In this document: positions 1-64,000 of the stretch, one piece after another
How positions within the stretch are numbered: the first letter of the stretch is position 1
Layout of the letters: every line of letters begins with the position of its first letter
Source of the DNA: Coriobacteriaceae bacterium
Lineage (GTDB): Bacteria > Bacillota > Clostridia > Oscillospirales > CAG-272
Direction: 5' to 3'
NCBI GenBank assembly: GCA_963617165.1
Contig: CAVEOF010000001.1
Location: forward strand, 3,006 to 67,005
DNA: 64,000 bases
Translations under genes and position numbers: made by a program
The notes under the pieces: model-generated
Database searches by the model: none
What the model was told of the DNA's origin: nothing
The model's input: only the letters and a program-made list of their open reading frames with translations

Positions 1-120
1 GGAAGAACAAACGCCCTCTGCCTGCCACGTCGTGTCCGCGTCCACATCGCCGTACTCCAGAATTCGGAGAGAAAAGCTGTTCATATGCGCCAAAAGCTCG
101 GGGTTCTTATAGATCTCCAT
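1..120 (-). CDS. 5' end of a gene running off the window (first 40 codons MEIYKNPELLAHMNSFSLRILEYGDVDADTTWQAEGVCSS); possibly a cupin/AraC-type regulator
   Basis: ATG at 118-120 with AAGGAG 4 nt upstream. The frame stays open to the window edge and the gene is divergent from the fucosidase gene. The function is a guess. Confidence 0.4.
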   Translation of the reverse strand, partial: MEIYKNPELLAHMNSFSLRILEYGDVDADTTWQAEGVCSS

Positions 121-319
121 ACGGCTCCTTTCCGATTTTCGGATTTCTCCATCCCGCTTGTGTAAAAATCCATGTTCACCGAGCGAAATATCGAGTATAA
201 TTAGAGTGACATGACGGATTTCTTCATGTGTTACCAGTATATCACACTCGGAAAGAAAAATCAAGCACGGAATTTTGCCCCGCGGATGCGGCGGCACGCA
301 AGACGAAAGGAGCGATACG

Positions 320-1639
320 ATGTCCTTATATCAGAGAAGAAAAACGCCCGGCAATACCGATTGGTTCGTTCACGACCGTTTCGGTATGTTCCTTCATTTC
401 GGTCTGTACGCGCTTCCCGCGCGTCACGAATGGGTCAAGACGCGGGAGAAGACGAAGGACGAGGTGTACGACAGGTATTTTCGCCATTTCAACCCCGATC
501 TCTTCGATGCGAGAGAATGGGCGAGGCGTGCCAAGGCGGCGGGGATGAAATACGCCGTACTGACGACGAAGCACCACGAGGGATTCTGCCTCTTCGACAG
601 CGCGTACACCGACTACAAGATCACGAACACCCCCTTCGGGCGCGATCTTGTGAAGGAATACGCCGACGCCTTCCGTGCGGAGGGATTGAAGGTCGGGTTC
701 TACTATTCCCTGCTCGACTGGCATCACCCCGACTACACGATCGACCACAATCACCCGCTCCGTGACGAGCCGAACGCTGAGGAGCTGAACCGCGGGCGCG
801 ATATGAAGAAATACGCCGAATACATGCGTGGTCAGGTGCGCGAGCTTCTGACGAATTACGGGAAGATCGACATCCTCTGGTTCGACTTCTCCTTCGGGCG
901 GCAAGCGTCCGACCCCGCATGGATGCGCGGCAAGGGGAAGGACGACTGGGAGGCGGAGAAGCTGATCGCACTCGCCCGCTCGCTCTGCCCGGATCTCATC
1001 ATCGACAACCGTGCGGGCATCGAGCAGGATCTGTGGACGCCCGAGCAATACCAACCGACCGAATGGCTTCGCCATAAGGAGACGGGCGAGCTTGTCACAT
1101 GGGAGGCGTGTCAGACGTTTTCCGGCTCATGGGGCTACTATCGCGACGAGATGACGTGGAAGTCGCCCGAACAGCTCGTCAAAATGCTGATCACAACCGT
1201 TTCCTGTGGAGGGAATCTCCTCATGAACGTTGGTCCGACGGCGCGCGGCACCTTTGACGAGCGGGCAAATGCCGCACTCACCGTTTACGGAGACTGGATG
1301 AAGCTCAACGGGCGTTCGATCTACGGGTGCACAATGGCGGAGCCCTCCCTGCTTCCGACGATGCCGAAGTCCTGCCGCTATACCGAGAGCGAGGACGGAG
1401 AGCGGCTCTACATCCACGTATTCGACTATCCGTATATTTTCCTCGAGGTGCGCGGGCTGGCGGGACGCGTGGAGTACGCGCAGTTCTTACACGACGGCAG
1501 TGAGATCCGCTTCACGGAGGGGAGCGTCTCCCATTTTTCGGAGGGACGCACGGAGAGTGCGGATCTTCTCGTTTTCGAGCTTCCCGTCGTGAAGCCGAAC
1601 GTGGTGGTTCCCGTGATCGAAGTGTTCTTAAAACGTTGA
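320..1639 (+). CDS. alpha-L-fucosidase, GH29 family
   Basis: The ORF 275..1639 contains GH29-like motifs (FGMFLHFGLYA, TTKHHEGFCLFDS, DILWFDF). I start it at ATG 320, which has AAAGGAG 7 nt upstream. Confidence 0.85.
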   Translation: MSLYQRRKTPGNTDWFVHDRFGMFLHFGLYALPARHEWVKTREKTKDEVYDRYFRHFNPDLFDAREWARRAKAAGMKYAVLTTKHHEGFCLFDSAYTDYKITNTPFGRDLVKEYADAFRAEGLKVGFYYSLLDWHHPDYTIDHNHPLRDEPNAEELNRGRDMKKYAEYMRGQVRELLTNYGKIDILWFDFSFGRQASDPAWMRGKGKDDWEAEKLIALARSLCPDLIIDNRAGIEQDLWTPEQYQPTEWLRHKETGELVTWEACQTFSGSWGYYRDEMTWKSPEQLVKMLITTVSCGGNLLMNVGPTARGTFDERANAALTVYGDWMKLNGRSIYGCTMAEPSLLPTMPKSCRYTESEDGERLYIHVFDYPYIFLEVRGLAGRVEYAQFLHDGSEIRFTEGSVSHFSEGRTESADLLVFELPVVKPNVVVPVIEVFLKR

Positions 1640-1702
1640 TTTTGAAAAGAATTCTTTACAAATACGAGAGAAAGGCGGCGGTATGCCGTAGGATCTTTTG
1701 AC

Positions 1703-2323
1703 ATGCCTGTGTTTTCGTGGATTGGCGAGATTTTCGGTGTGATCGCCATTTTTGAAAATATTTTTGTCTTTCTCGCGGCAAAGCGGGAGAACATTCTGAA
1801 GCTGCGTTGTCTGTCCGACCTGCTTTGGATCGTCTCCTTCCTTTGCCTCGGGGGATATACCGCGGCGGTACTGAATGCCGTCGACGCGCTCGCGACGGTC
1901 GTCTTCTCCTACCGCGAGAGGTGCAAAAAGCTCGACCGCGCCGTGGTTCCCGCCTTCTTTATTCTGTTGAGCCTGTTTTCACCGATTGCCGAGTGGGTCG
2001 CGGGCGGCTTCTCTATCCGCCCCCTGCTCTGCGCGGCGGGCAGCACGCTGATGCTCCTCGCCCTGTGGCAAAAGAAGACGAACCTGACGCGTTATATCGC
2101 CGTATTCAGCGACGCACTGTGGCTCGTCTATTCCCTTTTGGTGCCGAGCATCTCGGGCGCGGTCTGTAACGCGGTGCTGATCGTTTCGACGGTCGTCGGC
2201 ATGATCCGCTCCCGTCTCAAGGAGAAAAAGGACAGGCAGAGCGAAAACAATACGAAGGACGGCGGGAATTCCTCCGACAGCGACCGGAAGGAAGAGGCAG
2301 AGGTCGCCCGACGCAGTTTCTGA
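1703..2323 (+). CDS. small multi-pass membrane protein, YgjV-like, with a charged C-terminal tail
   Basis: 206-aa ORF with about 5 hydrophobic helices whose layout resembles the YgjV inner-membrane family. The RBS is weak. Confidence 0.5.
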   Translation: MPVFSWIGEIFGVIAIFENIFVFLAAKRENILKLRCLSDLLWIVSFLCLGGYTAAVLNAVDALATVVFSYRERCKKLDRAVVPAFFILLSLFSPIAEWVAGGFSIRPLLCAAGSTLMLLALWQKKTNLTRYIAVFSDALWLVYSLLVPSISGAVCNAVLIVSTVVGMIRSRLKEKKDRQSENNTKDGGNSSDSDRKEEAEVARRSF

Positions 2324-2336
2324 CGAATATCCCTTT

Positions 2337-2576
2337 TTATCCATCGAGTGCTTTTCCGCAAGCGATCGGAGGTGTTCCCTCAAACTTTCGAGAGCTTTTT
2401 CGCAAACTGTCGTGAGCTGTTCCGCAAGCTATCGGGAGCGTTCCTAAAAACTGTCGAGAGCCTTCTCTCAAACGATCGGGAGCGTTTCTACAAGCTATCG
2501 GGAGTTTCTCTCAAATGATCGGAAGCTTTCCCTCAGAGCATCGGAAGCCTCCCTCAAACGATCGGGCGTTTTCCCG
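2337..2576. repeat. tandem array of 11 degenerate 21-22-bp units, consensus CAAACKATCGGGAGCKTTYCCT
   Basis: I read the units off directly at 2337, 2359, 2381, 2403, 2425, 2447, 2469, 2491, 2512, 2534 and 2555. They are contiguous with no spacers. Confidence 0.85.
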
Positions 2577-2582
2577 AGACAT

Positions 2583-2620
2583 AAAAAAGCCCACCGCCTG
2601 TTGGCAGTGGGATTTTTGCG
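2583..2620. terminator. bidirectional intrinsic terminator (ends rplQ on the minus strand and the YgjV-like transcript on the plus strand)
   Basis: Stem CCCACCGCC / GGCAGTGGG (2590-2611) with an A-run on one side and a T-run on the other. Confidence 0.7.
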
Positions 2621-2631
2621 TTTTTCGCGAA

Positions 2632-2997
2632 TTACTTCGCGGCTTCTTCGGTGGGCTGTGCGACCGCAACGAGCTTTACGATTGCCATTTCGGCACCGTC
2701 GCCGCGGCGGGGTCCCATCTTCAGAACCTGCGTATAGCCGCCGTTTACGTTTGCATAAGCGGGAGCGATCACGCTGAAGGTCTTCTTTGCCACGTCTTCC
2801 TTCGTGATGAAGGTGAGGGCTTTACGGTAAGCGGCGAGGCCGCCCTTCTTACCGAGTGTAATCATTTCATCCGCTTTTGCGGAGACTTCCTGTGCTCTTG
2901 TATAGGTAGTCTCGACCTTGCCTCTTTCGAGAAGGAGAGTCACCATACCACGAAGCATTGCTTTACGCTGTGCTGTGGTTCTTCCGAGCTTTCTCAT
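2632..2997 (-). CDS. rplQ: 50S ribosomal protein L17
   Basis: MRKLGRTTAQRKAMLRGM... is a typical L17 N-terminus, it is the last gene of the alpha operon, and GGAGG lies upstream. Confidence 0.95.
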   Translation of the reverse strand: MRKLGRTTAQRKAMLRGMVTLLLERGKVETTYTRAQEVSAKADEMITLGKKGGLAAYRKALTFITKEDVAKKTFSVIAPAYANVNGGYTQVLKMGPRRGDGAEMAIVKLVAVAQPTEEAAK

Positions 2998-3016
2998 CTG
3001 TTTTTCCTCCTGTTTC

Positions 3017-3994
3017 TTATTCTTCGACTTTCTTCAGATCGAGACCCAAAGAATGCAACTTGAGAATGACTTCTTCAAGCGATTTACGACCGAGGTTACG
3101 CACCTTGATCATATCCTCTTCCGTACGGTTGATCAAATCCTCCACGGTGTCTATGCCCGCACGCTTCAAGCAGTTGAAGCTGCGCACAGACAGATCAAGT
3201 TCCTCAATGGTCATCTCAAGGACTTTCTCCTTCTTCACCTCGGCACGCTCGACCATGATCTCGGCCTTCTTCGCCTCGTCGGACATGTCGATGAAGAGTT
3301 TAAGGTGTTCATTGAGAACCTTGGCTGCAAGAGAGATCGCTTCTTTCGCCGTAATGGTTCCGTTGGTCCGGATCCGCATGGTCAGCTTGTCGTAGTCGGT
3401 GATGTTCCCTACACGCGTATTCTCAACGCTGTATTCCACCTTGTAAACGGGAGTGAAGATCGAATCGACGAAGATCAATCCGATGGGAGCGCCGACGTTG
3501 GCGCCGACATTTTGCAGGTAGATCTGCTTGTTGGCGTCGGAGGAAACATAGCCTCTTCCTTCGTCAAAGGTGATCTCCATGTAAAAACGCGCATTTTCGC
3601 TGACGGTGCAGATGTGATGGGAGGGATTCAGAATCTTTACCTCCGCATCGGGGGTAATGCTACCCGCAGTCACCTCGCAGGGACCCGTAACGTCAATGAC
3701 AACGGTCTTCGGACATTCGCCTTCCAGCTTCGCAACGATACCCTTGACATTCAGAACGATCTCGGGGACGTCTTCCTTGACGCCGTTGCACGCGGAAATC
3801 TCATGAAGAACACCGTCGATCTTGATGCTCGTCGCCGCATAACCGGGCAATGTCGAGAGAAGAATTCTTCTCAGGGGATTGCCGAGCGTATTGCCGTAGC
3901 CGCGCACAAGAGGTTCTACCACGAAGACCGCTTCGGTACCGTCGGCGTTCATGTCCGTCGCGGTAATATTGAATTTCTCTATTGCGTTCATCAT
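3017..3994 (-). CDS. rpoA: DNA-directed RNA polymerase subunit alpha
   Basis: 325 aa with an alpha NTD/CTD pattern (LRRILLS..., C-terminal [18 protein letters not shown] helix-hairpin-helix). It sits between rpsD and rplQ. Confidence 0.95.
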
Positions 3995-4116
3995 TGTTCT
4001 ATTCCTCCTTGTTTTGTATTGCAGATGGTATTCTCTTTCGAGAATCGTGGATCACGAATACGGAGAAGAAAGCAATCGGGGATACCGCTCGCTTTTCTTC
4101 ACACATATCGGAGGGA

Positions 4117-4743
4117 TTACTTGGAATAGAGCTCGACAATCAGCTGTTCGTCGATTTCGAAGTCGATATCGTCTCTTGCGGGCATGGACACGACCTTCGC
4201 CGTCAGGTTCTGGGGGTCTCTGTCAAGCCACTTCGGAGTTGCCTTCGATGCGAGAGCCTCGGCAAGCGCCTTGATCTTCGCGTTCTCTTTGCTCTTCTCC
4301 TTCACGGCGATAACGTCACCCGGCTTCACGAGCATCGAGGGGATGGATACCTTCTTGCCGTTGAGGGTGAAGTGAGCGTGAAGAACGAGCTGACGCGCTT
4401 CCTTTCTCGACTCCGCCATACCCATTCTGTATACGACGTTGTCAAGGCGTCTTTCAAGAAGGACAAGGAGGTTGGTACCCGTGATGCCTTCCATGTTCTC
4501 CGCCATGTCGTAGTAGTGACGGAACTGCTTCTCAAGCACGCCGTAGTAGCGTCTTGCCTTCTGCTTTTCGCGAAGGTGCTTTCCGTATTCACCGACCTTC
4601 TTGCGGGCGGCTCCGTGCTGACCCGGTGCCGTGCTTCTGTGATCGAATGCGCACTTGCCGCTCGTGCAACGCTCACCCTTCAGGTAGAGCTTGCAACCTT
4701 CTCTGCGGCACTGTTTGCAGTTAGGACCTGTATATCTTGCCAT
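4117..4743 (-). CDS. rpsD: 30S ribosomal protein S4
   Basis: [16 protein letters not shown]... with a zinc-knuckle-type N-terminus, in the alpha operon position. Confidence 0.95.
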
Positions 4744-4765
4744 TTTAACTTTACCTCCCCTAAGA

Positions 4766-5161
4766 TTAAACGCGTCTGCGCTTCGGAGGGCGACAACCGT
4801 TGTGAGGAATCGGTGTCACGTCCTTAATCATCGTGATCTCAAGACCTGCGGTGGCGAGTGCACGGATCGCCGACTCGCGTCCGGCTCCGGGACCTCTGAC
4901 GAGAACCTCGACCGTCTTCATGCCGTGATCTGCCGCGGCTCTTGCCGCCTTCTCTGCGGCGGTCTGTGCGGCGTAGGGCGTCGACTTCTTCGAGCCCTTG
5001 AAGCCCATTTCACCCGAGGTGCCCCACGAGATCACGTTGCCCTGCATGTCGGTGATCGTGACAAGCGTATTGTTGAAGGTGGAGCGGATATGCGCTACGC
5101 CACGCTCGACATTTTTGCGCTCACGACGCTTTTTCACAACTTTTTTTGCTACTGCTGCCAT
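4766..5161 (-). CDS. rpsK: 30S ribosomal protein S11
   Basis: [18 protein letters not shown]... is an S11 signature. Confidence 0.95.
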
Positions 5162-5173
5162 GTCGAAATCTCC

Positions 5174-5542
5174 TTACTTCTTCTTGTTCGCGATGGTCTT
5201 TGCGGGACCTTTTCTTGTTCTTGCATTCGTCTTGGTGCGCTGTCCTCTCACGGGAAGTCCCTTTCTGTGGCGGATTCCGCGATAGCAGTTGATCTCGACG
5301 AGTCTCTTGATGTTCAGTGCCACTTCACGGCGGAGGTCACCCTCGACATGATAGTTGGCTTCGATCTCATCACGGAGGGACGCGATCTCAGCTTCGGTCA
5401 GGTCCTTCGCACGGGTGTCCGGGTTGATGCCGGTCTTCGCGAGAATGTCCTGCGAGCTTTTCAGTCCGATACCGTAGATGTAGGTGAGCGCGACTTCGAC
5501 GCGCTTGTTGTTTGGAATATCAACACCAGCTATACGAGCCAT
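5174..5542 (-). CDS. rpsM: 30S ribosomal protein S13
   Basis: [26 protein letters not shown] is an S13 signature. Confidence 0.95.
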
Positions 5543-5599
5543 TTCGATATTTACTCCTTTTTTTAATGTGTGTCAAACGAATCGGAAACAAGTGCCGGA

Positions 5600-5713
5600 T
5601 CAACCCTGACGCTGTTTGTGCTTCGGGTTCTCACAAATGACCATGATCTTGCCATGTCTTTTGATGATCTTGCACTTTTCGCAAATTTTTTTGACGGAAG
5701 GCTTAACTTTCAT
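5600..5713 (-). CDS. rpmJ: 50S ribosomal protein L36 (Zn-binding C-C-C-H form)
   Basis: This gene is not in the ORF track. My hand translation gives [37 protein letters not shown], with ATG at 5711-5713 and TGA at 5600-5602. Confidence 0.9.
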
Positions 5714-5740
5714 TTTGATAACCTTACCTTTCGAAAATTA

Positions 5741-5962
5741 TTACTTCTTTCTCCAGGTGATACGCCCCTTCGTGATATCGTACGGCGATACCGCGACGGT
5801 GACCGTGTCTCCTACGAGAATTCGGATATAGTTCATGCGAAGCTTACCGGATATGGTAGCGGTCACGATGTGACCGTTCGGCAACTTGACTTTGAACACC
5901 GTGTTCGGCAGCACTTCGACCACCACACAGTCTTCAAATTCAATCAAATCGTCCTTTGGCAG
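5741..5962 (-). CDS. infA: translation initiation factor IF-1, probably with a CTG start
   Basis: The protein ...[48 protein letters not shown]... is colinear with IF-1. The SD AGGGAGGG ends at 5969. CTG at 5960-5962 aligns with Met1 of known IF-1, whereas the track's TTG start (5947) lies 21 nt from the SD. Confidence 0.8.
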
Positions 5963-5995
5963 AATAATCCCTCCCTTTTTATCGGTTAGAAACGT

Positions 5996-6754
5996 TTATT
6001 TTAACCCAACTTCGGTGAGCAGAACGGGGTCGGACTCGGTAATCAGCAATGAATTTTCATAATGCGCGGAAAGTTTCCCGTCCGCCGTGACGACCGTCCA
6101 TCCGTCCTTTTGTACTATGACATCCTCGGTACCTACGGTCACCATGGGTTCGATAGCGACCGTCATACCCGCATACAACCTCACGCCGTGCCCTGCGGTC
6201 CCGAAGTTCGGGATCTCGGGTTCCTCGTGAAGCTCGGCACCGACACCGTGTCCGACGTACTTCCGTACAACGCCGAAGCCATTTGAAATGACGAAACTTT
6301 CCACCGCGTGTCCGATGTCCCCGACGCGCCCGCCCGCTCTCGCGTAGCGGATCGCCTCATAGAAGCTCTGCTCTGTGACCGAGATAAGCCTCAGCGCCTC
6401 ATCGCTTACCTTGCCGACAGGGAATGTTCTCGCACTGTCGCCATTATAGCCGCGGTAGCGGGCGCCGACATCGACCTTCACGATATCCCCTTCGTGAAGA
6501 ATTTTCTTCTTCGAAGGAATTCCGTGTATGACCTCTTCGTTGACGGAGATACATGCGTTTCCCGGGAAGCCGCCGTATCCGTGAAAAGTGGGCGTCGCAC
6601 CGCATCGTTCGATGAAGCGACGCATCTTTTCATCAATTTCCCACGTGGAGATGCCGGGACGGATGAGATCGCGGGCGACGCAAAGCGACTCGCCGGTGAT
6701 CTGTCCCGCCTTCTTCATGAGGGCAATTTCCTCGGAGCTTTTGATAATGACCAT
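5996..6754 (-). CDS. map: type I methionine aminopeptidase
   Basis: 252 aa with Map motifs (HGIPS, DVGA..GY.GD, HGVG..LHE.P.I). It overlaps the adk stop in a TAATG arrangement. Confidence 0.9.
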   Translation of the reverse strand: MVIIKSSEEIALMKKAGQITGESLCVARDLIRPGISTWEIDEKMRRFIERCGATPTFHGYGGFPGNACISVNEEVIHGIPSKKKILHEGDIVKVDVGARYRGYNGDSARTFPVGKVSDEALRLISVTEQSFYEAIRYARAGGRVGDIGHAVESFVISNGFGVVRKYVGHGVGAELHEEPEIPNFGTAGHGVRLYAGMTVAIEPMVTVGTEDVIVQKDGWTVVTADGKLSAHYENSLLITESDPVLLTEVGLK

Positions 6755-7392
6755 TATGCTTTGACTCCGAGAGCTTTCATAGTACGCTCTGATATTTCAC
6801 CGACACTTCCGATGCCGTCAACGAGCTTCAGATTGCCTTTTTTGGCATAAAACTCTTTCAGCGGCTCGGTGGTGCTGTGATAGACCTCGAGACGGGAAAG
6901 AACGACCGAGGGGTCGTCGTCGGGACGAACGGAAAGCTCCGTTTGGCACTTATCACAGGTCGCACCGTCCTTTGAAGGATTGTGCCTGACGTGATACGAC
7001 GCGCCGCAGGAATTGCATACGCGTCTGCCCGACATTCTCTCTACGATCTCTTCGTCGGCGACCTCGATCGAGACCACCGCGTCCAAGGTCACGCCCATCG
7101 CGTCGAGTGCTTCTGCCTGCGGCACGGTGCGGGGAAATCCGTCAAGGATAAACCCGTGTGCGCAGTCCGATTCGGCAAGGCGCTCCTTGATGATCCCGAT
7201 CACGACGTCATCGGGGGCCAAGGCTCCCTGCTCAATAAATTTTTTGGCTTTCTGCCCCATTTCGGTGCCGGCCTTCAGTGCCGCACGGATGATCGCGCCC
7301 GTCGATATCGTAGGGATACCGAGCTTTTCGGCGAGGATCTCCGCCTGCGTACCTTTGCCCGCTCCGGGAGCGCCAAGAAAAATTATTTTCAT
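6754..7392 (-). CDS. adk: adenylate kinase (zinc-lid type)
   Basis: MKIIFLGAPGAGKGTQA P-loop, and a lid with CNSCG...CDKC. Confidence 0.95.
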   Translation of the reverse strand: MKIIFLGAPGAGKGTQAEILAEKLGIPTISTGAIIRAALKAGTEMGQKAKKFIEQGALAPDDVVIGIIKERLAESDCAHGFILDGFPRTVPQAEALDAMGVTLDAVVSIEVADEEIVERMSGRRVCNSCGASYHVRHNPSKDGATCDKCQTELSVRPDDDPSVVLSRLEVYHSTTEPLKEFYAKKGNLKLVDGIGSVGEISERTMKALGVKA

Positions 7393-7444
7393 TCTGTGAC
7401 CTTTCTTTCTTCTCTTCCCCCGCCCGAAGGCGGGGGATAGATCA

Positions 7445-8857
7445 TCAGTTCAAAAAGCCCTTATAGTTCCGCATGGTAAGCTGTGCTTCCAGCTCACGGA
7501 AGGTCTCGAGCACGACGCCGACGACGATCAGCAGTGTGGTACCGCCGAAGGTGAAGGAGTTCGCAAGGTTCGAGATACCCGACGCCGTGATGTCCGCACC
7601 GAGGATCCATGCAATCAGGGGACGCAGAATGTGAGGTCCTCCGATGATCGGAACGATCGCTACGATGGCAAGAAAGAGTGCACCGACAAACGTCACCTTG
7701 TTCAGGATCTTGCTGATGTACTGCGCGGTCGGTCTGCCCTGGCGGATGCCGGGGATCGCGCCGCCCTGCTTTTTCAGGTTGTTTGCCACCTCAACGGGGT
7801 TGAAGGTGATCTGCGTGTAGAAGTAAGTGAAGCCGATGATCATGATACCGAAGATCAGCGGGTAGAACCAGCCGTCGGCACCGAGGAAGTCGTAAAGACG
7901 GTTCCAGAAGGTCGCCTTGTCTTCACCGACACTTGCCACGCTCTTCACCTGACAAAGGGCAAGGATCGTGGGAAGGAGGGAGACGATCGAACTCGCGAAG
8001 ATAACGGGCATAACGCCTGTCATATTGAGCTTGATCGGGAGGTTCGAGCTCTGTCCGCCGTACATCTTTCTACCGACGACCTTCTTCGCATACTGGACGG
8101 GGATCCGTCTCTCCGAGCCCGTCACCCAAATGACGAACACGGTCATAGCCACCGTGATCGCGATGAGGAAGAAGGCGAAGAGGAAGGCACCGATGACACG
8201 GACGACCACGGGGTCCTCGGTGTTAAAGGCGCTGATAACGAAGAGCACGAGGTAGTAGACCTTCGACGGAAGCTCCGAGACGATGTTCGCGAACAGGATC
8301 AGGGAGATACCGTTTCCGATTCCCTTATCGTTGATCCTCTCGGCGAGCCACATGATGAGGGACGCGCCCGCACAGTAGCACGCGATGATCACGATAGCGA
8401 AGAGCCACGGAACACTGCTTTCGGTTGCGAGATTGGAAAGGGCGCTGTTCGTACCGTCGCCGGTCTTCAGAAGGAAGTAGTAACCGATCGCGGTCACGAG
8501 AGCCAAAACGACCGTCGTGATCCTCGTGATCATGTTCATGACCTTCTTACCCGACTCGTCCTTCGACAGTTCCCCGAGCTTCGGGAACGCGACGGCAAGC
8601 AGCTGGATGATAATGGATGCATTGATGTACGGAGAGACGCCAAGTGCAAACAGCGTTGCCTGTCCGAGAGCGCCGCCCGACAAGGTGTTCATATAGCCGA
8701 GAATGGTTCCGCCAAACTGGCTCGTAAAGTTATGGGCATCGACAAAAGGAACAGGTATCACCGTACCGATGCGGTACAAGAGGAGAATGAGAAGAGTAAA
8801 AAGAATCTTACTTTTGATTTCCTTGGTGTGCCATGCGTTCTTTAATGTCTGAAGCAT
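7445..8857 (-). CDS. secY: preprotein translocase subunit SecY
   Basis: 470-aa polytopic protein with ...LFALGVSPYINASII..., located between rplO and adk. Confidence 0.95.
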   Translation of the reverse strand: MLQTLKNAWHTKEIKSKILFTLLILLLYRIGTVIPVPFVDAHNFTSQFGGTILGYMNTLSGGALGQATLFALGVSPYINASIIIQLLAVAFPKLGELSKDESGKKVMNMITRITTVVLALVTAIGYYFLLKTGDGTNSALSNLATESSVPWLFAIVIIACYCAGASLIMWLAERINDKGIGNGISLILFANIVSELPSKVYYLVLFVISAFNTEDPVVVRVIGAFLFAFFLIAITVAMTVFVIWVTGSERRIPVQYAKKVVGRKMYGGQSSNLPIKLNMTGVMPVIFASSIVSLLPTILALCQVKSVASVGEDKATFWNRLYDFLGADGWFYPLIFGIMIIGFTYFYTQITFNPVEVANNLKKQGGAIPGIRQGRPTAQYISKILNKVTFVGALFLAIVAIVPIIGGPHILRPLIAWILGADITASGISNLANSFTFGGTTLLIVVGVVLETFRELEAQLTMRNYKGFLN

Positions 8858-9298
8858 TTATACCACCTCGGTCTTTCCACCGACTGCCTCGATCTTTTCC
8901 TTCGCGGACGCCGAGAAAACGGCTGCCTTGACAGTAAGTTTCTTTGTAAGCTCTCCTTCTCCGAGTACTTTGACTCCGTCAAGAACGGTGCTGACCGCGC
9001 CGCACGCCAGAAGGGCGTCTGCGTCGACCACTGCGCCGTCCTCAAACCGATTCAATGCGCTGACATTGACGACGGTATATGCTTTTGCGAATTTGTTGTT
9101 GAAGCCTCTCTTCGGAAGCTTTCTGTAAAGCGGAAGCTGTCCGCCTTCAAACCCCGGTCTGACACCGCCGCCCGAACGTGCGTTCTGACCCTTGTGTCCC
9201 TTACCGGCGGTCTTTCCGTTTCCGGAACCTGTGCCTCTGCCCTTGCGGAAGCCTTCCTTCACGGAACCTTCGGCAGGGGAAAGTGTATGGAGCTTCAT
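8858..9298 (-). CDS. rplO: 50S ribosomal protein L15
   Basis: [31 protein letters not shown] use the internal ATG at 9296-9298 because the upstream ATG-AAAGGAGG is itself the SD. Confidence 0.9.
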
Positions 9299-9322
9299 TG
9301 ATTTTCCTCCTTTCAATTCCGA

Positions 9323-9502
9323 TTAAACGGTCTCTACCTTAACAAGGTGAGAGATGACTTTGATTTTTCCCTCGACGGCAGCGTTCTTTTCGAGCGTGAT
9401 GCTGTCACCGGGCTTTGCGAGACCGAGAGATCTCGCGGTCGCGATCTGATTTTTCTTGCAGGCAATGAGGCTTTTCGTGAGGGTAAGCTTTACGTTTTCC
9501 AT
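9323..9502 (-). CDS. rpmD: 50S ribosomal protein L30
   Basis: This gene is not in the ORF track. My hand translation gives MENVKLTLTKSLIACKKNQIATARSLGLAKPGDSITLEKNAAVEGKIKVISHLVKVETV, with AAGGAGG upstream. Confidence 0.85.
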   Translation of the reverse strand: MENVKLTLTKSLIACKKNQIATARSLGLAKPGDSITLEKNAAVEGKIKVISHLVKVETV

Positions 9503-9515
9503 TCTTCACCCCTCC

Positions 9516-10019
9516 TTATGCCTTCACCGCTTCCGCGGAGAGTCCGCGAAGCTCGGCGATCTCTTCCGCCGTCTTCAGCGCGGCAAGTCCCTCGAAGGTA
9601 GCCTTGACTACGTTGGTGGGGTTTGTCGAGCGAAGGCACTTCGCACGGATGTTCTTGATGCCCGCGAGCGTTAGGATGGCGCGGACGGTACCGCCCGCGA
9701 TGATACCGGTACCGGGAGCGGCAGGCTTCAGAAGGACCTTGCCTGCGCCGTACTCGCCGATAACTTCGTGAGGAATGGTGGAACCGTTCACCGAGACGGT
9801 GATGAGGTTCTTCTTCGCGTCCTCGATTCCCTTGCGGATCGCATCGGGAACCTCAGCCGCCTTACCCAGTCCGTAGCCTACATGTCCGTTGCCGTCTCCG
9901 ACCACCATGATGGCGGCGAAGCGGGCGATACGTCCGCCCTTAACGGTCTTGGATACACGGTTCAGCACAACGAGCTGCTCTTGCAGATCCAGCTCATTGG
10001 CATTGATGATCTTTGCCAT
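9516..10019 (-). CDS. rpsE: 30S ribosomal protein S5
   Basis: [27 protein letters not shown] is an S5 signature. The start is moved to ATG 10019, downstream of GAAGGAG. Confidence 0.9.
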
Positions 10020-10071
10020 GTTTTTCTCCTTCAAATGTTTCTTTTTGTCGAAACAGCGTATAAACCGGAAA

Positions 10072-10431
10072 TCAGAACTTCAGGCCGCCTTCTCTGGCGC
10101 CTTCCGCGAGCTCCGATACGCGTCCGTGATAAATGTAGCCACCGCGGTCGAATACGACGGCGGAAATGCCTTTTTCGATTGCTCTCTTCGCGAGAGTGTT
10201 GCCGACCTTTCTGGCGGCTTCCTTATTGGAACCCGTGCCTTCAAAGTCCTTTTCATACGTGCTTGCGCTGACCAGCGTCACGCCCTTCACATCGTCGATG
10301 ATCTGAGCGGAAATGTTGGCGTTGGAACGATACACGGCGAGACGCGGTCTTTCGGCGGTACCCGAAATCTTGCCGCGAACTCTCTTATGTCTCTTAAGAC
10401 GTTGCAGATTGCTGTCTGTTCTCTTAACCAT
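10072..10431 (-). CDS. rplR: 50S ribosomal protein L18
   Basis: [24 protein letters not shown] is an L18 signature. Confidence 0.95.
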
Positions 10432-10449
10432 GGGAACGCTCTCCTTTCA

Positions 10450-10989
10450 TTATTTACCGGTCTTTCCGGCCTTGCGGCGGATCTTTTCACCGGTGTACTT
10501 GACACCCTTACCGAGGTAGGGCTCGGGAGGTCTCTTGGCTCGGATGACTGCCGCCATCTGTCCGACCGCCTGCTTGTCGATTCCCTTGACGAGGATGGTG
10601 ACGTTATCGGGGGTCTCAAACTTGATGCCGTTCGCTTCCTCGAAGATCACGGGGTGCGAGTAGCCGAGACCGAGGACGAGCTTCGTTCCCTGCTTCTCTG
10701 CTCTGTAACCGACGCCGACGATCTCGAGCTTCTTCGTGAAGCCGTGCGTCACGCCCTCGACCATGTTGTTGATGAGGGTTCTCGTCAGTCCGTGGAGAGA
10801 ACGCATTTCCTTTTCGTCGTTCGGACGGGTCACCGTCAGGGTGTTCCCCTCCTGCGCGATGGTAAGCTCCGTGTGGAAGGTCTCTGTCAGCTCTCCGAGC
10901 GGTCCTTTGACGGTGACGACGTTTCCGTCCGCCACGCTGACTGTTACGCCCGCCGGAATTGTAATGGGCATTCTACCGATTCTTGACAT
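10450..10989 (-). CDS. rplF: 50S ribosomal protein L6
   Basis: [17 protein letters not shown]... with the start at ATG 10987-10989, after GGGGAGG. Confidence 0.9.
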
Positions 10990-11005
10990 TCTTCTTACCT
11001 CCCCG

Positions 11006-11404
11006 TTACCATACGAAGGCGAGGATTTCGCCGCCGACATTGGCTTGTCTTGCTTTCTTATCCGTCATGACACCCTTCGAGGTGGAGACGATCGCGATAC
11101 CGAGGCCGTTCATGACCTTCGGCATATCCTCGCAGTTAGAGTAGATACGCAGACCGGGCTTCGACACTCTGCGAAGACCGTGAATGACCTTCTGCTTGCC
11201 GGGCGCGTACTTCAGGGTCACGCGAATGATGCCCTGCTTGCCGTCCTCCACGATCTGGAACGCCTTGATATAGCCTTCCTCGAGAAGGATCTCGGCGATC
11301 GACTTCTTCAGGTTGGAAGCCGGAATATCCACAGTCTCATGCTTCGCGTTGTTCGCGTTTCTGATTCTTGTGAGCATGTCTGCGATTACATCTGAAATTT
11401 GCAT
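11006..11404 (-). CDS. rpsH: 30S ribosomal protein S8
   Basis: [19 protein letters not shown] is an S8 signature. Confidence 0.95.
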
Positions 11405-11566
11405 TATTTTATCCTCCTATATGCAAGTTCATGGTTTCTTGCTGCCGCAAAGCGGCGGCTGACCGACGGTTAAAATGCAAGGTATTGTTTGAAAGTTCAA
11501 CAACCTTTTTGCATTTTCCTGTCGGTAGTTTAGAGAGAATTCGAATCCTTCAAAGAAGGAAGGATC
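11405..11566 (-). other. unusually long (162 nt), highly structured intercistronic spacer between rpsN and rpsH
   Basis: On the mRNA strand there is a hairpin ATCCTTC/GAAGGAT. Next comes a nested long hairpin ACCGAC..AAAATGCAA..GGTTGTTGA/TCAAACAATACC..TTGCATTTT..GTCGGT. A GCCGCCGC/GCGGCAGC hairpin lies just before the rpsH SD. Confidence 0.5.
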
Positions 11567-11752
11567 TTACCAGGATGCCTTTCTGACGCCCGGGATCTCG
11601 CCCTTGTAGGCAAGCTCACGGAAGCAGATACGGCAGATTCCGTACTTACGGAGGTAGGCATGAGGTCTACCGCAGATTCTGCATCTGTTGTAAGCGCGGG
11701 TAGAAAACTTCGGTTCCTTCTGCTGCTTCAGCACCATTGCTTTCTTAGCCAT
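11567..11752 (-). CDS. rpsN: 30S ribosomal protein S14, type Z (zinc form)
   Basis: [61 protein letters not shown] (61 aa, CxxC..CxxC). Confidence 0.9.
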
Positions 11753-11768
11753 GTTCCATCCTCCTTCA

Positions 11769-12308
11769 TTACTCTGCGAAGGGTGCGCCCATCTGAGCAA
11801 GCAACTCTTTCGCTTCCGCGTCGGTTCTCGCCGTGGTGACGAAAACGATATCCATGCCGCGGATCTTCTCCACCTTATCGTATTCGATCTCGGGGAAGAT
11901 CAGCTGCTCCTTCAGACCGAGGGCGTAGTTGCCTCTGCCGTCGAAGCCGTTCGGGTTGATACCCTTGAAGTCACGGACTCTCGGAAGCGCGAAGCTGAAG
12001 AGCTTATCCATGAATTCATACATCTTCTCGCCGCGAAGGGTGACCTTCACACCGATCTTCATGCCCTCACGGAGCTTGAAGTTCGCGATCGACTTATGTG
12101 CGTAGGTGGGGACTGCTCTCTGACCCGAGATCAGAGTGATCTCCTCGATGATGCCGTCGATGACCTTTGAGTTCTCTCTGGCATCGCCCGCGCCGACGTT
12201 GATCACGATCTTATCGAGCTTCGGGATCTGCATCACGGAAGAATAGTTGAATTTTTTCATGAGGGCGGGAGCGACCTCATTCTTGTATTTTTCCAAAAAT
12301 CTCGACAT
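11769..12308 (-). CDS. rplE: 50S ribosomal protein L5
   Basis: 179-aa L5 signature ([16 protein letters not shown]-type), in the spc operon position. Confidence 0.95.
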
Positions 12309-12321
12309 TGTTCGCCCCTCC

Positions 12322-12648
12322 TCACTTGATCTCCGCGCCGCACTTCGCGCAGACGCGGGTCTTGGTCTTTTTGCCGTTTTCCACGGTCACATTGTACTTG
12401 ACGCGAACGGGCTTGTCGCACTTCGGGCAGACGAGCATCACCTTCGACGCATACATTGCGCCTTCGGTCTTCACGATGCTCGAGGTCTCACCCTGGCGTC
12501 TCGCCTTCGTGTGCTTCGACACGATGTTCGCACCCGCTACAATTACTTTTCCCTCTTCGGGAGCTGCCGCGATTACCTTGCCGCGTGTTCCTTTGGAATC
12601 ACCGGAGATAACCTCGACCAGATCGTCTTTTTTCACATGAAGTTTCAT
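12322..12648 (-). CDS. rplX: 50S ribosomal protein L24 with a C-terminal CxxC..CxxC extension
   Basis: [25 protein letters not shown] (KOW motif), with the start at ATG 12646-12648 after GAAGGAGG. The C-terminus reads [10 protein letters not shown]...CAKCGAEIK. Confidence 0.9.
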
Positions 12649-12668
12649 TGGTTCGTTACCTCCTTCGA

Positions 12669-13037
12669 TCAAAGCACTTCGGGGGCGAGGGACATGATCT
12701 TCGTGAAGTCATGCTCACGAAGCTCTCTTGCCACAGGCCCAAAGATACGCGTACCGCGCGGGGTCTTGTCGTCCTTGATAATAACTGCCGCGTTCTCATC
12801 GAATTTGATGTAAGAACCGTCGGCACGGCGGGTCTCCTTCACCGTTCTTACGACAACGGCTTTGACTACCTCGCCTTTCTTTACAACGCCGCCGGGCGCT
12901 GCTTTCTTCACGCAACACACAACGATGTCACCGATTCCGGCATAGCGGCGTCCCGAGCCGCCGAGAACACGAATGCACATAAGCTCTTTGGCACCGGTGT
13001 TGTCCGCGACTTTCATTAACGATTGCTGCTGAATCAC
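12669..13037 (-). CDS. rplN: 50S ribosomal protein L14 (GTG start)
   Basis: (M)[26 protein letters not shown], with GTG at 13035-13037 placed 7 nt after AAAGGAGG. Confidence 0.9.
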
Positions 13038-13099
13038 TGTTTTTTCCTCCTTTTTCGGCAAGCATTTGACCTGCCTACTGGTTTAGTGATGTCTTTTGA

Positions 13100-13360
13100 T
13101 TATTTTGCCTTTTCGACGATCTCGACGAGTCTCCATCTCTTCGTCGCGGAAAGGGGTCTCGTCTCCATTACAGCTACCTTGTCGCCGATACCGCATTCGT
13201 TCTTTTCGTCGTGTGCGTGGATCTTGACCGTTTTCTTCATGATCTTTCCGTACTTGGGATGGCGGACATTGTCCTCGATGGCGACGACGATGGTCTTATC
13301 CATCTTATCGCTGACGACCTTGCCGATCCGCACTTTTCTTAAATCACGGGTTTCCGTCAT
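13100..13360 (-). CDS. rpsQ: 30S ribosomal protein S17
   Basis: [22 protein letters not shown] is an S17 signature, with the start at ATG 13358-13360. Confidence 0.9.
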
Positions 13361-13376
13361 TATTTTGTTTCTCCCT

Positions 13377-13565
13377 TCAAGCATTCTTCTCACGAAGAAC
13401 GGTCATAACGCGTGCAATGTCATGCTTCACATCTGTGATCTTATGAGGATTGTCAAGCTGGTTGATTGCAAGCTGGAAACGAAGATTGAAGAGTTCTTCT
13501 TTGAGCTCACCGAGCTTTGCGTTCAGCTGCTCGGCATTCATCTCTCTCAGTTCTTTTGCCTTCAT
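13377..13565 (-). CDS. rpmC: 50S ribosomal protein L29
   Basis: [31 protein letters not shown] is an L29 signature. Confidence 0.9.
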
Positions 13566-13568
13566 CGC

Positions 13569-14000
13569 TTAAGCCTCCTCTTTGGTTTCAAAATCCGTCT
13601 TTGTCACAAACTTGCACTTGATGGGAAGTTTGTGCGCGGCGAGACGCATCGCCTCTTTTGCCTGTTCCTCGGTGATGCCGTCCATCTCGAACATGACTCT
13701 GCCGGGCTTCACCACGGCAACCCAATACTCGGGCGAGCCTTTACCGGAACCCATTCGAGTCTCGGCAGGCTTCTCGGTGATCGGCTTGTCGGGGAAGATC
13801 TTGATCCAGACCTGACCGCCACGCTTGACGTATCTCGTCATAGCGATACGGGCAGCCTCGATCTGATTCGAGGTGATCCATGCCGGCTCGAGGGCTACGA
13901 GTCCGTAGGAGCCGTGCGAAATCTTGTTACCGCGAAGGGCTTTACCTTTAAGACGTCCGCGCTGAACGCGTCTGTACTTAACTCTCTTCGGCATTAACAT
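13569..14000 (-). CDS. rplP: 50S ribosomal protein L16
   Basis: [21 protein letters not shown] is an L16 signature. Confidence 0.95.
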
Positions 14001-14770
14001 TACTTTCTGCCCTCCTCATTCTTTCTGAAGTTCCGCCCGTCACGACGTCCGCCGTCTCTGTTCTGCTGCGGACGACGATTGCCGTTGTCGTTTCTTCTCG
14101 GGCGTCTCTCACGACGGTCGGGTCTCTGATCGGCGGCGCCCTCCGCGAGGACTTCGCCCTTATAGATCCAGACCTTTACGCCGATCTTACCGTAGGTGGT
14201 GTTTGCTTCATAGAAGCCGTAGTCGATGTCGGCTCTGAGGGTCTGAAGCGGAATGGTGCCCTCATGATAGTGCTCCACGCGAGCGATCTCGGCGCCGCCG
14301 AGACGACCCGAGCAGCATACCTTGATACCTCTTGCGCCGAGACGCATGGTTCTGCCGATGGCGAGCTTCATCGCGCGGCGGAAGGATACTCTCTTCTCAA
14401 GCTGTGCGGCGATGGACTCGGCGACGAGCTGAGCGTTGATATCGGGATTCTTGATCTCGATCACGTTCACGACGACGGGGCAGCCGACCATAGCTTCGAG
14501 CTCCGCTCTGAGCTTTTCGATCTCCGCGCCGTGGAAGCCGATGACGACACCGGGCTTCGCGCACTGGATGAAGACTCTGACGCGGGCGCTGTCGCGCTCG
14601 ATCTCGATCTTCGGGATGCCCGCACCGCGGAGCTTGTTTTTAATGTAGGTTCTGATGCGGTAGTCGGATACGATGTTGTCGCCGAACTTCTTGTCCTCGA
14701 CGAACCATCTGGAATCCCAGTTTTTGATTACGCCTACGCGCAGACCGTGGGGATTAACTTTCTGTCCCAT
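14000..14770 (-). CDS. rpsC: 30S ribosomal protein S3 with an Arg/Asp-rich C-terminal tail
   Basis: [22 protein letters not shown] at ATG 14768-14770. The longer track ORF (to 14896) overlaps rplV and is rejected. Confidence 0.9.
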
Positions 14771-14772
14771 TG

Positions 14773-15114
14773 TCAACCTACCTCCTTCTCTTTGACTGCA
14801 AGTGTAACATGGCTGGTCCTCTTCAGGATCTGGAACGCTCTGCCCTGTGCTCTCGGCTGAACTCTCTTCAGTGTGGGTCCGGGGCATACGAAGCATTCAG
14901 AAACATAGAGGTTGCTCGCATCCATGTTGAAATTGTGTTCGGCATTTGCTACCGCGCTCTTCAGGAGCTTCACGAGGGACTCGGCGGCGATCTTGTTGGT
15001 ATTCTTCAGAATAGCCATCGCTTCATCGGTGTCCTTGCCTCTGATGAGATCGAGAACGATCTGCACTTTGCGCGGAGAAATTCTCACATATTTAAGATGT
15101 GCTTTTGCTTCCAT
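14773..15114 (-). CDS. rplV: 50S ribosomal protein L22
   Basis: [27 protein letters not shown] is an L22 signature. Confidence 0.95.
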
Positions 15115-15142
15115 TTAGGGAATTGCCTCCTATCGCTTACTT

Positions 15143-15424
15143 TCAGTTTCCGTTGTTCGATGTTTTTGAGCCCGCATGACCCTTGAAGGTACGGGTAAGT
15201 GCAAATTCGCCGAGCTTGTGTCCGACCATATCTTCCGTGATATACACCGGAACATGCTTTCTTCCGTCGTGGACGGCGATGGTATGTCCGACAAATTCAG
15301 GGAAGATCGTCGAAGCGCGAGACCATGTCTTCAGCACCTTTTTCTCATTCTTTTCGTTCATAGCGACAATACGGTCGAACAGTTTCTGCTCTACATACGG
15401 CGCCTTCTTTAAGCTTCTGCTCAT
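15143..15424 (-). CDS. rpsS: 30S ribosomal protein S19
   Basis: [15 protein letters not shown]...[17 protein letters not shown] is an S19 signature. Confidence 0.95.
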
Positions 15425-15449
15425 TGTGTTTCTCCTTACTCAAGTCTCA

Positions 15450-16280
15450 TTACTTCGCGTTGCGACGCTTGATAATGAATTTGTTGGTTCTTGCCTTCTT
15501 GTTTCTCGTCTTGTAGCCGAGAGCGGGCTTGCCCCAAGGAGTAACCGGTCCGGGATGTCCGACAGGAGACTTACCTTCACCACCGCCGTGAGGGTGATCG
15601 CAGGGGTTCATAACAGAACCGCGGACCGTCGGGCGGATGCCCATGTGACGGGTCTTACCCGCTTTACCGAGCTTCACGGTCTCGTGCTCAAGGTTGCCGA
15701 CCTGTCCGATGGTCGCCTTGCAGTCGAGACGGACGATGCGGACCTCTCCCGAGGGGAGACGGATCTGCGCCGTGCCGTTTTCCTTCGCCATCAGCTGTGC
15801 GAAGGCACCCGCGGAACGGACGAGCTGTGCGCCCTTACCGGGATAGAGCTCGACGTTGTGGATGATCGTACCGACGGGAATGGACGAGATGGGGAGCACG
15901 TTGCCGGGCTTGATGTCCGCGTCGGCGCCCGTGGCAACGACGTCACCGTCGGTCAGTCCGACGGGAGCAATGATATAGCTCTTCTTGCCCTCATCGTTCT
16001 CAAGGAGTGCGATGTAGGAGGTTCTGTTCGGGTCGTACTCGACGCCGATGACCTTTGCCGTACCTTCGGTATCTCTCTTGAAGTCGATGATTCTGTACTT
16101 CTGCTTGTTGCCGCCGCCCTGGTGACGGACGGTGATCTTACCGTAGCTATTTCTGCCTGCGTTCTTCTTTTTCTTCGCGATAAGGCTCTTCTCGGGTGTG
16201 AACTTGGTAACCTCGTCGAAGGAAGGACTCATCATGTTTCTGCGCGACGGTGTTGTCGGCTTATATCTCTTTGTAGCCAT
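15450..16280 (-). CDS. rplB: 50S ribosomal protein L2
   Basis: 276 aa with ...[19 protein letters not shown], an L2 signature. Confidence 0.95.
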
Positions 16281-16295
16281 TGTTCACTACCTCCC

Positions 16296-16592
16296 TCAGT
16301 TCATGCTGTCGAAGAAGGGAATCGTAGCGGATTCTTCGGTCAGGGTGACGATCGCTTTCTTCCACTCGCCCGTATAGCCGGCATGTACGCCGTATCTCTT
16401 CGGTTTCTTCTTCATATTGATAACATTGACCTTGGCGACCTTGGTCTTCTTGAACATCGCCTCGACGGCGGCGGCGATCTCCGCCTTCGTCGCGGTCTTC
16501 ACCACTTCAAAGCTGTAACGCTTCGCACCGACGGAGTCCATGCTCTTCTCGGTGATGAGAGGTTTTACAATGATATCCGCATAAGATTTCAT
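16296..16592 (-). CDS. rplW: 50S ribosomal protein L23
   Basis: MKSYADIIVKPLITEKS, with ATG at 16590-16592 overlapping the rplD stop (ATGA). Confidence 0.9.
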   Translation of the reverse strand: MKSYADIIVKPLITEKSMDSVGAKRYSFEVVKTATKAEIAAAVEAMFKKTKVAKVNVINMKKKPKRYGVHAGYTGEWKKAIVTLTEESATIPFFDSMN

Positions 16593-17215
16593 CTTGCATA
16601 TACCTCCTCGATTTTCTTCACCGCATCCTTTGCGATGATGAAGGTGTCGCAGTTCAGGACATCGTATACGTTCACGGTGTTCCACTGCGTGGTCTTGACG
16701 CCCTCAATATTGTCGCAGCTCTTGATAACGAAGCCGTTCACTTCGGGAAGCACGATGAGTGCTTTCTTCGCGGCTCCGAGGTTTTCGAGCATGGCGACCA
16801 TCGTCTTGGTCTTGTACTCGTTCATCGCGATATTGTCGACAACGATCATCTCGCCGCCCGCGACCTTCGAAGACAGGGCGCTGAACAGCGCGACTCTCTT
16901 CACGCGCTTATTGAGGTTGACGCGATAGCTGCGGGGCTTCGGGCCGAGCGCTACGCCGCCGTGTGTCCACTGAGGAGAACGGGTGCTGCCCTGTCTCGCA
17001 CGGCCTGTACCCTTCTGCTTCCAGGGCTTCTTGCCGCCGCCGGAAACTTCCGTGCGGGTCAGCGTGGACTGTGTGCCCTGTCTCTGGTTGAGCAAAAATG
17101 CTCTGACAGCGGTATGGAGGACTGCTTCATTGACTTCCGCGCCGAACACGGTGTCCGACAGAGTGATCTCGCCGACTTCCTTGCCCGCCATATCAACAAC
17201 TTTCATATTAGGCAT
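16589..17215 (-). CDS. rplD: 50S ribosomal protein L4
   Basis: SGGGKKPWKQKGTGRARQGSTRSPQW is an L4 signature. Confidence 0.95.
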   Translation of the reverse strand: MPNMKVVDMAGKEVGEITLSDTVFGAEVNEAVLHTAVRAFLLNQRQGTQSTLTRTEVSGGGKKPWKQKGTGRARQGSTRSPQWTHGGVALGPKPRSYRVNLNKRVKRVALFSALSSKVAGGEMIVVDNIAMNEYKTKTMVAMLENLGAAKKALIVLPEVNGFVIKSCDNIEGVKTTQWNTVNVYDVLNCDTFIIAKDAVKKIEEVYAR

Positions 17216-17233
17216 TGTTTGTTCCTCCTTCCG

Positions 17234-17866
17234 TTATGCTTTCACCGAGTCGCGGAGGAAGACGATCCCGCCCTTGGAGCCGGGAACCGCGCCTTTGACC
17301 GCGATCAGATTCTTTTCCGCATCGATCTTCACCGCTACGAGGTTAAGGATGGTAACCTGTTCGTTACCGTATTGTCCCGCCATCTTCTTGTTTTTGTAAA
17401 CGCGAGAAGGCGTGGAGTTTGCTCCCATCGAGCCGCACTGACGGTGAATGGGACCCGTACCGTGAGTCATTCTCAGGATGTGATGTCCCCATCTCTTCAC
17501 GCAACCGCTGAAGCCGCGACCCTTTGTGATACCTGTGATGTCGACCTTGTCGCCTGCGGCGAAGGTATCGACGGTTACCACGGAACCGACCTCGTATGCG
17601 CTCGTGTCGTCCAGTCTGAATTCCTTCAGATGCTTCTTCGGGGAGACACCGCTCTTTTTGAAATGACCGAGCTCAGCCTTGGTGAGGTGCTTCTCTTTCA
17701 CATCCTCGAACGCAAGCTGAAGTGCGTCATATCCGTCGTTTGCGACGGTCTTCTTCTGTACTACCGCACACGGACCCGCTTCAATCAGGGTCACCGGTAT
17801 TACATTGCCCTTTTCGTCAAAGATCTGGGTCATGCCCAGCTTCTTTCCGATCAAACCTTTTTTCAT
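17234..17866 (-). CDS. rplC: 50S ribosomal protein L3
   Basis: [33 protein letters not shown] is an L3 signature. Confidence 0.95.
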
Positions 17867-17984
17867 TTTTCCTCCGTTCAGTTATTGGTTGACGGGTTGA
17901 ATTTTCGCTCTTCGCGGAGCCGCCAACTTGACTTTGAGGCTTTGCCTTCGGGATTTGAAGCTCCCGACCCCTCTCGGGGATTCC

Positions 17985-18293
17985 TTACGCCTTGATCTCG
18001 ATCTCCACGCCTGCGGGAAGCTCGATGCTCATCAGAGCCTCGACGGTCTTCTGTGCAGGATCCAGGATATCGATGAGACGCTTGTGCGTGCGCATTTCGA
18101 ACTGCTCACGGCTGTCCTTGTACTTGTGAACCGCTCTCAGGATCGTGACGATCTCTTTGTCGGTCGGAAGCGGAATCGGACCGCTGACACGGCTTCCGTT
18201 CTTCTTAGCTACTTCCACTACCTTCTGCGCTGCGGCGTCGATGATGGTGGCATCGTAGCTCTTCAGTCTCACTCTGATCTTTCCTTTTGCCAT
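17985..18293 (-). CDS. rpsJ: 30S ribosomal protein S10
   Basis: [39 protein letters not shown] is an S10 signature, and it is the first gene of the S10 operon. Confidence 0.95.
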
Positions 18294-18550
18294 CGTTTTG
18301 TCCTCCTTTACGAATTGCTCTCATCCGCATTAAGAAGGGCGAGCAGGTTTCACACTGTGCCGGGCGTATCATCTACGCCCCAATAAAATCAGTTCTGAAA
18401 GTCCACCGCAGGGACAGACGAACCGACCTTATGACACGGCGCCGCAAGCGGCACCCGCTATTTTCGCCCGGTTAACTATCGGACATACTCCACGGAAATT
18501 CCCCGCCAAATGACGGCAACCTCCCGCTTCATCGCATATCAAGCTTAATT

Positions 18551-18579
18551 ATTATATCTTAAATATGGCAAAATTGCAA
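18551..18579 (-). promoter_or_regulatory. candidate sigma-A promoter of the S10 operon (TTGCAA-17-TATAAT)
   Basis: Reverse complement of 18545-18585 reads cTTGCAAttttgccatatttaagaTATAATaatt. It lies about 250 nt upstream of the rpsJ ATG. Confidence 0.55.
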
Positions 18580-18852
18580 GAGGTTCTTCATTTTTTCGTA
18601 ATTTTCTTGTGTAGAAATTTTATGATTTTTTTCCGCTTTACTTGTACACAATGCACAAAATTCGGAAGAATCAGGGGTTTTCGGGAGAAAATTCGGCTTT
18701 TTTTCGGATTGTAACAATATGTTCATAAATTTATTGTAGAATAAAGATATCTTTCCGCCGTGCTATATAAATATAAAGGTAGAAAACGCGGCGGACTTTA
18801 TCGGAAAGGCGATGGCACGCACCCTTTTGCGCCGTGTCACCGACAGATACAC

Positions 18853-20076
18853 ATGAAGCTGATCAGAGACCGACACGGGATCTACACGCCCGCTTTTTAT
18901 CTTCTCACGCTGTGCGCCGTGATCCTGCGCACGGTGGCGCTCTTTATCGGATACGACAAGGTGACGGGGTACTACACGACGGCGCTCGGAAAGGTCGCCG
19001 ACACGTTCGCGGCGGTGTCCGCCCTGTTCTTCCTCACCTATGCGTTCGTCTTCCGACGGGACGCGGGGCGTGAGATCTCGCTCTTCTCCCCTGCCGCATA
19101 CGTCCCCGCGGGGATCGCGGCGGTGGCGCTCCCCTTCTTTTCAAAGCAGCTGTTTGCCGCGGCATCGGCGGCGGAGAACATCGCGCGCACGCTTCCCATG
19201 CGGGTGACGGCGATCCTCTGTGCATGTCTTTCGCTCCCCGCCGTGCTCTTCTTTCTGCTCTGCGTGATGGCGCCGCGTGTGCGCTCCCGCGTGCGGGGAG
19301 AGTGTGGGATTCTGACGGCGCTCGCTTTTGCCGCTTACGCCGCTTATCTGTATTTCAGCACGTCCCTGCCCATCAACGCCCCGGGAAAGCTCGCAGAGCA
19401 ATGCGCCTACCTTGCGATCGCGATCTTCTTCCTGTATGAGACGCGCATCGCGCTCGGCAGAGAGTGCCGTCCGCTGTACTCGACGTTCGGCTTTATCGCG
19501 GCGTATCTTGCGGCTTATGTTTCCCTGCCCGCCCTCATCCTCTACTTCTTCGGCGATCTGACGGTGGAAAACAGCTTGCAGGCGACGGTATCGACCTTTG
19601 CTCTCTTCCTCTTTATTCTTTGCCGCGTTCTGCTCGCGGGACGTCGGGACGACGCGACGCACACGCCGCTGACCGACTCTCTCCTCGCACTCGCGGCGGC
19701 GAGAGAAGAAGAGCTCGCCCATGCGGCGCCCCTGCCCTACGACGTTCTCGAGGCGGAGAAGAACGACCCCGACCATCTGCCCGCCGACATTTTCGCCGAC
19801 CTTGTGTCGGAGAGTGAGGAGGACGGCGCGATGCCCGACGGTGCGGAAGAAGCGACGCGGGACAGCGAGTCTCACGAAACGGCAGAGCCTGCGGCGGAAG
19901 AAGTCGACCACCCGACAGAGCACGTGGCGGATGCTACCACGGAAGAAGAAACCGACCGTACGATAGAGCACGTAGCGGATGCCGCCGCGGAGGGCAGCGC
20001 ATCCGACGATGCGGATCCTACGGAGACCGAATCGGAGATCACGACTCAAAAAGTCGGGGAGGAGACGGACGAATGA
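18853..20076 (+). CDS. polytopic membrane protein of unknown function with an acidic C-terminal tail; translationally coupled to polA
   Basis: ORF 18760..20076. ATG 18853 begins MKLIRDRHGIYTPAFYLLTLCAVIL..., with about 7-8 hydrophobic segments. The tail of about 110 aa is D/E-rich with a repeated EHVADA motif. The stop overlaps the polA ATG (ATGA at 20073). The start is uncertain because no SD is visible. Confidence 0.6.
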   Translation: MKLIRDRHGIYTPAFYLLTLCAVILRTVALFIGYDKVTGYYTTALGKVADTFAAVSALFFLTYAFVFRRDAGREISLFSPAAYVPAGIAAVALPFFSKQLFAAASAAENIARTLPMRVTAILCACLSLPAVLFFLLCVMAPRVRSRVRGECGILTALAFAAYAAYLYFSTSLPINAPGKLAEQCAYLAIAIFFLYETRIALGRECRPLYSTFGFIAAYLAAYVSLPALILYFFGDLTVENSLQATVSTFALFLFILCRVLLAGRRDDATHTPLTDSLLALAAAREEELAHAAPLPYDVLEAEKNDPDHLPADIFADLVSESEEDGAMPDGAEEATRDSESHETAEPAAEEVDHPTEHVADATTEEETDRTIEHVADAAAEGSASDDADPTETESEITTQKVGEETDE

Positions 20077-22613
20077 AGAAGATCCTTGTCATTGACGGAA
20101 GCAGTATCATTCACCGCGCATACTACGGGGTGCGTCCGCTCAGCACGAAGAGCGGAAAGCCGACGAACGCCGTTTACGGCATGGTCAACATGATCGCGCG
20201 TCAGCTCGACACCGTGAAGCCCGATTACGCCGCCGTCGCCTTTGACCTAAAGACGCCGACCTTCCGTCACAAGCTCTACGACGCATACAAGGCGGGACGA
20301 CGCCCGACGCCCGACGATCTCGTCGCGCAGTTTGACGATGCAAAAGAGGTCCTCCGCGCGATGGGGCTGACGATCCTCACGCTCGAGGGGTACGAAGCCG
20401 ACGACATACAGGGAACCGTCGCGCACATGGCGCACGCGCATCCCGACACCGAGAGCTTTGTCTTCTCGGGCGACCGCGACCTGCTCCAATTGATCGACGA
20501 TAAGATCATCGTTCTGCTCGCGACGAATACCGACACCCTCCCGATGCACGAAGCCGAATTCCGCGCGAAGTACGGCATCCCCTCCTCCGCCTTTGTCGAC
20601 ATGAAGGCACTCATGGGGGACTCCTCCGACAACATTCCCGGGGTGGCGGGCATCGGTGAGAAGACCGCCGCAAGCCTGATCGCCTCCTTCGGCACGCTCG
20701 AGGGGATCTACGAGCACATCGACGACCCGAGCATCAAAAAGGGTGTCAGAGAAAAACTCCTTGCCGACCGCGACATGGCATTTCTCTCCCGCGCGCTCTC
20801 GCGCATCGACACGGCGGTCCCCCTGCCCGTCACGCTTGAAGAGCTTGCCTATCACGGCATCGACAGAGGGGCGCTGTATCGGAAATTCATAGAGCTTGAG
20901 CTGAATTCTTTCATCGTAAAGTTTGGTTTGCATAAGGAAGATTCCGAAGAAAATTCGGAAGAAAATGTAGAAGAATCGGAAACAATTGTTGATATTTGCG
21001 AGATTCCGACAGATTTATCGGGCAAAAAGCGGATTGCTATTTTAGAGGACGACAAGAATATATTTCTTTCGGACGGTGAAAAAAGCTACCGTTTTACGGG
21101 AGAGCTTGCTTCGCTCGCTCCGCTGCTTTCGGGGAGGCGGGATATACTCACCTTTGAGGGAAAGCGGCTTTGGCACAGGCTCACGGATGCGGGCGTTGCC
21201 ATCGGGCATGACGTGCGTTTTCTCGACCTTTCCTTGTACGCGTACGTACTCAACCCCGGGAGCGGGAGCACGACGCTCTCTTCCCTCTTTTCGATGTTTC
21301 TCGGCGTTACGCCGCGCGGCGCGGCTCCCGCGCATCTCTTTGCTTTGGAGCGTGTCATGCGGGAAAAGGTGATCGCGGACGGGGAGCTTGCCGTCCTCGA
21401 CGACCTTGAGATCCCCCTGCTTCCCATCCTCGCAAGGACGGAGAAGGCGGGCTTCCGCATCGATACGGAGGGGATGCACGCGTTCGGCGAGGCACTCGGA
21501 GAGCTTGCCAACGAGCTGACCGACCGCATCTATATGCAGGCGGGCGAGGTCTTCAATATCAATTCACCGAAGCAGCTCGGTGAAGTCCTCTTCGAAAAGC
21601 TCGGCTTGTCCTGCGGGAAGAAAAAGACGAAAAGCGGGTACTCGACCGACGCGGAGACGCTCGAAGAGCTTCGCGGTTACGCGCCGATCGTCGAGGACAT
21701 TCTGGAATACCGACAGGTGACGAAGCTGCGCAGCACCTATGCCGTAGCGCTCGTGGAGGCGGCGGATGCCGAGCATCGGATCCACACCGACTTCAAGCAA
21801 ACGCTGACGGCGACGGGACGACTCTCCAGCGCCGATCCGAACCTACAGAACATTCCGATCCGCACCAAAATGGGACGCGAAATGCGCCGCTATTTCATCG
21901 CCAAAGAGGGCTATTCCTTGGTAGATGCGGACTACTCGCAGATCGAGCTCCGCCTGCTCGCCCACATTTCGGGGGACGAGAAAATGCAGGACGCCTTCCG
22001 TAACGGTGAGGACATTCACCGCAAGACGGCGGCGGCGGTCTTCGGCGTCCCCGAGGAAGCTGTGACCGACGAGCTCCGCAAGCGGGCAAAGGCGGTCAAT
22101 TTCGGCATCGTGTACGGCATCGGCGGCTTCTCCCTTGCGAAGGACATCGGCACGACGGTGAAGCAGGCGACCGCCTATATTCAGAATTACAAGCACAACT
22201 ATCTGGACATTGACGCCTATCTCGACCGCGCCGTCAAGGAGGCGGAGGAGCACGGATATTCCGTGACGCTCTTCGGAAGACGGCGCTATATTCCCGAGCT
22301 CTCGGCGCAGAATGCCAATCTTCGCGCGTTCGGCAAGCGGGTGGCAATGAACGCCCCTATTCAGGGCACCGCCGCGGACATTATCAAGGCGGCAATGATC
22401 CGCGTTTCGAACCGACTCGACAAGGAAGGACTCGACGCACGGCTCGTCATGCAGGTGCACGACGAATTGATCCTCGAGGTGCGTGACGATCAGGTGAAGC
22501 GCGCGGCAAAGCTCCTGAAAGAAGAAATGGAGCACGCGGTCACGCTTTCCGTCCCGCTGACGGTCGATGTCTCGGCGGGGAAAAACTGGCTTGAACAAAA
22601 GGAATTGGATTGA
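20073..22613 (+). CDS. polA: DNA polymerase I
   Basis: 846 aa with an N-terminal 5'-nuclease (LVIDGSSIIHRAYYG), C-terminal family A motifs (DYSQIELRLLAH, RRAKAVNFGIVYG, QVHDELI) and an acidic linker EDSEENSEENVEESE. Confidence 0.95.
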   Translation: MKKILVIDGSSIIHRAYYGVRPLSTKSGKPTNAVYGMVNMIARQLDTVKPDYAAVAFDLKTPTFRHKLYDAYKAGRRPTPDDLVAQFDDAKEVLRAMGLTILTLEGYEADDIQGTVAHMAHAHPDTESFVFSGDRDLLQLIDDKIIVLLATNTDTLPMHEAEFRAKYGIPSSAFVDMKALMGDSSDNIPGVAGIGEKTAASLIASFGTLEGIYEHIDDPSIKKGVREKLLADRDMAFLSRALSRIDTAVPLPVTLEELAYHGIDRGALYRKFIELELNSFIVKFGLHKEDSEENSEENVEESETIVDICEIPTDLSGKKRIAILEDDKNIFLSDGEKSYRFTGELASLAPLLSGRRDILTFEGKRLWHRLTDAGVAIGHDVRFLDLSLYAYVLNPGSGSTTLSSLFSMFLGVTPRGAAPAHLFALERVMREKVIADGELAVLDDLEIPLLPILARTEKAGFRIDTEGMHAFGEALGELANELTDRIYMQAGEVFNINSPKQLGEVLFEKLGLSCGKKKTKSGYSTDAETLEELRGYAPIVEDILEYRQVTKLRSTYAVALVEAADAEHRIHTDFKQTLTATGRLSSADPNLQNIPIRTKMGREMRRYFIAKEGYSLVDADYSQIELRLLAHISGDEKMQDAFRNGEDIHRKTAAAVFGVPEEAVTDELRKRAKAVNFGIVYGIGGFSLAKDIGTTVKQATAYIQNYKHNYLDIDAYLDRAVKEAEEHGYSVTLFGRRRYIPELSAQNANLRAFGKRVAMNAPIQGTAADIIKAAMIRVSNRLDKEGLDARLVMQVHDELILEVRDDQVKRAAKLLKEEMEHAVTLSVPLTVDVSAGKNWLEQKELD

Positions 22614-22640
22614 CGGGCGGAAGGGCTTTTCTTCCCTTCT

Positions 22641-22767
22641 GTCATTGATTTGCCATTGATCGCTTTTTGACTGGTCATTAACCCGTCATTGATTTGCCAT
22701 TGACTGCTTTTAACTTGTCATTTACCCGTCATTGATTTGCCACGATTTACATTAGATCTGTCATTGA
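22641..22767 (+). repeat. three ~44-bp direct repeat units containing nine phased GTCATTGA/GCCATTGA-type boxes
   Basis: Boxes start at 22641, 22652, 22674, 22685, 22696, 22717, 22728, 22739 (degenerate) and 22760. The offsets are 0, 11, 33, 44, 55, 76, 87, 98 and 119. Confidence 0.8.
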
Positions 22768-22868
22768 CGCTTCGGCAAAAGGCGAGCATTCCGACGGCAC
22801 GCCGCTCTTTCTGCCGAAGTGGAAACGAACGTTTTTCTTTTCACCGAAAAATTAGCGCATCATCGAAT

Positions 22869-22890
22869 AAATCTTTATTTTCTACCAAAA
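22869..22890 (+). repeat. 22-nt AT-rich repeat copy A (AAATCTTTATTTTCTACCAAAA)
   Basis: Exact match to 24796-24817 in the same orientation. It abuts the terminator hairpin at 22888-22926. Confidence 0.8.
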
Positions 22891-22926
22891 ATCCGAAGGA
22901 GATCCTCGAATCTCCTTCGGATTTTT
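22888..22926. terminator. bidirectional intrinsic terminator downstream of the SipL-like gene
   Basis: AAATCCGAAGGAGAT-CCTCGA-ATCTCCTTCGGATTT is a perfect 15-bp stem, with an A-run before it and TTTT after it. Confidence 0.75.
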
Positions 22927-23086
22927 CGATTTGGGTCAACGTTCTACACTTTGCGGATTGCGACTGCGTTTGCTTATCGGCAACGGCTTCCGCCTGACGC
23001 CCCGCTTGTTAGCGGGGATGATTCCTTAGCGGACAGCAATCGCCTTCCGGTGGGCGGTGCTTTGCTTTCGGCAAGGGCGCTCGCTG

Positions 23087-24637
23087 TTACTCGATGAAGA
23101 GCTTCCGCGTACCCGCGAGGCTTTCGCTCTCTCCCGCGCGGCTCATGACCTCTTCGGTCAGGGCGTTATCGATCGCGACCTTGGTAACGGAGGTATGATA
23201 GCGTTTTGCCACGCTCCAGAGGGTATCCTCGGGGGCGGGATAGCAGACGGTGATCTTGGTTTCATGCCCCGCGTCTTCATACGGTGCGCCGACCTGCAAG
23301 GAATCGAGGATGTGGATGCTCTTCTCCTCCCCGACGGTGAGCGTGCAGACGGCGCGGCATTCCGCCTCTACCGTATCGCCGTTCAGCTTTGCCGTAGCGT
23401 CGGTCGGAACGAGGGTACATTCGATCTTCGCGTCGGTCGGAAGATTGGCGGGCAGCTTTACCGTCACGGTGAATGGCGTGGTAAATTTCACGTTGCCGTA
23501 GCTGACGCCGCCGTCCTCCGCCACAATGCAGCCGACCGTGCGGAAGGTACAATCGCCGCCGAGCGTAACGAGGTTCTTCTCGGCGCTCTTCTCGCTCATG
23601 CGGATCTCCGCCGTGGTCAGGAAAATATCGCGAAGGATGTCTTCATCTTCCTTCGGCGTATACTCCCCGTTCAGGGTAAGCGGTTCGGTCGTCGAGGCGA
23701 GGAATTCTTCATAGCGGAAGTCGCGATACCCCGCGTCGCTCTCTGCCTCCTTAAGATAGGCGTCGGTGACGACCGAGATCGGGATATTCTGATCGGTGGC
23801 GGCGGTATATTCCGCGACGCCGCTGACGGTAATGACGCTTCCGCCCTCGGGATCCGCATTCACGGCGGTAGAGACCGAGGTCAGGCGTCCGCCCGCGGTG
23901 GCGGCGGTGCGCGCGGCGGTTCCTTCGATCGGAATCATTTCCTCAAAGGGGATCTCCTTTTTGATGCCGAAGGGCGGTTGATCGCCGCTCCTGACAATGG
24001 CGGTAAAGGCGATCGTGCCCTGCAAAAGAACGCCCCCTTCGACGCCCTCGGCGTGGTTGACGGTAACACTGCCGCCTGCGGCGATGACCTCGACTTCCTC
24101 GGGCGGAATCCCGTCGAGCCGCGCCATTTCGTCGGCGTATTCCCGCTCGCCCCCGCTTCCGAAGGCACGGGAGCGGATCATGATCGGCACTTCTCTCGTC
24201 TCGGGGGTGTGACCGTCCTCAAAGGCGGTACCGTTTACACCGATCGTTTCGCTCTCGCGTAGGCTGACACGGGTGGCAAGCGCGCATTTCGCCGTAATTT
24301 TGCGCGGGCCCGAGAGACGGAGAGAAAGGTTCTGCACGGTAGTGTCCGCCGCCGCGTCGAGATACCCGTCCTCCGAGATCGGGAGCGAAACCTCATAATC
24401 CGAGGTAAAGGACGCGTTGGTGAGCTTTCCTTCACTGTCCGCGTAAAGGACCTCATAGGCAACGATCCCCGCGAATTCTACGTCGGAGCTACCGACAAAT
24501 TTGCCCGAAGGGGTGATCTTTGCCTCCGCGGACAAAATCTTTTTCACGTCCCCTTGATAATCTGGGAGAACGTATTCGCACGAGCTTTCCGTATAGACGG
24601 CATCCGCACCGCACTCTTTCTGAAAGGTGTTTTCCAT
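23087..24637 (-). CDS. DUF3794-repeat protein with a C-terminal LysM domain, SipL/SpoVID-like sporulation (coat morphogenesis) protein
   Basis: 516 aa. The N-terminus ...CEYVLPDYQGDVKKILSAEAKITPSGKF... is DUF3794-like. The C-terminus ITVCYPAPEDTLWSVAKRYHTSVTKVAIDN is LysM-like. GGAGG lies 8 nt upstream of ATG 24637. Confidence 0.6.
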   Translation of the reverse strand: MENTFQKECGADAVYTESSCEYVLPDYQGDVKKILSAEAKITPSGKFVGSSDVEFAGIVAYEVLYADSEGKLTNASFTSDYEVSLPISEDGYLDAAADTTVQNLSLRLSGPRKITAKCALATRVSLRESETIGVNGTAFEDGHTPETREVPIMIRSRAFGSGGEREYADEMARLDGIPPEEVEVIAAGGSVTVNHAEGVEGGVLLQGTIAFTAIVRSGDQPPFGIKKEIPFEEMIPIEGTAARTAATAGGRLTSVSTAVNADPEGGSVITVSGVAEYTAATDQNIPISVVTDAYLKEAESDAGYRDFRYEEFLASTTEPLTLNGEYTPKEDEDILRDIFLTTAEIRMSEKSAEKNLVTLGGDCTFRTVGCIVAEDGGVSYGNVKFTTPFTVTVKLPANLPTDAKIECTLVPTDATAKLNGDTVEAECRAVCTLTVGEEKSIHILDSLQVGAPYEDAGHETKITVCYPAPEDTLWSVAKRYHTSVTKVAIDNALTEEVMSRAGESESLAGTRKLFIE

Positions 24638-24795
24638 AGTATGCCTCCGAAGAATTTCGTTTCGTCACATCCTATGCGCCGCCTCTCCGCTTTATGACAA
24701 GGGTACAAACGGTATCATAAAAAGGTAGATCTTGCCTCGGGTCGCTTGTGCAAGGCTTCCTTTTCTTATCCGAAGCGAAGGACGTATGACGGTAA

Positions 24796-24817
24796 AAATC
24801 TTTATTTTCTACCAAAA
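24796..24817 (+). repeat. 22-nt AT-rich repeat copy B (AAATCTTTATTTTCTACCAAAA)
   Basis: Exact match to 22869-22890. It lies about 160 nt upstream (on the gene's strand) of the SipL-like start codon. Confidence 0.8.
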
Positions 24818-25205
24818 TCAGCGTTTTTTCTCTTCACATGAAAGAAAGCATCCTTTCCGTCCGGGAAGTCACGAACAAAATAAAAAGCGCGGATGGCACG
24901 TCATGATACGCCATGACATCTCGCGATATAACATAGTGCCCGCCTTCCGAAAATCATCACGGAGGTTTGCACGGATTCAAGAACCGCCCCGTAAAGACCG
25001 TCGCGAAAATTTACACAAATATAGAGCCTGTCTTTCAAAACCGTCAAAGAAGATCGTGCGGGTCATCAAGCCAACTTTCGAAAAGGGCGCGAAGGTTTGC
25101 ACACATCATAGAACCGCCTCCCGAAATTATCGCAAAGTGTGTGAGATTGCAAGGGATTGATACACGGCACGCAGTGCAGGGGATCGGAGCGCAGACAGGA
25201 ACGCC

Positions 25206-25373
25206 GAAGCAAAATGCAATGTGCGAGCGTGCGGTGCGCGGCGAGGCGAAATGCTGTGTGCAAGCGTGCGCGGCGAGGCGCCGAAGCGAAATGCTGTGTG
25301 CGAGCGTGCGGAGCTCGAGCGGGAGCGCGAAGCAAAGCAGTGCGCGAATGTGCGGTGCGCGGTGAGGCGTCGG
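25206..25373. repeat. four degenerate GC-rich tandem units (35-46 bp), core AAATGCTGTGTGCGAGCGTGCGG
   Basis: Units begin near 25206, 25248, 25283 and 25329. They lie just beyond the tuf terminator. Confidence 0.6.
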
Positions 25374-25384
25374 GCAAAGAGCCA

Positions 25385-25422
25385 AAAAACAACGACCATC
25401 CCGAGGGATGGTCGTTGTTTTT
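25385..25422. terminator. bidirectional intrinsic terminator ending tuf
   Basis: AAAAAACAACGACCATCCC-GAG-GGATGGTCGTTGTTTTT. Confidence 0.8.
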
Positions 25423-25466
25423 ATGAAAGATAGATCTCTCTATCTTACGCAATCGGAAGAACCGAA

Positions 25467-26672
25467 TTACGCGATGATCTCGGAAACGACGCCCGAACCA
25501 ACGGTTCTGCCGCCTTCACGAATAGCGAAGCGAAGACCCTTCTCGCAAGCGATGGGGCTGATGAGCTCCACAGTCATGTTGACGTTGTCGCCGGGGCGGC
25601 ACATTTCAACACCTTCGGGAAGCGTGATGACACCGGTAACGTCGGTCGTTCTGAAATAGAACTGAGGTCTGTAACCCGAGAAGAAGGGCTTCGAACGACC
25701 GCCTTCCTTTTCGGTAAGAACGTAGACCTGACCTACGAACTTGGTGTGGGGGTGGATCGAACCGGGCTTCGCAAGAACCTGACCTCTTTCGATGCCCTTC
25801 TTGTCAACGCCGCGGAGAAGAAGACCAACGTTATCGCCGGCTTCTGCAAAGTCCATCATCTTGTGGAACATTTCGATACCGGTAACGACCGTCTGGGTCT
25901 TTTCTTCCTTCAGACCGACGATCTCAACGACGTCAGCCATCTTAACGGTACCTCTCTCAACACGACCGGTAGCAACCGTACCACGACCGGAGATCGAGAA
26001 GACATCCTCGACGGGCATAAGGAAGGGCAGGTCTGCCTTTCTGTCGGGCGTCGGGATATAGCTGTCAACAGCATCCATCAGCTCCTTGATGCAAGCATAC
26101 TCGGGAGCGCTCGGATCCTTGCTCGGAGACTCGAGAGCGACACGAGCGGAGCCGCGGATGATCGGAATGTCGTCACCCGGGAAGTCGTACTCGTTCAGGA
26201 GGTCACGGATCTCCATCTCAACGAGGTCAAGAAGCTCGGGGTCGTCAACGATGTCAACCTTGTTCATGAAGACAACGATGGCGGGAACGCCGACCTGACG
26301 GGCAAGAAGAACGTGCTCTCTGGTCTGAGCAAGAGGACCGTCGGTACCTGCAACGACGAGGATCGCGCCGTCCATCTGAGCAGCACCGGTGATCATGTTT
26401 TTAACATAGTCGGCGTGGCCCGGGCAGTCGACGTGCGCATAGTGACGCTTCTCGGTTTCGTACTCAACGTGTCTCGAGTTGATTGTGATACCACGAGCCT
26501 TCTCTTCGGGGCAGTTATCGATCTGGTCGTAAGCGAGGAAGTCGATGTTGCTGTTCGTCAGAGAAAGGAACTTGGTGATAGCGGCGGTCAGAGTGGTCTT
26601 ACCGTGGTCAACGTGACCGATGGTACCGATATTCACATGGGGTTTGGTTCTTTCGAATTTTGCCTTTGCCAT
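25467..26672 (-). CDS. tuf: elongation factor Tu
   Basis: [33 protein letters not shown]..., 401 aa. Confidence 0.95.
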
Positions 26673-26765
26673 TTTAATATCCTCCTAAGAATATATTTTT
26701 TAATTTTTGATTTGTGGGAGTCTCCGTGCGGGCGTTATGCCCGCGGCGGAAACGCTTGCGCAAAA

Positions 26766-28886
26766 TTACTTCGCGCGGTTTTTGATGATCTCGTCTTGAA
26801 TGGACTTCGGAACATCCTGGAATCCGTGAGGCTCCATGACGTAGACGGCACGTCCCTGCGATCTCGAACGAAGTGCGGTCGCATAACCGAACATCTGTGC
26901 GAGAGGAACATACGCGTAAATTCTCTGGATGCCCTGGCTGATCTGCTCCATCGAGTCGATCTGACCGCGACGGGAGTTGATGTCGCCGATGATATCACCC
27001 ATATAATCGTCGGGCGTCGTGACCGACACCTTCATGATGGGCTCGGTGAGAACGGGGTCTGCCTTCCGCATGGCTTCCTTGAACGCCATCGAACCGGCGA
27101 TCTTGAATGCCATTTCGGAAGAGTCGACTTCGTGGTAAGAACCGTCGTACAGCGTCACCTTCACGTCAACGACGTTGTAGCCCGCGAGAACACCCGCCTG
27201 CATTGCGCCGCGGATACCCGCATCGACCGCAGGAATATATTCCTTCGGGATGGCACCGCCCGTGACGGCATTGACGAACTCATAGCCCGCGCCCGTCTCG
27301 TTCGGCTCGATCGTGATCTTAACGTGACCGTACTGACCTTTACCACCCGACTGACGCGCGTACTTGGTCTCCTGGTCGACCTTCTTGCGAATGGTCTCCT
27401 TGTAGGCAACCTGCGGTGCGCCGATGTTCGCCTCTACCTTGAATTCACGAAGCAGACGGTCTACGATGATCTCGAGGTGAAGCTCACCCATACCCGCGAT
27501 GATCGTCTGTCCCGTTTCCTCATCGGTGTAGGTGCGGAAGGTCGGGTCCTCTTCGGCGAGCTTCGCCAAAGCGATCGACATCTTCTCTTGACCCGCCTTC
27601 GTCTTCGGCTCGATCGCCTGACGGATAACGGGCTCGGGGAATACCATGCTCTCGAGGATGATGGGATGCTTCTCATCGCAGAAGGTATCGCCCGTCGTGG
27701 TGTTCTTCACACCGATGACGGCGGCGATGTCACCCGCGTAGCAGACATCGATATCGGTTCTCTCGTTTGCATGCATCTGAAGGATGCGTCCGAATCTCTC
27801 GTCGCTGTCCTTCGTGGAATTGTAAACATTGGTTCCCTTCTCCACAACGCCCGAGTAGACGCGGAAGAAGCAGAGCTTACCGACGTAGGGGTCGGTCATG
27901 ATCTTGAACGCAAGCGCGGAGAACGGCTCGTTATCGTCCGCATGACGGACATCCTCTTCGCCGGTCTCGGGATTGACGCCCTTGATCGCCTCAATGTCGG
28001 TGGGAGCGGGCATATAGTCGACGATGGCGTCGAGCAGCTTCTGCACGCCCTTGTTCTTATAAGAGGTACCGCAGCAGACGGGAACGATGTCGTTCGCGAT
28101 GGTGGCGCGACGAAGCGCCGCCTTCAGCTCGTCCACGGTGATCTCCTCTTCGTTGAAGAATCTGTCCATCAGGGTCTCGTCCGTCTCGCAGATGGACTCC
28201 ACCATTTTGGCGCGGTATTCTTCCGCCATGGCGCGCATATCCTCGGGGATCTCTTCCTCTCTCATATCCTTACCGAGGTCGTCGTAGTAGACGTCGGCTT
28301 TCATATTCATGAGGTCGATGATGCCGCGGAAGGACGACTCAGCCCCGATGGGAAGCTGGATCGGCACGGCGTTGGCATGAAGTCTCGTCTTCATCATCTC
28401 GACAACACGGAAGAAGTTGGCTCCCATGATGTCCATCTTATTGACGTACGCCATTCTCGGGACGTGATACTCGTTCGCCTGATGCCAGACCGTCTCGGTC
28501 TGGGGCTCAACGCCGCCCTTCGCGCAAAGGACGGTAACAGAACCGTCGAGAACGCGCAGGGATCTCTGAACCTCTACGGTGAAGTCCACGTGACCCGGGG
28601 TGTCGATGATGTTGATACGATATTTGTGATCCTTCGCATGTTCGGCATCATCGTGATACTGGGTAGGGATCCAGTAGCACGTCGTGGCGGCAGAGGTGAT
28701 CGTGATACCACGCTCCTGCTCCTGCGCCATCCAGTCCATGGTGGCGCCGCCGTCATGAACCTCGCCGATGCGATGCGTCTTACCGGTATAAAAAAGGATA
28801 CGTTCGGTCGTCGTCGTTTTACCGGCGTCGATATGCGCCATGATACCGATATTTCTGGTATGTTCAAGCGAATATTCTCTTGGCAT
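26766..28886 (-). CDS. fusA: elongation factor G
   Basis: [24 protein letters not shown]..., 706 aa. Confidence 0.95.
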
Positions 28887-28913
28887 GAACTTGTCTCTCC
28901 TCTTTTATCCGAA

Positions 28914-29414
<501 letters not shown>

Positions 29415-29522
29415 TCATAGGTACTCGGAATTTCTTCCGTTAGTGCTTTCGTTTGCGACGAAGTAGCATAAACAACTATATCCTCACAGCACGCGAGCAC
29501 AATTTAGCGTCCGGCAGGTACC

Positions 29523-29936
29523 TTATTTCTTGGGACGCTTTGCTCCGTACTTGGAGCGGCCCTGCTTACGGTTGGCGACGCCTTGCGTATCCAGTGTACC
29601 GCGGATGATGTGGTAACGGACGCCGGGCAGGTCACGAACACGACCACCGCGGATCAGAACGACCGAGTGCTCCTGGAGGTTATGTCCGATACCGGGAATA
29701 TACGTGGTAGCTTCCATTCCGTTGGTAAGTCTGACTCTGGCGATCTTACGAAGAGCCGAGTTCGGCTTTTTCGGGGTAACGGTGGTAACCTTGGTGCAAA
29801 CGCCTCTCTTCTGCGGTGCGCTAAGGTCGGTCTGTGCATTCTTCAGAGTGTTGAAGCCCTTCTGAAGCACGGGAGTCTTCGACTTGAACGTCTTCTCCGA
29901 ACGACCCTGTTTGACGAGCTGGTTAAAGGTTGGCAT
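29523..29936 (-). CDS. rpsL: 30S ribosomal protein S12
   Basis: [12 protein letters not shown]...[19 protein letters not shown]...[26 protein letters not shown], with ATG at 29934-29936. Confidence 0.9.
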
Positions 29937-30046
29937 TCCTTTTCCTCCTTCCTCAAAGATATAGTGTTTATCTATACGAGCCGCAAAACGCGGCGGTATA
30001 TTCTCAAATGGGCATAGATATGGCTTTTCCCGCACACCTGCACATT

Positions 30047-30075
30047 ATTTTACCATTTTCCCTTCGGATTGTCAA
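30047..30075 (-). promoter_or_regulatory. candidate sigma-A promoter of the rpsL operon (TTGACA-17-TAAAAT, TGn extended -10)
   Basis: Reverse complement of 30041-30080 reads acctaTTGACAatccgaagggaaaaTGgTAAAATaatgtg. Confidence 0.6.
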
Positions 30076-30110
30076 TAGGTTTTTGAAAAAAGTTTTCCCC
30101 ACTTTCAAAG

Positions 30111-30154
30111 AAAACCGCGGAAAACCCGACACATGCCGACGTTTTCCGCGGTTT
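30111..30154 (-). terminator. intrinsic terminator after the GT2 gene
   Basis: mRNA strand reads AAACCGCGGAAAAC-(15-nt loop)-GTTTTCCGCGGTTTTCTTTG. Confidence 0.7.
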
Positions 30155-30165
30155 CGTTTCCAAAA

Positions 30166-31305
30166 TCAGGATCTCTTTCCGAAAAGTCCCGCAAAGAAGG
30201 ATCTCGCCTTATTTCTCTTTTTCTTCGCCTTGACACGGCGGCGCCAGTCGGCAAAGCGGACCTTCAGCCCGCGCGCCTCCCGTTTCAGATACTGGGGATA
30301 GGTATACATCGAGACGTTCGCCGCGAAGTCGCAGGCCTCCTTCGAGAAGAAGCCGCTCTCGTCGAGCTCCGTCCAGCCGAAGCCCTCCGCATAGGTATCG
30401 TGAAGCAGCGTCCAGAAGAAGAGCTTCGCATCGATCCAAAGGAGATTATAGACCTTGAAGCAGATGCTGACCGACAGGTTGATAAAGGAGGCGGAAAGGG
30501 GCAGATAGAGCCCGTGGTGAACAAGGAATTCCTTCACCGCCATATAGACGGCGGGCACCTGCTCGTAATTCTTGCGGAACATGCGGGCACGCACCTGCTT
30601 CGGATAGACGCGGTGATGAAGAAGGACACCCTCGCACTTCCCGACGCGCTCGGCGAGCGAGAGGGCGGTTAGGGTGAAATACACGTCCTCGAAGATCTTC
30701 GCGTCCTCGAGGAAGGACAACTCCTTTTCGGTCACGAAATCGCGGCGGAAGAGCTTGTTCCAGACATACCCTTCCGTCGACTGGAAGATGGTATCGGGAA
30801 ATTCGTTCTTCCCCGTGACGCGCCCGTTCGCGAGAATGTCGGCGTGCTCACTCGGAATGCTGCGCTTGAAGCGTGCGGTGCGGTTTTCGAAAAGGTCGTA
30901 CTCACAGACGGCGATATCGAGAGATTTTTCCTTCGCGGTGCGATAGAGCGTCTCGAGCATCGTCGGCTCGAAAAAGTCGTCGGCGTCGAGGAAGGAAAGG
31001 TACTCGCCGCGGGCGCGGCGCATCCCGTTGTTTCTCGCCTTCGCGGGTCCCGCATTGGTCTCGGTGACGATGCGGATGCGCGGATCCTTTTTCTGATACT
31101 CTTTTAGGATCGCGAGGGAGCGGTCGGTCGAGCCGTCGTCGATGCAGATGATCTCGATGTCGCGAAGCGTCTGTGCGATCACGCTGTCGAGGGCGGGACG
31201 CAGATAGTCCGAGGCATTGTAAATGGGCATGACGACAGAGACCGAGAGGGGCTCGGTCTCACGCGGGATATTCTCTTCCAACGGATTTCTATCTTGATCG
31301 CTCAT
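30166..31305 (-). CDS. family 2 glycosyltransferase with an uncharacterised C-terminal half
   Basis: SVSVVMPIYNASDYLRPALDSVIAQT...IICIDDGSTD...FLDADDF are GT2 motifs. I prefer the start at ATG 31303-31305 (AGAAGGA 6 nt upstream), with ATG 31311 as an alternative. Confidence 0.8.
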   Translation of the reverse strand: MSDQDRNPLEENIPRETEPLSVSVVMPIYNASDYLRPALDSVIAQTLRDIEIICIDDGSTDRSLAILKEYQKKDPRIRIVTETNAGPAKARNNGMRRARGEYLSFLDADDFFEPTMLETLYRTAKEKSLDIAVCEYDLFENRTARFKRSIPSEHADILANGRVTGKNEFPDTIFQSTEGYVWNKLFRRDFVTEKELSFLEDAKIFEDVYFTLTALSLAERVGKCEGVLLHHRVYPKQVRARMFRKNYEQVPAVYMAVKEFLVHHGLYLPLSASFINLSVSICFKVYNLLWIDAKLFFWTLLHDTYAEGFGWTELDESGFFSKEACDFAANVSMYTYPQYLKREARGLKVRFADWRRRVKAKKKRNKARSFFAGLFGKRS

Positions 31306-31378
31306 CGTCATTCCTTCTTCCGCCGATACGAAGGTGGCGGAAAATGCAAAGTCGGGTTTCTCTTTTTTCTTTTTCTCT

Positions 31379-31407
31379 ATTCTAACACAAACAGAAAAAA
31401 ATGTCAA
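31379..31407 (-). promoter_or_regulatory. candidate sigma-A promoter of the GT2 gene (TTGACA-17-TAGAAT, TGn extended -10)
   Basis: Reverse complement of 31371-31410 reads cagTTGACAtttttttctgtttgTGtTAGAATagag. Confidence 0.6.
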
Positions 31408-31595
31408 CTGTTTCTTTCATTCTCTTTTTTCTCCGCCCGAGCGATCGACACGGAGCCTCTTTTCCTCGCGGAAGGCCGTTCGGGCTCTCCGATCTTTCCG
31501 CGCCCGAAAAACGACAGGGGCACCCCTCCCGCAAGGGTAACGTCAAAGGCGTGTCAAATCGTAGGTTCCGTTTATTTTGAAAAGAAACGTTTACA

Positions 31596-31632
31596 AAACC
31601 GCCCCTTCGCGGAATTCTGCGAAGGGGCGGCA
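31596..31632 (-). terminator. intrinsic terminator after rpoC
   Basis: mRNA strand reads GCCGCCCCTTCGC-agaattcc-GCGAAGGGGCGGTTTTGT. Confidence 0.75.
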
Positions 31633-31636
31633 TTCT

Positions 31637-35245
<3,609 letters not shown>

Positions 35246-35306
35246 ATACTTAATACCCTGTTCCGCCGAGGGTCACTCGGCGGAGCGGCTCTTCCCTTCT
35301 TTACTA

Positions 35307-38300
35307 TTATTCGTCGTCGTAGGAATCTTCTTCGTTTTCGTTATCGGCAAAGTCCTCGTCGAAGTCGTAATCGTCCTCGTCCTCGCCTTCGCCTTCCGCA
35401 TCGTCCTCGAAATCCTCGTCCTCGTCGGCGACGTCGTCGAAGTCCGCGGGTGCGTCCTCCGTCTTTTCGTCGGCGCGACGCTCGACCTCATCGAGGCTTG
35501 CGAACGCGGGTGCGTCGTCCTCGCCGATCTCGGAAACGGCGATCTCCTCACCGTTCTTATCGAGTACGGTAATGTCGAGGCAGAGTGCCTGAAGCTCCTT
35601 GACGAGCACCTTGAAGGACTCGGGAATTCCGGGCTTCGGAATGTTCTGACCCTTGACGATCGCCTCGTAGGTTCTCGTACGTCCGGTAACGTCGTCCGAC
35701 TTCACCGTCAGGATCTCCTGAAGGGTGTAGGCGGCGCCGTATGCCTCGAGTGCCCAGACCTCCATCTCGCCGAAGCGCTGACCTCCGAACTGGGCTTTAC
35801 CGCCGAGAGGCTGCTGTGTGACGAGGGAGTACGGACCGATCGAACGGGCGTGGATCTTATCGTCGACAAGGTGGTGCAGCTTGAGGTAATACATGATACC
35901 CACGGTGACGGGGTTGTCGAAGGCATCTCCCGTTCTGCCGTCGTAAAGGGTGACCTTGCCGTCGATGACCTTCAAGGTCTCGGTCTTCATGAGGTTGTGA
36001 AGCTTCTCGTCGTCGTCGACGATCGTCTGATCGACACGCTGAAGATCGGGAGTGCCGTCCTCGCGAAGGACCTCCATAAAGACTGCCTTACCGCGCACGC
36101 TCTCGTCGGGACGGATGTCACGCGTATACTTCGCACGGCGGAGAAGCTCGAGGATGTCGGTCTCCTTCGCACCGTCGAAGACGGGCGTCATGATCTTGAT
36201 GCCGAGCTTCTTGCACGCGATGCCGAGGTGGACCTCAAGCACCTGACCGATGTTCATACGGGAAGGAACGCCCAGCGGGTTCAGAACGATATCGAGGGGG
36301 GTGCCGTCCGCAAGGAAGGGCATATCCTCGGGTGGAAGGATTCTCGAAACAACGCCCTTGTTACCGTGGCGGCCCGCCATCTTATCGCCGACGGAGATCT
36401 TTCTCTTCTGCGCGATATAGACGTGCACCACTTTATTGACACCGGGAGCGAGGTCGTCCGAGTTGCTTCTGTCGTAGATCTTGACGTCGACGACGATACC
36501 GTACTCACCGTGACGCATACGGAGGGAGGAATCCTTGACCTCACGCGCCTTCTCACCGAAGATGGCGCGAAGCAGTCTCTCCTCGGGGGTGAGCTCCGTC
36601 TCGCCCTTCGGCGTGACCTTACCGACAAGGATGTCGCCCGCACGAACCTCGGTACCGATGCGGATGATACCGTCGGAATCCAGATCCTTTAGGGCGTCCT
36701 CGCCGACGTTCGGCACCTCGCGGGTGATCTCCTGCGAGCCGAGCTTGGTATCTCTCGCCTCGATCGTATACTCTTCGATGTGGATCGAGGTGTACATGTC
36801 CTCGCGCACGAGACGTTCGTTCAGAAGAACGGCGTCCTCGTAGTTGTAGCCCTCCCACGTCATAAAGCCGATCAAAGCGTTTTTGCCGAGAGAGACCTCG
36901 CCGTTCGAGGTCGCGGGACCGTCGGCAATGACCTGACCCGCCTCGACACGCGCGCCCTCGTTCACGATGGGACGCTGGTTCACGCAGGTGCCTTGGTTCG
37001 AACGCTTGAATTTAATGAGATGATAGGTATCTTTTCTTCCCGAATCGGTGAGGATCACGATCTCGGAGCCTGCGGCACGCTCAACGATACCGCCCTCCTT
37101 CGCGACCACGACGGCACCCGAATCGACCGCCGCCTTGTATTCCATACCCGTCGCGACGATCGCGGAGTCGGTCATCATCAGCGGCACTGCCTGCTTCTGC
37201 ATGTTCGAGCCCATCAGCGCACGGGTGTTGTCGTCGTTTTCAAGGAAGGGAATGCAACCCGCGGCGACCGAGACCGCCATCTGCGGGCAGGCATCCATGA
37301 GGTCGACGCTCGTCGGCTCCACCTCGATGAACTCCGCCTTGCATCTCGCGATAACCTTCTTATTGATAAAGTAGCCGTTCTCGTCGATATGCTCGTTCGC
37401 CTGTGCGACGATGTTGTTGTCCTCTTCGTCCGCGGTGAGATAGACGACCTCGTCGGTCACTCTTCCCGTCTTCTTGTCGACGATGCGGAAGGGTGCCTTC
37501 AAAAAGCCGTAATCGCTGATCTTCGCATAGGAGGCGAGATAGGAGATCAGACCGATGTTCGGTCCTTCGGGGGTCTCGACGGGGCAGATACGTCCGTAGT
37601 GCGTATAGTGCACGTCACGCACCTCGAAGGAGGCGCGGTCACGGGACAGACCGCCGGGGCCGAGGGCGGAGAGACGGCGCTTATGCGTCAGCTCCGCAAG
37701 GGGGTTGTTCTGATCCATGAACTGGGAGAGGGGCGAAGAACCGAAGAACTCGCGGATCGCCGTGGCGACGGGGCGGGTGTTGATGAGGTTCTCGGGGCGC
37801 ATGTCGTCGGTATCGTGGACGGACATTCTCTCCTTAATATTCTTATCCATGCGCGCCATACCGATGCGGAACTGGTTCTGGAGCAGCTCACCGACGCAGC
37901 GGAGACGACGGTTGCCGAGATGGTCGATGTCGTCGGTCGTGCCGATGCCGTGGGAGAGTCCGATCAGGTAGTTGACGGAGGCAAAGATGTCTTCCTTCGT
38001 GATATGTTTCGGCTGAAGGAGAGCGATCTGCTCCTTCGCACACTTCTTGATGAAATAGGTACGGGCATCGCCGGTCTGTCCTTCTTCATCCGCCTTCGCG
38101 ATGATGTCGCGCAGAACGGAAAGGCGGACCTTCTCACCCGGCTTTACACCGGCATCCTCGAGGTCGAAGCCGAGAAGCAGCTCGGGACGACCCGTGCCGT
38201 TGCCGAACACCTTCACGGTGTTGCCGAGCTCGTCCTTCACAAAGATCTCTTCGGCAAGGCTGTCGTCGATCTTCGCGGCAAGCTCCTGCGTGACGACGGC

Positions 38301-39257
38301 GCCCTCCTCCGCGACGATCTCACCCGTGACGGGGTTCACGACGGGGGTGGCAAGGGCAAAGCCGACGACGCGGGCGCCGATGGCGAGCTTCTTATTGTAT
38401 TTATAGCGTCCGACGGCGGCGAGGTCATACCGCTTCGGATCGAAGAAGAGGTTATTGACCAGCATTTCCGCACTCTCGACGAGCGGGGGCTCGCCGGGAC
38501 GGAGCTTCTTGTAGATCTCCTTCAGCGCTTCGTCGCGGAAGGAGGTATCGTTCTCCATCGCGAGGGTGGCGCACTCATCCTTCGCGAAGGTGGTGACGAG
38601 CATATCCTCTTCCCCGAACATGCGGAGGATCGCCTCGTCCGAATCCTCGCCGACGGGGCAGAGGGCGCGGATCAGGACGGTGACGGGGATCTTTCTCGTC
38701 TTATCGATCTTGACGAAGAAGACGCCCGAGGTGTCCGTCTCGTATTCGAGCCACGCGCCGCGGTAAGGAATGACGGTAGCCGTATAGATGTGCTTACCCT
38801 GCTTGTCAACCTCGGTGCCGTAGTAGACGCCGGGAGAACGAACGAGCTGCGAAACGATGACGCGCTCCGCGCCGTTGATGACGAACGTACCGTTCTCGGT
38901 CATGAGGGGGAAGTCGCCCATGTAGATCTGCGCGGTCTTGAGCTCGCCCGTCGAACGGTTGATGAGTCTGACGCCCACCTTCATGTGGGAGTCATAAGTC
39001 ACCGAACGATCCTTGCACTCCTCGACGGAGTAACGAGGATTCGGGTCGAGGGTATAGTCGGTGAACTCGATGGCGAGGTTGCCCGTGTAGTCCACGATGG
39101 GGGACACGTCGTGCAAGACCTCCTCGAGTCCTTCCTTCAAGAACCACTCGTAGGACTTCTTCTGCACCTCGATCAGATTTGGCATTTCCGTCGCTACTTC
39201 AATCTTGGAAAAGCTCATTCTCACATTCGTGCCAAGCTGCCTGGGTTTAAGCATCAT
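35307..39257 (-). CDS. rpoB: DNA-directed RNA polymerase subunit beta, with an acidic C-terminal tail of about 65 aa
   Basis: About 1316 aa with ...[14 protein letters not shown]... and [25 protein letters not shown] prefer the start at ATG 39255-39257 (GGAG about 10 nt upstream). The track ORF starts at GTG 39269. Confidence 0.95.
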
Positions 39258-39435
39258 AGATAGAATCACTCCATTCTAAAATTTACAAACTACCATAGAT
39301 CGCCGCACTGCCCGTGCGCGGGCACTGCCGTCAAATATCGGTCGGTTCTGTGCGGAATCTGACGTTTTTCGGGGAGAAGACCCTAAAAAAGGGCAAAATA
39401 TCCCCATAGTATAAGCGATTATAATGCATTATAGT

Positions 39436-39463
39436 ATTATATCACAATTTTTCTATTTGTCAA
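39436..39463 (-). promoter_or_regulatory. candidate sigma-A promoter of rpoBC (TTGACA-16-TATAAT with TGn)
   Basis: Reverse complement of 39421-39465 reads tcTTGACAaatagaaaaattgTGaTATAATactataatg. The leader to rpoB is about 170 nt. Confidence 0.65.
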
Positions 39464-39590
39464 GAGGATTTGTAAATTTTTTCCGAAAAAATGAAAAATT
39501 TCTTTCCCCGCCGCGCATCCGAGAGAAAGAAACGGGCTGTTTTTCCGAAGGATCGCCGCCTTTCGGGCAGAGATCGGAGCGATCTCCGAC

Positions 39591-39642
39591 AAAAAAGAAG
39601 CGGGAGCGTCTTCGCCATCACCGGCGAATTCTGCTTCCGCTT
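39591..39642 (-). terminator. intrinsic terminator after the double-RadC gene
   Basis: mRNA strand reads AAGCGGAAGC...GCTCCCGCTT followed by CTTTTTTGTC. Confidence 0.6.
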
Positions 39643-39675
39643 TTCTCGTTTTTTATGATTTTTGCAAAGAATCAT

Positions 39676-41064
39676 TTACAAATTTGCGTTATTTTCATTG
39701 ATCTCGGTCGAGGCGGCGAAGCGATACTCGCTCTTCCCTGTCGTCAGTGCCTCCTCGCCGACGCGTCCGAATCTGTCGCCCGCGACGACGTAGTGCTCGC
39801 GCAGGCGAATGCCGACGGAGGCGAAGGCGCTCTGCATCACGGTCGTCAGAGCGATATCCTCGGGCGAGGGCTTCGGGTACCCGTTCGGATGGTTGTGCGC
39901 GAGGAGGACCGAGGCGGCGTTCCGCCTGACGGCAAGGTCGACAAGGCGCCGCGGCGTGATGCTCGACGAATTGACCGAGCCGCGCGAGACACACTCTGCC
40001 GAAAGGACACGTCCCGCACCGTCAAAGAGAAGAAGGTACACGTTCTCCTCGGAGAGGGGTGCGAAGAGTGCCGAAAGGTAGTCGGTGATCTGCCGCTCGG
40101 TGACGACGCTCCCCATCGGGAAGCGGTCGGTATGGCGGCGCGAGGTGAGTGCGGCGACGAGCTTTAAGGCGACGGCGTCCTTTTCGGACATCCCGTAGGT
40201 CGCCGTCAGCTCTTCGACGGGAAGGGTGAGGAGGGCGCGAAGGCTCCCGCCGTCGCAAAGCATCCGAGAGGCACACCCCGCGGCGTCGGCAACGTCGGGA
40301 AGAACGGACAAAAGGCGCGTGAGCGTCTCCTCGTCCCGCGTCCCTCCCGGTGTGGGCGCGGACTCGCCGATCAGGAGCTCCCGCCCGCTGCCCGCGGCAT
40401 CCTTCGAGGAAAAAGCGATGCACTTATCACCCGAGAGAATATAGTGCTCGAGCAAAGGGATCGAGGAGACGGCGAGCGCCTCACCGACGAGATGCCCGCG
40501 TACGTAATCGTTTTCGGAAGGATAGAGCGGTCCGTACGGATGGGTATGCGCCAGGATCACGGCGGATGCGTGCCGCTCGATGGCGAGAGAGGCAAAGTGT
40601 CGGACGTCCGCGTACCCTCTGCCGAAATCCTCGTCGGCGATCACGTCGGTCGCGATCCTGCAAAGGCGGTTGTCGAGGGAGATCATCACGGTGCGGTAAG
40701 TATGGGCGTTCCCGAGCAGGGAGCGAAGATAGTCCTCCGCACGACGGTAGGTAAGCTCCTCCCGCCCCGCTTCCTCGGCGGGAAAGAAGATCTCCTCCCC
40801 CGCGGCGAAGATCTCGGAGAGAAAATGCGCCGCCCGCTCCCCGATGCCGGGCGCGGTGGCAAGCGCCGTCTCCTCTGCGCCCGCGATCCCGTCAAGGGTG
40901 CCGAAGCGCGCGAGAAGCTCGTGCGCGATCGGGTTGGTATCACGATAGGGAATGACGGTGTACAAAAGCATTTCAAGAAGCTCATGCGTATCGAAAATGT
41001 CGGCGCCGTGTAAAGCAAACTTTGCTTTCATGCGTTTTCTGTGACCGATATGCACGCTTGTCAT
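39676..41064 (-). CDS. fused tandem RadC-like protein (two HhH + JAB/MPN modules)
   Basis: 462 aa. Module 1 has GHRKRMKAKF...HELLEMLLY...ELLARFGTL... plus HTHPYGPLYPSEND. Module 2 has ...LLAHNHPNGYPKPSPED. Both keep HxHx7Sx2D. The SD GGGGAGGGGG lies 8 nt upstream of the ATG. Confidence 0.75.
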   Translation of the reverse strand: MTSVHIGHRKRMKAKFALHGADIFDTHELLEMLLYTVIPYRDTNPIAHELLARFGTLDGIAGAEETALATAPGIGERAAHFLSEIFAAGEEIFFPAEEAGREELTYRRAEDYLRSLLGNAHTYRTVMISLDNRLCRIATDVIADEDFGRGYADVRHFASLAIERHASAVILAHTHPYGPLYPSENDYVRGHLVGEALAVSSIPLLEHYILSGDKCIAFSSKDAAGSGRELLIGESAPTPGGTRDEETLTRLLSVLPDVADAAGCASRMLCDGGSLRALLTLPVEELTATYGMSEKDAVALKLVAALTSRRHTDRFPMGSVVTERQITDYLSALFAPLSEENVYLLLFDGAGRVLSAECVSRGSVNSSSITPRRLVDLAVRRNAASVLLAHNHPNGYPKPSPEDIALTTVMQSAFASVGIRLREHYVVAGDRFGRVGEEALTTGKSEYRFAASTEINENNANL

Positions 41065-41106
41065 GCAAAGACCCCCTCCCCTCTTTTCTTCGTTTTCGGT
41101 TTGTTT

Positions 41107-41856
41107 TTACGATTTTTGCTCCGCGTCTGCGGTGTCTTTTTCCGACGTGTCTTCTTCGGAGGCGTCGGATGCTTTCCTTTCTTCTTCATAGTGGGGGACG
41201 TAGCCCTCGGGCTTTTTCACCTCGAGCATACAGATGGGCACCCCCTTTTCGGTAAAGGCGCGCTCATATTCGGTCATGACGTTGCCCTCCGCATACGCCG
41301 ACGCGTGAAGGTCACGGGTGACGACGGCAGGCGTGAGCCCGAGCGCCGCGATCTCCCCGAGAGAAAACTCGAAGAGAGGAACGTTGTCGGTCTTGAAGCG
41401 CAGGATCCCCCCGTCGCGAAGCAGGGTGAAATACATCGCGAGATAGCGCCGATAGGTCAGACGGCGCTTGCGATACCCCTTTTTGTGCCACGGGTCGGAA
41501 AAATTCAGATACATGCGGGAGACGGCACCGGGTGCAAACCACAGCGGGAGGCTGTCCGCCCCGTCGATCAGAAAGCGGAGATTGTCGGGGCGCTCCGCCG
41601 CCCTTGCCTTCGCCTGCTCGGCGGCGAGGACAACGCAGTCGGAGATGCGCTCCATCGCGAAAAACAGCGCGTCGGGGTTCCGTCTCGCCGTCTCGCAGGC
41701 GAAGCCGCCCTTCCCCGCGCCGACCTCGAGAAAGATCTCTCCCTCTCTCCCGAAGACCTCACGCGCGGAAGCGATCGGCTGTTCGGGGCGCGAAAGCAGA
41801 AGCTCCGCGCACGCCTCGAGACGGGCGGCGCCGTTCTTTTTTCTTCTCATTCTCAT
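41107..41856 (-). CDS. trmB: tRNA (guanine-N7)-methyltransferase with an acidic C-terminal tail
   Basis: ...FLEVGAGKGGFACETARRNPD...YLNFSDPWHKKGYRKRRL... are TrmB motifs. ATG 41854-41856 overlaps the prfC stop (ATGA). Confidence 0.85.
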   Translation of the reverse strand: MRMRRKKNGAARLEACAELLLSRPEQPIASAREVFGREGEIFLEVGAGKGGFACETARRNPDALFFAMERISDCVVLAAEQAKARAAERPDNLRFLIDGADSLPLWFAPGAVSRMYLNFSDPWHKKGYRKRRLTYRRYLAMYFTLLRDGGILRFKTDNVPLFEFSLGEIAALGLTPAVVTRDLHASAYAEGNVMTEYERAFTEKGVPICMLEVKKPEGYVPHYEEERKASDASEEDTSEKDTADAEQKS

Positions 41857-43466
41857 CGGCGGTACCTCTCGGCTTCCCCGCGGGCGAATTCGGTCAGCTC
41901 GAGCCCCGGGTTGTCCTCCAGCACCCAGCGGATCGTCCACTCGGTCGGGAAGATCAGAAGGTTGTTGCCGCGGAAGTCCTGCACCCACTTGGTGTCGTGG
42001 GAAAGCTTCAGCGTCTTGGGGTCGAGATCGGGATTCGCGATATAGCGGATCTCCCGATAGGGGAGGTCGGAGCGACGGAGGTCACAGCCGTACTCGTTTT
42101 TGAGTCGGTATTCGAGCACCTCGAATTGCAGGACGCCGACCACGCCGACAATGACGCGCTCGAGTCCCGCGTTCGGCTCGGTGAAGATCTGAATGGCGCC
42201 CTCCTGGGCGATCTGCATCATGCCCTTGGCAAACTGCTTACGCTTCATGGAATCGACCTGCTCGACCATGGCGAAGTGCTCGGGCGCGAAGACGGGGATG
42301 CCCTCAAAGCAGAATTTCTTCCCCTTCTCGCACACGGTGTCACCGATGGAAAACACACCGGGGTCGAACACGCCGATGATGTCGCCGGCGTACGCCTCGT
42401 CGATGACCTCGCGCTCCGCCGCCATCATCTGCTGGGGCTGAGACAGGCGGAAGCTCTTGTTCCCCTGTACGTGATAATATTCCTTCGACCGATCGAATCT
42501 GCCCGAGCAGATGCGCATAAAAGCGATGCGGTCGCGGTGCGCCTTGTTCATGTTCGCCTGGATCTTGAAGACGAAGGCGGAGAAGGCGTCGTCGAAGGGA
42601 TCGATCACGACGTCCCCCGCACGGCGGGCGAGGGGCGCGGTCGTCATTTTCAGAAAGTGCTCGAGGAAGGGCTCTACGCCGAAGTTGTTGAGCGCGGAGC
42701 CGAAGAAGACGGGCGAGAGCTTCCCGTGCCGCACCTTCTCGATGTCGAAGTCGAAGGAGGCGCCGTCGAGGAGCTCGACCTGCTCGCAAAGCTCGGTGCG
42801 GCTCTTCTCCCCGATCAGAGAATCGAGCGTCGCCGTATCGGAAATGTCACAGTCGACGCCGTGGATCTTCTCGCGTCCTCTGTGCGAGTCCGAGAAGAAG
42901 AGGATGGAGCGCGCCTCGCGGTCGTAAACGCCCTTGAAGCCCTGTCCGCAACCAATGGGCCAGTTCATCGGATAGGTGCCGATGCCGAATTCGTGCTCGA
43001 GCTCGTCGAGGAGGTCGAAGGGGTCGCGCGCTTCTCTGTCCATTTTATTGATAAAAGTAAAGATCGGAATATCCCGCATGGCGCAGACCTTGAAAAGCTT
43101 ACGCGTCTGCGGCTCGATGCCCTTCGCGGCGTCGATGACCATGACGGCGCTGTCCGCCGCCATCAGCGTGCGATAGGTATCCTCCGAAAAGTCCTGGTGT
43201 CCCGGGGTGTCGAGGATGTTGATGCAATAGCCCTCGTATCCGAATTGCAGCACCGAGGAGGTGATGGAGATCCCTCTCTGCTTTTCGAGGTCCATCCAGT
43301 CGGAGACGGCGTGCTTGTCCGACTGCTTCCCCTTGACCGAGCCCGCGGTCTGGATGGCGCCGCCGTAAAGAAGAAACTTCTCCGTCAGTGTGGTCTTACC
43401 CGCGTCGGGGTGTGAAATGATGGCGAAGGTACGCCGTCTTTCGATCTCTGTTCTCAAATCCTGCAT
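41853..43466 (-). CDS. prfC: peptide chain release factor 3
   Basis: RRTFAIISHPDAGKTTLTEKFLLYGGAIQTAGSVKG... with the start at ATG 43464-43466. The longer track ORF is rejected. Confidence 0.9.
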   Translation of the reverse strand: MQDLRTEIERRRTFAIISHPDAGKTTLTEKFLLYGGAIQTAGSVKGKQSDKHAVSDWMDLEKQRGISITSSVLQFGYEGYCINILDTPGHQDFSEDTYRTLMAADSAVMVIDAAKGIEPQTRKLFKVCAMRDIPIFTFINKMDREARDPFDLLDELEHEFGIGTYPMNWPIGCGQGFKGVYDREARSILFFSDSHRGREKIHGVDCDISDTATLDSLIGEKSRTELCEQVELLDGASFDFDIEKVRHGKLSPVFFGSALNNFGVEPFLEHFLKMTTAPLARRAGDVVIDPFDDAFSAFVFKIQANMNKAHRDRIAFMRICSGRFDRSKEYYHVQGNKSFRLSQPQQMMAAEREVIDEAYAGDIIGVFDPGVFSIGDTVCEKGKKFCFEGIPVFAPEHFAMVEQVDSMKRKQFAKGMMQIAQEGAIQIFTEPNAGLERVIVGVVGVLQFEVLEYRLKNEYGCDLRRSDLPYREIRYIANPDLDPKTLKLSHDTKWVQDFRGNNLLIFPTEWTIRWVLEDNPGLELTEFARGEAERYRR

Positions 43467-43515
43467 GGCTTTTCCCCTGTATTCTCCGATCCGTAAATTC
43501 TCGCATATGAGAGTC

Positions 43516-43544
43516 AGTATAGCATATTTTTTAGATTTTTTCAA
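43516..43544 (-). promoter_or_regulatory. candidate promoter of prfC-trmB-radC2 (TTGAAA-17-TATACT)
   Basis: Reverse complement reads cggTTGAAAaaatctaaaaaatatgcTATACTgac. Confidence 0.55.
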
Positions 43545-43682
43545 CCGTTTTTTCACATTTTTCCGAGATTTTTCCCATAAAAACGAAAGATCTTCCCCCT
43601 GCGGGGGCGGAATGCGCGCCCGCTTGTGCGAATTGCACAAAGTTTTGCCCGTTTTTTCTACATGCCGCGCGGGAGACAATTC

Positions 43683-43712
43683 TTGACTTTTCGGGGGGCG
43701 GGGTGGTATAAT
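43683..43712 (+). promoter_or_regulatory. candidate promoter of the surface-protein operon (TTGACT-18-TATAAT with TGn)
   Basis: tcTTGACTtttcggggggcggggTGgTATAATataac, followed by an AT-rich leader of about 60 nt. Confidence 0.55.
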
Positions 43713-43772
43713 ATAACTACCGATTTATATGTATAAATATAAATAAGTAAATTATAATTTTCAGGAGGCTTT

Positions 43773-46700
43773 ATGACTAAGAGAAAATTCAGAGTGCAGT
43801 GGGTGGCAATTCTTTGCCTTGTCGCACTGCTCGTCGGTGCGCTCTCCGTGTTCCTGTTCCGGAATCCGGTGACCGCCGCCGATCTCTCGGGAAAAGGGAT
43901 CCGTGAGGATTTCTCGGGATTTACCGAGGGGTATCTTTACCGAAGGACAGCCGAGGATTACGCTTCTACGTCCGAGCTGGGTCTCTGGAAGGATTTTCCG
44001 TCACCCGACAATAAAAACCAGTTGTGGAAAGCAGTGCTCTATAACGGTAATAACGACGCCGCTAAGGGGAAAAAAGTTCCGAAGTCCTTCAGCGTAGAGA
44101 CCGTAGAGGGCAATGTCGGCGGGAAGGCATTGAAGATGGTTACCTCTTATCTGTCACCCGGCATCGAATCGAGAGCCGAAAACTCGTGTCGCTTCGAAAT
44201 GACCGTTAATTCGAAGATCACCGAGGGGATGACGGTTCATCTTCATTACCGCTTCATGGTGCCGAACGAAACGTCTTACATTGATTTGTATGAAAAAATG
44301 GGGAACGGTTTTCCGGGTGCACATGTTTCCATCCGAGGCACCACGATGACAATAGCCAAGACGACGACGCGAACGCTGGTTCCGGGGCACTGGTACGATG
44401 TCGTATTCAGTGCGGAATACGGAGCGAAGCAAGCGACCGTACAAATCGACGGCGAGAGCTTTACGATGACCAACTCTCAGATTGCCTACACTACCGTCGA
44501 ATATCCGATTTTCCAAGTATATCCCTCTCAGCTGAAGGATTGCGACAGCATCCTTTATCTCGATGATCTTTCGCTTTTCGAGAAGGCGGGAAGCTACTCG
44601 ATCCTGAACGACCGTATGGAGGTCGCCTCCTCCGACTATCCGCTCACCGAAAGCGCTCTGACCGTCATTCGCGGGACGACAGTGAGCGAGATCCGAGAGA
44701 GCATCTCGATGGCTTACGACGTTACGATGAAGATCAAGGACGGCGAAAACGAACTCTCCGACGGCGCGCAGGTCGCGAGCGGAAACAAGCTCGTCTTCAC
44801 AACGGCGGACGGCGGTTATACCGTGTCGGTACCGATCACCGCAATTGAAGATCATCCCGCGGATAAGGACGCGTCCGACACCTTCAATAACAGCTCCTTC
44901 CGCATCGGAAAGGATTCCGCGGTAGACGGCAGCATTTACAAGGGCTCCGCGACGAACCTTCTCGACGGCGTTTCCGCATCGAGCGTCCTCGGCGACGGGG
45001 ATTCCCTTTCCGTCGCGCGCGCCCCCTTCAAGCGGTCGGGCGACAACGGACTGATCTTCCGCTCCGACAAGACCGGCGCGAGCGCGAACATGACGGCGCT
45101 TCGTTCCGCATCTCTTCCCTACACGGCGGGCTACGGTCACATTCTCGAGTTTGACGTGATCGCGACGGGCGAGGGCGGTGTGCTCACCGTCGCCCGTACC
45201 GCGACCTCCGACACGATAGCGATCGCCCCCGACGGCATCACTTTCGGCGGCAAGACGGCGACGATCTCGATCAACCGTTACTACCGCATCACGTGGGAGA
45301 TCACTGCGGGCGGTGTGCAGAACGTGTACGTTGACGGCGTGCTCCTCGCCTCGAAGAGCGGCTCGGCAAGCGCGAGCGGGAGCGGAATCTCCTTCACTAT
45401 GACGAAGGACACGGCAGTGAATGCGGAATTTGCCGTCGACAACCTTTATTCTTACATTCAAGCATCCGAAGCCGCGCCGACGGCAGACACCTCCTATCCG
45501 CGCTCCGACGTGATAAGTGTGACGGAAGCATCCCGCACCTTCTACATACAGGGTGCCAATTTCGACGTGAAGTATCTCATCGGAACCTTTGAGCAGGACG
45601 ATGTCGCCCTTTACGATAAGGACGGAAACGAGCTGACGAAGGGCAACTTCGACCGCGAGACGGGCTATCTCGTCTATTATCCGAAGAACAACGGAACGGT
45701 GAAAATCTACACGCTCGGCAATCCCTCCTTCTCCTTCTCTTCGATCTATGCCGACGGCATGGTGCTTCAGAGAAACAAGACCATCACTCTCTGCGGCTTC
45801 GCGGATGCGTCGGGCATCGAGGCAACGGCGACCCTGACCGACAAGGACGGCGTGCTCCTTGCCATCAATCAGACAGAGACCGTGGCGGGTCAGTTCGAGA
45901 TCACGCTTCCCCCGATGGCGGCGGCGAAAGGACTTTCGCTCAACATCCGCATCGCGAGCGGCAGGGAAGTCTTCTACGACAAGACCTTTACCGACGTTGC
46001 GATCGGTGAGGTGTGGATCCTCTCGGGTCAGTCGAACATGGCGTTCGAGGCAAAGGACATGGAGGATGCCGCACAGTATCTCGCAAACGCCGACAACTAC
46101 GGCGACAACATCCGCTACTACACGCAGTCGAGGATCGGTTCCTTCACGCCCGCGACCGACACGCAGGGCGGCGGCTGGTACGTGGCTTCGGCAGAGAACC
46201 TCAAGACACACGCGATCTCGGGTATCGGCTACGTGATGGCGACCCGCCTTGCCGAGCAGTTCGGCGACGACGTCCCCGTCGCGATCGTCAATGCCTACTA
46301 CGCGGGCTCCTCCATTGTCGCATGGTTCGACCTCGACACCATTCAGACAAAGTACGAGAGCCTCTATCAGTCCTACCTCACCGCAAAGGCGGCGGGAACG
46401 CCCTCGAGCTGGAACACGATCCCCTCCGTATGCTACAATCAGCTTGTCCATCCGATCAAGGGCTATACGGCAAGCGGTCTCCTCTGGTATCAGGGTGAGT
46501 CCGACTGCGGACGTCCCGACCTCTACGGTGACTACTACAAGACGCTGACCTCTCTTTGGAGAGAATGGCTGCACAACGACGAGCTCCCGTTCGTGGTGAT
46601 GCAGCTCGCGCCCTACGAGAGCACAAGCTATCCCGCATTCCGTAACCTTCAATATAATATGGTACAGAGCGACCCGTACTCCTACCTCATCTCCACGATG

Positions 46701-47312
46701 GACGACGGTCCCGTCTTCAACGCGGCGGATAACCGCAACGGCTACGGTTACTCGCACGTTCATCCCGCGAAGAAGTCGGGCATCGGTCTCCGCACCGCGG
46801 ACATGATCCTCGGCGCGATCTACGGCATCGATCTCGGCAGAGCGTACAAGGCACCCGAGGTAGTTTCCGTCAAACGGGACGGTGAGAAAGTGATCCTCAC
46901 CTTCGATACCGAGCTGACTCTCCTTTACGGCGACATTGTCACGGGTTTCACGCTTGACGGCGTGGCGGCAGTCGGCACGATCGACGGCAAGACGCTGACC
47001 CTTACGGCGGCGGGCGTCACCGAGCCGAAGACGGTCGCCTACGCGCAGGACACCCTTACGGTCGTGATGAAGGACGGCACGGTGTATCACAATGTGACGA
47101 ACGTCCATGTCGGAAACGACGCGGACTCGAGCAAGACGTATAACGACCGCTCCTACACCACCTTCGACGCGATCGATACAACCGGTGAAAAAGTGAACGT
47201 AAAAGTCCGCGCCGGCTCTTATGATGTGATCCGCTCCACCTACGGCGGCAATCTGACCAACGAATCGGGCTATGCCCTTCCCGCGTTCTCTCTCACCGTG
47301 AGCGCCGAATGA
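43773..47312 (+). CDS. membrane-anchored extracellular multidomain carbohydrate esterase (two LamG/ConA-like modules + SASA-type sialate O-acetylesterase-like domain)
   Basis: 1179 aa with an N-terminal signal-anchor VAILCLVALLVGALSVFLF. The C-terminal half has GEVWILSGQSNMAFEA and LLWYQGESD (SGNH/SASA-like). AGGAGG lies 5 nt upstream. Confidence 0.7.
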   Translation: MTKRKFRVQWVAILCLVALLVGALSVFLFRNPVTAADLSGKGIREDFSGFTEGYLYRRTAEDYASTSELGLWKDFPSPDNKNQLWKAVLYNGNNDAAKGKKVPKSFSVETVEGNVGGKALKMVTSYLSPGIESRAENSCRFEMTVNSKITEGMTVHLHYRFMVPNETSYIDLYEKMGNGFPGAHVSIRGTTMTIAKTTTRTLVPGHWYDVVFSAEYGAKQATVQIDGESFTMTNSQIAYTTVEYPIFQVYPSQLKDCDSILYLDDLSLFEKAGSYSILNDRMEVASSDYPLTESALTVIRGTTVSEIRESISMAYDVTMKIKDGENELSDGAQVASGNKLVFTTADGGYTVSVPITAIEDHPADKDASDTFNNSSFRIGKDSAVDGSIYKGSATNLLDGVSASSVLGDGDSLSVARAPFKRSGDNGLIFRSDKTGASANMTALRSASLPYTAGYGHILEFDVIATGEGGVLTVARTATSDTIAIAPDGITFGGKTATISINRYYRITWEITAGGVQNVYVDGVLLASKSGSASASGSGISFTMTKDTAVNAEFAVDNLYSYIQASEAAPTADTSYPRSDVISVTEASRTFYIQGANFDVKYLIGTFEQDDVALYDKDGNELTKGNFDRETGYLVYYPKNNGTVKIYTLGNPSFSFSSIYADGMVLQRNKTITLCGFADASGIEATATLTDKDGVLLAINQTETVAGQFEITLPPMAAAKGLSLNIRIASGREVFYDKTFTDVAIGEVWILSGQSNMAFEAKDMEDAAQYLANADNYGDNIRYYTQSRIGSFTPATDTQGGGWYVASAENLKTHAISGIGYVMATRLAEQFGDDVPVAIVNAYYAGSSIVAWFDLDTIQTKYESLYQSYLTAKAAGTPSSWNTIPSVCYNQLVHPIKGYTASGLLWYQGESDCGRPDLYGDYYKTLTSLWREWLHNDELPFVVMQLAPYESTSYPAFRNLQYNMVQSDPYSYLISTMDDGPVFNAADNRNGYGYSHVHPAKKSGIGLRTADMILGAIYGIDLGRAYKAPEVVSVKRDGEKVILTFDTELTLLYGDIVTGFTLDGVAAVGTIDGKTLTLTAAGVTEPKTVAYAQDTLTVVMKDGTVYHNVTNVHVGNDADSSKTYNDRSYTTFDAIDTTGEKVNVKVRAGSYDVIRSTYGGNLTNESGYALPAFSLTVSAE

Positions 47313-47331
47313 TGAAAGGAGACAAAACAAC

Positions 47332-49443
47332 ATGAAAAAGATTCTTCACATTCTTCTTCCCCTTCTTCTGCTCACGCTTTGCGTCGCGCTGTTCGCCGCC
47401 TGCTCTCCCACGGGAGACGGTGGCAACACGCCGACGGAGAAGACCAAGATCGAAGGGATTACCTTCCCCGATGCCACCTACAACTACGACGGCAAGACCT
47501 ATCGCTCCCTCGCCATTGTCGGTGAGCTCCCCGAGGGTGTGAGCGTCACCTACTCGGGCAACGACGTGATGGAATACGGAATCCACACGGTGTGGGCGGT
47601 ATTTCATGCCGCCGAAGGCTATGAAGACAAATACGAGCTTCCCGAGCCGATGTCGGCAACGCTGACCATCCGCTACGTCGATCTGCGTGAGGTCATCAAG
47701 AACATCGCCTTCCCCGATCAAAGCTACTATTACGACGGCGAAGAAAAGTTCATAGAAATCGACGGTATTCTTCCCGATGGTGTCCACGCAAACTATGCGG
47801 GCAACAGCAAGATCGATGCGGGCGAATACAGCGTGTCCGTGACCTTTACCTATGACGAGGGCTACGAAAAGATTTACCAAGAGCTTCCCGCCATGACGGC
47901 AAAATTGACGATCCTGCCCGCCTCCTACGACCTGTCCGCCGTTACCTTTGAGGACACGACCGAGGAATACGACGGTCTTTGCAAGGTGATCCGACTGAAA
48001 GGCGAGCTTTCCGACAGTCTGAAGATCTTCTACTCCTACGTCGGCGAGGACGGCATCGTTCATTTCGACCACGACGACGACGGAAACCCGATCGAAAACT
48101 TCGGTCCGACCGAGCTCGGCACGTATACCTTCACCGTGACCTTTGAGAGCGACGATCCCAACTACGGCGCTCCCGCTCCGCGCAGTGCGATCCTCGAGAT
48201 TGTGCCCGAGGCGGCGCAGGTGACCTTCGTCGAGGACGGCTTCGAGGATGTTGCGGTCCGCATCTCGAAGGGCTCGCCCTTCCCCGCAAGCAAGCTCCCC
48301 TCGCCCCGCTCCGAGCAGTGTGGCTACGCCTTCACATGGGAAAGCTTCGACATGTCGGCGATCACCGAGGACATCACCGTCCGCGTAGTGAAAACGCCGA
48401 TCCGTTATCGTCTGACCTTCCGTGCCGACACGGGTCTGACGCTTCCCGAGGGGCTTCCTACGGAATACACCGTAGAGGACCTTCCCCTGCGTCTTCTGAC
48501 CGTGGAGAGCGCTTCCACGCCTTATGCATGGCAGATTCAAGGCTCCGAAATGCTTCCGATCTCGTCGATCCCCGAGGGGACCTACGGTGACCTCACCCTG
48601 ATCGCTGTCGCCTCCTCCGCGACCACGGGTTTTCTCTACGAAGTGACCGACGACGGCGTGATCATTAAGGGATATGAGGGTACCTCCTCCTACCTCTTCC
48701 TGCCCGAGACCTACGACGAAAAGCCGATCATCTCCATCGCGAGCGGTGCGTTCGAAGGACTCCCGATCCGTTATATCCGCCTTTCGAAGACGATCCGGAA
48801 CATCGGCAACAACGCGTTCCGCGGTTGCACGGAGCTTGACGCGATCGACCTGCCGAGCGAGCTTTCCAACATCGGAAACGGCGCGTTCAGCGGTTGCACC
48901 GCACTGACGGAGCTCACCCTTCCCGATTCTCTTAAGACCATCGGGCGCGGGATCCTCGAGGGAACAAACCTCGTTTCGATCAAGGTTCCGTTCATCGGCA
49001 GCGGTGCAAACGGCATCATCTCGAACGCATACTTCGGCTACCTCTTCGGCGCTCTGAACCCCGTACAGAATAACCTGTACGTTCCCGAGTCGTTGAAGAC
49101 GGTCACGATCTCGAAGTATTGCACCCGCATCGAGGCGGACGCGTTCGCAGGGCTTACCTCCCTCGAGCGTGTGGTGATGGAATCCGAAGGTTCGCTCGGC
49201 GTGCGCACGATCTCGAACGAGGCGTTCCGCGGCTGTACCGCCTTGAAGGCGGTAGAGATCGCGGCGACGGTCGTCTCCATCCCCGCAAATACCGAGCCGT
49301 CGAATTCTCCCTTCTACGGCTGCTCCGAGGAGCTGACGCTGACCTTCCATCGCGACAAAGCGACGGCAGAAGCGATCTTCGGTCAGTATTTTGCCACCGT
49401 TGCCGAAGGCAAGACGGCGAAGGTCGTTTACCTTCTCGGATAA
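47332..49443 (+). CDS. lipoprotein with repeated YDG-containing beta modules and a C-terminal BspA-type leucine-rich repeat domain
   Basis: Lipobox LFAAC at residues about 20-24. The YDG motif recurs (NYDGKTY, YYDGEEK, EYDGLCK). LRR_5-like repeats read IGNNAFRGCTELDAIDLPSELSNIGNGAFSGCTALTELTLP. Confidence 0.7.
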   Translation: MKKILHILLPLLLLTLCVALFAACSPTGDGGNTPTEKTKIEGITFPDATYNYDGKTYRSLAIVGELPEGVSVTYSGNDVMEYGIHTVWAVFHAAEGYEDKYELPEPMSATLTIRYVDLREVIKNIAFPDQSYYYDGEEKFIEIDGILPDGVHANYAGNSKIDAGEYSVSVTFTYDEGYEKIYQELPAMTAKLTILPASYDLSAVTFEDTTEEYDGLCKVIRLKGELSDSLKIFYSYVGEDGIVHFDHDDDGNPIENFGPTELGTYTFTVTFESDDPNYGAPAPRSAILEIVPEAAQVTFVEDGFEDVAVRISKGSPFPASKLPSPRSEQCGYAFTWESFDMSAITEDITVRVVKTPIRYRLTFRADTGLTLPEGLPTEYTVEDLPLRLLTVESASTPYAWQIQGSEMLPISSIPEGTYGDLTLIAVASSATTGFLYEVTDDGVIIKGYEGTSSYLFLPETYDEKPIISIASGAFEGLPIRYIRLSKTIRNIGNNAFRGCTELDAIDLPSELSNIGNGAFSGCTALTELTLPDSLKTIGRGILEGTNLVSIKVPFIGSGANGIISNAYFGYLFGALNPVQNNLYVPESLKTVTISKYCTRIEADAFAGLTSLERVVMESEGSLGVRTISNEAFRGCTALKAVEIAATVVSIPANTEPSNSPFYGCSEELTLTFHRDKATAEAIFGQYFATVAEGKTAKVVYLLG

Positions 49444-49464
49444 CTTCCGAAGCTCTCATAAAAA

Positions 49465-49496
49465 ACGCTCACCCGAGCTCGGGTGGGCGTTTTTTC
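49465..49496 (+). terminator. intrinsic terminator of the surface-protein operon
   Basis: ACGCTCACCC-GAGCTC-GGGTGGGCGT followed by TTTTT. Confidence 0.8.
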
Positions 49497-49850
49497 GTGG
49501 AGTGTATGAAGGGCTGCAAAGCGATCGGGCACCGTTTATAAAGCACGGGAACCTGTCTCTTGCATCGAAATCGGCAGGGCTCTGCTTGCCACATGGAAGT
49601 CCCGCGTCTTTCGAAAGTGAGTGCGGCTCCTCTTAGCGAAGGCACACGACCTCACTTGCGCGAGAACGACAAGGCTTTGTATGTCGCACGGAAAGCACAG
49701 CGCTTCAAGATCGGGTGCGGCTCCTTTTTGGTGAAAACGGCACGGCTCCCCGTCGCGAAAGCGAGCAATTTTTCGCTTACCGAAAGCGGGCGAAACCTCG
49801 TCTGTTGCACCGAAAACGGCTTTTTTCCACCCTTGCGATCGACAAAGAAC

Positions 49851-49890
49851 GAAAAAGAAACGGGATGCCATGCGTGCGGCATCCCTTTTC
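49851..49890. terminator. bidirectional terminator downstream of the 76-aa gene
   Basis: GGGATGCC-atgcgtgc-GGCATCCC, flanked by GAAAAAGAAA and TTTTCTTT. Confidence 0.65.
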
Positions 49891-49898
49891 TTTCGGAT

Positions 49899-50129
49899 TC
49901 AGTTTTCCGAAGCCCACTTTTCTGCGGTGGCTTTCGACATTCTCTTGATATCCTCTTTCGGATATTTCGAGCTCTCGCCGCCGTTGGTATAGAGGAAGTA
50001 CGCGCCGTCCTCGGTGCGGTACAGCGTCTCTTCGTAGCCTTCGGCATCTCCGAACGCGCCGCTTGTCACCTTCTTGACGACCTCCGACGTTTCGGTGTCA
50101 TAGAGCTTTTTGCAGATCATCTTTTTCAT
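49899..50129 (-). CDS. small hypothetical protein (76 aa)
   Basis: MKKMICKKLYDTETSEVVKKVTSGAFGDAEGYEETLYRTEDGAYFLYTNGGESSKYPKEDIKRMSKATAEKWASEN. AAAGGAGG lies 8 nt upstream and the gene has its own promoter and terminator. Confidence 0.6.
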   Translation of the reverse strand: MKKMICKKLYDTETSEVVKKVTSGAFGDAEGYEETLYRTEDGAYFLYTNGGESSKYPKEDIKRMSKATAEKWASEN

Positions 50130-50195
50130 GGGAATTCCTCCTTTTTCTTTTTGCCGTTTCCGCGTGGCGGTGTCGGCAGTTTGTTTTCTATCCAT

Positions 50196-50224
50196 AGTAT
50201 ACCACCCGAAGGAAAAAAATGCAA
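50196..50224 (-). promoter_or_regulatory. candidate promoter of the 76-aa gene (TTGCAT-17-TATACT with TGn)
   Basis: Reverse complement reads cccTTGCATttttttccttcgggTGgTATACTatgg. Confidence 0.55.
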
Positions 50225-50301
50225 GGGCTTACAATTTTTTTTACAATCGGGGAAATTCGACAGTTTGGGTCTCGTTCAACGCGCCGCATGGCGATGTCGT
50301 T

Positions 50302-51015
50302 CTACGACTTCTTGCTTTTCAGGCGGCGGTCAAGGTGCTTTGCGAGGCGGGTGCCGCAGAATTGGAGCACGCCGACAATGACGACGAGGACGATGACGGC
50401 AAGGAGCATGGTAAGATACTTATAGCGATAATAGCCGTAATTGATGGCGATGTTGCCGAGTCCGCCGCCGCCGATGATGCCGCTCATCGCGGAATAGCCG
50501 AGAACGGTGGTGACGGCGATGGTGAAATTCGAAACAAGAGACGGCAGGGATTCGGGGATCATGACCTTTCCGATGATCTGCATCGGGGTCGCGCCCATGC
50601 TTTCCGCCGCCTCAATGAGGTTGGGGTCGAGCTCGCGGAGGCTCCCCTCCACGAGGCGCGCGACAAAGGGAAACGCCGCGACCGCGAGGGGGACGATAGT
50701 CGCCGTCGTGCCGACCGTCGTACCGACGAGCAGACGGGAGAGCGGGAAGACCATAATCATGAGAATCAGAAACGGAACCGAGCGCAAAAGGTCGATGATG
50801 CCGTTCAGAAGACGGTAGAGCCACGCGGGCAGGGGGAGCACGCCGTTTTTATCCCCCGCGACAAGCAAAATGCCGAGGGGTAAGCCGATCAGCACCGCGA
50901 TCGCGGTCGAGAGAAGGGTCATGAGAAGCGTCTCGAGGATGGCGGTCGGAAATTCCGTGCGGATCACGCGCCACGCGATCTCCCACGCTTCGGGGGAAAA
51001 TAGCTTTTCATTCAT
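50302..51015 (-). CDS. metI: methionine ABC transporter permease
   Basis: MetI-like permease (…IGLPLGILLVAGDKNG…, EAAESMGATPMQII). ATG at 51013-51015 overlaps the end of metN. Confidence 0.85.
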   Translation of the reverse strand: MNEKLFSPEAWEIAWRVIRTEFPTAILETLLMTLLSTAIAVLIGLPLGILLVAGDKNGVLPLPAWLYRLLNGIIDLLRSVPFLILMIMVFPLSRLLVGTTVGTTATIVPLAVAAFPFVARLVEGSLRELDPNLIEAAESMGATPMQIIGKVMIPESLPSLVSNFTIAVTTVLGYSAMSGIIGGGGLGNIAINYGYYRYKYLTMLLAVIVLVVIVGVLQFCGTRLAKHLDRRLKSKKS

Positions 51016-52030
51016 GTTTTGCGTCCTCCTCCGAAAGCACTTCATACACAACGCCGTCGGTATGCGAAAGATAATCCACCGCGTCGGCAAATTCCTGCCC
51101 TTCCCGCGAAATGCCGAGCAGCATGGTACCGTAGATCTTCCCGTCGAGAAGTCTCGTCGAGGCGGCAAGAATATTGGCTCTGACGCCCCGCTCGATCGCC
51201 ATCGTGGCAATTAGGGGAGAGCCCGTCGCCTCCGCCCCGCAGAAGCGGACGCGGATGCGCTTTTCCTTTTCGGTTCCCGAGACGAGCTCGTCCGCGCCGT
51301 TCGGGAAAACGAGGCGGCGCGCTGCCTCCGATCGCGGCGACGTGAAGACGTCCCCGACCGTTCCCTCCTCCGCGACAACGCCGCCGTCGAGGATCGCCAC
51401 GTGATTGCAGATCTCCTGCACGACGCTCATCTGATGGGTGATGACGATCACGGTGATCCCGAGCTTGCGGTTGATGTCCCGCACGAGGGAAAGGATAGAG
51501 CGCGTCGTGTTCGGGTCGAGGGCGCTCGTCGCCTCGTCGCAGAGCAGAATTTTCGGATTGGTGGCAAGGGCGCGGGCGATGGCGACCCTTTGCTTCTGCC
51601 CGCCCGAAAGCTCGGCGGGATAGGCGTTTTCCTTATCGGGAAGTCCGACAAGGGAGAGAAGCTCTCTCGCCTTCGCCGCGGCTTCCGCCTTCGGCACGCG
51701 GGCAAGCTCGAGAGGGAAAGCGACATTCGCAAGACAATTTCTCTGCATGAGAAGATTGAAATGCTGAAAGATCATGGTGATGCCCCGTCTCGCCGCACGA
51801 AGGTCGGCAGGAGAAAGGCTCCCCATGTCCACGCCGTCGATCCGGACGGAGCCCTCGGTGGGACGTTCGAGCATATTGATCGTGCGGACGAGCGTGCTCT
51901 TCCCCGCGCCGCTCATGCCGATGATGCCGTAAATGTCTCCGTCGCGGATCGTAAGGTTGATGTCCCGCAGGGCATCGACGTGTCCGTCCGCCGTCGGAAA
52001 GGTCTTTGATACGTGTTGTAATTCTATCAC
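51008..52030 (-). CDS. metN: methionine ABC transporter ATP-binding protein
   Basis: GIIGMSGAGKSTL, LSGGQKQRVAIARAL, and a C-terminal NIL-like domain. Confidence 0.9.
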   Translation of the reverse strand: MIELQHVSKTFPTADGHVDALRDINLTIRDGDIYGIIGMSGAGKSTLVRTINMLERPTEGSVRIDGVDMGSLSPADLRAARRGITMIFQHFNLLMQRNCLANVAFPLELARVPKAEAAAKARELLSLVGLPDKENAYPAELSGGQKQRVAIARALATNPKILLCDEATSALDPNTTRSILSLVRDINRKLGITVIVITHQMSVVQEICNHVAILDGGVVAEEGTVGDVFTSPRSEAARRLVFPNGADELVSGTEKEKRIRVRFCGAEATGSPLIATMAIERGVRANILAASTRLLDGKIYGTMLLGISREGQEFADAVDYLSHTDGVVYEVLSEEDAKHE

Positions 52031-52066
52031 GCGGATGTTCTCCGATCCTTCGATTGGGTCAAAATT

Positions 52067-52924
52067 TTACTTCAACCCCTTAATATCGTCAAGTTTTGTG
52101 TACTTTTCCGAATAAATCCCCATGGGTTCCACATGGACGGCGAGCACCGAGACGATGTGTGTTCCGTTCTCGCTGTTGAAGTTTTCGAGATAGGGAAGAT
52201 GTTGGAAATAGTTCGCGTCGATCTCTCCGCTCTCGACGACGTTATTCGGCTGAACATAGTCGGTAAACTCGCGTATGTCGAGCGTGATGTTCTTTTCTCC
52301 CAAGATCTCGGCGGCGACGGCGAGGATCTCGGCGTGCGGTGTGGGAGAAGCGGCGACGGTGATCGTCGTGCCCGAAAGTGCCGCGTAATCGAGGGTCGCG
52401 TCATAGCCGTCCCCCGTCTTCTCGACGACGCCGATCACGGCGCCCGCATAGTGCTCCCCGATATAGGTCTTCACCCGCTCGGAGGAGAGGGCGGCGACGA
52501 GGGCGCGCGTTTTCGCGCTGTTTTCATTCCCTGCCTTGACGGCAAGAATATTGGAATAGGCGGAGTAGGAATTCTCGATGCCGAGCGCGTCCTTCGTGGG
52601 ATCCAGACCCGCGGGGATCGCGTAATTCGAATTGATCACGGCATAATCGACATCGACAAGGGTGCGGGGCAGCTGTGCCGCCTCCATCTCCACGAATTCG
52701 ATGTTATAAGGGTTCTCGATAATATCGCGGGTGGTCGCAAGGAGTCCCGCGTCGGGATCCAGGCGGATCAGCCCCTGCGCCTCCAGAAGCAGGAGGGCGC
52801 GCGCCTCGTTGGTCGCGTCGTTCGGGACGGCGATACGGATCTTTTTCTCCCCGCAGGAGCCGAGTGTCAGGACGGTGCCTACAAGAAGCAGGGTAGCAAA
52901 GAGAACGGAAAGCAGTTTTTTCAT
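52067..52924 (-). CDS. metQ: MetQ/NlpA-family methionine-binding lipoprotein
   Basis: Lipobox LTLGSC, NlpA-like body, first gene of the metQNI order. Confidence 0.85.
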   Translation of the reverse strand: MKKLLSVLFATLLLVGTVLTLGSCGEKKIRIAVPNDATNEARALLLLEAQGLIRLDPDAGLLATTRDIIENPYNIEFVEMEAAQLPRTLVDVDYAVINSNYAIPAGLDPTKDALGIENSYSAYSNILAVKAGNENSAKTRALVAALSSERVKTYIGEHYAGAVIGVVEKTGDGYDATLDYAALSGTTITVAASPTPHAEILAVAAEILGEKNITLDIREFTDYVQPNNVVESGEIDANYFQHLPYLENFNSENGTHIVSVLAVHVEPMGIYSEKYTKLDDIKGLK

Positions 52925-52956
52925 TGTTTTTTACCTCGAATTTCAAAGATGTGGCT

Positions 52957-52985
52957 ATTATACACCCACTTCGGATATTTGTCAA
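52957..52985 (-). promoter_or_regulatory. consensus sigma-A promoter of metQNI (TTGACA-17-TATAAT)
   Basis: Reverse complement reads ggtatTTGACAaatatccgaagtgggtgTATAATagcc. It leaves a leader of only about 25-30 nt. Confidence 0.65.
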
Positions 52986-53019
52986 ATACCGTTTTCATAT
53001 ATCGGGATATAGTTTTTTC

Positions 53020-53961
53020 TTATATCTTGCGGCCGTAGCTATCATAGCGGGAGAGATACTTCCCGATCTCTTCGATGTAGAGGGACGCCATGCCGGAGGG
53101 AATACTGTTCTTCCTCTGAATGTATCCGACCTCCATGCTGCCCGTGGGGTTCTCGTCATCCGAGCGAAAGGGGACGGCAATATAGTCCGAGCCGTTCAGC
53201 TCCTCGCAGATGATCCCGGGACAAAGGGTATATCCGCCGAGACCGACCATCAGATTCAGAACGGTGGCACGGTCGCAGACCTTGATGGTGCGGGAATACT
53301 CGTTGGTGGAGAGGATCTCTTCCGCAAAATAAAAGGAGCTGTCCTCTCCTTGATCGTAGGAGATACAGGTATACTCGGTGAGCATATCGAAGGTGATCTC
53401 CTTCTCCTTCGCGAGTGGGTGTCCGCGCCAAAGATAGACGCACGCCTCACACCGAAGGAGGGGGTGAAACTCGAGACTTGCCGAGCGTAAAAGCTTTCCG
53501 ATCACCTGACGGTTGAGGTCCGAAAGTTGCAAAATGCCGATCTCGCTATATAATTTCGCGACGTCGTCAATGACCGAGCGGGTGCGGGTCTCGCGGATGG
53601 CAAACTCGTACTCATCGGTATCGGCATTTTTGACCGTCTCGACGAAGGCTTTGACGGCGAAGGAAAAGTGCTGCGTGGAGACGCTGAATTTTTTCTTATG
53701 GCTCGCGGTCTTTCCGTAATGCTCGAGCAGCTCGCGGTAGGGTTGATATACGCCCCTCGCATAGGCGAGGAAGTCCGCCCCCTCCGCCGTTAGGGTGACG
53801 CCCCGTCCCGTGCGGTGAAAGACCGTGATGCCGATCTCCCTCTCGAGGTCGCGGACGGCGCCCGTCAAGGAGGGCTGAGAGACATAGAGCTTTGTTGCCG
53901 CACGGCTGAAGGAGCCTGCCTCGGCAATGGTGATCGCGTATTTGAGTTGTTGCAGAGTCAT
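53020..53961 (-). CDS. LysR-family transcriptional regulator
   Basis: MTLQQLKYAITIAEAGSFSRAATKLYVSQPSLTGAVRDLEREIG is a wHTH region. The start is at ATG 53959-53961 after GAGGTG. Confidence 0.85.
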   Translation of the reverse strand: MTLQQLKYAITIAEAGSFSRAATKLYVSQPSLTGAVRDLEREIGITVFHRTGRGVTLTAEGADFLAYARGVYQPYRELLEHYGKTASHKKKFSVSTQHFSFAVKAFVETVKNADTDEYEFAIRETRTRSVIDDVAKLYSEIGILQLSDLNRQVIGKLLRSASLEFHPLLRCEACVYLWRGHPLAKEKEITFDMLTEYTCISYDQGEDSSFYFAEEILSTNEYSRTIKVCDRATVLNLMVGLGGYTLCPGIICEELNGSDYIAVPFRSDDENPTGSMEVGYIQRKNSIPSGMASLYIEEIGKYLSRYDSYGRKI

Positions 53962-53995
53962 AGACACCTCATAGGAAAAATTGATGGTTTCTTAT

Positions 53996-54024
53996 ATGAT
54001 ATCACATTTTCCTATAAGAAGCAA
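53996..54024 (-). promoter_or_regulatory. candidate promoter of the LysR gene (TTGCTT-17-TATCAT with TGn)
   Basis: Reverse complement reads ctcTTGCTTcttataggaaaatgTGaTATCATataag. Confidence 0.5.
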
Positions 54025-54034
54025 GAGGTTTGAA

Positions 54035-54069
54035 AATTATGAATTATGAATTAAGAATTAAGAATTAGA
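54035..54069. repeat. left AT-rich heptamer array (AATTATG x2, AATTAAG x2, AATTAGA)
   Basis: Read directly. It is the inverted orientation of the 54252-54300 array. Confidence 0.8.
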
Positions 54070-54073
54070 AGTA

Positions 54074-54182
54074 AGCCTTGCGTCGTTTTGAATAGAGCTT
54101 GCGTTTTGATTGCCCTTTCACTCCTTTCGGAGGGGCGGAACGAGGATTGCAAACGCAAGCTTTTTCAAAAACAAGCAAGGCT
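54074..54182. other. 109-nt extended imperfect hairpin (candidate structured RNA or MITE core)
   Basis: Pairings are AGCCTTGC/GCAAGGCT, GTTTTGAA/TTCAAAAC, AGCTTGCGTTT/AAACGCAAGCT and an apical CTCC-tttc-GGAG. Confidence 0.6.
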
Positions 54183-54251
54183 CTCATTTCATTCATAATT
54201 CTTAATTCATCATTATCCCTCGTCTGTCCGCCAACATATAAGCTTCGCACC

Positions 54252-54300
54252 AATTCTTAATTCATAATTCTTAATTCATAATTCTTAATTCTTAATTAAA
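54252..54300. repeat. right AT-rich heptamer array (AATTCTT/AATTCAT x about 7), overlapping the feoB stop codon
   Basis: Heptamers start at 54252, 54259, 54266, 54273, 54280, 54287 and 54294. A further short array lies at 54190-54210. Confidence 0.8.
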
Positions 54301-56434
54301 ACATCCTGTATATCGTCGTAACGAAAAAGCACAGGGCGAGCCCCAAGAGGAGGGGGAGGGCGAAGGCAAGGAGGGTATAGCGCAGGCTTCCCGTCTCGCG
54401 CTTTACGGTCAAGAGGGTCGTGGAGCACGGAAAGTGGAAGAGGGCGAAGAGTGTGGTCGTGATCACGGTGAGGGGCGTCCAGCCCGCATTCACAAAGATC
54501 TCGCGGATCTCGGCGACGGTGCCGACCTCGGCGAGGTTCCCCGTCGCGGTATACGCCATGAGCATTACGGGTATGACGATCTCGTTCGCGGGAAAGCCGA
54601 GGAAAAAGGCGATCAGGATCACGCCGTCCATGCCGAAGAATCTGCCGACGGGATCGAGGAATGCCGCGGCATACGAGAGAAGGCTCTGCTCCCCTACCGT
54701 GAGGTTGGAAAGGAGCCAGATCACGGCGCCCGCGGGAGCGGCGACCGCCGCCGCGCGTCCGAGCACGAAAAGCGTGCGGTCAAAGAGGGAGCGCACCAGA
54801 ACGCGCCCGATCTCGGGCTTCCGATACGGGGGAAGCTCCAAGGTGAAGGAGGAGGGCTCCCCACGCAGAAGCGTGCGGGAAAGAAGCCACGTCAGCCCGA
54901 AGGTGGCGAGCACGGACAGAAGGATCAGCGCGGTCAGAAGCAGCGCCACGGAGAGCGTCGTCCCCACCCCGCCGAGTGTCCCGACGAAAAAGAGGGACAG
55001 GAGGGTGATCATCATGGGAAAGCGTCCGTTGCAGGGCACGAGACTGTTCGTCAGAATGGCGAGCGTGCGCTCTCTGCCCGAGTCCATGATGCGACAGCCG
55101 ACAACGCCCGCGGCGTTACAGCCGAAGCCCATGCACATGGTCAGCGCCTGCTTCCCGCAGGCGCGGCAGGCGCGAAAGGGGCGGTCGAGGTTGTAGGCAA
55201 TGCGCGGGAGGTACCCCGCGTCCTCAAGAAGGGTAAACAGAGGAAAAAAGATCGCCATCGGAGGGAGCATGACCGAGACGACCCACGCGAGCGTGCGATA
55301 CACCCCGAGCACGAGAAGCCCGTGAAGCCACGCGGGCGCGCCGAGAAGTACGAAAAGATCGGTCAGGCGATCTTCCATATAAAAGAGCCCCGAGGACAGG
55401 AGGGCAGACGGGAGATTTGCGGCATAGACGGTGAGGAAAAACACAAAGCCGAGGAACAGAAGCATCAAGGGATAGGCGGTCCATTTCCCCGTCAGAAGGC
55501 GGTCAAGTCTCTCGTCCCGTCCCGCGGCGCGCCGCCTTGCCGTCCCGACGCAGGCGGAGGCGATCTCACCCGCGCGCTCGACGAGCGTACCAACGATCAT
55601 GTCGCGGTACATGTCGGTATCGATGCCCGCCATAAGTAGCAGTTCCTGCGCCTTCGCGACGGCGGATGAGATGTCCTCATCGGACAAAAGCTCTCGCCCG
55701 AGGAAGCTCTCCGCCTCGCGGATCAGGGGTTCGTCGCCTTCCAAAAGTCGCATGGAAAGCCAATGTATATTTACATTTTCGATATGTTTTTCGGATAGAA
55801 CGGAAACAACGTGTGCAACGGCGTCCTCGATCTCCTCATGGTATTGCGTCGCCGTCGGGTGGCAAAGCGCGGGGGCTCTGTCCACGGCATCGAGCGTTTC
55901 GCAAAGGGTGCGGAGCGTCGATTTTTTCCTCGCCGTCGTCCCGACCACGGGGACGCCGAGAATACGCGACAGGGCGGGAAGGTCGACATGCACGCCGCGC
56001 CTCCCCGCCTCGTCAAGGAGATTGACGCACACGACGGTGCGCTCGGTCACCTCAAGGGTCTGGAGGACGAGGTTCAAGTTACGCTCAAGGCAGGTGGCAT
56101 CGCAGACGACCACCGTCATATCGGCGCCGCCGAAGCATAGGAAATTCCGCGCGACCTCTTCCTCCGCCGAATGGGCAAGAAGCGAATAGGTCCCGGGAAC
56201 ATCCACGAGCGCATACGTGTTTCCCTTCGGGGAGGTCGTATATCCCATCGCGGAGGCGACGGTCTTCCCCGGCCAGTTCCCCGTGTGCTGATGCATCCCC
56301 GTCAGGGCGTTGAACACCGTGCTCTTCCCCACATTCGGGTTGCCCGCCAGTGCGACGGTCGGCACGCCGTCCCTTCCCTTCCGCGGTGCGTCGTCCACCG
56401 CGCCCCGTCCCACCGATTTTCTTGTCAGCCCCAT
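54296..56434 (-). CDS. feoB: ferrous iron transporter FeoB
   Basis: VALAGNPNVGKSTVFNALTG G-domain plus a polytopic C-terminal domain, 712 aa, with GGAG upstream. Confidence 0.9.
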   Translation of the reverse strand: MGLTRKSVGRGAVDDAPRKGRDGVPTVALAGNPNVGKSTVFNALTGMHQHTGNWPGKTVASAMGYTTSPKGNTYALVDVPGTYSLLAHSAEEEVARNFLCFGGADMTVVVCDATCLERNLNLVLQTLEVTERTVVCVNLLDEAGRRGVHVDLPALSRILGVPVVGTTARKKSTLRTLCETLDAVDRAPALCHPTATQYHEEIEDAVAHVVSVLSEKHIENVNIHWLSMRLLEGDEPLIREAESFLGRELLSDEDISSAVAKAQELLLMAGIDTDMYRDMIVGTLVERAGEIASACVGTARRRAAGRDERLDRLLTGKWTAYPLMLLFLGFVFFLTVYAANLPSALLSSGLFYMEDRLTDLFVLLGAPAWLHGLLVLGVYRTLAWVVSVMLPPMAIFFPLFTLLEDAGYLPRIAYNLDRPFRACRACGKQALTMCMGFGCNAAGVVGCRIMDSGRERTLAILTNSLVPCNGRFPMMITLLSLFFVGTLGGVGTTLSVALLLTALILLSVLATFGLTWLLSRTLLRGEPSSFTLELPPYRKPEIGRVLVRSLFDRTLFVLGRAAAVAAPAGAVIWLLSNLTVGEQSLLSYAAAFLDPVGRFFGMDGVILIAFFLGFPANEIVIPVMLMAYTATGNLAEVGTVAEIREIFVNAGWTPLTVITTTLFALFHFPCSTTLLTVKRETGSLRYTLLAFALPLLLGLALCFFVTTIYRMF

Positions 56435-56446
56435 CGTGTTTTCTCC

Positions 56447-56677
56447 TCACAGAATACAAACTGTCGCCGCATCCTCCGAGCGAATGGCGATCACCGCGCC
56501 GCGGATCCGATAGGCGGCAGGATCTCCACACGGGCTCCTTCCCACACACTCTACCGACGTCCCCTCCACCAGTCCGATATCGAGAAATCGGCGGCGCATC
56601 GCGCCCGCGGTAAAGAGCCCCCGCACACACGCACATTCGCCGGGGCAAAGCTCGGATAACTTTCGGAATCCTTTCAT
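56447..56677 (-). CDS. feoA: FeoA family protein
   Basis: 76 aa, MKGFRKLSELCPGECACVRGL...IRGAVIAIRSEDAATVCI (SH3-like FeoA), with GAGGAGG upstream of ATG 56675-56677. Confidence 0.8.
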   Translation of the reverse strand: MKGFRKLSELCPGECACVRGLFTAGAMRRRFLDIGLVEGTSVECVGRSPCGDPAAYRIRGAVIAIRSEDAATVCIL

Positions 56678-56821
56678 CTTGGGTCTGTTTCCTCCTCGGG
56701 TACGGGCATTTTCCGACAGGGTCGGCATCCCTTCTCTTTTTCTTCCGGTGCCGTGCTACGGCTCCGATAGTCAGTGTATGCCGCGAAAGAAAAACGCGTT
56801 CCGCCTCACATATTTCGGGAA

Positions 56822-56876
56822 AAGAAAAAAGCGAAGCGCGCGGCTCTGTACCGCAATACATGCCGTGCGCTTCGCT
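56822..56876 (-). terminator. intrinsic terminator ending the DUF1538-PII-pyk-cls-HAD transcription unit
   Basis: mRNA strand reads AGCGAAGCGCACGGC...GCCGCGCGCTTCGCT followed by TTTTTTCTTTT. Confidence 0.7.
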
Positions 56877-56948
56877 GATTTTGTGAAGAATGATTTACAT
56901 TTATATCGCCGCCAAGATTTTACGAAGAAAAGCATCTCGCGGGAGAAC

Positions 56949-57131
56949 GGAAAATTTATTTCTCCGAGAGATTCATTCTCTCCGAAGATCGAAAAAGCGA
57001 TTTCTCCGAGCAGTCCCCTTCGATCTCGCCGAAGATCGGAAAACCGATTCCTCCGGGCAGATTCCCTGCAAACATTCCGAAGATCGAAAAACTTATTCCT
57101 CCGAGCAGATCCCTGCGATCTCGCCGACGTC
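56949..57131. repeat. four tandem units of about 42-48 bp; the last unit is the 3' coding end of the HAD gene
   Basis: Units are 56949-56990, 56991-57037, 57038-57085 and 57086-57131, with core GAAAAnnnATTYCTCCGRGCAGnnCCC...CCGAAGATC. Confidence 0.75.
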
Positions 57132-57893
57132 GCGGAGAATGTAGGTCGGGCGGTAGGGGAATTTCGAAACGCCCTCGGCGTCGGTGACGCCCGAGAGGAC
57201 GAGGACGGTATCCATCTCGCTCTCGATGCCCGCGATGATGTCGGTATCCATGCGGTCGCCGATGATCGCGGCGTCCTCACGGTGACAGCCGAGCTTCTTC
57301 AATGCGTGGCGCATGATCAGAGGGTTCGGCTTTCCGACGAAGTACGCGCGCTTGCCCGTGGTCATCTCGATCGGAGAGATGAGGGCGCGGCAGGCGGGGA
57401 CGATCCCCTCCTCGGAGGGACCCGTGATGTCGCTGTTCGTCCCGATGAGCTTCGCGCCACGGAAAACGAGGCGCACCGCCTTCTCGATCTTCTCGTAATT
57501 CAGCGAGCGGGTCTCACCGAACACGACGTAATCGGGATTGACATCGTTCATGCTGAAGCCCGCCTCGTAGAGGGCGTAAGTCAATCCCGGCTCGCCGACG
57601 ACGTACACCGAGCCGTTCGGACACTGTCCCGCAAGGAAGGAAGCGGTGGCAAGGGCGCTCGTGTAAAAGTGATCTTCCCCGACCTCGAGCCCCATGCGCC
57701 CGAGCTTCTGCGCGAGCTCACGCGGAGAGCGCTCCGAGCTGTTGGTCAGAAAGAGGAAATCCTTCTTCTCCCGATTCATGAAATCGACGAATTCCTTCAC
57801 GTGCGGGATGATGCGGTTCCCGTGATAGATCACGCCGTCCATATCGCAGATATAGGCGGTCTTCTGTCTTAATTTTGTAAGGTCCTGTGCCAT
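57093..57893 (-). CDS. HAD-IIA family sugar-phosphate/nucleotide phosphatase (NagD-like)
   Basis: AYICDMDGVIYHGNRIIP...LFLTNSS... and ...IGDRMDTDIIAG. ATG at 57891-57893 follows GAAGGAG. Confidence 0.8.
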   Translation of the reverse strand: MAQDLTKLRQKTAYICDMDGVIYHGNRIIPHVKEFVDFMNREKKDFLFLTNSSERSPRELAQKLGRMGLEVGEDHFYTSALATASFLAGQCPNGSVYVVGEPGLTYALYEAGFSMNDVNPDYVVFGETRSLNYEKIEKAVRLVFRGAKLIGTNSDITGPSEEGIVPACRALISPIEMTTGKRAYFVGKPNPLIMRHALKKLGCHREDAAIIGDRMDTDIIAGIESEMDTVLVLSGVTDAEGVSKFPYRPTYILRDVGEIAGICSEE

Positions 57894-58038
57894 GGCTTGT
57901 CTCCTTCGTTGCAAATGAAATGCGGTTTTCGGTATTTTATGTCCGTCCGTGCTCCCGTACCGGCGATGCCGTCCGAGGTGTCTTTGTCATACCCCGTCTT
58001 GACGCGGTAGGTGCTGTCGAGTGTGACAGAAGTTAGGA

Positions 58039-59574
58039 TCACAGAAGGGGCGCGAAAATGCGGATACCGTCGCGGAGCACCTTCTCGAAGAAGGAGAGCC
58101 CCGCCTCCTCCATCGTGACCTTATGCGAGTCGGCGACGGTCGAAAGGTAGGAATCCCGCGCAAAAATGACGGTCGGAGAGCCGTACATCCATACGGCGTC
58201 CTCAAAGTGGTGTGCAAAGCTCCGATAATCGAAGTTGACGGTGCCGATGACGGCATAGCGGTCGTCCGAGACGAGCAGCTTCTCGTGAATGAAGCCCGGG
58301 GTGTACTCGTAGATCGCGACGTCCGACTCCATGAGGTGGGGGTACGCACTCTTTGTCATGAGGTAGACGAGCTTCTTGTCGGGGATATGCGGTGTGACGA
58401 TCCTGACGTCGACGCCGCGCTTTGCAGCGTGGCAGAGCGCCTCGGTCAGATCGAAGTCGATGATCAGATACGGAGTCGTAATGTAAACATAAGATTGCGA
58501 TTGGTTGATAATATCGATGAATGCGTCCTTGCCGGTCGAGCGCTTGTACATCGGATAGGGACCGCTCCCGAAGGGGATATAGTAGCCGCCGTCCGACTCT
58601 GCGGGACGCACCGAGGCAAGATAATCGTCGGTCTTCGTCACGCTCCTTGCGGCAAGGTCGAAGTTCGCGAGGAAGAGGCGGAGCAGTGCCGCGACCGCGG
58701 AGCCCGTGACGCGGATACCGCCGTCCTTCCAATGCCCGAAGCGTTCCTTTTTATTGATATATTCGTCGGCGATGTTGATGCCGCCCGTATAGGCGACCCT
58801 TCCGTCGATCACGAGGATCTTTCTGTGGTCGCGGTTGTTGTGCGCGGCGGTCGCCTTCGGCGTGATCCTTCCGAAGCGATGGCAGTCGATGCCCTCCTCG
58901 CGCAGAGTCCTGTCATAGTGGCTCGGCAACGTACTCATACAGCCGATGTCGTCGTAGATCATGCGGACCTCGACGCCCGCGGCGATCTTTTGCAGCAGGA
59001 TCTCATGGATCCCGCGCCACATTTCCCCGTCTTCGACAATGAAAAATTCAAGGAAGATATAGCGCTCGGCGCGGCGCAGATCGGTCAGCATGGCATGGTA
59101 CATGTCCGCCCCCTCGGGATAGATATGCGACTGCGTATCGGCATAGACGTCGGCAAGGGGATCGTCGGAGAGGATCGCCATCGCCTTTCCCGCCGCGGCG
59201 GGAGACTCCTTCGCCAGCTCGTTGAAAGGATCGCGGCTCGCCTGCGGGCCGAGTCTATGTACCCCGACGACCTTTCTCATGTGGCGCGTCTCCTTGCGGG
59301 AGAGGCGCCGCCTGTAAAAGACGATGTAGAGGACAAGACCGAAGATGGGGAGCACCGTCACCACGACGATCCACGAGACCTTATACTCGGGGTTTACCTC
59401 GCGGTTGATGATGGCGACGAGCGCACCGATGTGTAACAAAAGAATGAGGATCAGCCAGATCGGCGAGAGCGTCGCGAGATTCGACAAAAGGACGGAATAG
59501 AAAGCAAGCTCCAAAAGAATGGCAATCGCCGACACCGTATAACGGGAAAAGAAAATACGGCAAAGCTTTCTCAC
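58039..59574 (-). CDS. cls: cardiolipin synthase (GTG start)
   Basis: Two HKD motifs (HRKILVIDGRVAYTGGINI and HEKLLVSDDRYAVIGTVNF) and N-terminal TM helices. GTG at 59572-59574 lies 6 nt after AAGGAGG. Confidence 0.9.
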   Translation of the reverse strand: MRKLCRIFFSRYTVSAIAILLELAFYSVLLSNLATLSPIWLILILLLHIGALVAIINREVNPEYKVSWIVVVTVLPIFGLVLYIVFYRRRLSRKETRHMRKVVGVHRLGPQASRDPFNELAKESPAAAGKAMAILSDDPLADVYADTQSHIYPEGADMYHAMLTDLRRAERYIFLEFFIVEDGEMWRGIHEILLQKIAAGVEVRMIYDDIGCMSTLPSHYDRTLREEGIDCHRFGRITPKATAAHNNRDHRKILVIDGRVAYTGGINIADEYINKKERFGHWKDGGIRVTGSAVAALLRLFLANFDLAARSVTKTDDYLASVRPAESDGGYYIPFGSGPYPMYKRSTGKDAFIDIINQSQSYVYITTPYLIIDFDLTEALCHAAKRGVDVRIVTPHIPDKKLVYLMTKSAYPHLMESDVAIYEYTPGFIHEKLLVSDDRYAVIGTVNFDYRSFAHHFEDAVWMYGSPTVIFARDSYLSTVADSHKVTMEEAGLSFFEKVLRDGIRIFAPLL

Positions 59575-59602
59575 GGGAGACCTCCTTTTTTCGCTTTTTC
59601 GG

Positions 59603-61024
59603 TCAGTCGACCGTCTGCACCTTCAAAAGGTTGGTGGTACCCGATAGATTCAGCGGGACACCCGCGGTAATGACGGCGCGATCCCCCGCCTTGGCAAGTC
59701 CGACCTGCTTTGCGCAATCGATGGAATGAAGGAAGAGGGTTTCCGTGTCGCTCTGGTAAAGAGAGAGAACGGGAAAGACACCCCACGAAAGCGAAAGCTG
59801 ATGATAGGTCTTCTCCTCGGGTGTGGCGGCGAGAATGACTTCGTGCGGGCGGAATTTCGAAACGCGACGGGCGGTGGCTCCCGATTTCGTCACGGCGATG
59901 ATGATCTCGGCGTGAAGGTCGCGGGCGGTAGTAACGGCGGCGTCGCAGATGGCGTTGGTGAGATCGGTCTCGTCGATGTCACAGCTGAGGTTACGGTAGG
60001 CGTCCATCTCAAAGGCATCATACTCCGCCTGCTCTGCGATCTTCGCCATCGTACGGACGACGAGCGCAGGATGATCCCCCGCGGCGGTCTCGCCCGAGAG
60101 CATGACCGCACTCGTCCCGTCAAAGACGGCGTTGGCGACGTCGGTGATCTCGGCACGCGTCGGCGTCGCCGAATGGATCATGGACTCAAGCATCTGCGTC
60201 GCGGTGATCACGACCTTGCCCGAGCGATAGCACTGACGGATGAAGCGCTTCTGAATTCCGGGGAGCTTCTCGAATTCGATCTCGACGCCCATATCGCCGC
60301 GGGCGACCATGATGCCGTCGGAATGTTTCAGGATCTCCTCAAAGTTCTGTACACCCTCGATATTCTCGATCTTCGAGATGATGCGCACGGAATGTCCGCC
60401 GTGATAGTTGAGGAAGTTGCGCAGGGCGATCACATCCTCCTTCCGTCTGACGAAGGAAGCGGCGACAAAGTCTACGTTCTCTTTGACGGCAAAGAGAAGA
60501 TCCGCCTCGTCCTTTTCACCGATATAGGGCATCTCGATCGGGTGGTTCGGCAGGTTGATGCTTTTTCTGTCCGAAACGACGCCGCCGATCTCGACCAGAG
60601 TGACGACCTCGGTCTCCGTCGTCCCCGTCACGCGAAGCGCGACGCGTCCGTCGTCGATGAGGAGCCTCACCCCTTCTCCGACCTGTGCGGGAAGTCCCGC
60701 GAAATTGATATAGGCGCGCTCGGCAGTGCCGACCGTCTCCTTCGTCGTGAGGGTGAAGGTATCTCCCTCCTGCAAGGTGACTCGCCCGCCCTCAAAGGTG
60801 CCGAGACGGATCTCGGGGCCCTTGGTATCGAGCATGACGGCGGCGGGAAGCTTCAGCCGGTCGCGGACGCGGCGGAAGGTATCGATCATCTTCTTATGAT
60901 AGGCATGATCTCCGTGCGAAAAGTTGAAGCGTGCGACGTCCATGCCCGCGCGGAGCATCTCCTCCATGGTTTTTTCGTCCGAGCACGCGGGTCCGAGTGT
61001 GCATACGATTTTGGTTCTTCTCAT
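59603..61024 (-). CDS. pyk: pyruvate kinase
   Basis: MRRTKIVCTLGPACSDEKTMEEMLRAGMDVARFNFSHGDH..., 473 aa. Confidence 0.95.
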   Translation of the reverse strand: MRRTKIVCTLGPACSDEKTMEEMLRAGMDVARFNFSHGDHAYHKKMIDTFRRVRDRLKLPAAVMLDTKGPEIRLGTFEGGRVTLQEGDTFTLTTKETVGTAERAYINFAGLPAQVGEGVRLLIDDGRVALRVTGTTETEVVTLVEIGGVVSDRKSINLPNHPIEMPYIGEKDEADLLFAVKENVDFVAASFVRRKEDVIALRNFLNYHGGHSVRIISKIENIEGVQNFEEILKHSDGIMVARGDMGVEIEFEKLPGIQKRFIRQCYRSGKVVITATQMLESMIHSATPTRAEITDVANAVFDGTSAVMLSGETAAGDHPALVVRTMAKIAEQAEYDAFEMDAYRNLSCDIDETDLTNAICDAAVTTARDLHAEIIIAVTKSGATARRVSKFRPHEVILAATPEEKTYHQLSLSWGVFPVLSLYQSDTETLFLHSIDCAKQVGLAKAGDRAVITAGVPLNLSGTTNLLKVQTVD

Positions 61025-61066
61025 TGTTTTTCTCTTTTCAAGCTGTGGTTATGTAACGTCTTCTTG

Positions 61067-61783
61067 TCATTCTTCCTCTTCGTCGGGAGAACCAATGCCG
61101 ACGACCTCGTCGACGGGGAGAGAGAAGATAATGGCGCCGCCCTCGGTTTTCAGTCCTGCGACATCACGCACGGCTTCCATGATCTTGCCCTTATATTCCT
61201 TCGTGGTGAGGAAGGTCAGCGTCTCGGTCTCCTGCTTTAAGGTCGTGCCGAGCTTTCCTTCCACGGCACGGTTGTTGACGGTACGGGTGTGCAGAATGGT
61301 ACCTCCCGTGGCGCCCGCCTCCCGTGCGGCTTCCACCGCGAGGTCGGAAAATTTCTGTTCTACGACGGCGATAACGAGTTCGTGCATGGTCTTCTTCTCC
61401 TTCTTTGGCTTCTGTGGATTCTTTTCGATTCTCTCCGCGCCGCTTAGGACGGCGCCCGAGATCAGACTGGAAATTCCCGAGAGGGGAGCGGTAAACGCCA
61501 CACCGCGCCCGGGGAGCGCGAGGCGAAGCTTCTTTCCGATGGCGGCAAGCACCGCCTTCTCGGCATTGTCGGGGATCAGGGTGAAAACGATCCGCTTCTC
61601 GATCTCGTCAAGACCGAAATAGCTGAGGTAGCTCGTGCGTGCCGTTCCGTTGCAGAGTCCCGACACGTGAAGTGCCGTACAGCATTCGTTGCAGGCATCG
61701 GTGTATGCGATCTCGTCCTCTTTGGCGATAATGCCGACGAGAAGCTTGACCCGACGCTCGTCGATTCCGTTTCTTTTAGCCAT
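61067..61783 (-). CDS. tandem P-II-like (GlnB-fold) signal-transduction protein, function unknown
   Basis: 238 aa in two halves. The second half, HELVIAVVEQKFSDLAVEAAREAGATGGTILHTRT...AIIFSLPVDEVVGI, is PII-like. The first half has the same beta-alpha-beta pattern. It sits immediately downstream of the DUF1538 gene. Confidence 0.6.
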   Translation of the reverse strand: MAKRNGIDERRVKLLVGIIAKEDEIAYTDACNECCTALHVSGLCNGTARTSYLSYFGLDEIEKRIVFTLIPDNAEKAVLAAIGKKLRLALPGRGVAFTAPLSGISSLISGAVLSGAERIEKNPQKPKKEKKTMHELVIAVVEQKFSDLAVEAAREAGATGGTILHTRTVNNRAVEGKLGTTLKQETETLTFLTTKEYKGKIMEAVRDVAGLKTEGGAIIFSLPVDEVVGIGSPDEEEE

Positions 61784-61852
61784 TATATCACCTCTGCCGC
61801 CCGTTTCATCACTTCGGTGAGCACGGGGGCATCTCCTTTCTTCTTCATAGGG

Positions 61853-63373
61853 TCAGACCTCCGAATACACGGGGCTGTCGTAGTCGATGAAGGTCTCCTG
61901 CTCGGAGATAAAGCGCTTTGCGCTGTTCTTCTGCTTTCTGACATAGACCCAGCCGCAGATCTCGAGCGAGATGATGGGGGTCAATGCCACGAAGGCGACA
62001 CAGCCGAACGCCTGCGTCATGACATTCTCCCCGAGCGTCTGACAGGCGCCGATGGCGAGAGGAAGTACGAAGGCGCTCATCATCGTACCGCTCGCGACTC
62101 CGCCCGAATCGAAGGCGATACCGACAAAGATCTTCGGCACGAAGAAGGAGAGCAGGATCGCGATCGCGTAGCCGGGGATCAGAATATACATAATGGAAAT
62201 TCCCGTCAGAATTCGAAACACCGAAAGTCCGAGAGCGGACGCGACACCGAAAGAGAGTCCGAGTCCGAGGGTACGCCCCGAAATGGCACCCGCCGTCATA
62301 TGCTCGACCTGCTTATTCAGGACGTAGACCGACGGCTCCGCCTTGACGATAAAGAAGCCGAGGAGCATACTGACGGGGATCAGAAGAAGTCCCGAGCCGA
62401 CACCCGCAAGATCGGAGCCGAGGGTGTAGCCGATGGGAATGAAGCCGATGTTCGCTCCCGCGAGGAAGACGGTCAGACCGAGGAAGGTATAGAGAATACC
62501 GACGCCGATACGAATCAGCTGCTTTCTGCCGAAGGCGTGAGTGACAAGTTGGAAGAAGACAGTAAAGACGAGGATGGGCAGAAGGGCGATCAGCACCTCC
62601 TTCGCATAGTCGCCGAGAGCACCGAGGTAGCGGAGAACCCCCTCGCGGGTGTCGACAACGGGTGCGTCGACCGGGTAGTTATACTCCCCTCCCCCGATCT
62701 CGATCACAAGTCCGAGAATGAGCACCGAGAGGATCGGTCCGATGCTGCAAAGAGAGATAATACTGAAGGAATCGTCCCTCCCCTGCTTCGATCTCGCGGA
62801 GGAAACACCCGCGCCGAGTGCCATCAGAAAGGGCACGGTCATGGGACCCGTCGTCACTCCGCCCGAATCAAAAGCGACCGCGTACAGCGTATCGGGCACA
62901 AAGAAACAAAGAAGAAAGGCGAGCGAATAGAAGATCGTCAGAAGCAGTGTCAGGGAGACGCTGAAGACAATATGTAACAGAGCAATCACAAGGAAGATGC
63001 CGACGCCGACCGATACGGTGAGGATCAGAAGCCAGTTCGGGACATCCGAAATCTGAGTCGCAAGGATCTGCAGATCGGGTTCGGACACCGTGACGGCGAC
63101 GCCGATGATGAAACTGACGAGAGCGATCAGCCAGATTTTTCCCGTCGAAGCTACGGTCGCACCGATCTTCGTCCCGAGGGGCTGCATCGACATCTCCGCA
63201 CCCATCGTGAAAATCGCCATTCCGAGAATGAGGAAGACAACACCGAAGGCGAACAGCAGAAACGTTCCCGACGGCATCGGGGCGATAGTGAGCGCGAGAA
63301 GCAGGACGATCGCGCCGATCGGAAGGATGGAAGTCGCGGATTCTTTGAGTTTGTCGATTAGTATTCGCGGCAT
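61853..63373 (-). CDS. duplicated DUF1538-family integral membrane protein (putative transporter)
   Basis: 506 aa, polytopic. The motif AFDSGGVTTGPMTVPF in half 1 is echoed by AFDSGGVASGTMMSAF in half 2. The family assignment is from memory. Confidence 0.65.
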   Translation of the reverse strand: MPRILIDKLKESATSILPIGAIVLLLALTIAPMPSGTFLLFAFGVVFLILGMAIFTMGAEMSMQPLGTKIGATVASTGKIWLIALVSFIIGVAVTVSEPDLQILATQISDVPNWLLILTVSVGVGIFLVIALLHIVFSVSLTLLLTIFYSLAFLLCFFVPDTLYAVAFDSGGVTTGPMTVPFLMALGAGVSSARSKQGRDDSFSIISLCSIGPILSVLILGLVIEIGGGEYNYPVDAPVVDTREGVLRYLGALGDYAKEVLIALLPILVFTVFFQLVTHAFGRKQLIRIGVGILYTFLGLTVFLAGANIGFIPIGYTLGSDLAGVGSGLLLIPVSMLLGFFIVKAEPSVYVLNKQVEHMTAGAISGRTLGLGLSFGVASALGLSVFRILTGISIMYILIPGYAIAILLSFFVPKIFVGIAFDSGGVASGTMMSAFVLPLAIGACQTLGENVMTQAFGCVAFVALTPIISLEICGWVYVRKQKNSAKRFISEQETFIDYDSPVYSEV

Positions 63374-63418
63374 GGAAGAACCTCCTTTTCAGAAAACACT
63401 TTTAATTTTTTCCATAAT

Positions 63419-63447
63419 ATCATACCATGTTTTCCCGTTCGTGTCAA
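63419..63447 (-). promoter_or_regulatory. consensus sigma-A promoter of the DUF1538 operon (TTGACA-17-TATGAT with TGn)
   Basis: Reverse complement reads tccTTGACAcgaacgggaaaacaTGgTATGATattatgg. Confidence 0.65.
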
Positions 63448-63763
63448 GGATTTTTGTGCACACGCGAAGATTTTTTACAAAATCCCGCGTTTCGTTCGAA
63501 AAGGCGCTTTCCGCGCGGCACTCTCCCGCGCGGTGGGAAGAGACCGAAGGAAGACGCGAGCGTAGCTTGCGGGGACTCTGCGGGACACGGCGGGAGTTGG
63601 TAAGAACATGCGGATTCGCCGCAAGATTTCTCACAGAACGCGGCGAGCTTGGTAAGACGTGCGAGGTGCGCCGTGCGGAATTCTTCGCAGAGTGTGGCGA
63701 AAATTTTCAGAGAAGAAGCAAGCGTGCCGCTCGGGGTTCTCCGCGGATCGGGTCGAAATTTGC

Positions 63764-63820
63764 AAAAAACGCGAATCGCTTCGCACGCAGTCCAAGCCGT
63801 CGCGTGCAAATCGATTCGCG
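63764..63820 (-). terminator. intrinsic terminator of the upstream (M20 peptidase-like) gene
   Basis: mRNA strand reads CGCGAATCG..(inner GCACGC/GCGTGC stem)..CGATTCGCG followed by TTTTTTGC. Confidence 0.65.
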
Positions 63821-63852
63821 CTTTATGGTATTTTTGTATAGATTACTTTATA

Positions 63853-64000
63853 TTACAGTTGTTTCATCAGACGAAGAAAGAATTCCGCCGCGCGTCCGAC
63901 GACCTCCGTGCGGATGCGCTCGTTGTTGCCGTGGATGGTGCCGCGTTCCTCCGCGGTCAGATCCATGGCGGAGAAGCGGTACACCTTATCCGAGAGGACG
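63853..64000 (-). CDS. 3' end of a gene entering from the window edge; C-terminus resembles M20-family metallopeptidases
   Basis: Hand translation gives ...VLSDKVYRFSAMDLTAEERGTIHGNNERIRTEVVGRAAEFFLRLMKQL*, with TAA at 63853-63855. The YRFSP...IHGxNERI pattern is recalled from the M20/CPS1-like family. Confidence 0.5.
   Translation of the reverse strand, partial: VLSDKVYRFSAMDLTAEERGTIHGNNERIRTEVVGRAAEFFLRLMKQL

Follow-up and report, generated by a model that had tools for sequence, protein, structure and literature searches.

RadC and related paired JAB/MPN proteins

RadC is, to our knowledge, among the most widespread bacterial proteins still without a known biochemical function. Canonical members, typified by YicR of E. 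coli and YsxA of B. subtilis, consist of a single RadC/UPF0758 module covered by the Pfam families PF20582 and PF04002 and by the NCBIfam model NF000642; the usual context of their genes is the mreBCD neighbourhood, a habit of the family rather than a strict criterion. In eukaryotes, JAB/MPN domains form MPN+/MPN− heterodimers (Rpn11-Rpn8, CSN5-CSN6 and BRCC36-Abraxas/KIAA0157). The original assignment of RadC to DNA repair has been withdrawn; proposals for its activity include a nuclease as well as a peptidase (PMC3239186, PMC11981726), with a catalytic Glu belonging to the RadC/JAMM centre (PMC11981726). Fusions of RadC with the DinG helicase, with ArdC and with primase have been described (Iyer et al. 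2011, 2025 DinG review); inactive RadC domains that lost their ligands were noted in some fusobacterial fusions.

The gene studied here (39676..41064; 462 aa plus stop) is located in a window of 64 kb, i.e., the whole stretch of DNA analyzed, and like all features given below by coordinates it lies on the minus strand. Its open reading frame starts with ATG, preceded by a GGAGG Shine-Dalgarno sequence with its 3' end 9 nt before the start codon, and encodes two RadC domains. Each of the two modules resembles canonical RadC in having an N-terminal helical or helix-hairpin-helix (HhH) region followed by a JAB domain. In contrast to the single-module proteins of 212–230 aa, however, the pair comes as two modules per chain (462 aa) or as two adjacent genes, its N-terminal JAB domain (N-JAB) lacks the catalytic Glu, the HhH of its C-terminal module is degenerate, and its genes reside between prfC-trmB and rpoB instead of next to mreBCD. 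As in the fusions with DinG, ArdC and primase, a RadC JAB domain forms one module within a larger nucleic-acid-related protein, but the partner there is an unrelated domain, whereas here it is a second full RadC, and helicase, primase or ArdC domains are absent.

A duplicated or tandem RadC architecture was not found in the searchable literature, which on 2QLC and on recent RadC biochemistry likewise yielded nothing pertinent apart from the two reviews cited above, and those sources that name proteins of this type label them "hypothetical protein"; the RadC pair is a variant of a known family not described before in this literature. Its product is here interpreted, with a probability of about 55 %, as a covalent pseudo-heterodimer of two RadC paralogues with one catalytic centre, an interpretation that builds on the observed architecture, conservation asymmetry, fusion/fission pattern and gene layout.

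Two RadC modules in one polypeptide

The 462-aa protein contains two stretches matching Pfam RadC (PF04002; gathering cutoff 22.1 bits), and each half alone also matches, the N half with 59.8 bits (residues 108–220) and the C half with 103.8 bits (residues 323–431). The NCBIfam RadC model of 212 positions is covered nearly completely by both halves: residues 15–221 of the N half align with profile positions 3–209 (97 bits), and residues 7–195 of the C half (about 244–432 of the full protein) with positions 14–203 (127 bits). Neither module singly reaches the equivalog cutoff of NF000642 (180 bits), which sets both apart from canonical RadC, and the 220 bits scored by the whole protein result only from summing the two stretches. 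The halves share 31 % identity over 116 aa (E 1e-13), and their profile-profile alignment (hhalign) is ungapped with an offset of +217 (probability 99.9 %). Pfam and NCBIfam thus agree with the sequence-only reading of this DNA, which had proposed that one chain contains two complete copies of the RadC module.

The AlphaFold2 (AF2) model of the whole chain has a pLDDT of 85 and a pTM of 0.78. The latter is too high for two halves on a loose tether and would imply that the modules are arranged in a defined way; their physical packing is predicted from this value. The intervening linker (residues 221–243; 40336..40404) is variable (identity 0.19), differs widely in length across the family alignment and was modelled with low confidence (pLDDT <50 at residues 221–226). 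The gene boundary of loci with two separate genes falls into this linker region.

The possibility that an assembly or sequencing error fused two adjacent radC genes is practically negligible. Related species do carry two genes at this locus, and on one contig within the 90 % identity cluster the gene is present as pieces of 180 and 275 aa. However, the exact 462-aa protein occurs in independent NCBI and Logan assemblies, additional complete copies of 462 aa in the same 90 % identity cluster come from separate assemblies of ENA and Logan, a 91 % identical relative has a 460-aa gene that is the same in each of three independent assemblies, and intact fused reading frames are present in 42 species representatives and in more than 100 full-length clusters at the 50 % level. 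An artefactual fusion, named beforehand as one of two findings that would overturn the two-module architecture, is effectively refuted by the identical proteins from independent assemblies together with the 42 intact fused reading frames.

N-terminal module

The N head (residues 1–95; 40780..41064) was identified as UPF0758_N/helix-hairpin-helix by Pfam matches to UPF0758_N (29.3 bits, cutoff 27.1) and HHH_5 (28.4 bits, cutoff 27). It is the best-conserved region of the protein (mean pairwise identity 0.55), with an invariant ELLEMLLY...DTNP segment and a G73-x-G75 hairpin, the G-x-G of which is retained in 78 of 81 N modules.

The N-JAB domain (residues 104–220; 40405..40755; Pfam RadC 59.8 bits) has the same secondary-structure topology as the C-terminal JAB domain (C-JAB) in the AF2 model. 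Its motif HTHPYGPLYPSEND, starting at residue 173 (H173...D186; 40507..40548), reads HTH...S..D. Where the C module has its catalytic Glu (E340), the N module has the non-acidic Y123 (40696..40698), a register on which BLASTP and the ungapped hhalign alignment concur. Glu is absent from this column in all N modules (0/81) and present in the adjacent column in 8 of 81. The complete signature Glu...H-N-H-P...S-x-x-D is therefore not found in the N module, and the claim that each module carries an intact JAMM motif holds for the C module only, since the N module lacks the upstream Glu.

Loss of the Glu is not accompanied by a general decay of the metal site. In an alignment of 36 sequences H173 is conserved in 33, H175 in 34 and D186 in 34; position 183 is occupied by T in 18 and by S in 13. 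Of 81 sequences, 65 have H-H-[S/T]-D and about 15 lack at least one ligand. H173, H175 and D186 occur in about 80–90 % of relatives. Conservation of the metal ligands (about 90 %) is far above the background of the domain (39 % overall); N-JAB is therefore not a dead MPN-minus domain and could have a Glu-independent activity.

C-terminal module

The C helical region (residues 244–316; 40117..40335) is homologous to the N-terminal region of RadC, its match to the NCBIfam model running from position 14 to about position 90, and is less conserved (identity 0.31) than the N head. No Pfam HhH match was obtained in this region, its hairpin is degenerate with YGM in place of G-h-G, and the G-x-G hairpin has gone from nearly all C modules of the family. 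Of the HhH-like regions initially proposed for both modules, that of the N module is confirmed, whereas that of the C module is recognizable only via the full-length RadC model and lacks G-x-G.

The C-JAB domain (residues 320–436; 39757..40107; Pfam RadC 103.8 bits) has a complete RadC/JAMM site with the full E...HNHP...S..D signature of canonical RadC. It matches the RadC structure 2QLC in sequence (E 3e-13) and superposes on it in Foldseek (TM 0.84, rmsd 2.2 Å). Beyond this isolated RadC JAB domain, Foldseek against the PDB yielded only weak JAMM/MPN and deaminase-fold matches, among them MPN+/MPN− complexes. The predicted catalytic residue E340 (40045..40047) aligns with the Glu of 2QLC and is invariant (36/36 and 78/78 sequences), as are H390, N391, H392, P393, S400 and D403, which belong to the motif HNHPNGYPKPSPED at residue 390 (H390...D403; 39856..39897). 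Taken together, E-H-H-S-D is complete in 36 of 36 and in 78 of 78 C modules.

This asymmetry bears on the alternative of a covalently joined dimer in which both RadC sites are active independently of each other, the fusion doubling catalytic valency. Both HxH...S..D motifs are intact in the 462-aa protein, and the family-wide conservation of H173, H175 and D186 would fit such an enzyme; but the Glu that is invariant in the C module is missing from every N module, Thr takes the place of the N-module Ser in about half of the sequences, the ligand set is broken in about 15 of 81, and variants lacking N-JAB altogether occur at the same locus. This alternative is rather unlikely. A pseudo-heterodimer with one catalytic centre would accommodate the complete site of the C module and the incomplete one of the N module, and the protein probably has one active site rather than two. 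The earlier proposal of two apparently active sites is thus left unsupported.

Fused and split forms

The conserved RadC paralogue pair is present in at least 290 species-representative genomes, of which the best 80 loci were surveyed. An intact fused reading frame is found in 42 of these 80; in the other 38, which belong to related uncultured gut Clostridia, two genes occupy the same locus with stop/start overlaps of 4 or 8 nt, a count in which a few of the "split" cases could reflect erroneous frameshifts in metagenome-assembled genomes (e.g., locus L075 and the contig of P0199/P0203). Fused and split states are interleaved on the tree, and bootstrapped neighbour-joining trees, a simple method on which this count rests, indicate at least seven fusion or fission events. 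Many deep clades contain fused forms, with identities as low as about 30 %, and such forms also exist in another genomic context; of the clusters formed at 50 % identity, more than 100 are full length. The architecture, considered unusual from the sequence alone, is indeed new with respect to the searchable literature, but it represents one state of a widespread paralogue pair.

Two further variants were observed. In P0141, P0162 and P0164 the N head is joined straight to the C module and N-JAB is absent, the locus of P0141 being the same site downstream of trmB. P0155 is an independent tandem duplication of RadC in which Glu, Pro and Ser were lost from the first module only.

The two paralogues might also be mere neighbours with unrelated, separate jobs, their fusions arising by neutral read-through. 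Since stop and start codons of the adjacent genes overlap, a single indel can fuse them, and the poorly conserved linker with its low model confidence would be in line with such accidental joining. Against this stand the complementary degeneration of the modules (head kept in N, active site in C), the persistence of fused forms in many deep clades and in a different genomic context, the compact variants that consist of N head plus C-JAB, and the whole-chain pTM of 0.78; separate jobs are therefore regarded as quite unlikely. With the coupled genes of the split loci and the repeated fusion and fission as basis, the N and C products almost certainly act as one complex. Occurrence of the same pair as two separate genes in related Clostridia moreover suggests that RadC is active as a dimer for which a single active site is enough.

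Gene layout and genomic context

Upstream of the RadC pair are prfC (release factor 3, 537 aa, ATG at 43466; 41853..43466; NCBIfam PRK00741, 721 bits) and trmB (tRNA m7G46 methyltransferase; 41107..41856; NCBIfam TIGR00091, 123 bits, cutoff 112.65). The PRK00741 alignment begins at residue 72 of the prfC reading frame; residues 1–537 share 99 % identity with the copy at locus L001. The stop of prfC and the start of trmB share an ATGA (41856-41853), and a gap of 42 nt separates the end of trmB from the RadC-pair gene.

Folding revealed a terminator-like hairpin with U-run 27 nt past the RadC-pair stop (39590..39649; −27.4 kcal/mol, z −2.95). The hairpin, after which the sequence continues with CUUCUUUUUUG, probably acts as a terminator; a simple terminator scan detected none on the minus strand, this compound hairpin being outside its geometry rules. 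The site TTGACA-16-TATAAT with extended TG (39436..39463), agreeing with the consensus in 12 of 12 positions, is a likely promoter of rpoB. No RNA family was found by Rfam over 39000–44000.

The order prfC-trmB-(RadC pair)-terminator-rpoB promoter is conserved in about 75 of the 80 loci, with trmB upstream of the pair likewise in about 75 of 80. Layout and synteny are consistent with co-transcription of the RadC-pair gene with prfC-trmB. MreB was detected neither in the 64-kb window nor within ±6 kb of the 80 related loci in a search with an MreB probe sequence. The arrangement foreseen in the sequence-only reading, i.e., a position at the end of a prfC-trmB unit, with the rpoB promoter following directly and mreBCD not adjacent, was accordingly recovered, with trmB and rpoB as neighbours.

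Conjugative elements and phages commonly encode RadC-like JAB domains (PMC5512222, PMC3239186), and weak matches to JAB models of PADLOC were obtained, which could point to a mobile-element or anti-phage protein (prophage, ICE or defence system). However, in about 75 of 80 species the gene is flanked by prfC-trmB on one side and rpoB-rpoC on the other, which speaks for vertical inheritance, the GC content (0.62–0.66) is similar to that of the neighbours, and integrase or other mobile-element genes are absent from the vicinity. The best PADLOC match (PDLC00892; 20.4 bits, E 7e-5) is partial and no stretch passes alone, i.e., none of the matches to PADLOC defence-system JAB models is significant. 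A mobile or defence origin is thus very improbable.

Proposed function of the RadC pair

According to the favoured interpretation as a pseudo-heterodimer with one catalytic centre, RadC was duplicated and the two paralogues subsequently lost complementary parts. The N module would supply the UPF0758_N/HhH head, presumably binding nucleic acid, while N-JAB, deprived of its Glu and usually keeping the His-His-Asp ligands, may serve as a partner with a structural role or one in positioning the substrate. The C module, its own HhH being degenerate, would contribute the single complete Zn-hydrolase centre formed by Glu340, His390, His392, Ser400 and Asp403. In sister species the same halves are provided by two translationally coupled genes, the two states being interchanged by repeated fusion and fission. 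The predicted chemistry is metal-dependent hydrolysis of a phosphodiester or of a peptide/isopeptide bond in a nucleic-acid-associated substrate.

Similarity to the eukaryotic MPN+/MPN− pairs lies in the duplicated JAB/MPN paralogues, one catalytically complete and the other degenerate, which here may likewise pair with each other. Different from these, the degenerate partner of the RadC pair in most cases retains the Zn ligands, the Glu being its sole loss, and the halves are often covalently fused. Furthermore, the JAB domains of the pair belong to the RadC clade and are equipped with HhH heads, so nucleic acid rather than ubiquitin is the likely context; genes for Ubl, E1 or E2 proteins were not found among the annotated neighbours. 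One may speculate, with considerable doubt, that RadC is generally dimeric, with one HhH head and one Zn site being enough, and that this Clostridial lineage froze the asymmetry into an obligate, repeatedly fused heterodimer, much as eukaryotes built their MPN+/MPN− pairs. Under this speculation, the constant location of the pair between prfC-trmB and rpoBC would further hint at a substrate in RNA, translation or transcription, rather than in DNA repair as the name of the family suggests.

The lineage would accordingly harbour a RadC divided into a binding and a catalytic half, in naturally fused, split and trimmed versions. These may represent ready-made separation-of-function constructs for the questions which residues and domains RadC needs, whether it is used as a dimer and what the HhH head binds. 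The RadC pair would then be a bacterial counterpart of the MPN pairs, one partner active and the other inactive, that are found in the proteasome lid, the COP9 signalosome and BRISC.

Two RadC modules in one open reading frame

The RadC-pair gene (39676–41064, minus strand) starts with ATG, comprises 462 codons and is preceded by a GGAGG Shine-Dalgarno sequence ending 9 nt 5' of the start. The Pfam model PF04002 (RadC-like JAB) matches the protein in two stretches, and UPF0758_N as well as HhH matches fall within residues 1–90. With the halves searched separately, PF04002 scored 59.8 bits for residues 1–237 and 103.8 bits for residues 238–462 (gathering score 22.1), while the NCBIfam RadC equivalog model (212 positions) scored 97 bits for the N half (profile positions 3–209) and 127 bits for the C half (14–203). 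Since both halves align nearly end to end with the latter model, the protein contains two complete RadC modules (N and C module) rather than one RadC plus an extra JAB domain; the two modules in a single polypeptide that the sequence-only reading had proposed are thus recovered by both databases. The halves share 31 % identity across the JAB domain (BLASTP, E 1e-13), the two JAB profiles align without gaps (probability 99.9 %), and the metal motifs quoted in the sequence-only reading were located at residues 173 and 390. Among relatives, a structure has been solved only for the JAB domain of Chlorobium RadC in isolation (2QLC); both its sequence and its fold (TM 0.84, rmsd 2.2 Å) correspond to the C module. 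An AF2 model based on a 36-sequence alignment (mean pLDDT 85.2, pTM 0.78) predicts the same order of strands and helices in both JAB domains, low confidence being restricted to the linker (221–226), a loop (365–367) and the C-terminal tail, which starts near residue 440.

Distribution of the RadC pair

The exact 462-aa protein is present in both the NCBI and the Logan assemblies, its 90 % cluster contains several more full-length 462-aa copies from separate assemblies, and three independent assemblies contain a 91 % identical relative as a 460-aa gene without interruption. A word-indexed search yielded 36 full-length clusters (427–499 aa, query coverage at least 92 %, identity down to ~32 %), and an exhaustive profile search more than 100 clusters (50 % identity level, 420–540 aa) matching end to end in a single stretch. 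An assembly artefact or one-off fusion is ruled out by the full-length copies in independent assemblies and the many full-length clusters. On one 4548-bp ENA contig belonging to the 90 % cluster, the gene is present in pieces of 180 and 275 aa (P0199/P0203), reflecting a frameshift error or else a disruption that arose recently within one population.

When one genome per species was scanned, 290 genomes contained a relative; the best 80 loci all belong to MAGs of uncultured Clostridia, Eubacteriales or Oscillospiraceae from the guts of humans, ruminants, horses and chickens. Where the sources name these proteins, they are called "hypothetical protein", and no description of the duplicated RadC architecture was found in the searchable literature. 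The RadC pair is a conserved, unannotated protein that is widespread in one uncultured gut lineage.

Complementary degeneration of the two modules

Residues Glu340, His390, Asn391, His392, Pro393, Ser400 and Asp403 of the C module are invariant in the 36 fused homologues. The predicted RadC/JAMM centre (Glu340, His390, His392, Ser400, Asp403), with the glutamate belonging also to the JAMM motif, is retained in all 78 alignable fused and split sequences. The position equivalent to Glu340 is occupied by Tyr123 in the N module; this register derives from BLASTP and the ungapped profile alignment (offset +217) and is consistent with strand positions in the AF2 model. For RadC-like domains, an E/H/H/D centre that includes the glutamate has been proposed (PMC11981726). 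None of 81 N modules carries Glu in the Tyr123 column (8 do so in the next column), the serine is replaced by threonine in about half of the sequences, and at least one of His, His and Asp is lost in about 15 of the 81. Two apparently active sites, as read from the paired metal motifs, are therefore not supported; this main rival interpretation is regarded as unlikely.

Conservation within the protein is highest in the N head (residues 1–95), with a mean identity of 55 % versus 39–40 % in the two JAB domains, 31 % in the C helical region and 19 % in the linker. An HhH-like region had been assigned to each module; this holds for the N head, which keeps the G-x-G hairpin in 78 of 81 sequences, while the region is degenerate in the C module, the corresponding hairpin being lost almost everywhere (YGM in the present protein). 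Conservation of the head in N and of the full site in C points to complementary degeneration, such that the pair may divide its roles between a binding head in N and a predicted complete catalytic site in C.

This putative division is consistent with several naturally occurring variants. In P0141, P0162 and P0164 (275–291 aa), the N head (profile 3–90) is joined directly to the C module (~261–447) without N-JAB; P0141 lies directly 3' of a trmB 60 % identical to that of the window, and hence at the same locus. P0112 has retained the two JAB domains, with most of its C helical region missing. P0155 (514 aa) arose independently through a tandem duplication of a RadC module that is more recent (halves 57 % identical); in this protein, only the first half has replaced Glu (DRRV vs DEHV), Pro and Ser of the motif (single example). 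A further protein, P0032 (766 aa, single 2.8-kb ENA contig), combines a fused RadC pair with a C-terminal metallo-beta-lactamase-fold domain (PF00753, PF23023), a fold often used by nucleases; seen only once, it could be a chimera.

Fused and split loci

A survey of the fused form among the best 80 loci of the 290 genomes revealed a single ORF in 42, the remaining 38 having two that lie in different frames or have a stop between them. The split loci encode an N gene of ~240–260 aa and a C gene of ~200–220 aa, the start of the latter typically overlapping the stop of the former by 4 or 8 nt, which is a signature of translational coupling rather than of random frameshift errors. Split loci form clades, and NJ trees built from prfC or from the RadC pair show the two states interleaved. 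Fitch parsimony required 7–12 changes (prfC bootstraps) or 9–16 (RadC-pair bootstraps), compared to ~20 for shuffled labels; the state is thus inherited, yet was switched repeatedly. Because the trees are simple NJ trees and a few split calls (e.g., L075) may be errors, only several events are claimed. Adjacent paralogues that fuse and separate repeatedly constitute classic Rosetta-stone evidence, here suggesting that the two products act together.

Genomic context

The gene follows prfC (43466 to 41853, minus strand; 537 aa, 721 bits) and trmB (41856 to 41107, minus strand; 123 bits vs cutoff 112.65). The mechanically called prfC ORF starts with TTG at 43679, while homology starts at ATG 43466. 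As described in the sequence-only reading, prfC and trmB overlap by ATGA, a 42-nt gap precedes the RadC-pair gene, and the rpoB promoter region follows directly. Ahead of rpoB lies a perfect promoter-like site (TTGACA-16-TATAAT, 39463–39436, minus strand). A further promoter-like site (TTGAAA-17-TATACT with extended TG, 43544–43516, minus strand) lies ~50 nt 5' of the prfC ATG, a hairpin (−27.4 kcal/mol, z −2.95) followed by a U-run is situated 27 nt past the RadC-pair stop, and the minus strand of the three-gene unit yielded no internal promoter- or terminator-like sites, nor did the RadC-pair region yield any Rfam families. Co-transcription of the three genes is a reasonable inference from this layout. 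The gene order is kept in about 75 of the 80 loci, with rpoB usually 0.4–6 kb downstream; since prfC is 80–99 % identical across loci, this conserved order may largely be due to common ancestry. A distant fused clade (P0011/P0012, ~38 % identity; L004–L006, L081–L083) has an unrelated neighbourhood away from prfC-trmB; in L081–L083 the pair is preceded by a DUF3737 gene and followed by genes for an M20 peptidase and an ABC transporter, and polC lies ~5 kb upstream. A functional link to translation is a possibility.

The absence of mreBCD from the neighbourhood agrees with searches for MreB, which found none in the window or the 80 loci. An origin from a mobile element or defence system is argued against by this result, the lack of a second RadC copy in the window, a GC content like that of the neighbours and the marginal PADLOC matches.

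Several other genes of the window were noted as well. The likely start of rpoB is ATG 39257 instead of GTG 39269, because the product of a close relative has 1316 aa; the 3' end of rpoB (35307–35500, minus strand) encodes a tail of ~60 aa that is acidic and of low complexity (39 protein letters not shown). Divergent from prfC, the gene at 43773–47312 (plus strand) has a product of 1179 aa in which a SASA (sialate O-acetylesterase-like) domain is combined with a hydrophobic segment at the N-terminus; in the 91 % relative, the equivalent position is occupied by genes for a SASA protein (854 aa) and an LRR_5 protein (709 aa). A family-2 glycosyltransferase gene (30166–31416, minus strand) lies between rpoC and rpsL, also in the close relative, and the DNA polymerase I gene (polA) is located at 19818–22613 (plus strand).

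Interpretation

The observation underlying the sequence-only reading is confirmed, while its interpretation is only partly supported. The most likely reading, at a probability of roughly 0.55, is that two RadC paralogues form a covalent pseudo-heterodimer. The N module would provide its single nucleic-acid-binding head and the C module its single catalytic Zn site, the chemistry of which could concern either a phosphodiester or a peptide bond, with the Glu-less N-JAB serving as a structural or substrate-positioning partner. The RadC pair may thereby work like eukaryotic MPN+/MPN− pairs, without being a member of those families; unlike in the latter, its incomplete partner usually keeps metal ligands. 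It adds a new architecture to a known family and is not a new kind of system. Moderate interest attaches to it because its fused, split and trimmed versions represent natural separation-of-function forms of the RadC enzyme family.

Follow-up and report, generated by a model that had tools for sequence, protein, structure and literature searches.

Inverted heptanucleotide arrays around a stem-loop in the feoB-lysR spacer of a probable Clostridia lineage

Tandem repeats built from seven-nucleotide units have been described in prokaryotes under more than one designation, and in the cyanobacteria they carry the name STRR. Heptamers constitute the most abundant intergenic periodic repeat in prokaryotes, and no clear functional clue is attached to them (bioRxiv 10.1101/309039). 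In the parts of the study by Mrazek et al. (2007) that are cited in two later reports (PMC4679880, PMC4692102), heptamers are given as the most abundant of the long simple sequence repeats (LSSR), and polymerase slippage is proposed as the cause. The GGGAATC arrays of Xanthomonas provide 70-75 convergent inverted heptamer pairs per genome (PMC4692102), and arrays of the unit TAACTGA have likewise been described (PMC4679880). At the hmw1A gene of H. influenzae, the array (ATCTTTC)n is transcribed, and the long hairpin to which it gives rise is cut by RNase III (PMC12721329).

The locus presented here, located between feoB and a lysR-family gene, belongs to this described and mechanistically unexplained class of intergenic heptamer arrays. 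The class is known and widespread, and it includes inverted pairs; this main context was missed in the preliminary description of the region. As in the LSSR, STRR, Xanthomonas and TAACTGA arrays, the units are 7 nt in length, are arranged in tandem in a few to tens of copies, and are positioned in intergenic DNA, often at gene ends, with length and sequence that vary from strain to strain. Convergent inverted pairs able to form stem-loops, which are frequent in Xanthomonas, are a further shared feature. The unit here, AATTCWT, is AT-rich, however, rather than G-rich, and the arrays flank a 109-nt hairpin core that is not itself a repeat. Unlike the repeat-rich genomes that have been described, the 64,000-nt stretch of DNA analysed here (hereafter the window) contains one array locus only, and no further (AATTNNN)n arrays were found elsewhere in it.

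The H. influenzae system resembles the present one in that a heptamer repeat of variable copy number serves as an arm of a long hairpin (PMC12721329). There the repeat is transcribed, and the RNA structure carries the effect rather than a protein operator, whereas here the corresponding structure is predicted from the sequence. In hmw1A the repeat lies in the 5'-UTR and pairs with a G-rich region; in the feoB-lysR spacer the arrays form both arms and occupy a 3' region that precedes the following promoter.

The genes feoB and lysR, together with homologues of metQ and metN, all lie on the minus strand according to a Pfam scan. The feoB gene (54296-56434, minus strand) encodes a protein of 712 amino acids with FeoB_N, FeoB_C, Gate and FeoB_Cyto domains. 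The LysR-family regulator (53020-53961, minus strand), with its HTH_1 and LysR_substrate domains, contains 313 amino acids when read from its ATG. The genes 3' of lysR match NlpA (metQ) and ABC_tran plus NIL (metN), and in related contigs a metI-type permease is next after metQ/metN. The predicted lysR promoter, as read from the sequence, occupies positions 53996-54024 of the minus strand and consists of a -35 element, TTGCTT (54019-54024), a 17-nt spacer, and a TGn-extended -10 element, TATCAT (53996-54001). The arrays are thus in non-coding DNA, with the feoB stop codon on one side and the lysR promoter on the other.

The whole insert, as delineated against sibling species, extends from 54030 to 54295 (~270 nt, or about 266) and comprises inverted array termini, a hairpin, a middle array and a unique block. 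The left, lysR-proximal array (54035-54069) reads AATTATG x2, AATTAAG x2 and AATTAGA; its orientation is opposite to that of the middle and right arrays, and its position is about -46 to -80 from the predicted lysR start site. The middle array (54190-54214), with units CATTCAT, AATTCTT, AATTCAT and CATT, is oriented as the right array and is separated from it by 37 unique nucleotides (block U, 54215-54251), to which, conspecific alleles aside, no similarity was found in the rest of the window or in any of the fetched loci. The right, feoB-proximal array (54252-54300) contains six AATTCTT/AATTCAT units followed by AATTAAA. Tandem Repeats Finder assigned all three a period of 7, with 6.0, 3.4 and 6.6 copies. 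The three arrays and the 109-nt hairpin thus lie where they were originally placed, and 14 matches to the 14-mer AATTCWTAATTCWT with at most 2 mismatches are present in the window versus 0.79 expected, 12 of them within the feoB-lysR spacer. The exact reverse complementarity first noted between the units of the left and right arrays was also borne out by the sequence.

The stop codon of feoB, TAA at 54296-54298 on the minus strand, falls within the final AATTAAA unit on the right, in accord with the overlap reported earlier. The array, in other words, supplies the stop codon of feoB. Reading AATTCTT/AATTCAT arrays in all six frames reveals stop codons in each of them, and the arrays found elsewhere suggest that such repeats may often provide the stop codon, as they do at feoB.

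The stem-loop core (54074-54182, minus strand) is built from arms that each consist of two ~19-nt modules, AGCCTTGCGTCGTTTTGAA and AGCTTGCGTTTTGAT, and its apex on the minus (gene) strand is CUCC-GAAA-GGAG. Its predicted folding energy is -47.6 kcal/mol as compared to -27.4 +/- 3.4 kcal/mol in shuffled controls (z = -5.95), and the region from 54020 to 54310 taken as a whole yields a z of -7.1. Several details given in the preliminary description require amendment. The long complementary arms are present, but the segment GTTTTGAA pairs through seven bases and then meets a bulge, rather than pairing through eight. The core is palindromic over the extent first assigned to it, yet the palindrome does not end there and continues into the left and middle arrays: positions 54042-54092 oppose 54164-54214 over 51 nt with 80% complementarity, so that the pairing of the middle array with the left array lengthens the hairpin. 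The best terminal arm pair, formed by 54030-54067 with 54258-54295, is 38 nt long and 89% complementary. Finally, the element is AT-rich, as stated, but the window around it is only moderately GC-rich, with a G+C content of 56%.

As in an intrinsic terminator, a stem-loop directly follows the stop codon. It differs from such terminators in its length of 109 nt, in its internal loops, and in that it is not followed by a U-tract with 5 or more U in 8. Indeed, the tail UACUUCUA contains 4 U in 8, and the element was not called as an intrinsic terminator in a scan. The same promoter and terminator scan of the element returned nothing above the level of shuffled sequences; note that it also missed the lysR promoter, the -35 of which is too weak for the tool.

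Contigs from four sibling species (L124, L125, L126 and L128) were reached through their FeoB homologues, which are 85% (L124 and L126), 80% (L125) and 79% (L128) identical to that encoded in the window. The order feoA-feoB-lysR-metQNI is retained in all four, which indicates that the adjacency of feoB and lysR is ancestral. The spacer between these two genes, 334 nt in the window, measures only 80 nt in L124, 99 nt in L125, 84 nt in L126 and 131 nt in L128, and neither arrays nor a large hairpin were found in any of the four. In L128, a small canonical terminator is located where the window has the element. Given these short, array-free spacers with conserved flanks, the ~270 nt at 54030-54295 are an insert specific to the species of the window, and on this sequence comparison the element is an insertion relative to the sibling species. 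Its flanks share just a trivial T-run (TTTT|AATT...AATT|TTC), and the native end of feoB appears to have been replaced. The lysR promoter lies outside the insert and is kept in all four sibling contigs. Also kept in all four species, which are without arrays, is a palindrome, ATAGGAAAA...TTTTCCTAT, at 53968-54018, whose arms (53968-53985 with 54001-54018) bracket the -10 element of lysR.

Variation within the species was followed in five assemblies belonging to a 90% FeoB cluster, namely the window, L154, L155, L156 and L416. The arrangement of array, hairpin and inverted array is present in five of five, and in a further contig of the same species, L123, an array begins right after the feoB stop codon and is followed by the contig end. 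The number and type of array units change between alleles: four distinct alleles, each with its own complement of units, are represented in the five assemblies, L416 being of the L155 type. The alignment reveals roughly 4 to 6 units in the left array across strains, CATCATT variants included. A 76-nt block corresponding to window positions 54191-54266, which spans block U and extends into the right array on one side and the middle array on the other, is carried by the window and L156 but not by L154, L155 or L416. Its distribution does not track the relatedness of feoB and lysR. L155 and L156 differ in the block, yet no two strains are closer to each other in feoB and lysR identity; the pattern fits either recombination or a deletion that has recurred between two directly oriented arrays. 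The preliminary description had called for a search of relatives for empty sites, additional copies and conservation. The spacers of the sibling species provide the equivalent of an empty site, and the element is carried by all five conspecific assemblies, among which no empty site was found; extra copies of the core did not emerge from the collections searched.

The hairpin folds at -44 to -48 kcal/mol in the four conspecific alleles tested. Identity between alleles across the hairpin is 90-94.5%, as compared to 85-95% at third codon positions of the flanking genes. Among the four alleles, which are close and few for a covariation analysis, there are no compensatory double changes, and of the paired cells altered six are kept as G-U wobble and four are broken. 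The hairpin sequence thus drifts at close to the synonymous rate and shows no compensatory changes; the fold is retained, but selection on the structure is not demonstrated. It is highly improbable, in our judgment, that the hairpin is an independent gene for a structured sRNA or a small protein. Its predicted structure is stable, and a 43-codon open reading frame runs through it on the minus strand, but an Rfam scan of 53500-54800 with E-values up to 10 gave a best E-value of 1.3 or worse, far below gathering scores, and hence no family match. Likewise, promoter-like sites are no more common than in shuffled sequences, and the four alleles exhibit no covariation. As for the reading frame, a comparison by hand of the window with L154 showed five nonsynonymous and two synonymous changes, and a 2-nt insertion in L155 shifts the frame. 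On these two grounds, the mostly nonsynonymous changes and the frameshift, a coding role was rejected.

Arrays of the same unit are abundant elsewhere. Three consecutive AATTCWT units were located at at least 120 loci (L003-L122) distributed over many phyla, with Bacteroidota, Cyanobacteria, Chloroflexia, Treponema, Lentisphaerae, Clostridia, Acidobacteriota and Patescibacteria among the taxa represented. Exact arrays among the matches listed number 201 with a period of 7, versus no more than 6 for periods 5, 6 and 8-11, and those of period 7 in the AATTCWT loci listed include units devoid of AATT, such as TAACTGA. In 53 of the 160 AATTCWT arrays among the matches listed, the stop codon of an open reading frame of at least 100 codons abuts the array or lies within it, a raw count that has no null model and is not used here as evidence. 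The notion that AATTCWT is a special cross-phylum motif was weakened by heptamers of matched composition, which are common too: in viral contigs, arrays of ATATCWT were found at 54 loci and of TTAACWT at 86, as compared to at least 118 for AATTCWT. The arrays of the window are therefore an instance of a general heptamer-repeat phenomenon. Inverted pairs surrounding hairpin-forming spacers are also observed in L021, L025, L050, L055, L068, L073 and L104. Adjacent inverted pairs number 11 across the 160 AATTCWT arrays among the matches listed, most of the arrays being solitary, and given this minority the inverted arrangement is not an automatic result of array formation.

One of these loci, positions 690-5710 of L050 (DASVQO010000194.1) from a Chloroflexia metagenome-assembled genome, contains hairpins whose arms are (AATTCTT)n/(AAGAATT)n and whose loops, of ~19 nt, are related. 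These hairpins fill the L22|S3, S17|L14, L24|L5, L5|S8 and S8|L6 spacers of a ribosomal protein operon and begin 0-3 nt past the stop codons. The sequences of these hairpins indicate a multi-copy family within one operon and dispersal within that genome.

The preliminary description had proposed that the arrays resemble operators bound by ribbon-helix-helix proteins, a suggestion that did not withstand the comparisons above. Cooperative operators for a ribbon-helix-helix protein of the omega type, for the LysR protein or for a nucleoid protein are suggested by the position of direct and inverted heptads near a promoter, an arrangement of 7-bp units that the arrays share with the omega (pSM19035) operators. 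The AATT core, in addition, is a narrow-minor-groove motif. The omega heptad consensus is WATCACW, however, and the unit in question is AATTCWT. The arrays are missing from sibling species that possess the same LysR protein and promoter, and from one conspecific strain to another they change in the number and kind of their units rather than being conserved with a regulated promoter. The very same units are found in phyla that are not related and within ribosomal operons, and composition-matched control heptamers are common as well. Pfam matches among the immediately flanking genes (FeoB, LysR, MetQ-like and MetN-like proteins, and two open reading frames without a family) included no ribbon-helix-helix protein. 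The conserved palindrome ATAGGAAAA...TTTTCCTAT is, judging from its retention and placement, a likelier candidate for a LysR autoregulatory site than are the arrays. We thus regard a role of the arrays as operators as very unlikely. The idea that they might contain Fur boxes was also dropped, since they are downstream of feoB and absent in relatives.

In a different regulatory role, the left array would act as a contingency element, phase-variable or graded: gain or loss of 7-bp units would modify an AT tract resembling an UP element, or shift its phasing, and would thereby adjust expression of lysR, and of metQNI. The left array adjoins the region upstream of the -35 element and varies from about 4 to 6 units by strain, and 7-bp repeats are known to tune expression of H. 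influenzae hmw1A (PMC12721329; see also PMC8262952). The same promoter functions without an array in the sibling species, however, and the arrays are positioned upstream of the core promoter, where the spacing between the -35 and -10 elements is left untouched. Such tuning accordingly strikes us as quite unlikely.

The hairpin core was not found a second time in the 64-kb window, nor did searches of ~100 kb from related loci and of metagenome, viral, plasmid and phage collections yield a further copy. A scan of metagenomes with the stem pattern returned 25 loci, all of which belong to unrelated palindromic families that share the 11-nt stem only. One such multi-copy family with the stem AGCTTGCGTTT is found in metagenome Ga0310694 (L129, L137, L141, L151 and L153), where single AATTCTTAA/TTAAGAATT units flank the palindrome. 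A second multi-copy family with this stem, also unrelated, is found in the human gut (L133, L135, L143, L145, L150 and L152) and has CCCGACGCGAGACGCGTCGCCCCCATTAG flanks.

The Logan contig L001 (SRR13434605) matches window positions 54065-51903 at 99.9% identity, and it joins the left array to a region upstream of nrdD (positions 1-1002 of L001) that is absent from the window. The breakpoint, 54065/54066, lies inside the array. The nrdD-side region contains a promoter-like sequence, TTGACA-17-TATACT, and a 16-codon open reading frame that ends in the array. As the order feoB-element-lysR is present in all five assemblies, L001 would represent either an array-mediated rearrangement or a k-mer chimera that arose by way of another, near-identical array elsewhere. 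Of the nrdD contigs only one is close, L157 (ENA k141_103422), and it carries an Illumina adapter, GATCGGAAGAGCGTC, at positions 1-20, and the assembly is thus contaminated at that end. The best named relatives of the NrdD protein are from metagenome-assembled genomes of Clostridia and Oscillospiraceae, with identities of 72-76%, and the window thus probably comes from a Clostridia lineage that is uncultured.

These results bear directly on the resemblance to a MITE that was pointed out at the outset. Part of that likeness holds: the insert is discrete, palindromic and AT-rich, its inverted termini are of the array type, and relatives have the equivalent of an empty site. What did not hold is membership in a multi-copy mobile family, given that the collections searched yielded no second copy of the core and that there is no clear target-site duplication. 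A MITE or another non-autonomous mobile element, with the heptamer arrays as terminal inverted repeats, brought to the feoB stop codon in a single event by a transposase whose gene lies elsewhere, would account for the 38-nt termini of 89% complementarity, for a size of about 266 nt with no conserved open reading frame, and for the array-free spacers of the sibling species. The dispersed hairpins with heptamer arms in the L050 ribosomal protein operon and the loss of homology in L001 exactly inside the left array are in keeping with it as well. That no second copy of the core was found in the window, the related loci or the collections named above speaks against it, as do the want of a convincing target-site duplication and of an empty-site strain among the five conspecifics. 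In addition, the termini are simple sequence repeats that differ between strains, unlike ends bound by a transposase. On balance, insertion as a MITE is doubtful.

A comparison with the REP/BIME, ERIC and MITE families leads to a similar point. Like them, the feoB-lysR element is palindromic and non-coding, is confined to the spacer between a stop codon and the signals of the next gene, is present or absent between related species, and is a plausible stabiliser of mRNA 3' ends. Those families, however, consist of many dispersed, related copies, with a cognate transposase in the case of the REPs and MITEs, whereas the collections searched held no second copy of the present core, and its termini are simple sequence repeats. 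The REP/BIME elements in particular number in the hundreds and are associated with the RAYT transposase; the 64-kb window does not contain one extra copy of the feoB-lysR core. As to the origin of that core, the present data fit either growth in situ or insertion of a mobile element.

A bolder extension of the mobile-element idea, and one that we consider a long shot, is that inverted arrays with their hairpins are a self-propagating intergenic element that crosses phyla. It would insert at or next to stop codons, supply the stop, spread within genomes, as in L050, and mediate rearrangements, of which L001 may be a case. On that view the feoB-lysR insert would represent its founder or a relic of it, present as a single copy in a Clostridia lineage.

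The explanation that we favor, with a confidence that is about even, is that of a palindromic insert, restricted to this lineage and based on unstable heptanucleotide repeats, that serves as a 3'-end structure and not as an operator. The stem-loop core of ~109 nt sits between the feoB stop codon and the -35 element of lysR, and the AT-rich AATTCWT arrays, inverted on its two sides, lengthen the palindrome. Slipped-strand mispairing, together with recombination from one array to another, may add and remove units, and intrastrand template switching at the palindrome may preserve or enlarge the inverted symmetry of the arrays. Since the insert follows feoB and precedes the lysR promoter, the feoAB message most likely includes it as its 3' end. 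In the RNA, the AU-rich array arms would form a duplex of about 40 bp within a long stem-loop. Such a transcript-end structure would act as a barrier to 3' exonucleases, as a substrate for RNase III, or as a partial insulator against read-through into lysR. Considered from its position and predicted fold, the element probably functions as a structured end of the feoAB message.

This locus provides a natural series, in which sibling species lack the element, five assemblies show four array states, an indel lies between arrays, and one junction may reflect an array-mediated rearrangement. It could serve to measure how heptamer arrays arise, how they change, and how they affect their neighbors, in this instance the end of an iron transporter message and the promoter of a regulator. 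For annotation, it should be borne in mind that a gene can take its stop codon from a heptamer array, and that such arrays can interrupt short-read assemblies or join them wrongly. As an example the element is instructive, and its interest is modest unless the mobile-element reading is true.

Several other tandem repeats were observed in the window. Positions 2343-2566 contain ~10 copies of the 22-nt unit ATCGGGAGCnTTCCnCAAACn, which was also scored with periods of 44 and 66. A 43-nt unit (GTCATTGATTTGCCATTGAC...) is repeated 2.3 times at 22641-22765, and a G+C-rich unit of 40 nt is repeated 2.8 times at 25202-25310. Lastly, 3.2 copies of a 47-nt unit are located at 56977-57127, between a HAD-hydrolase gene and feoA. 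This is the upstream region of feoAB, and the repeat could be regulatory.
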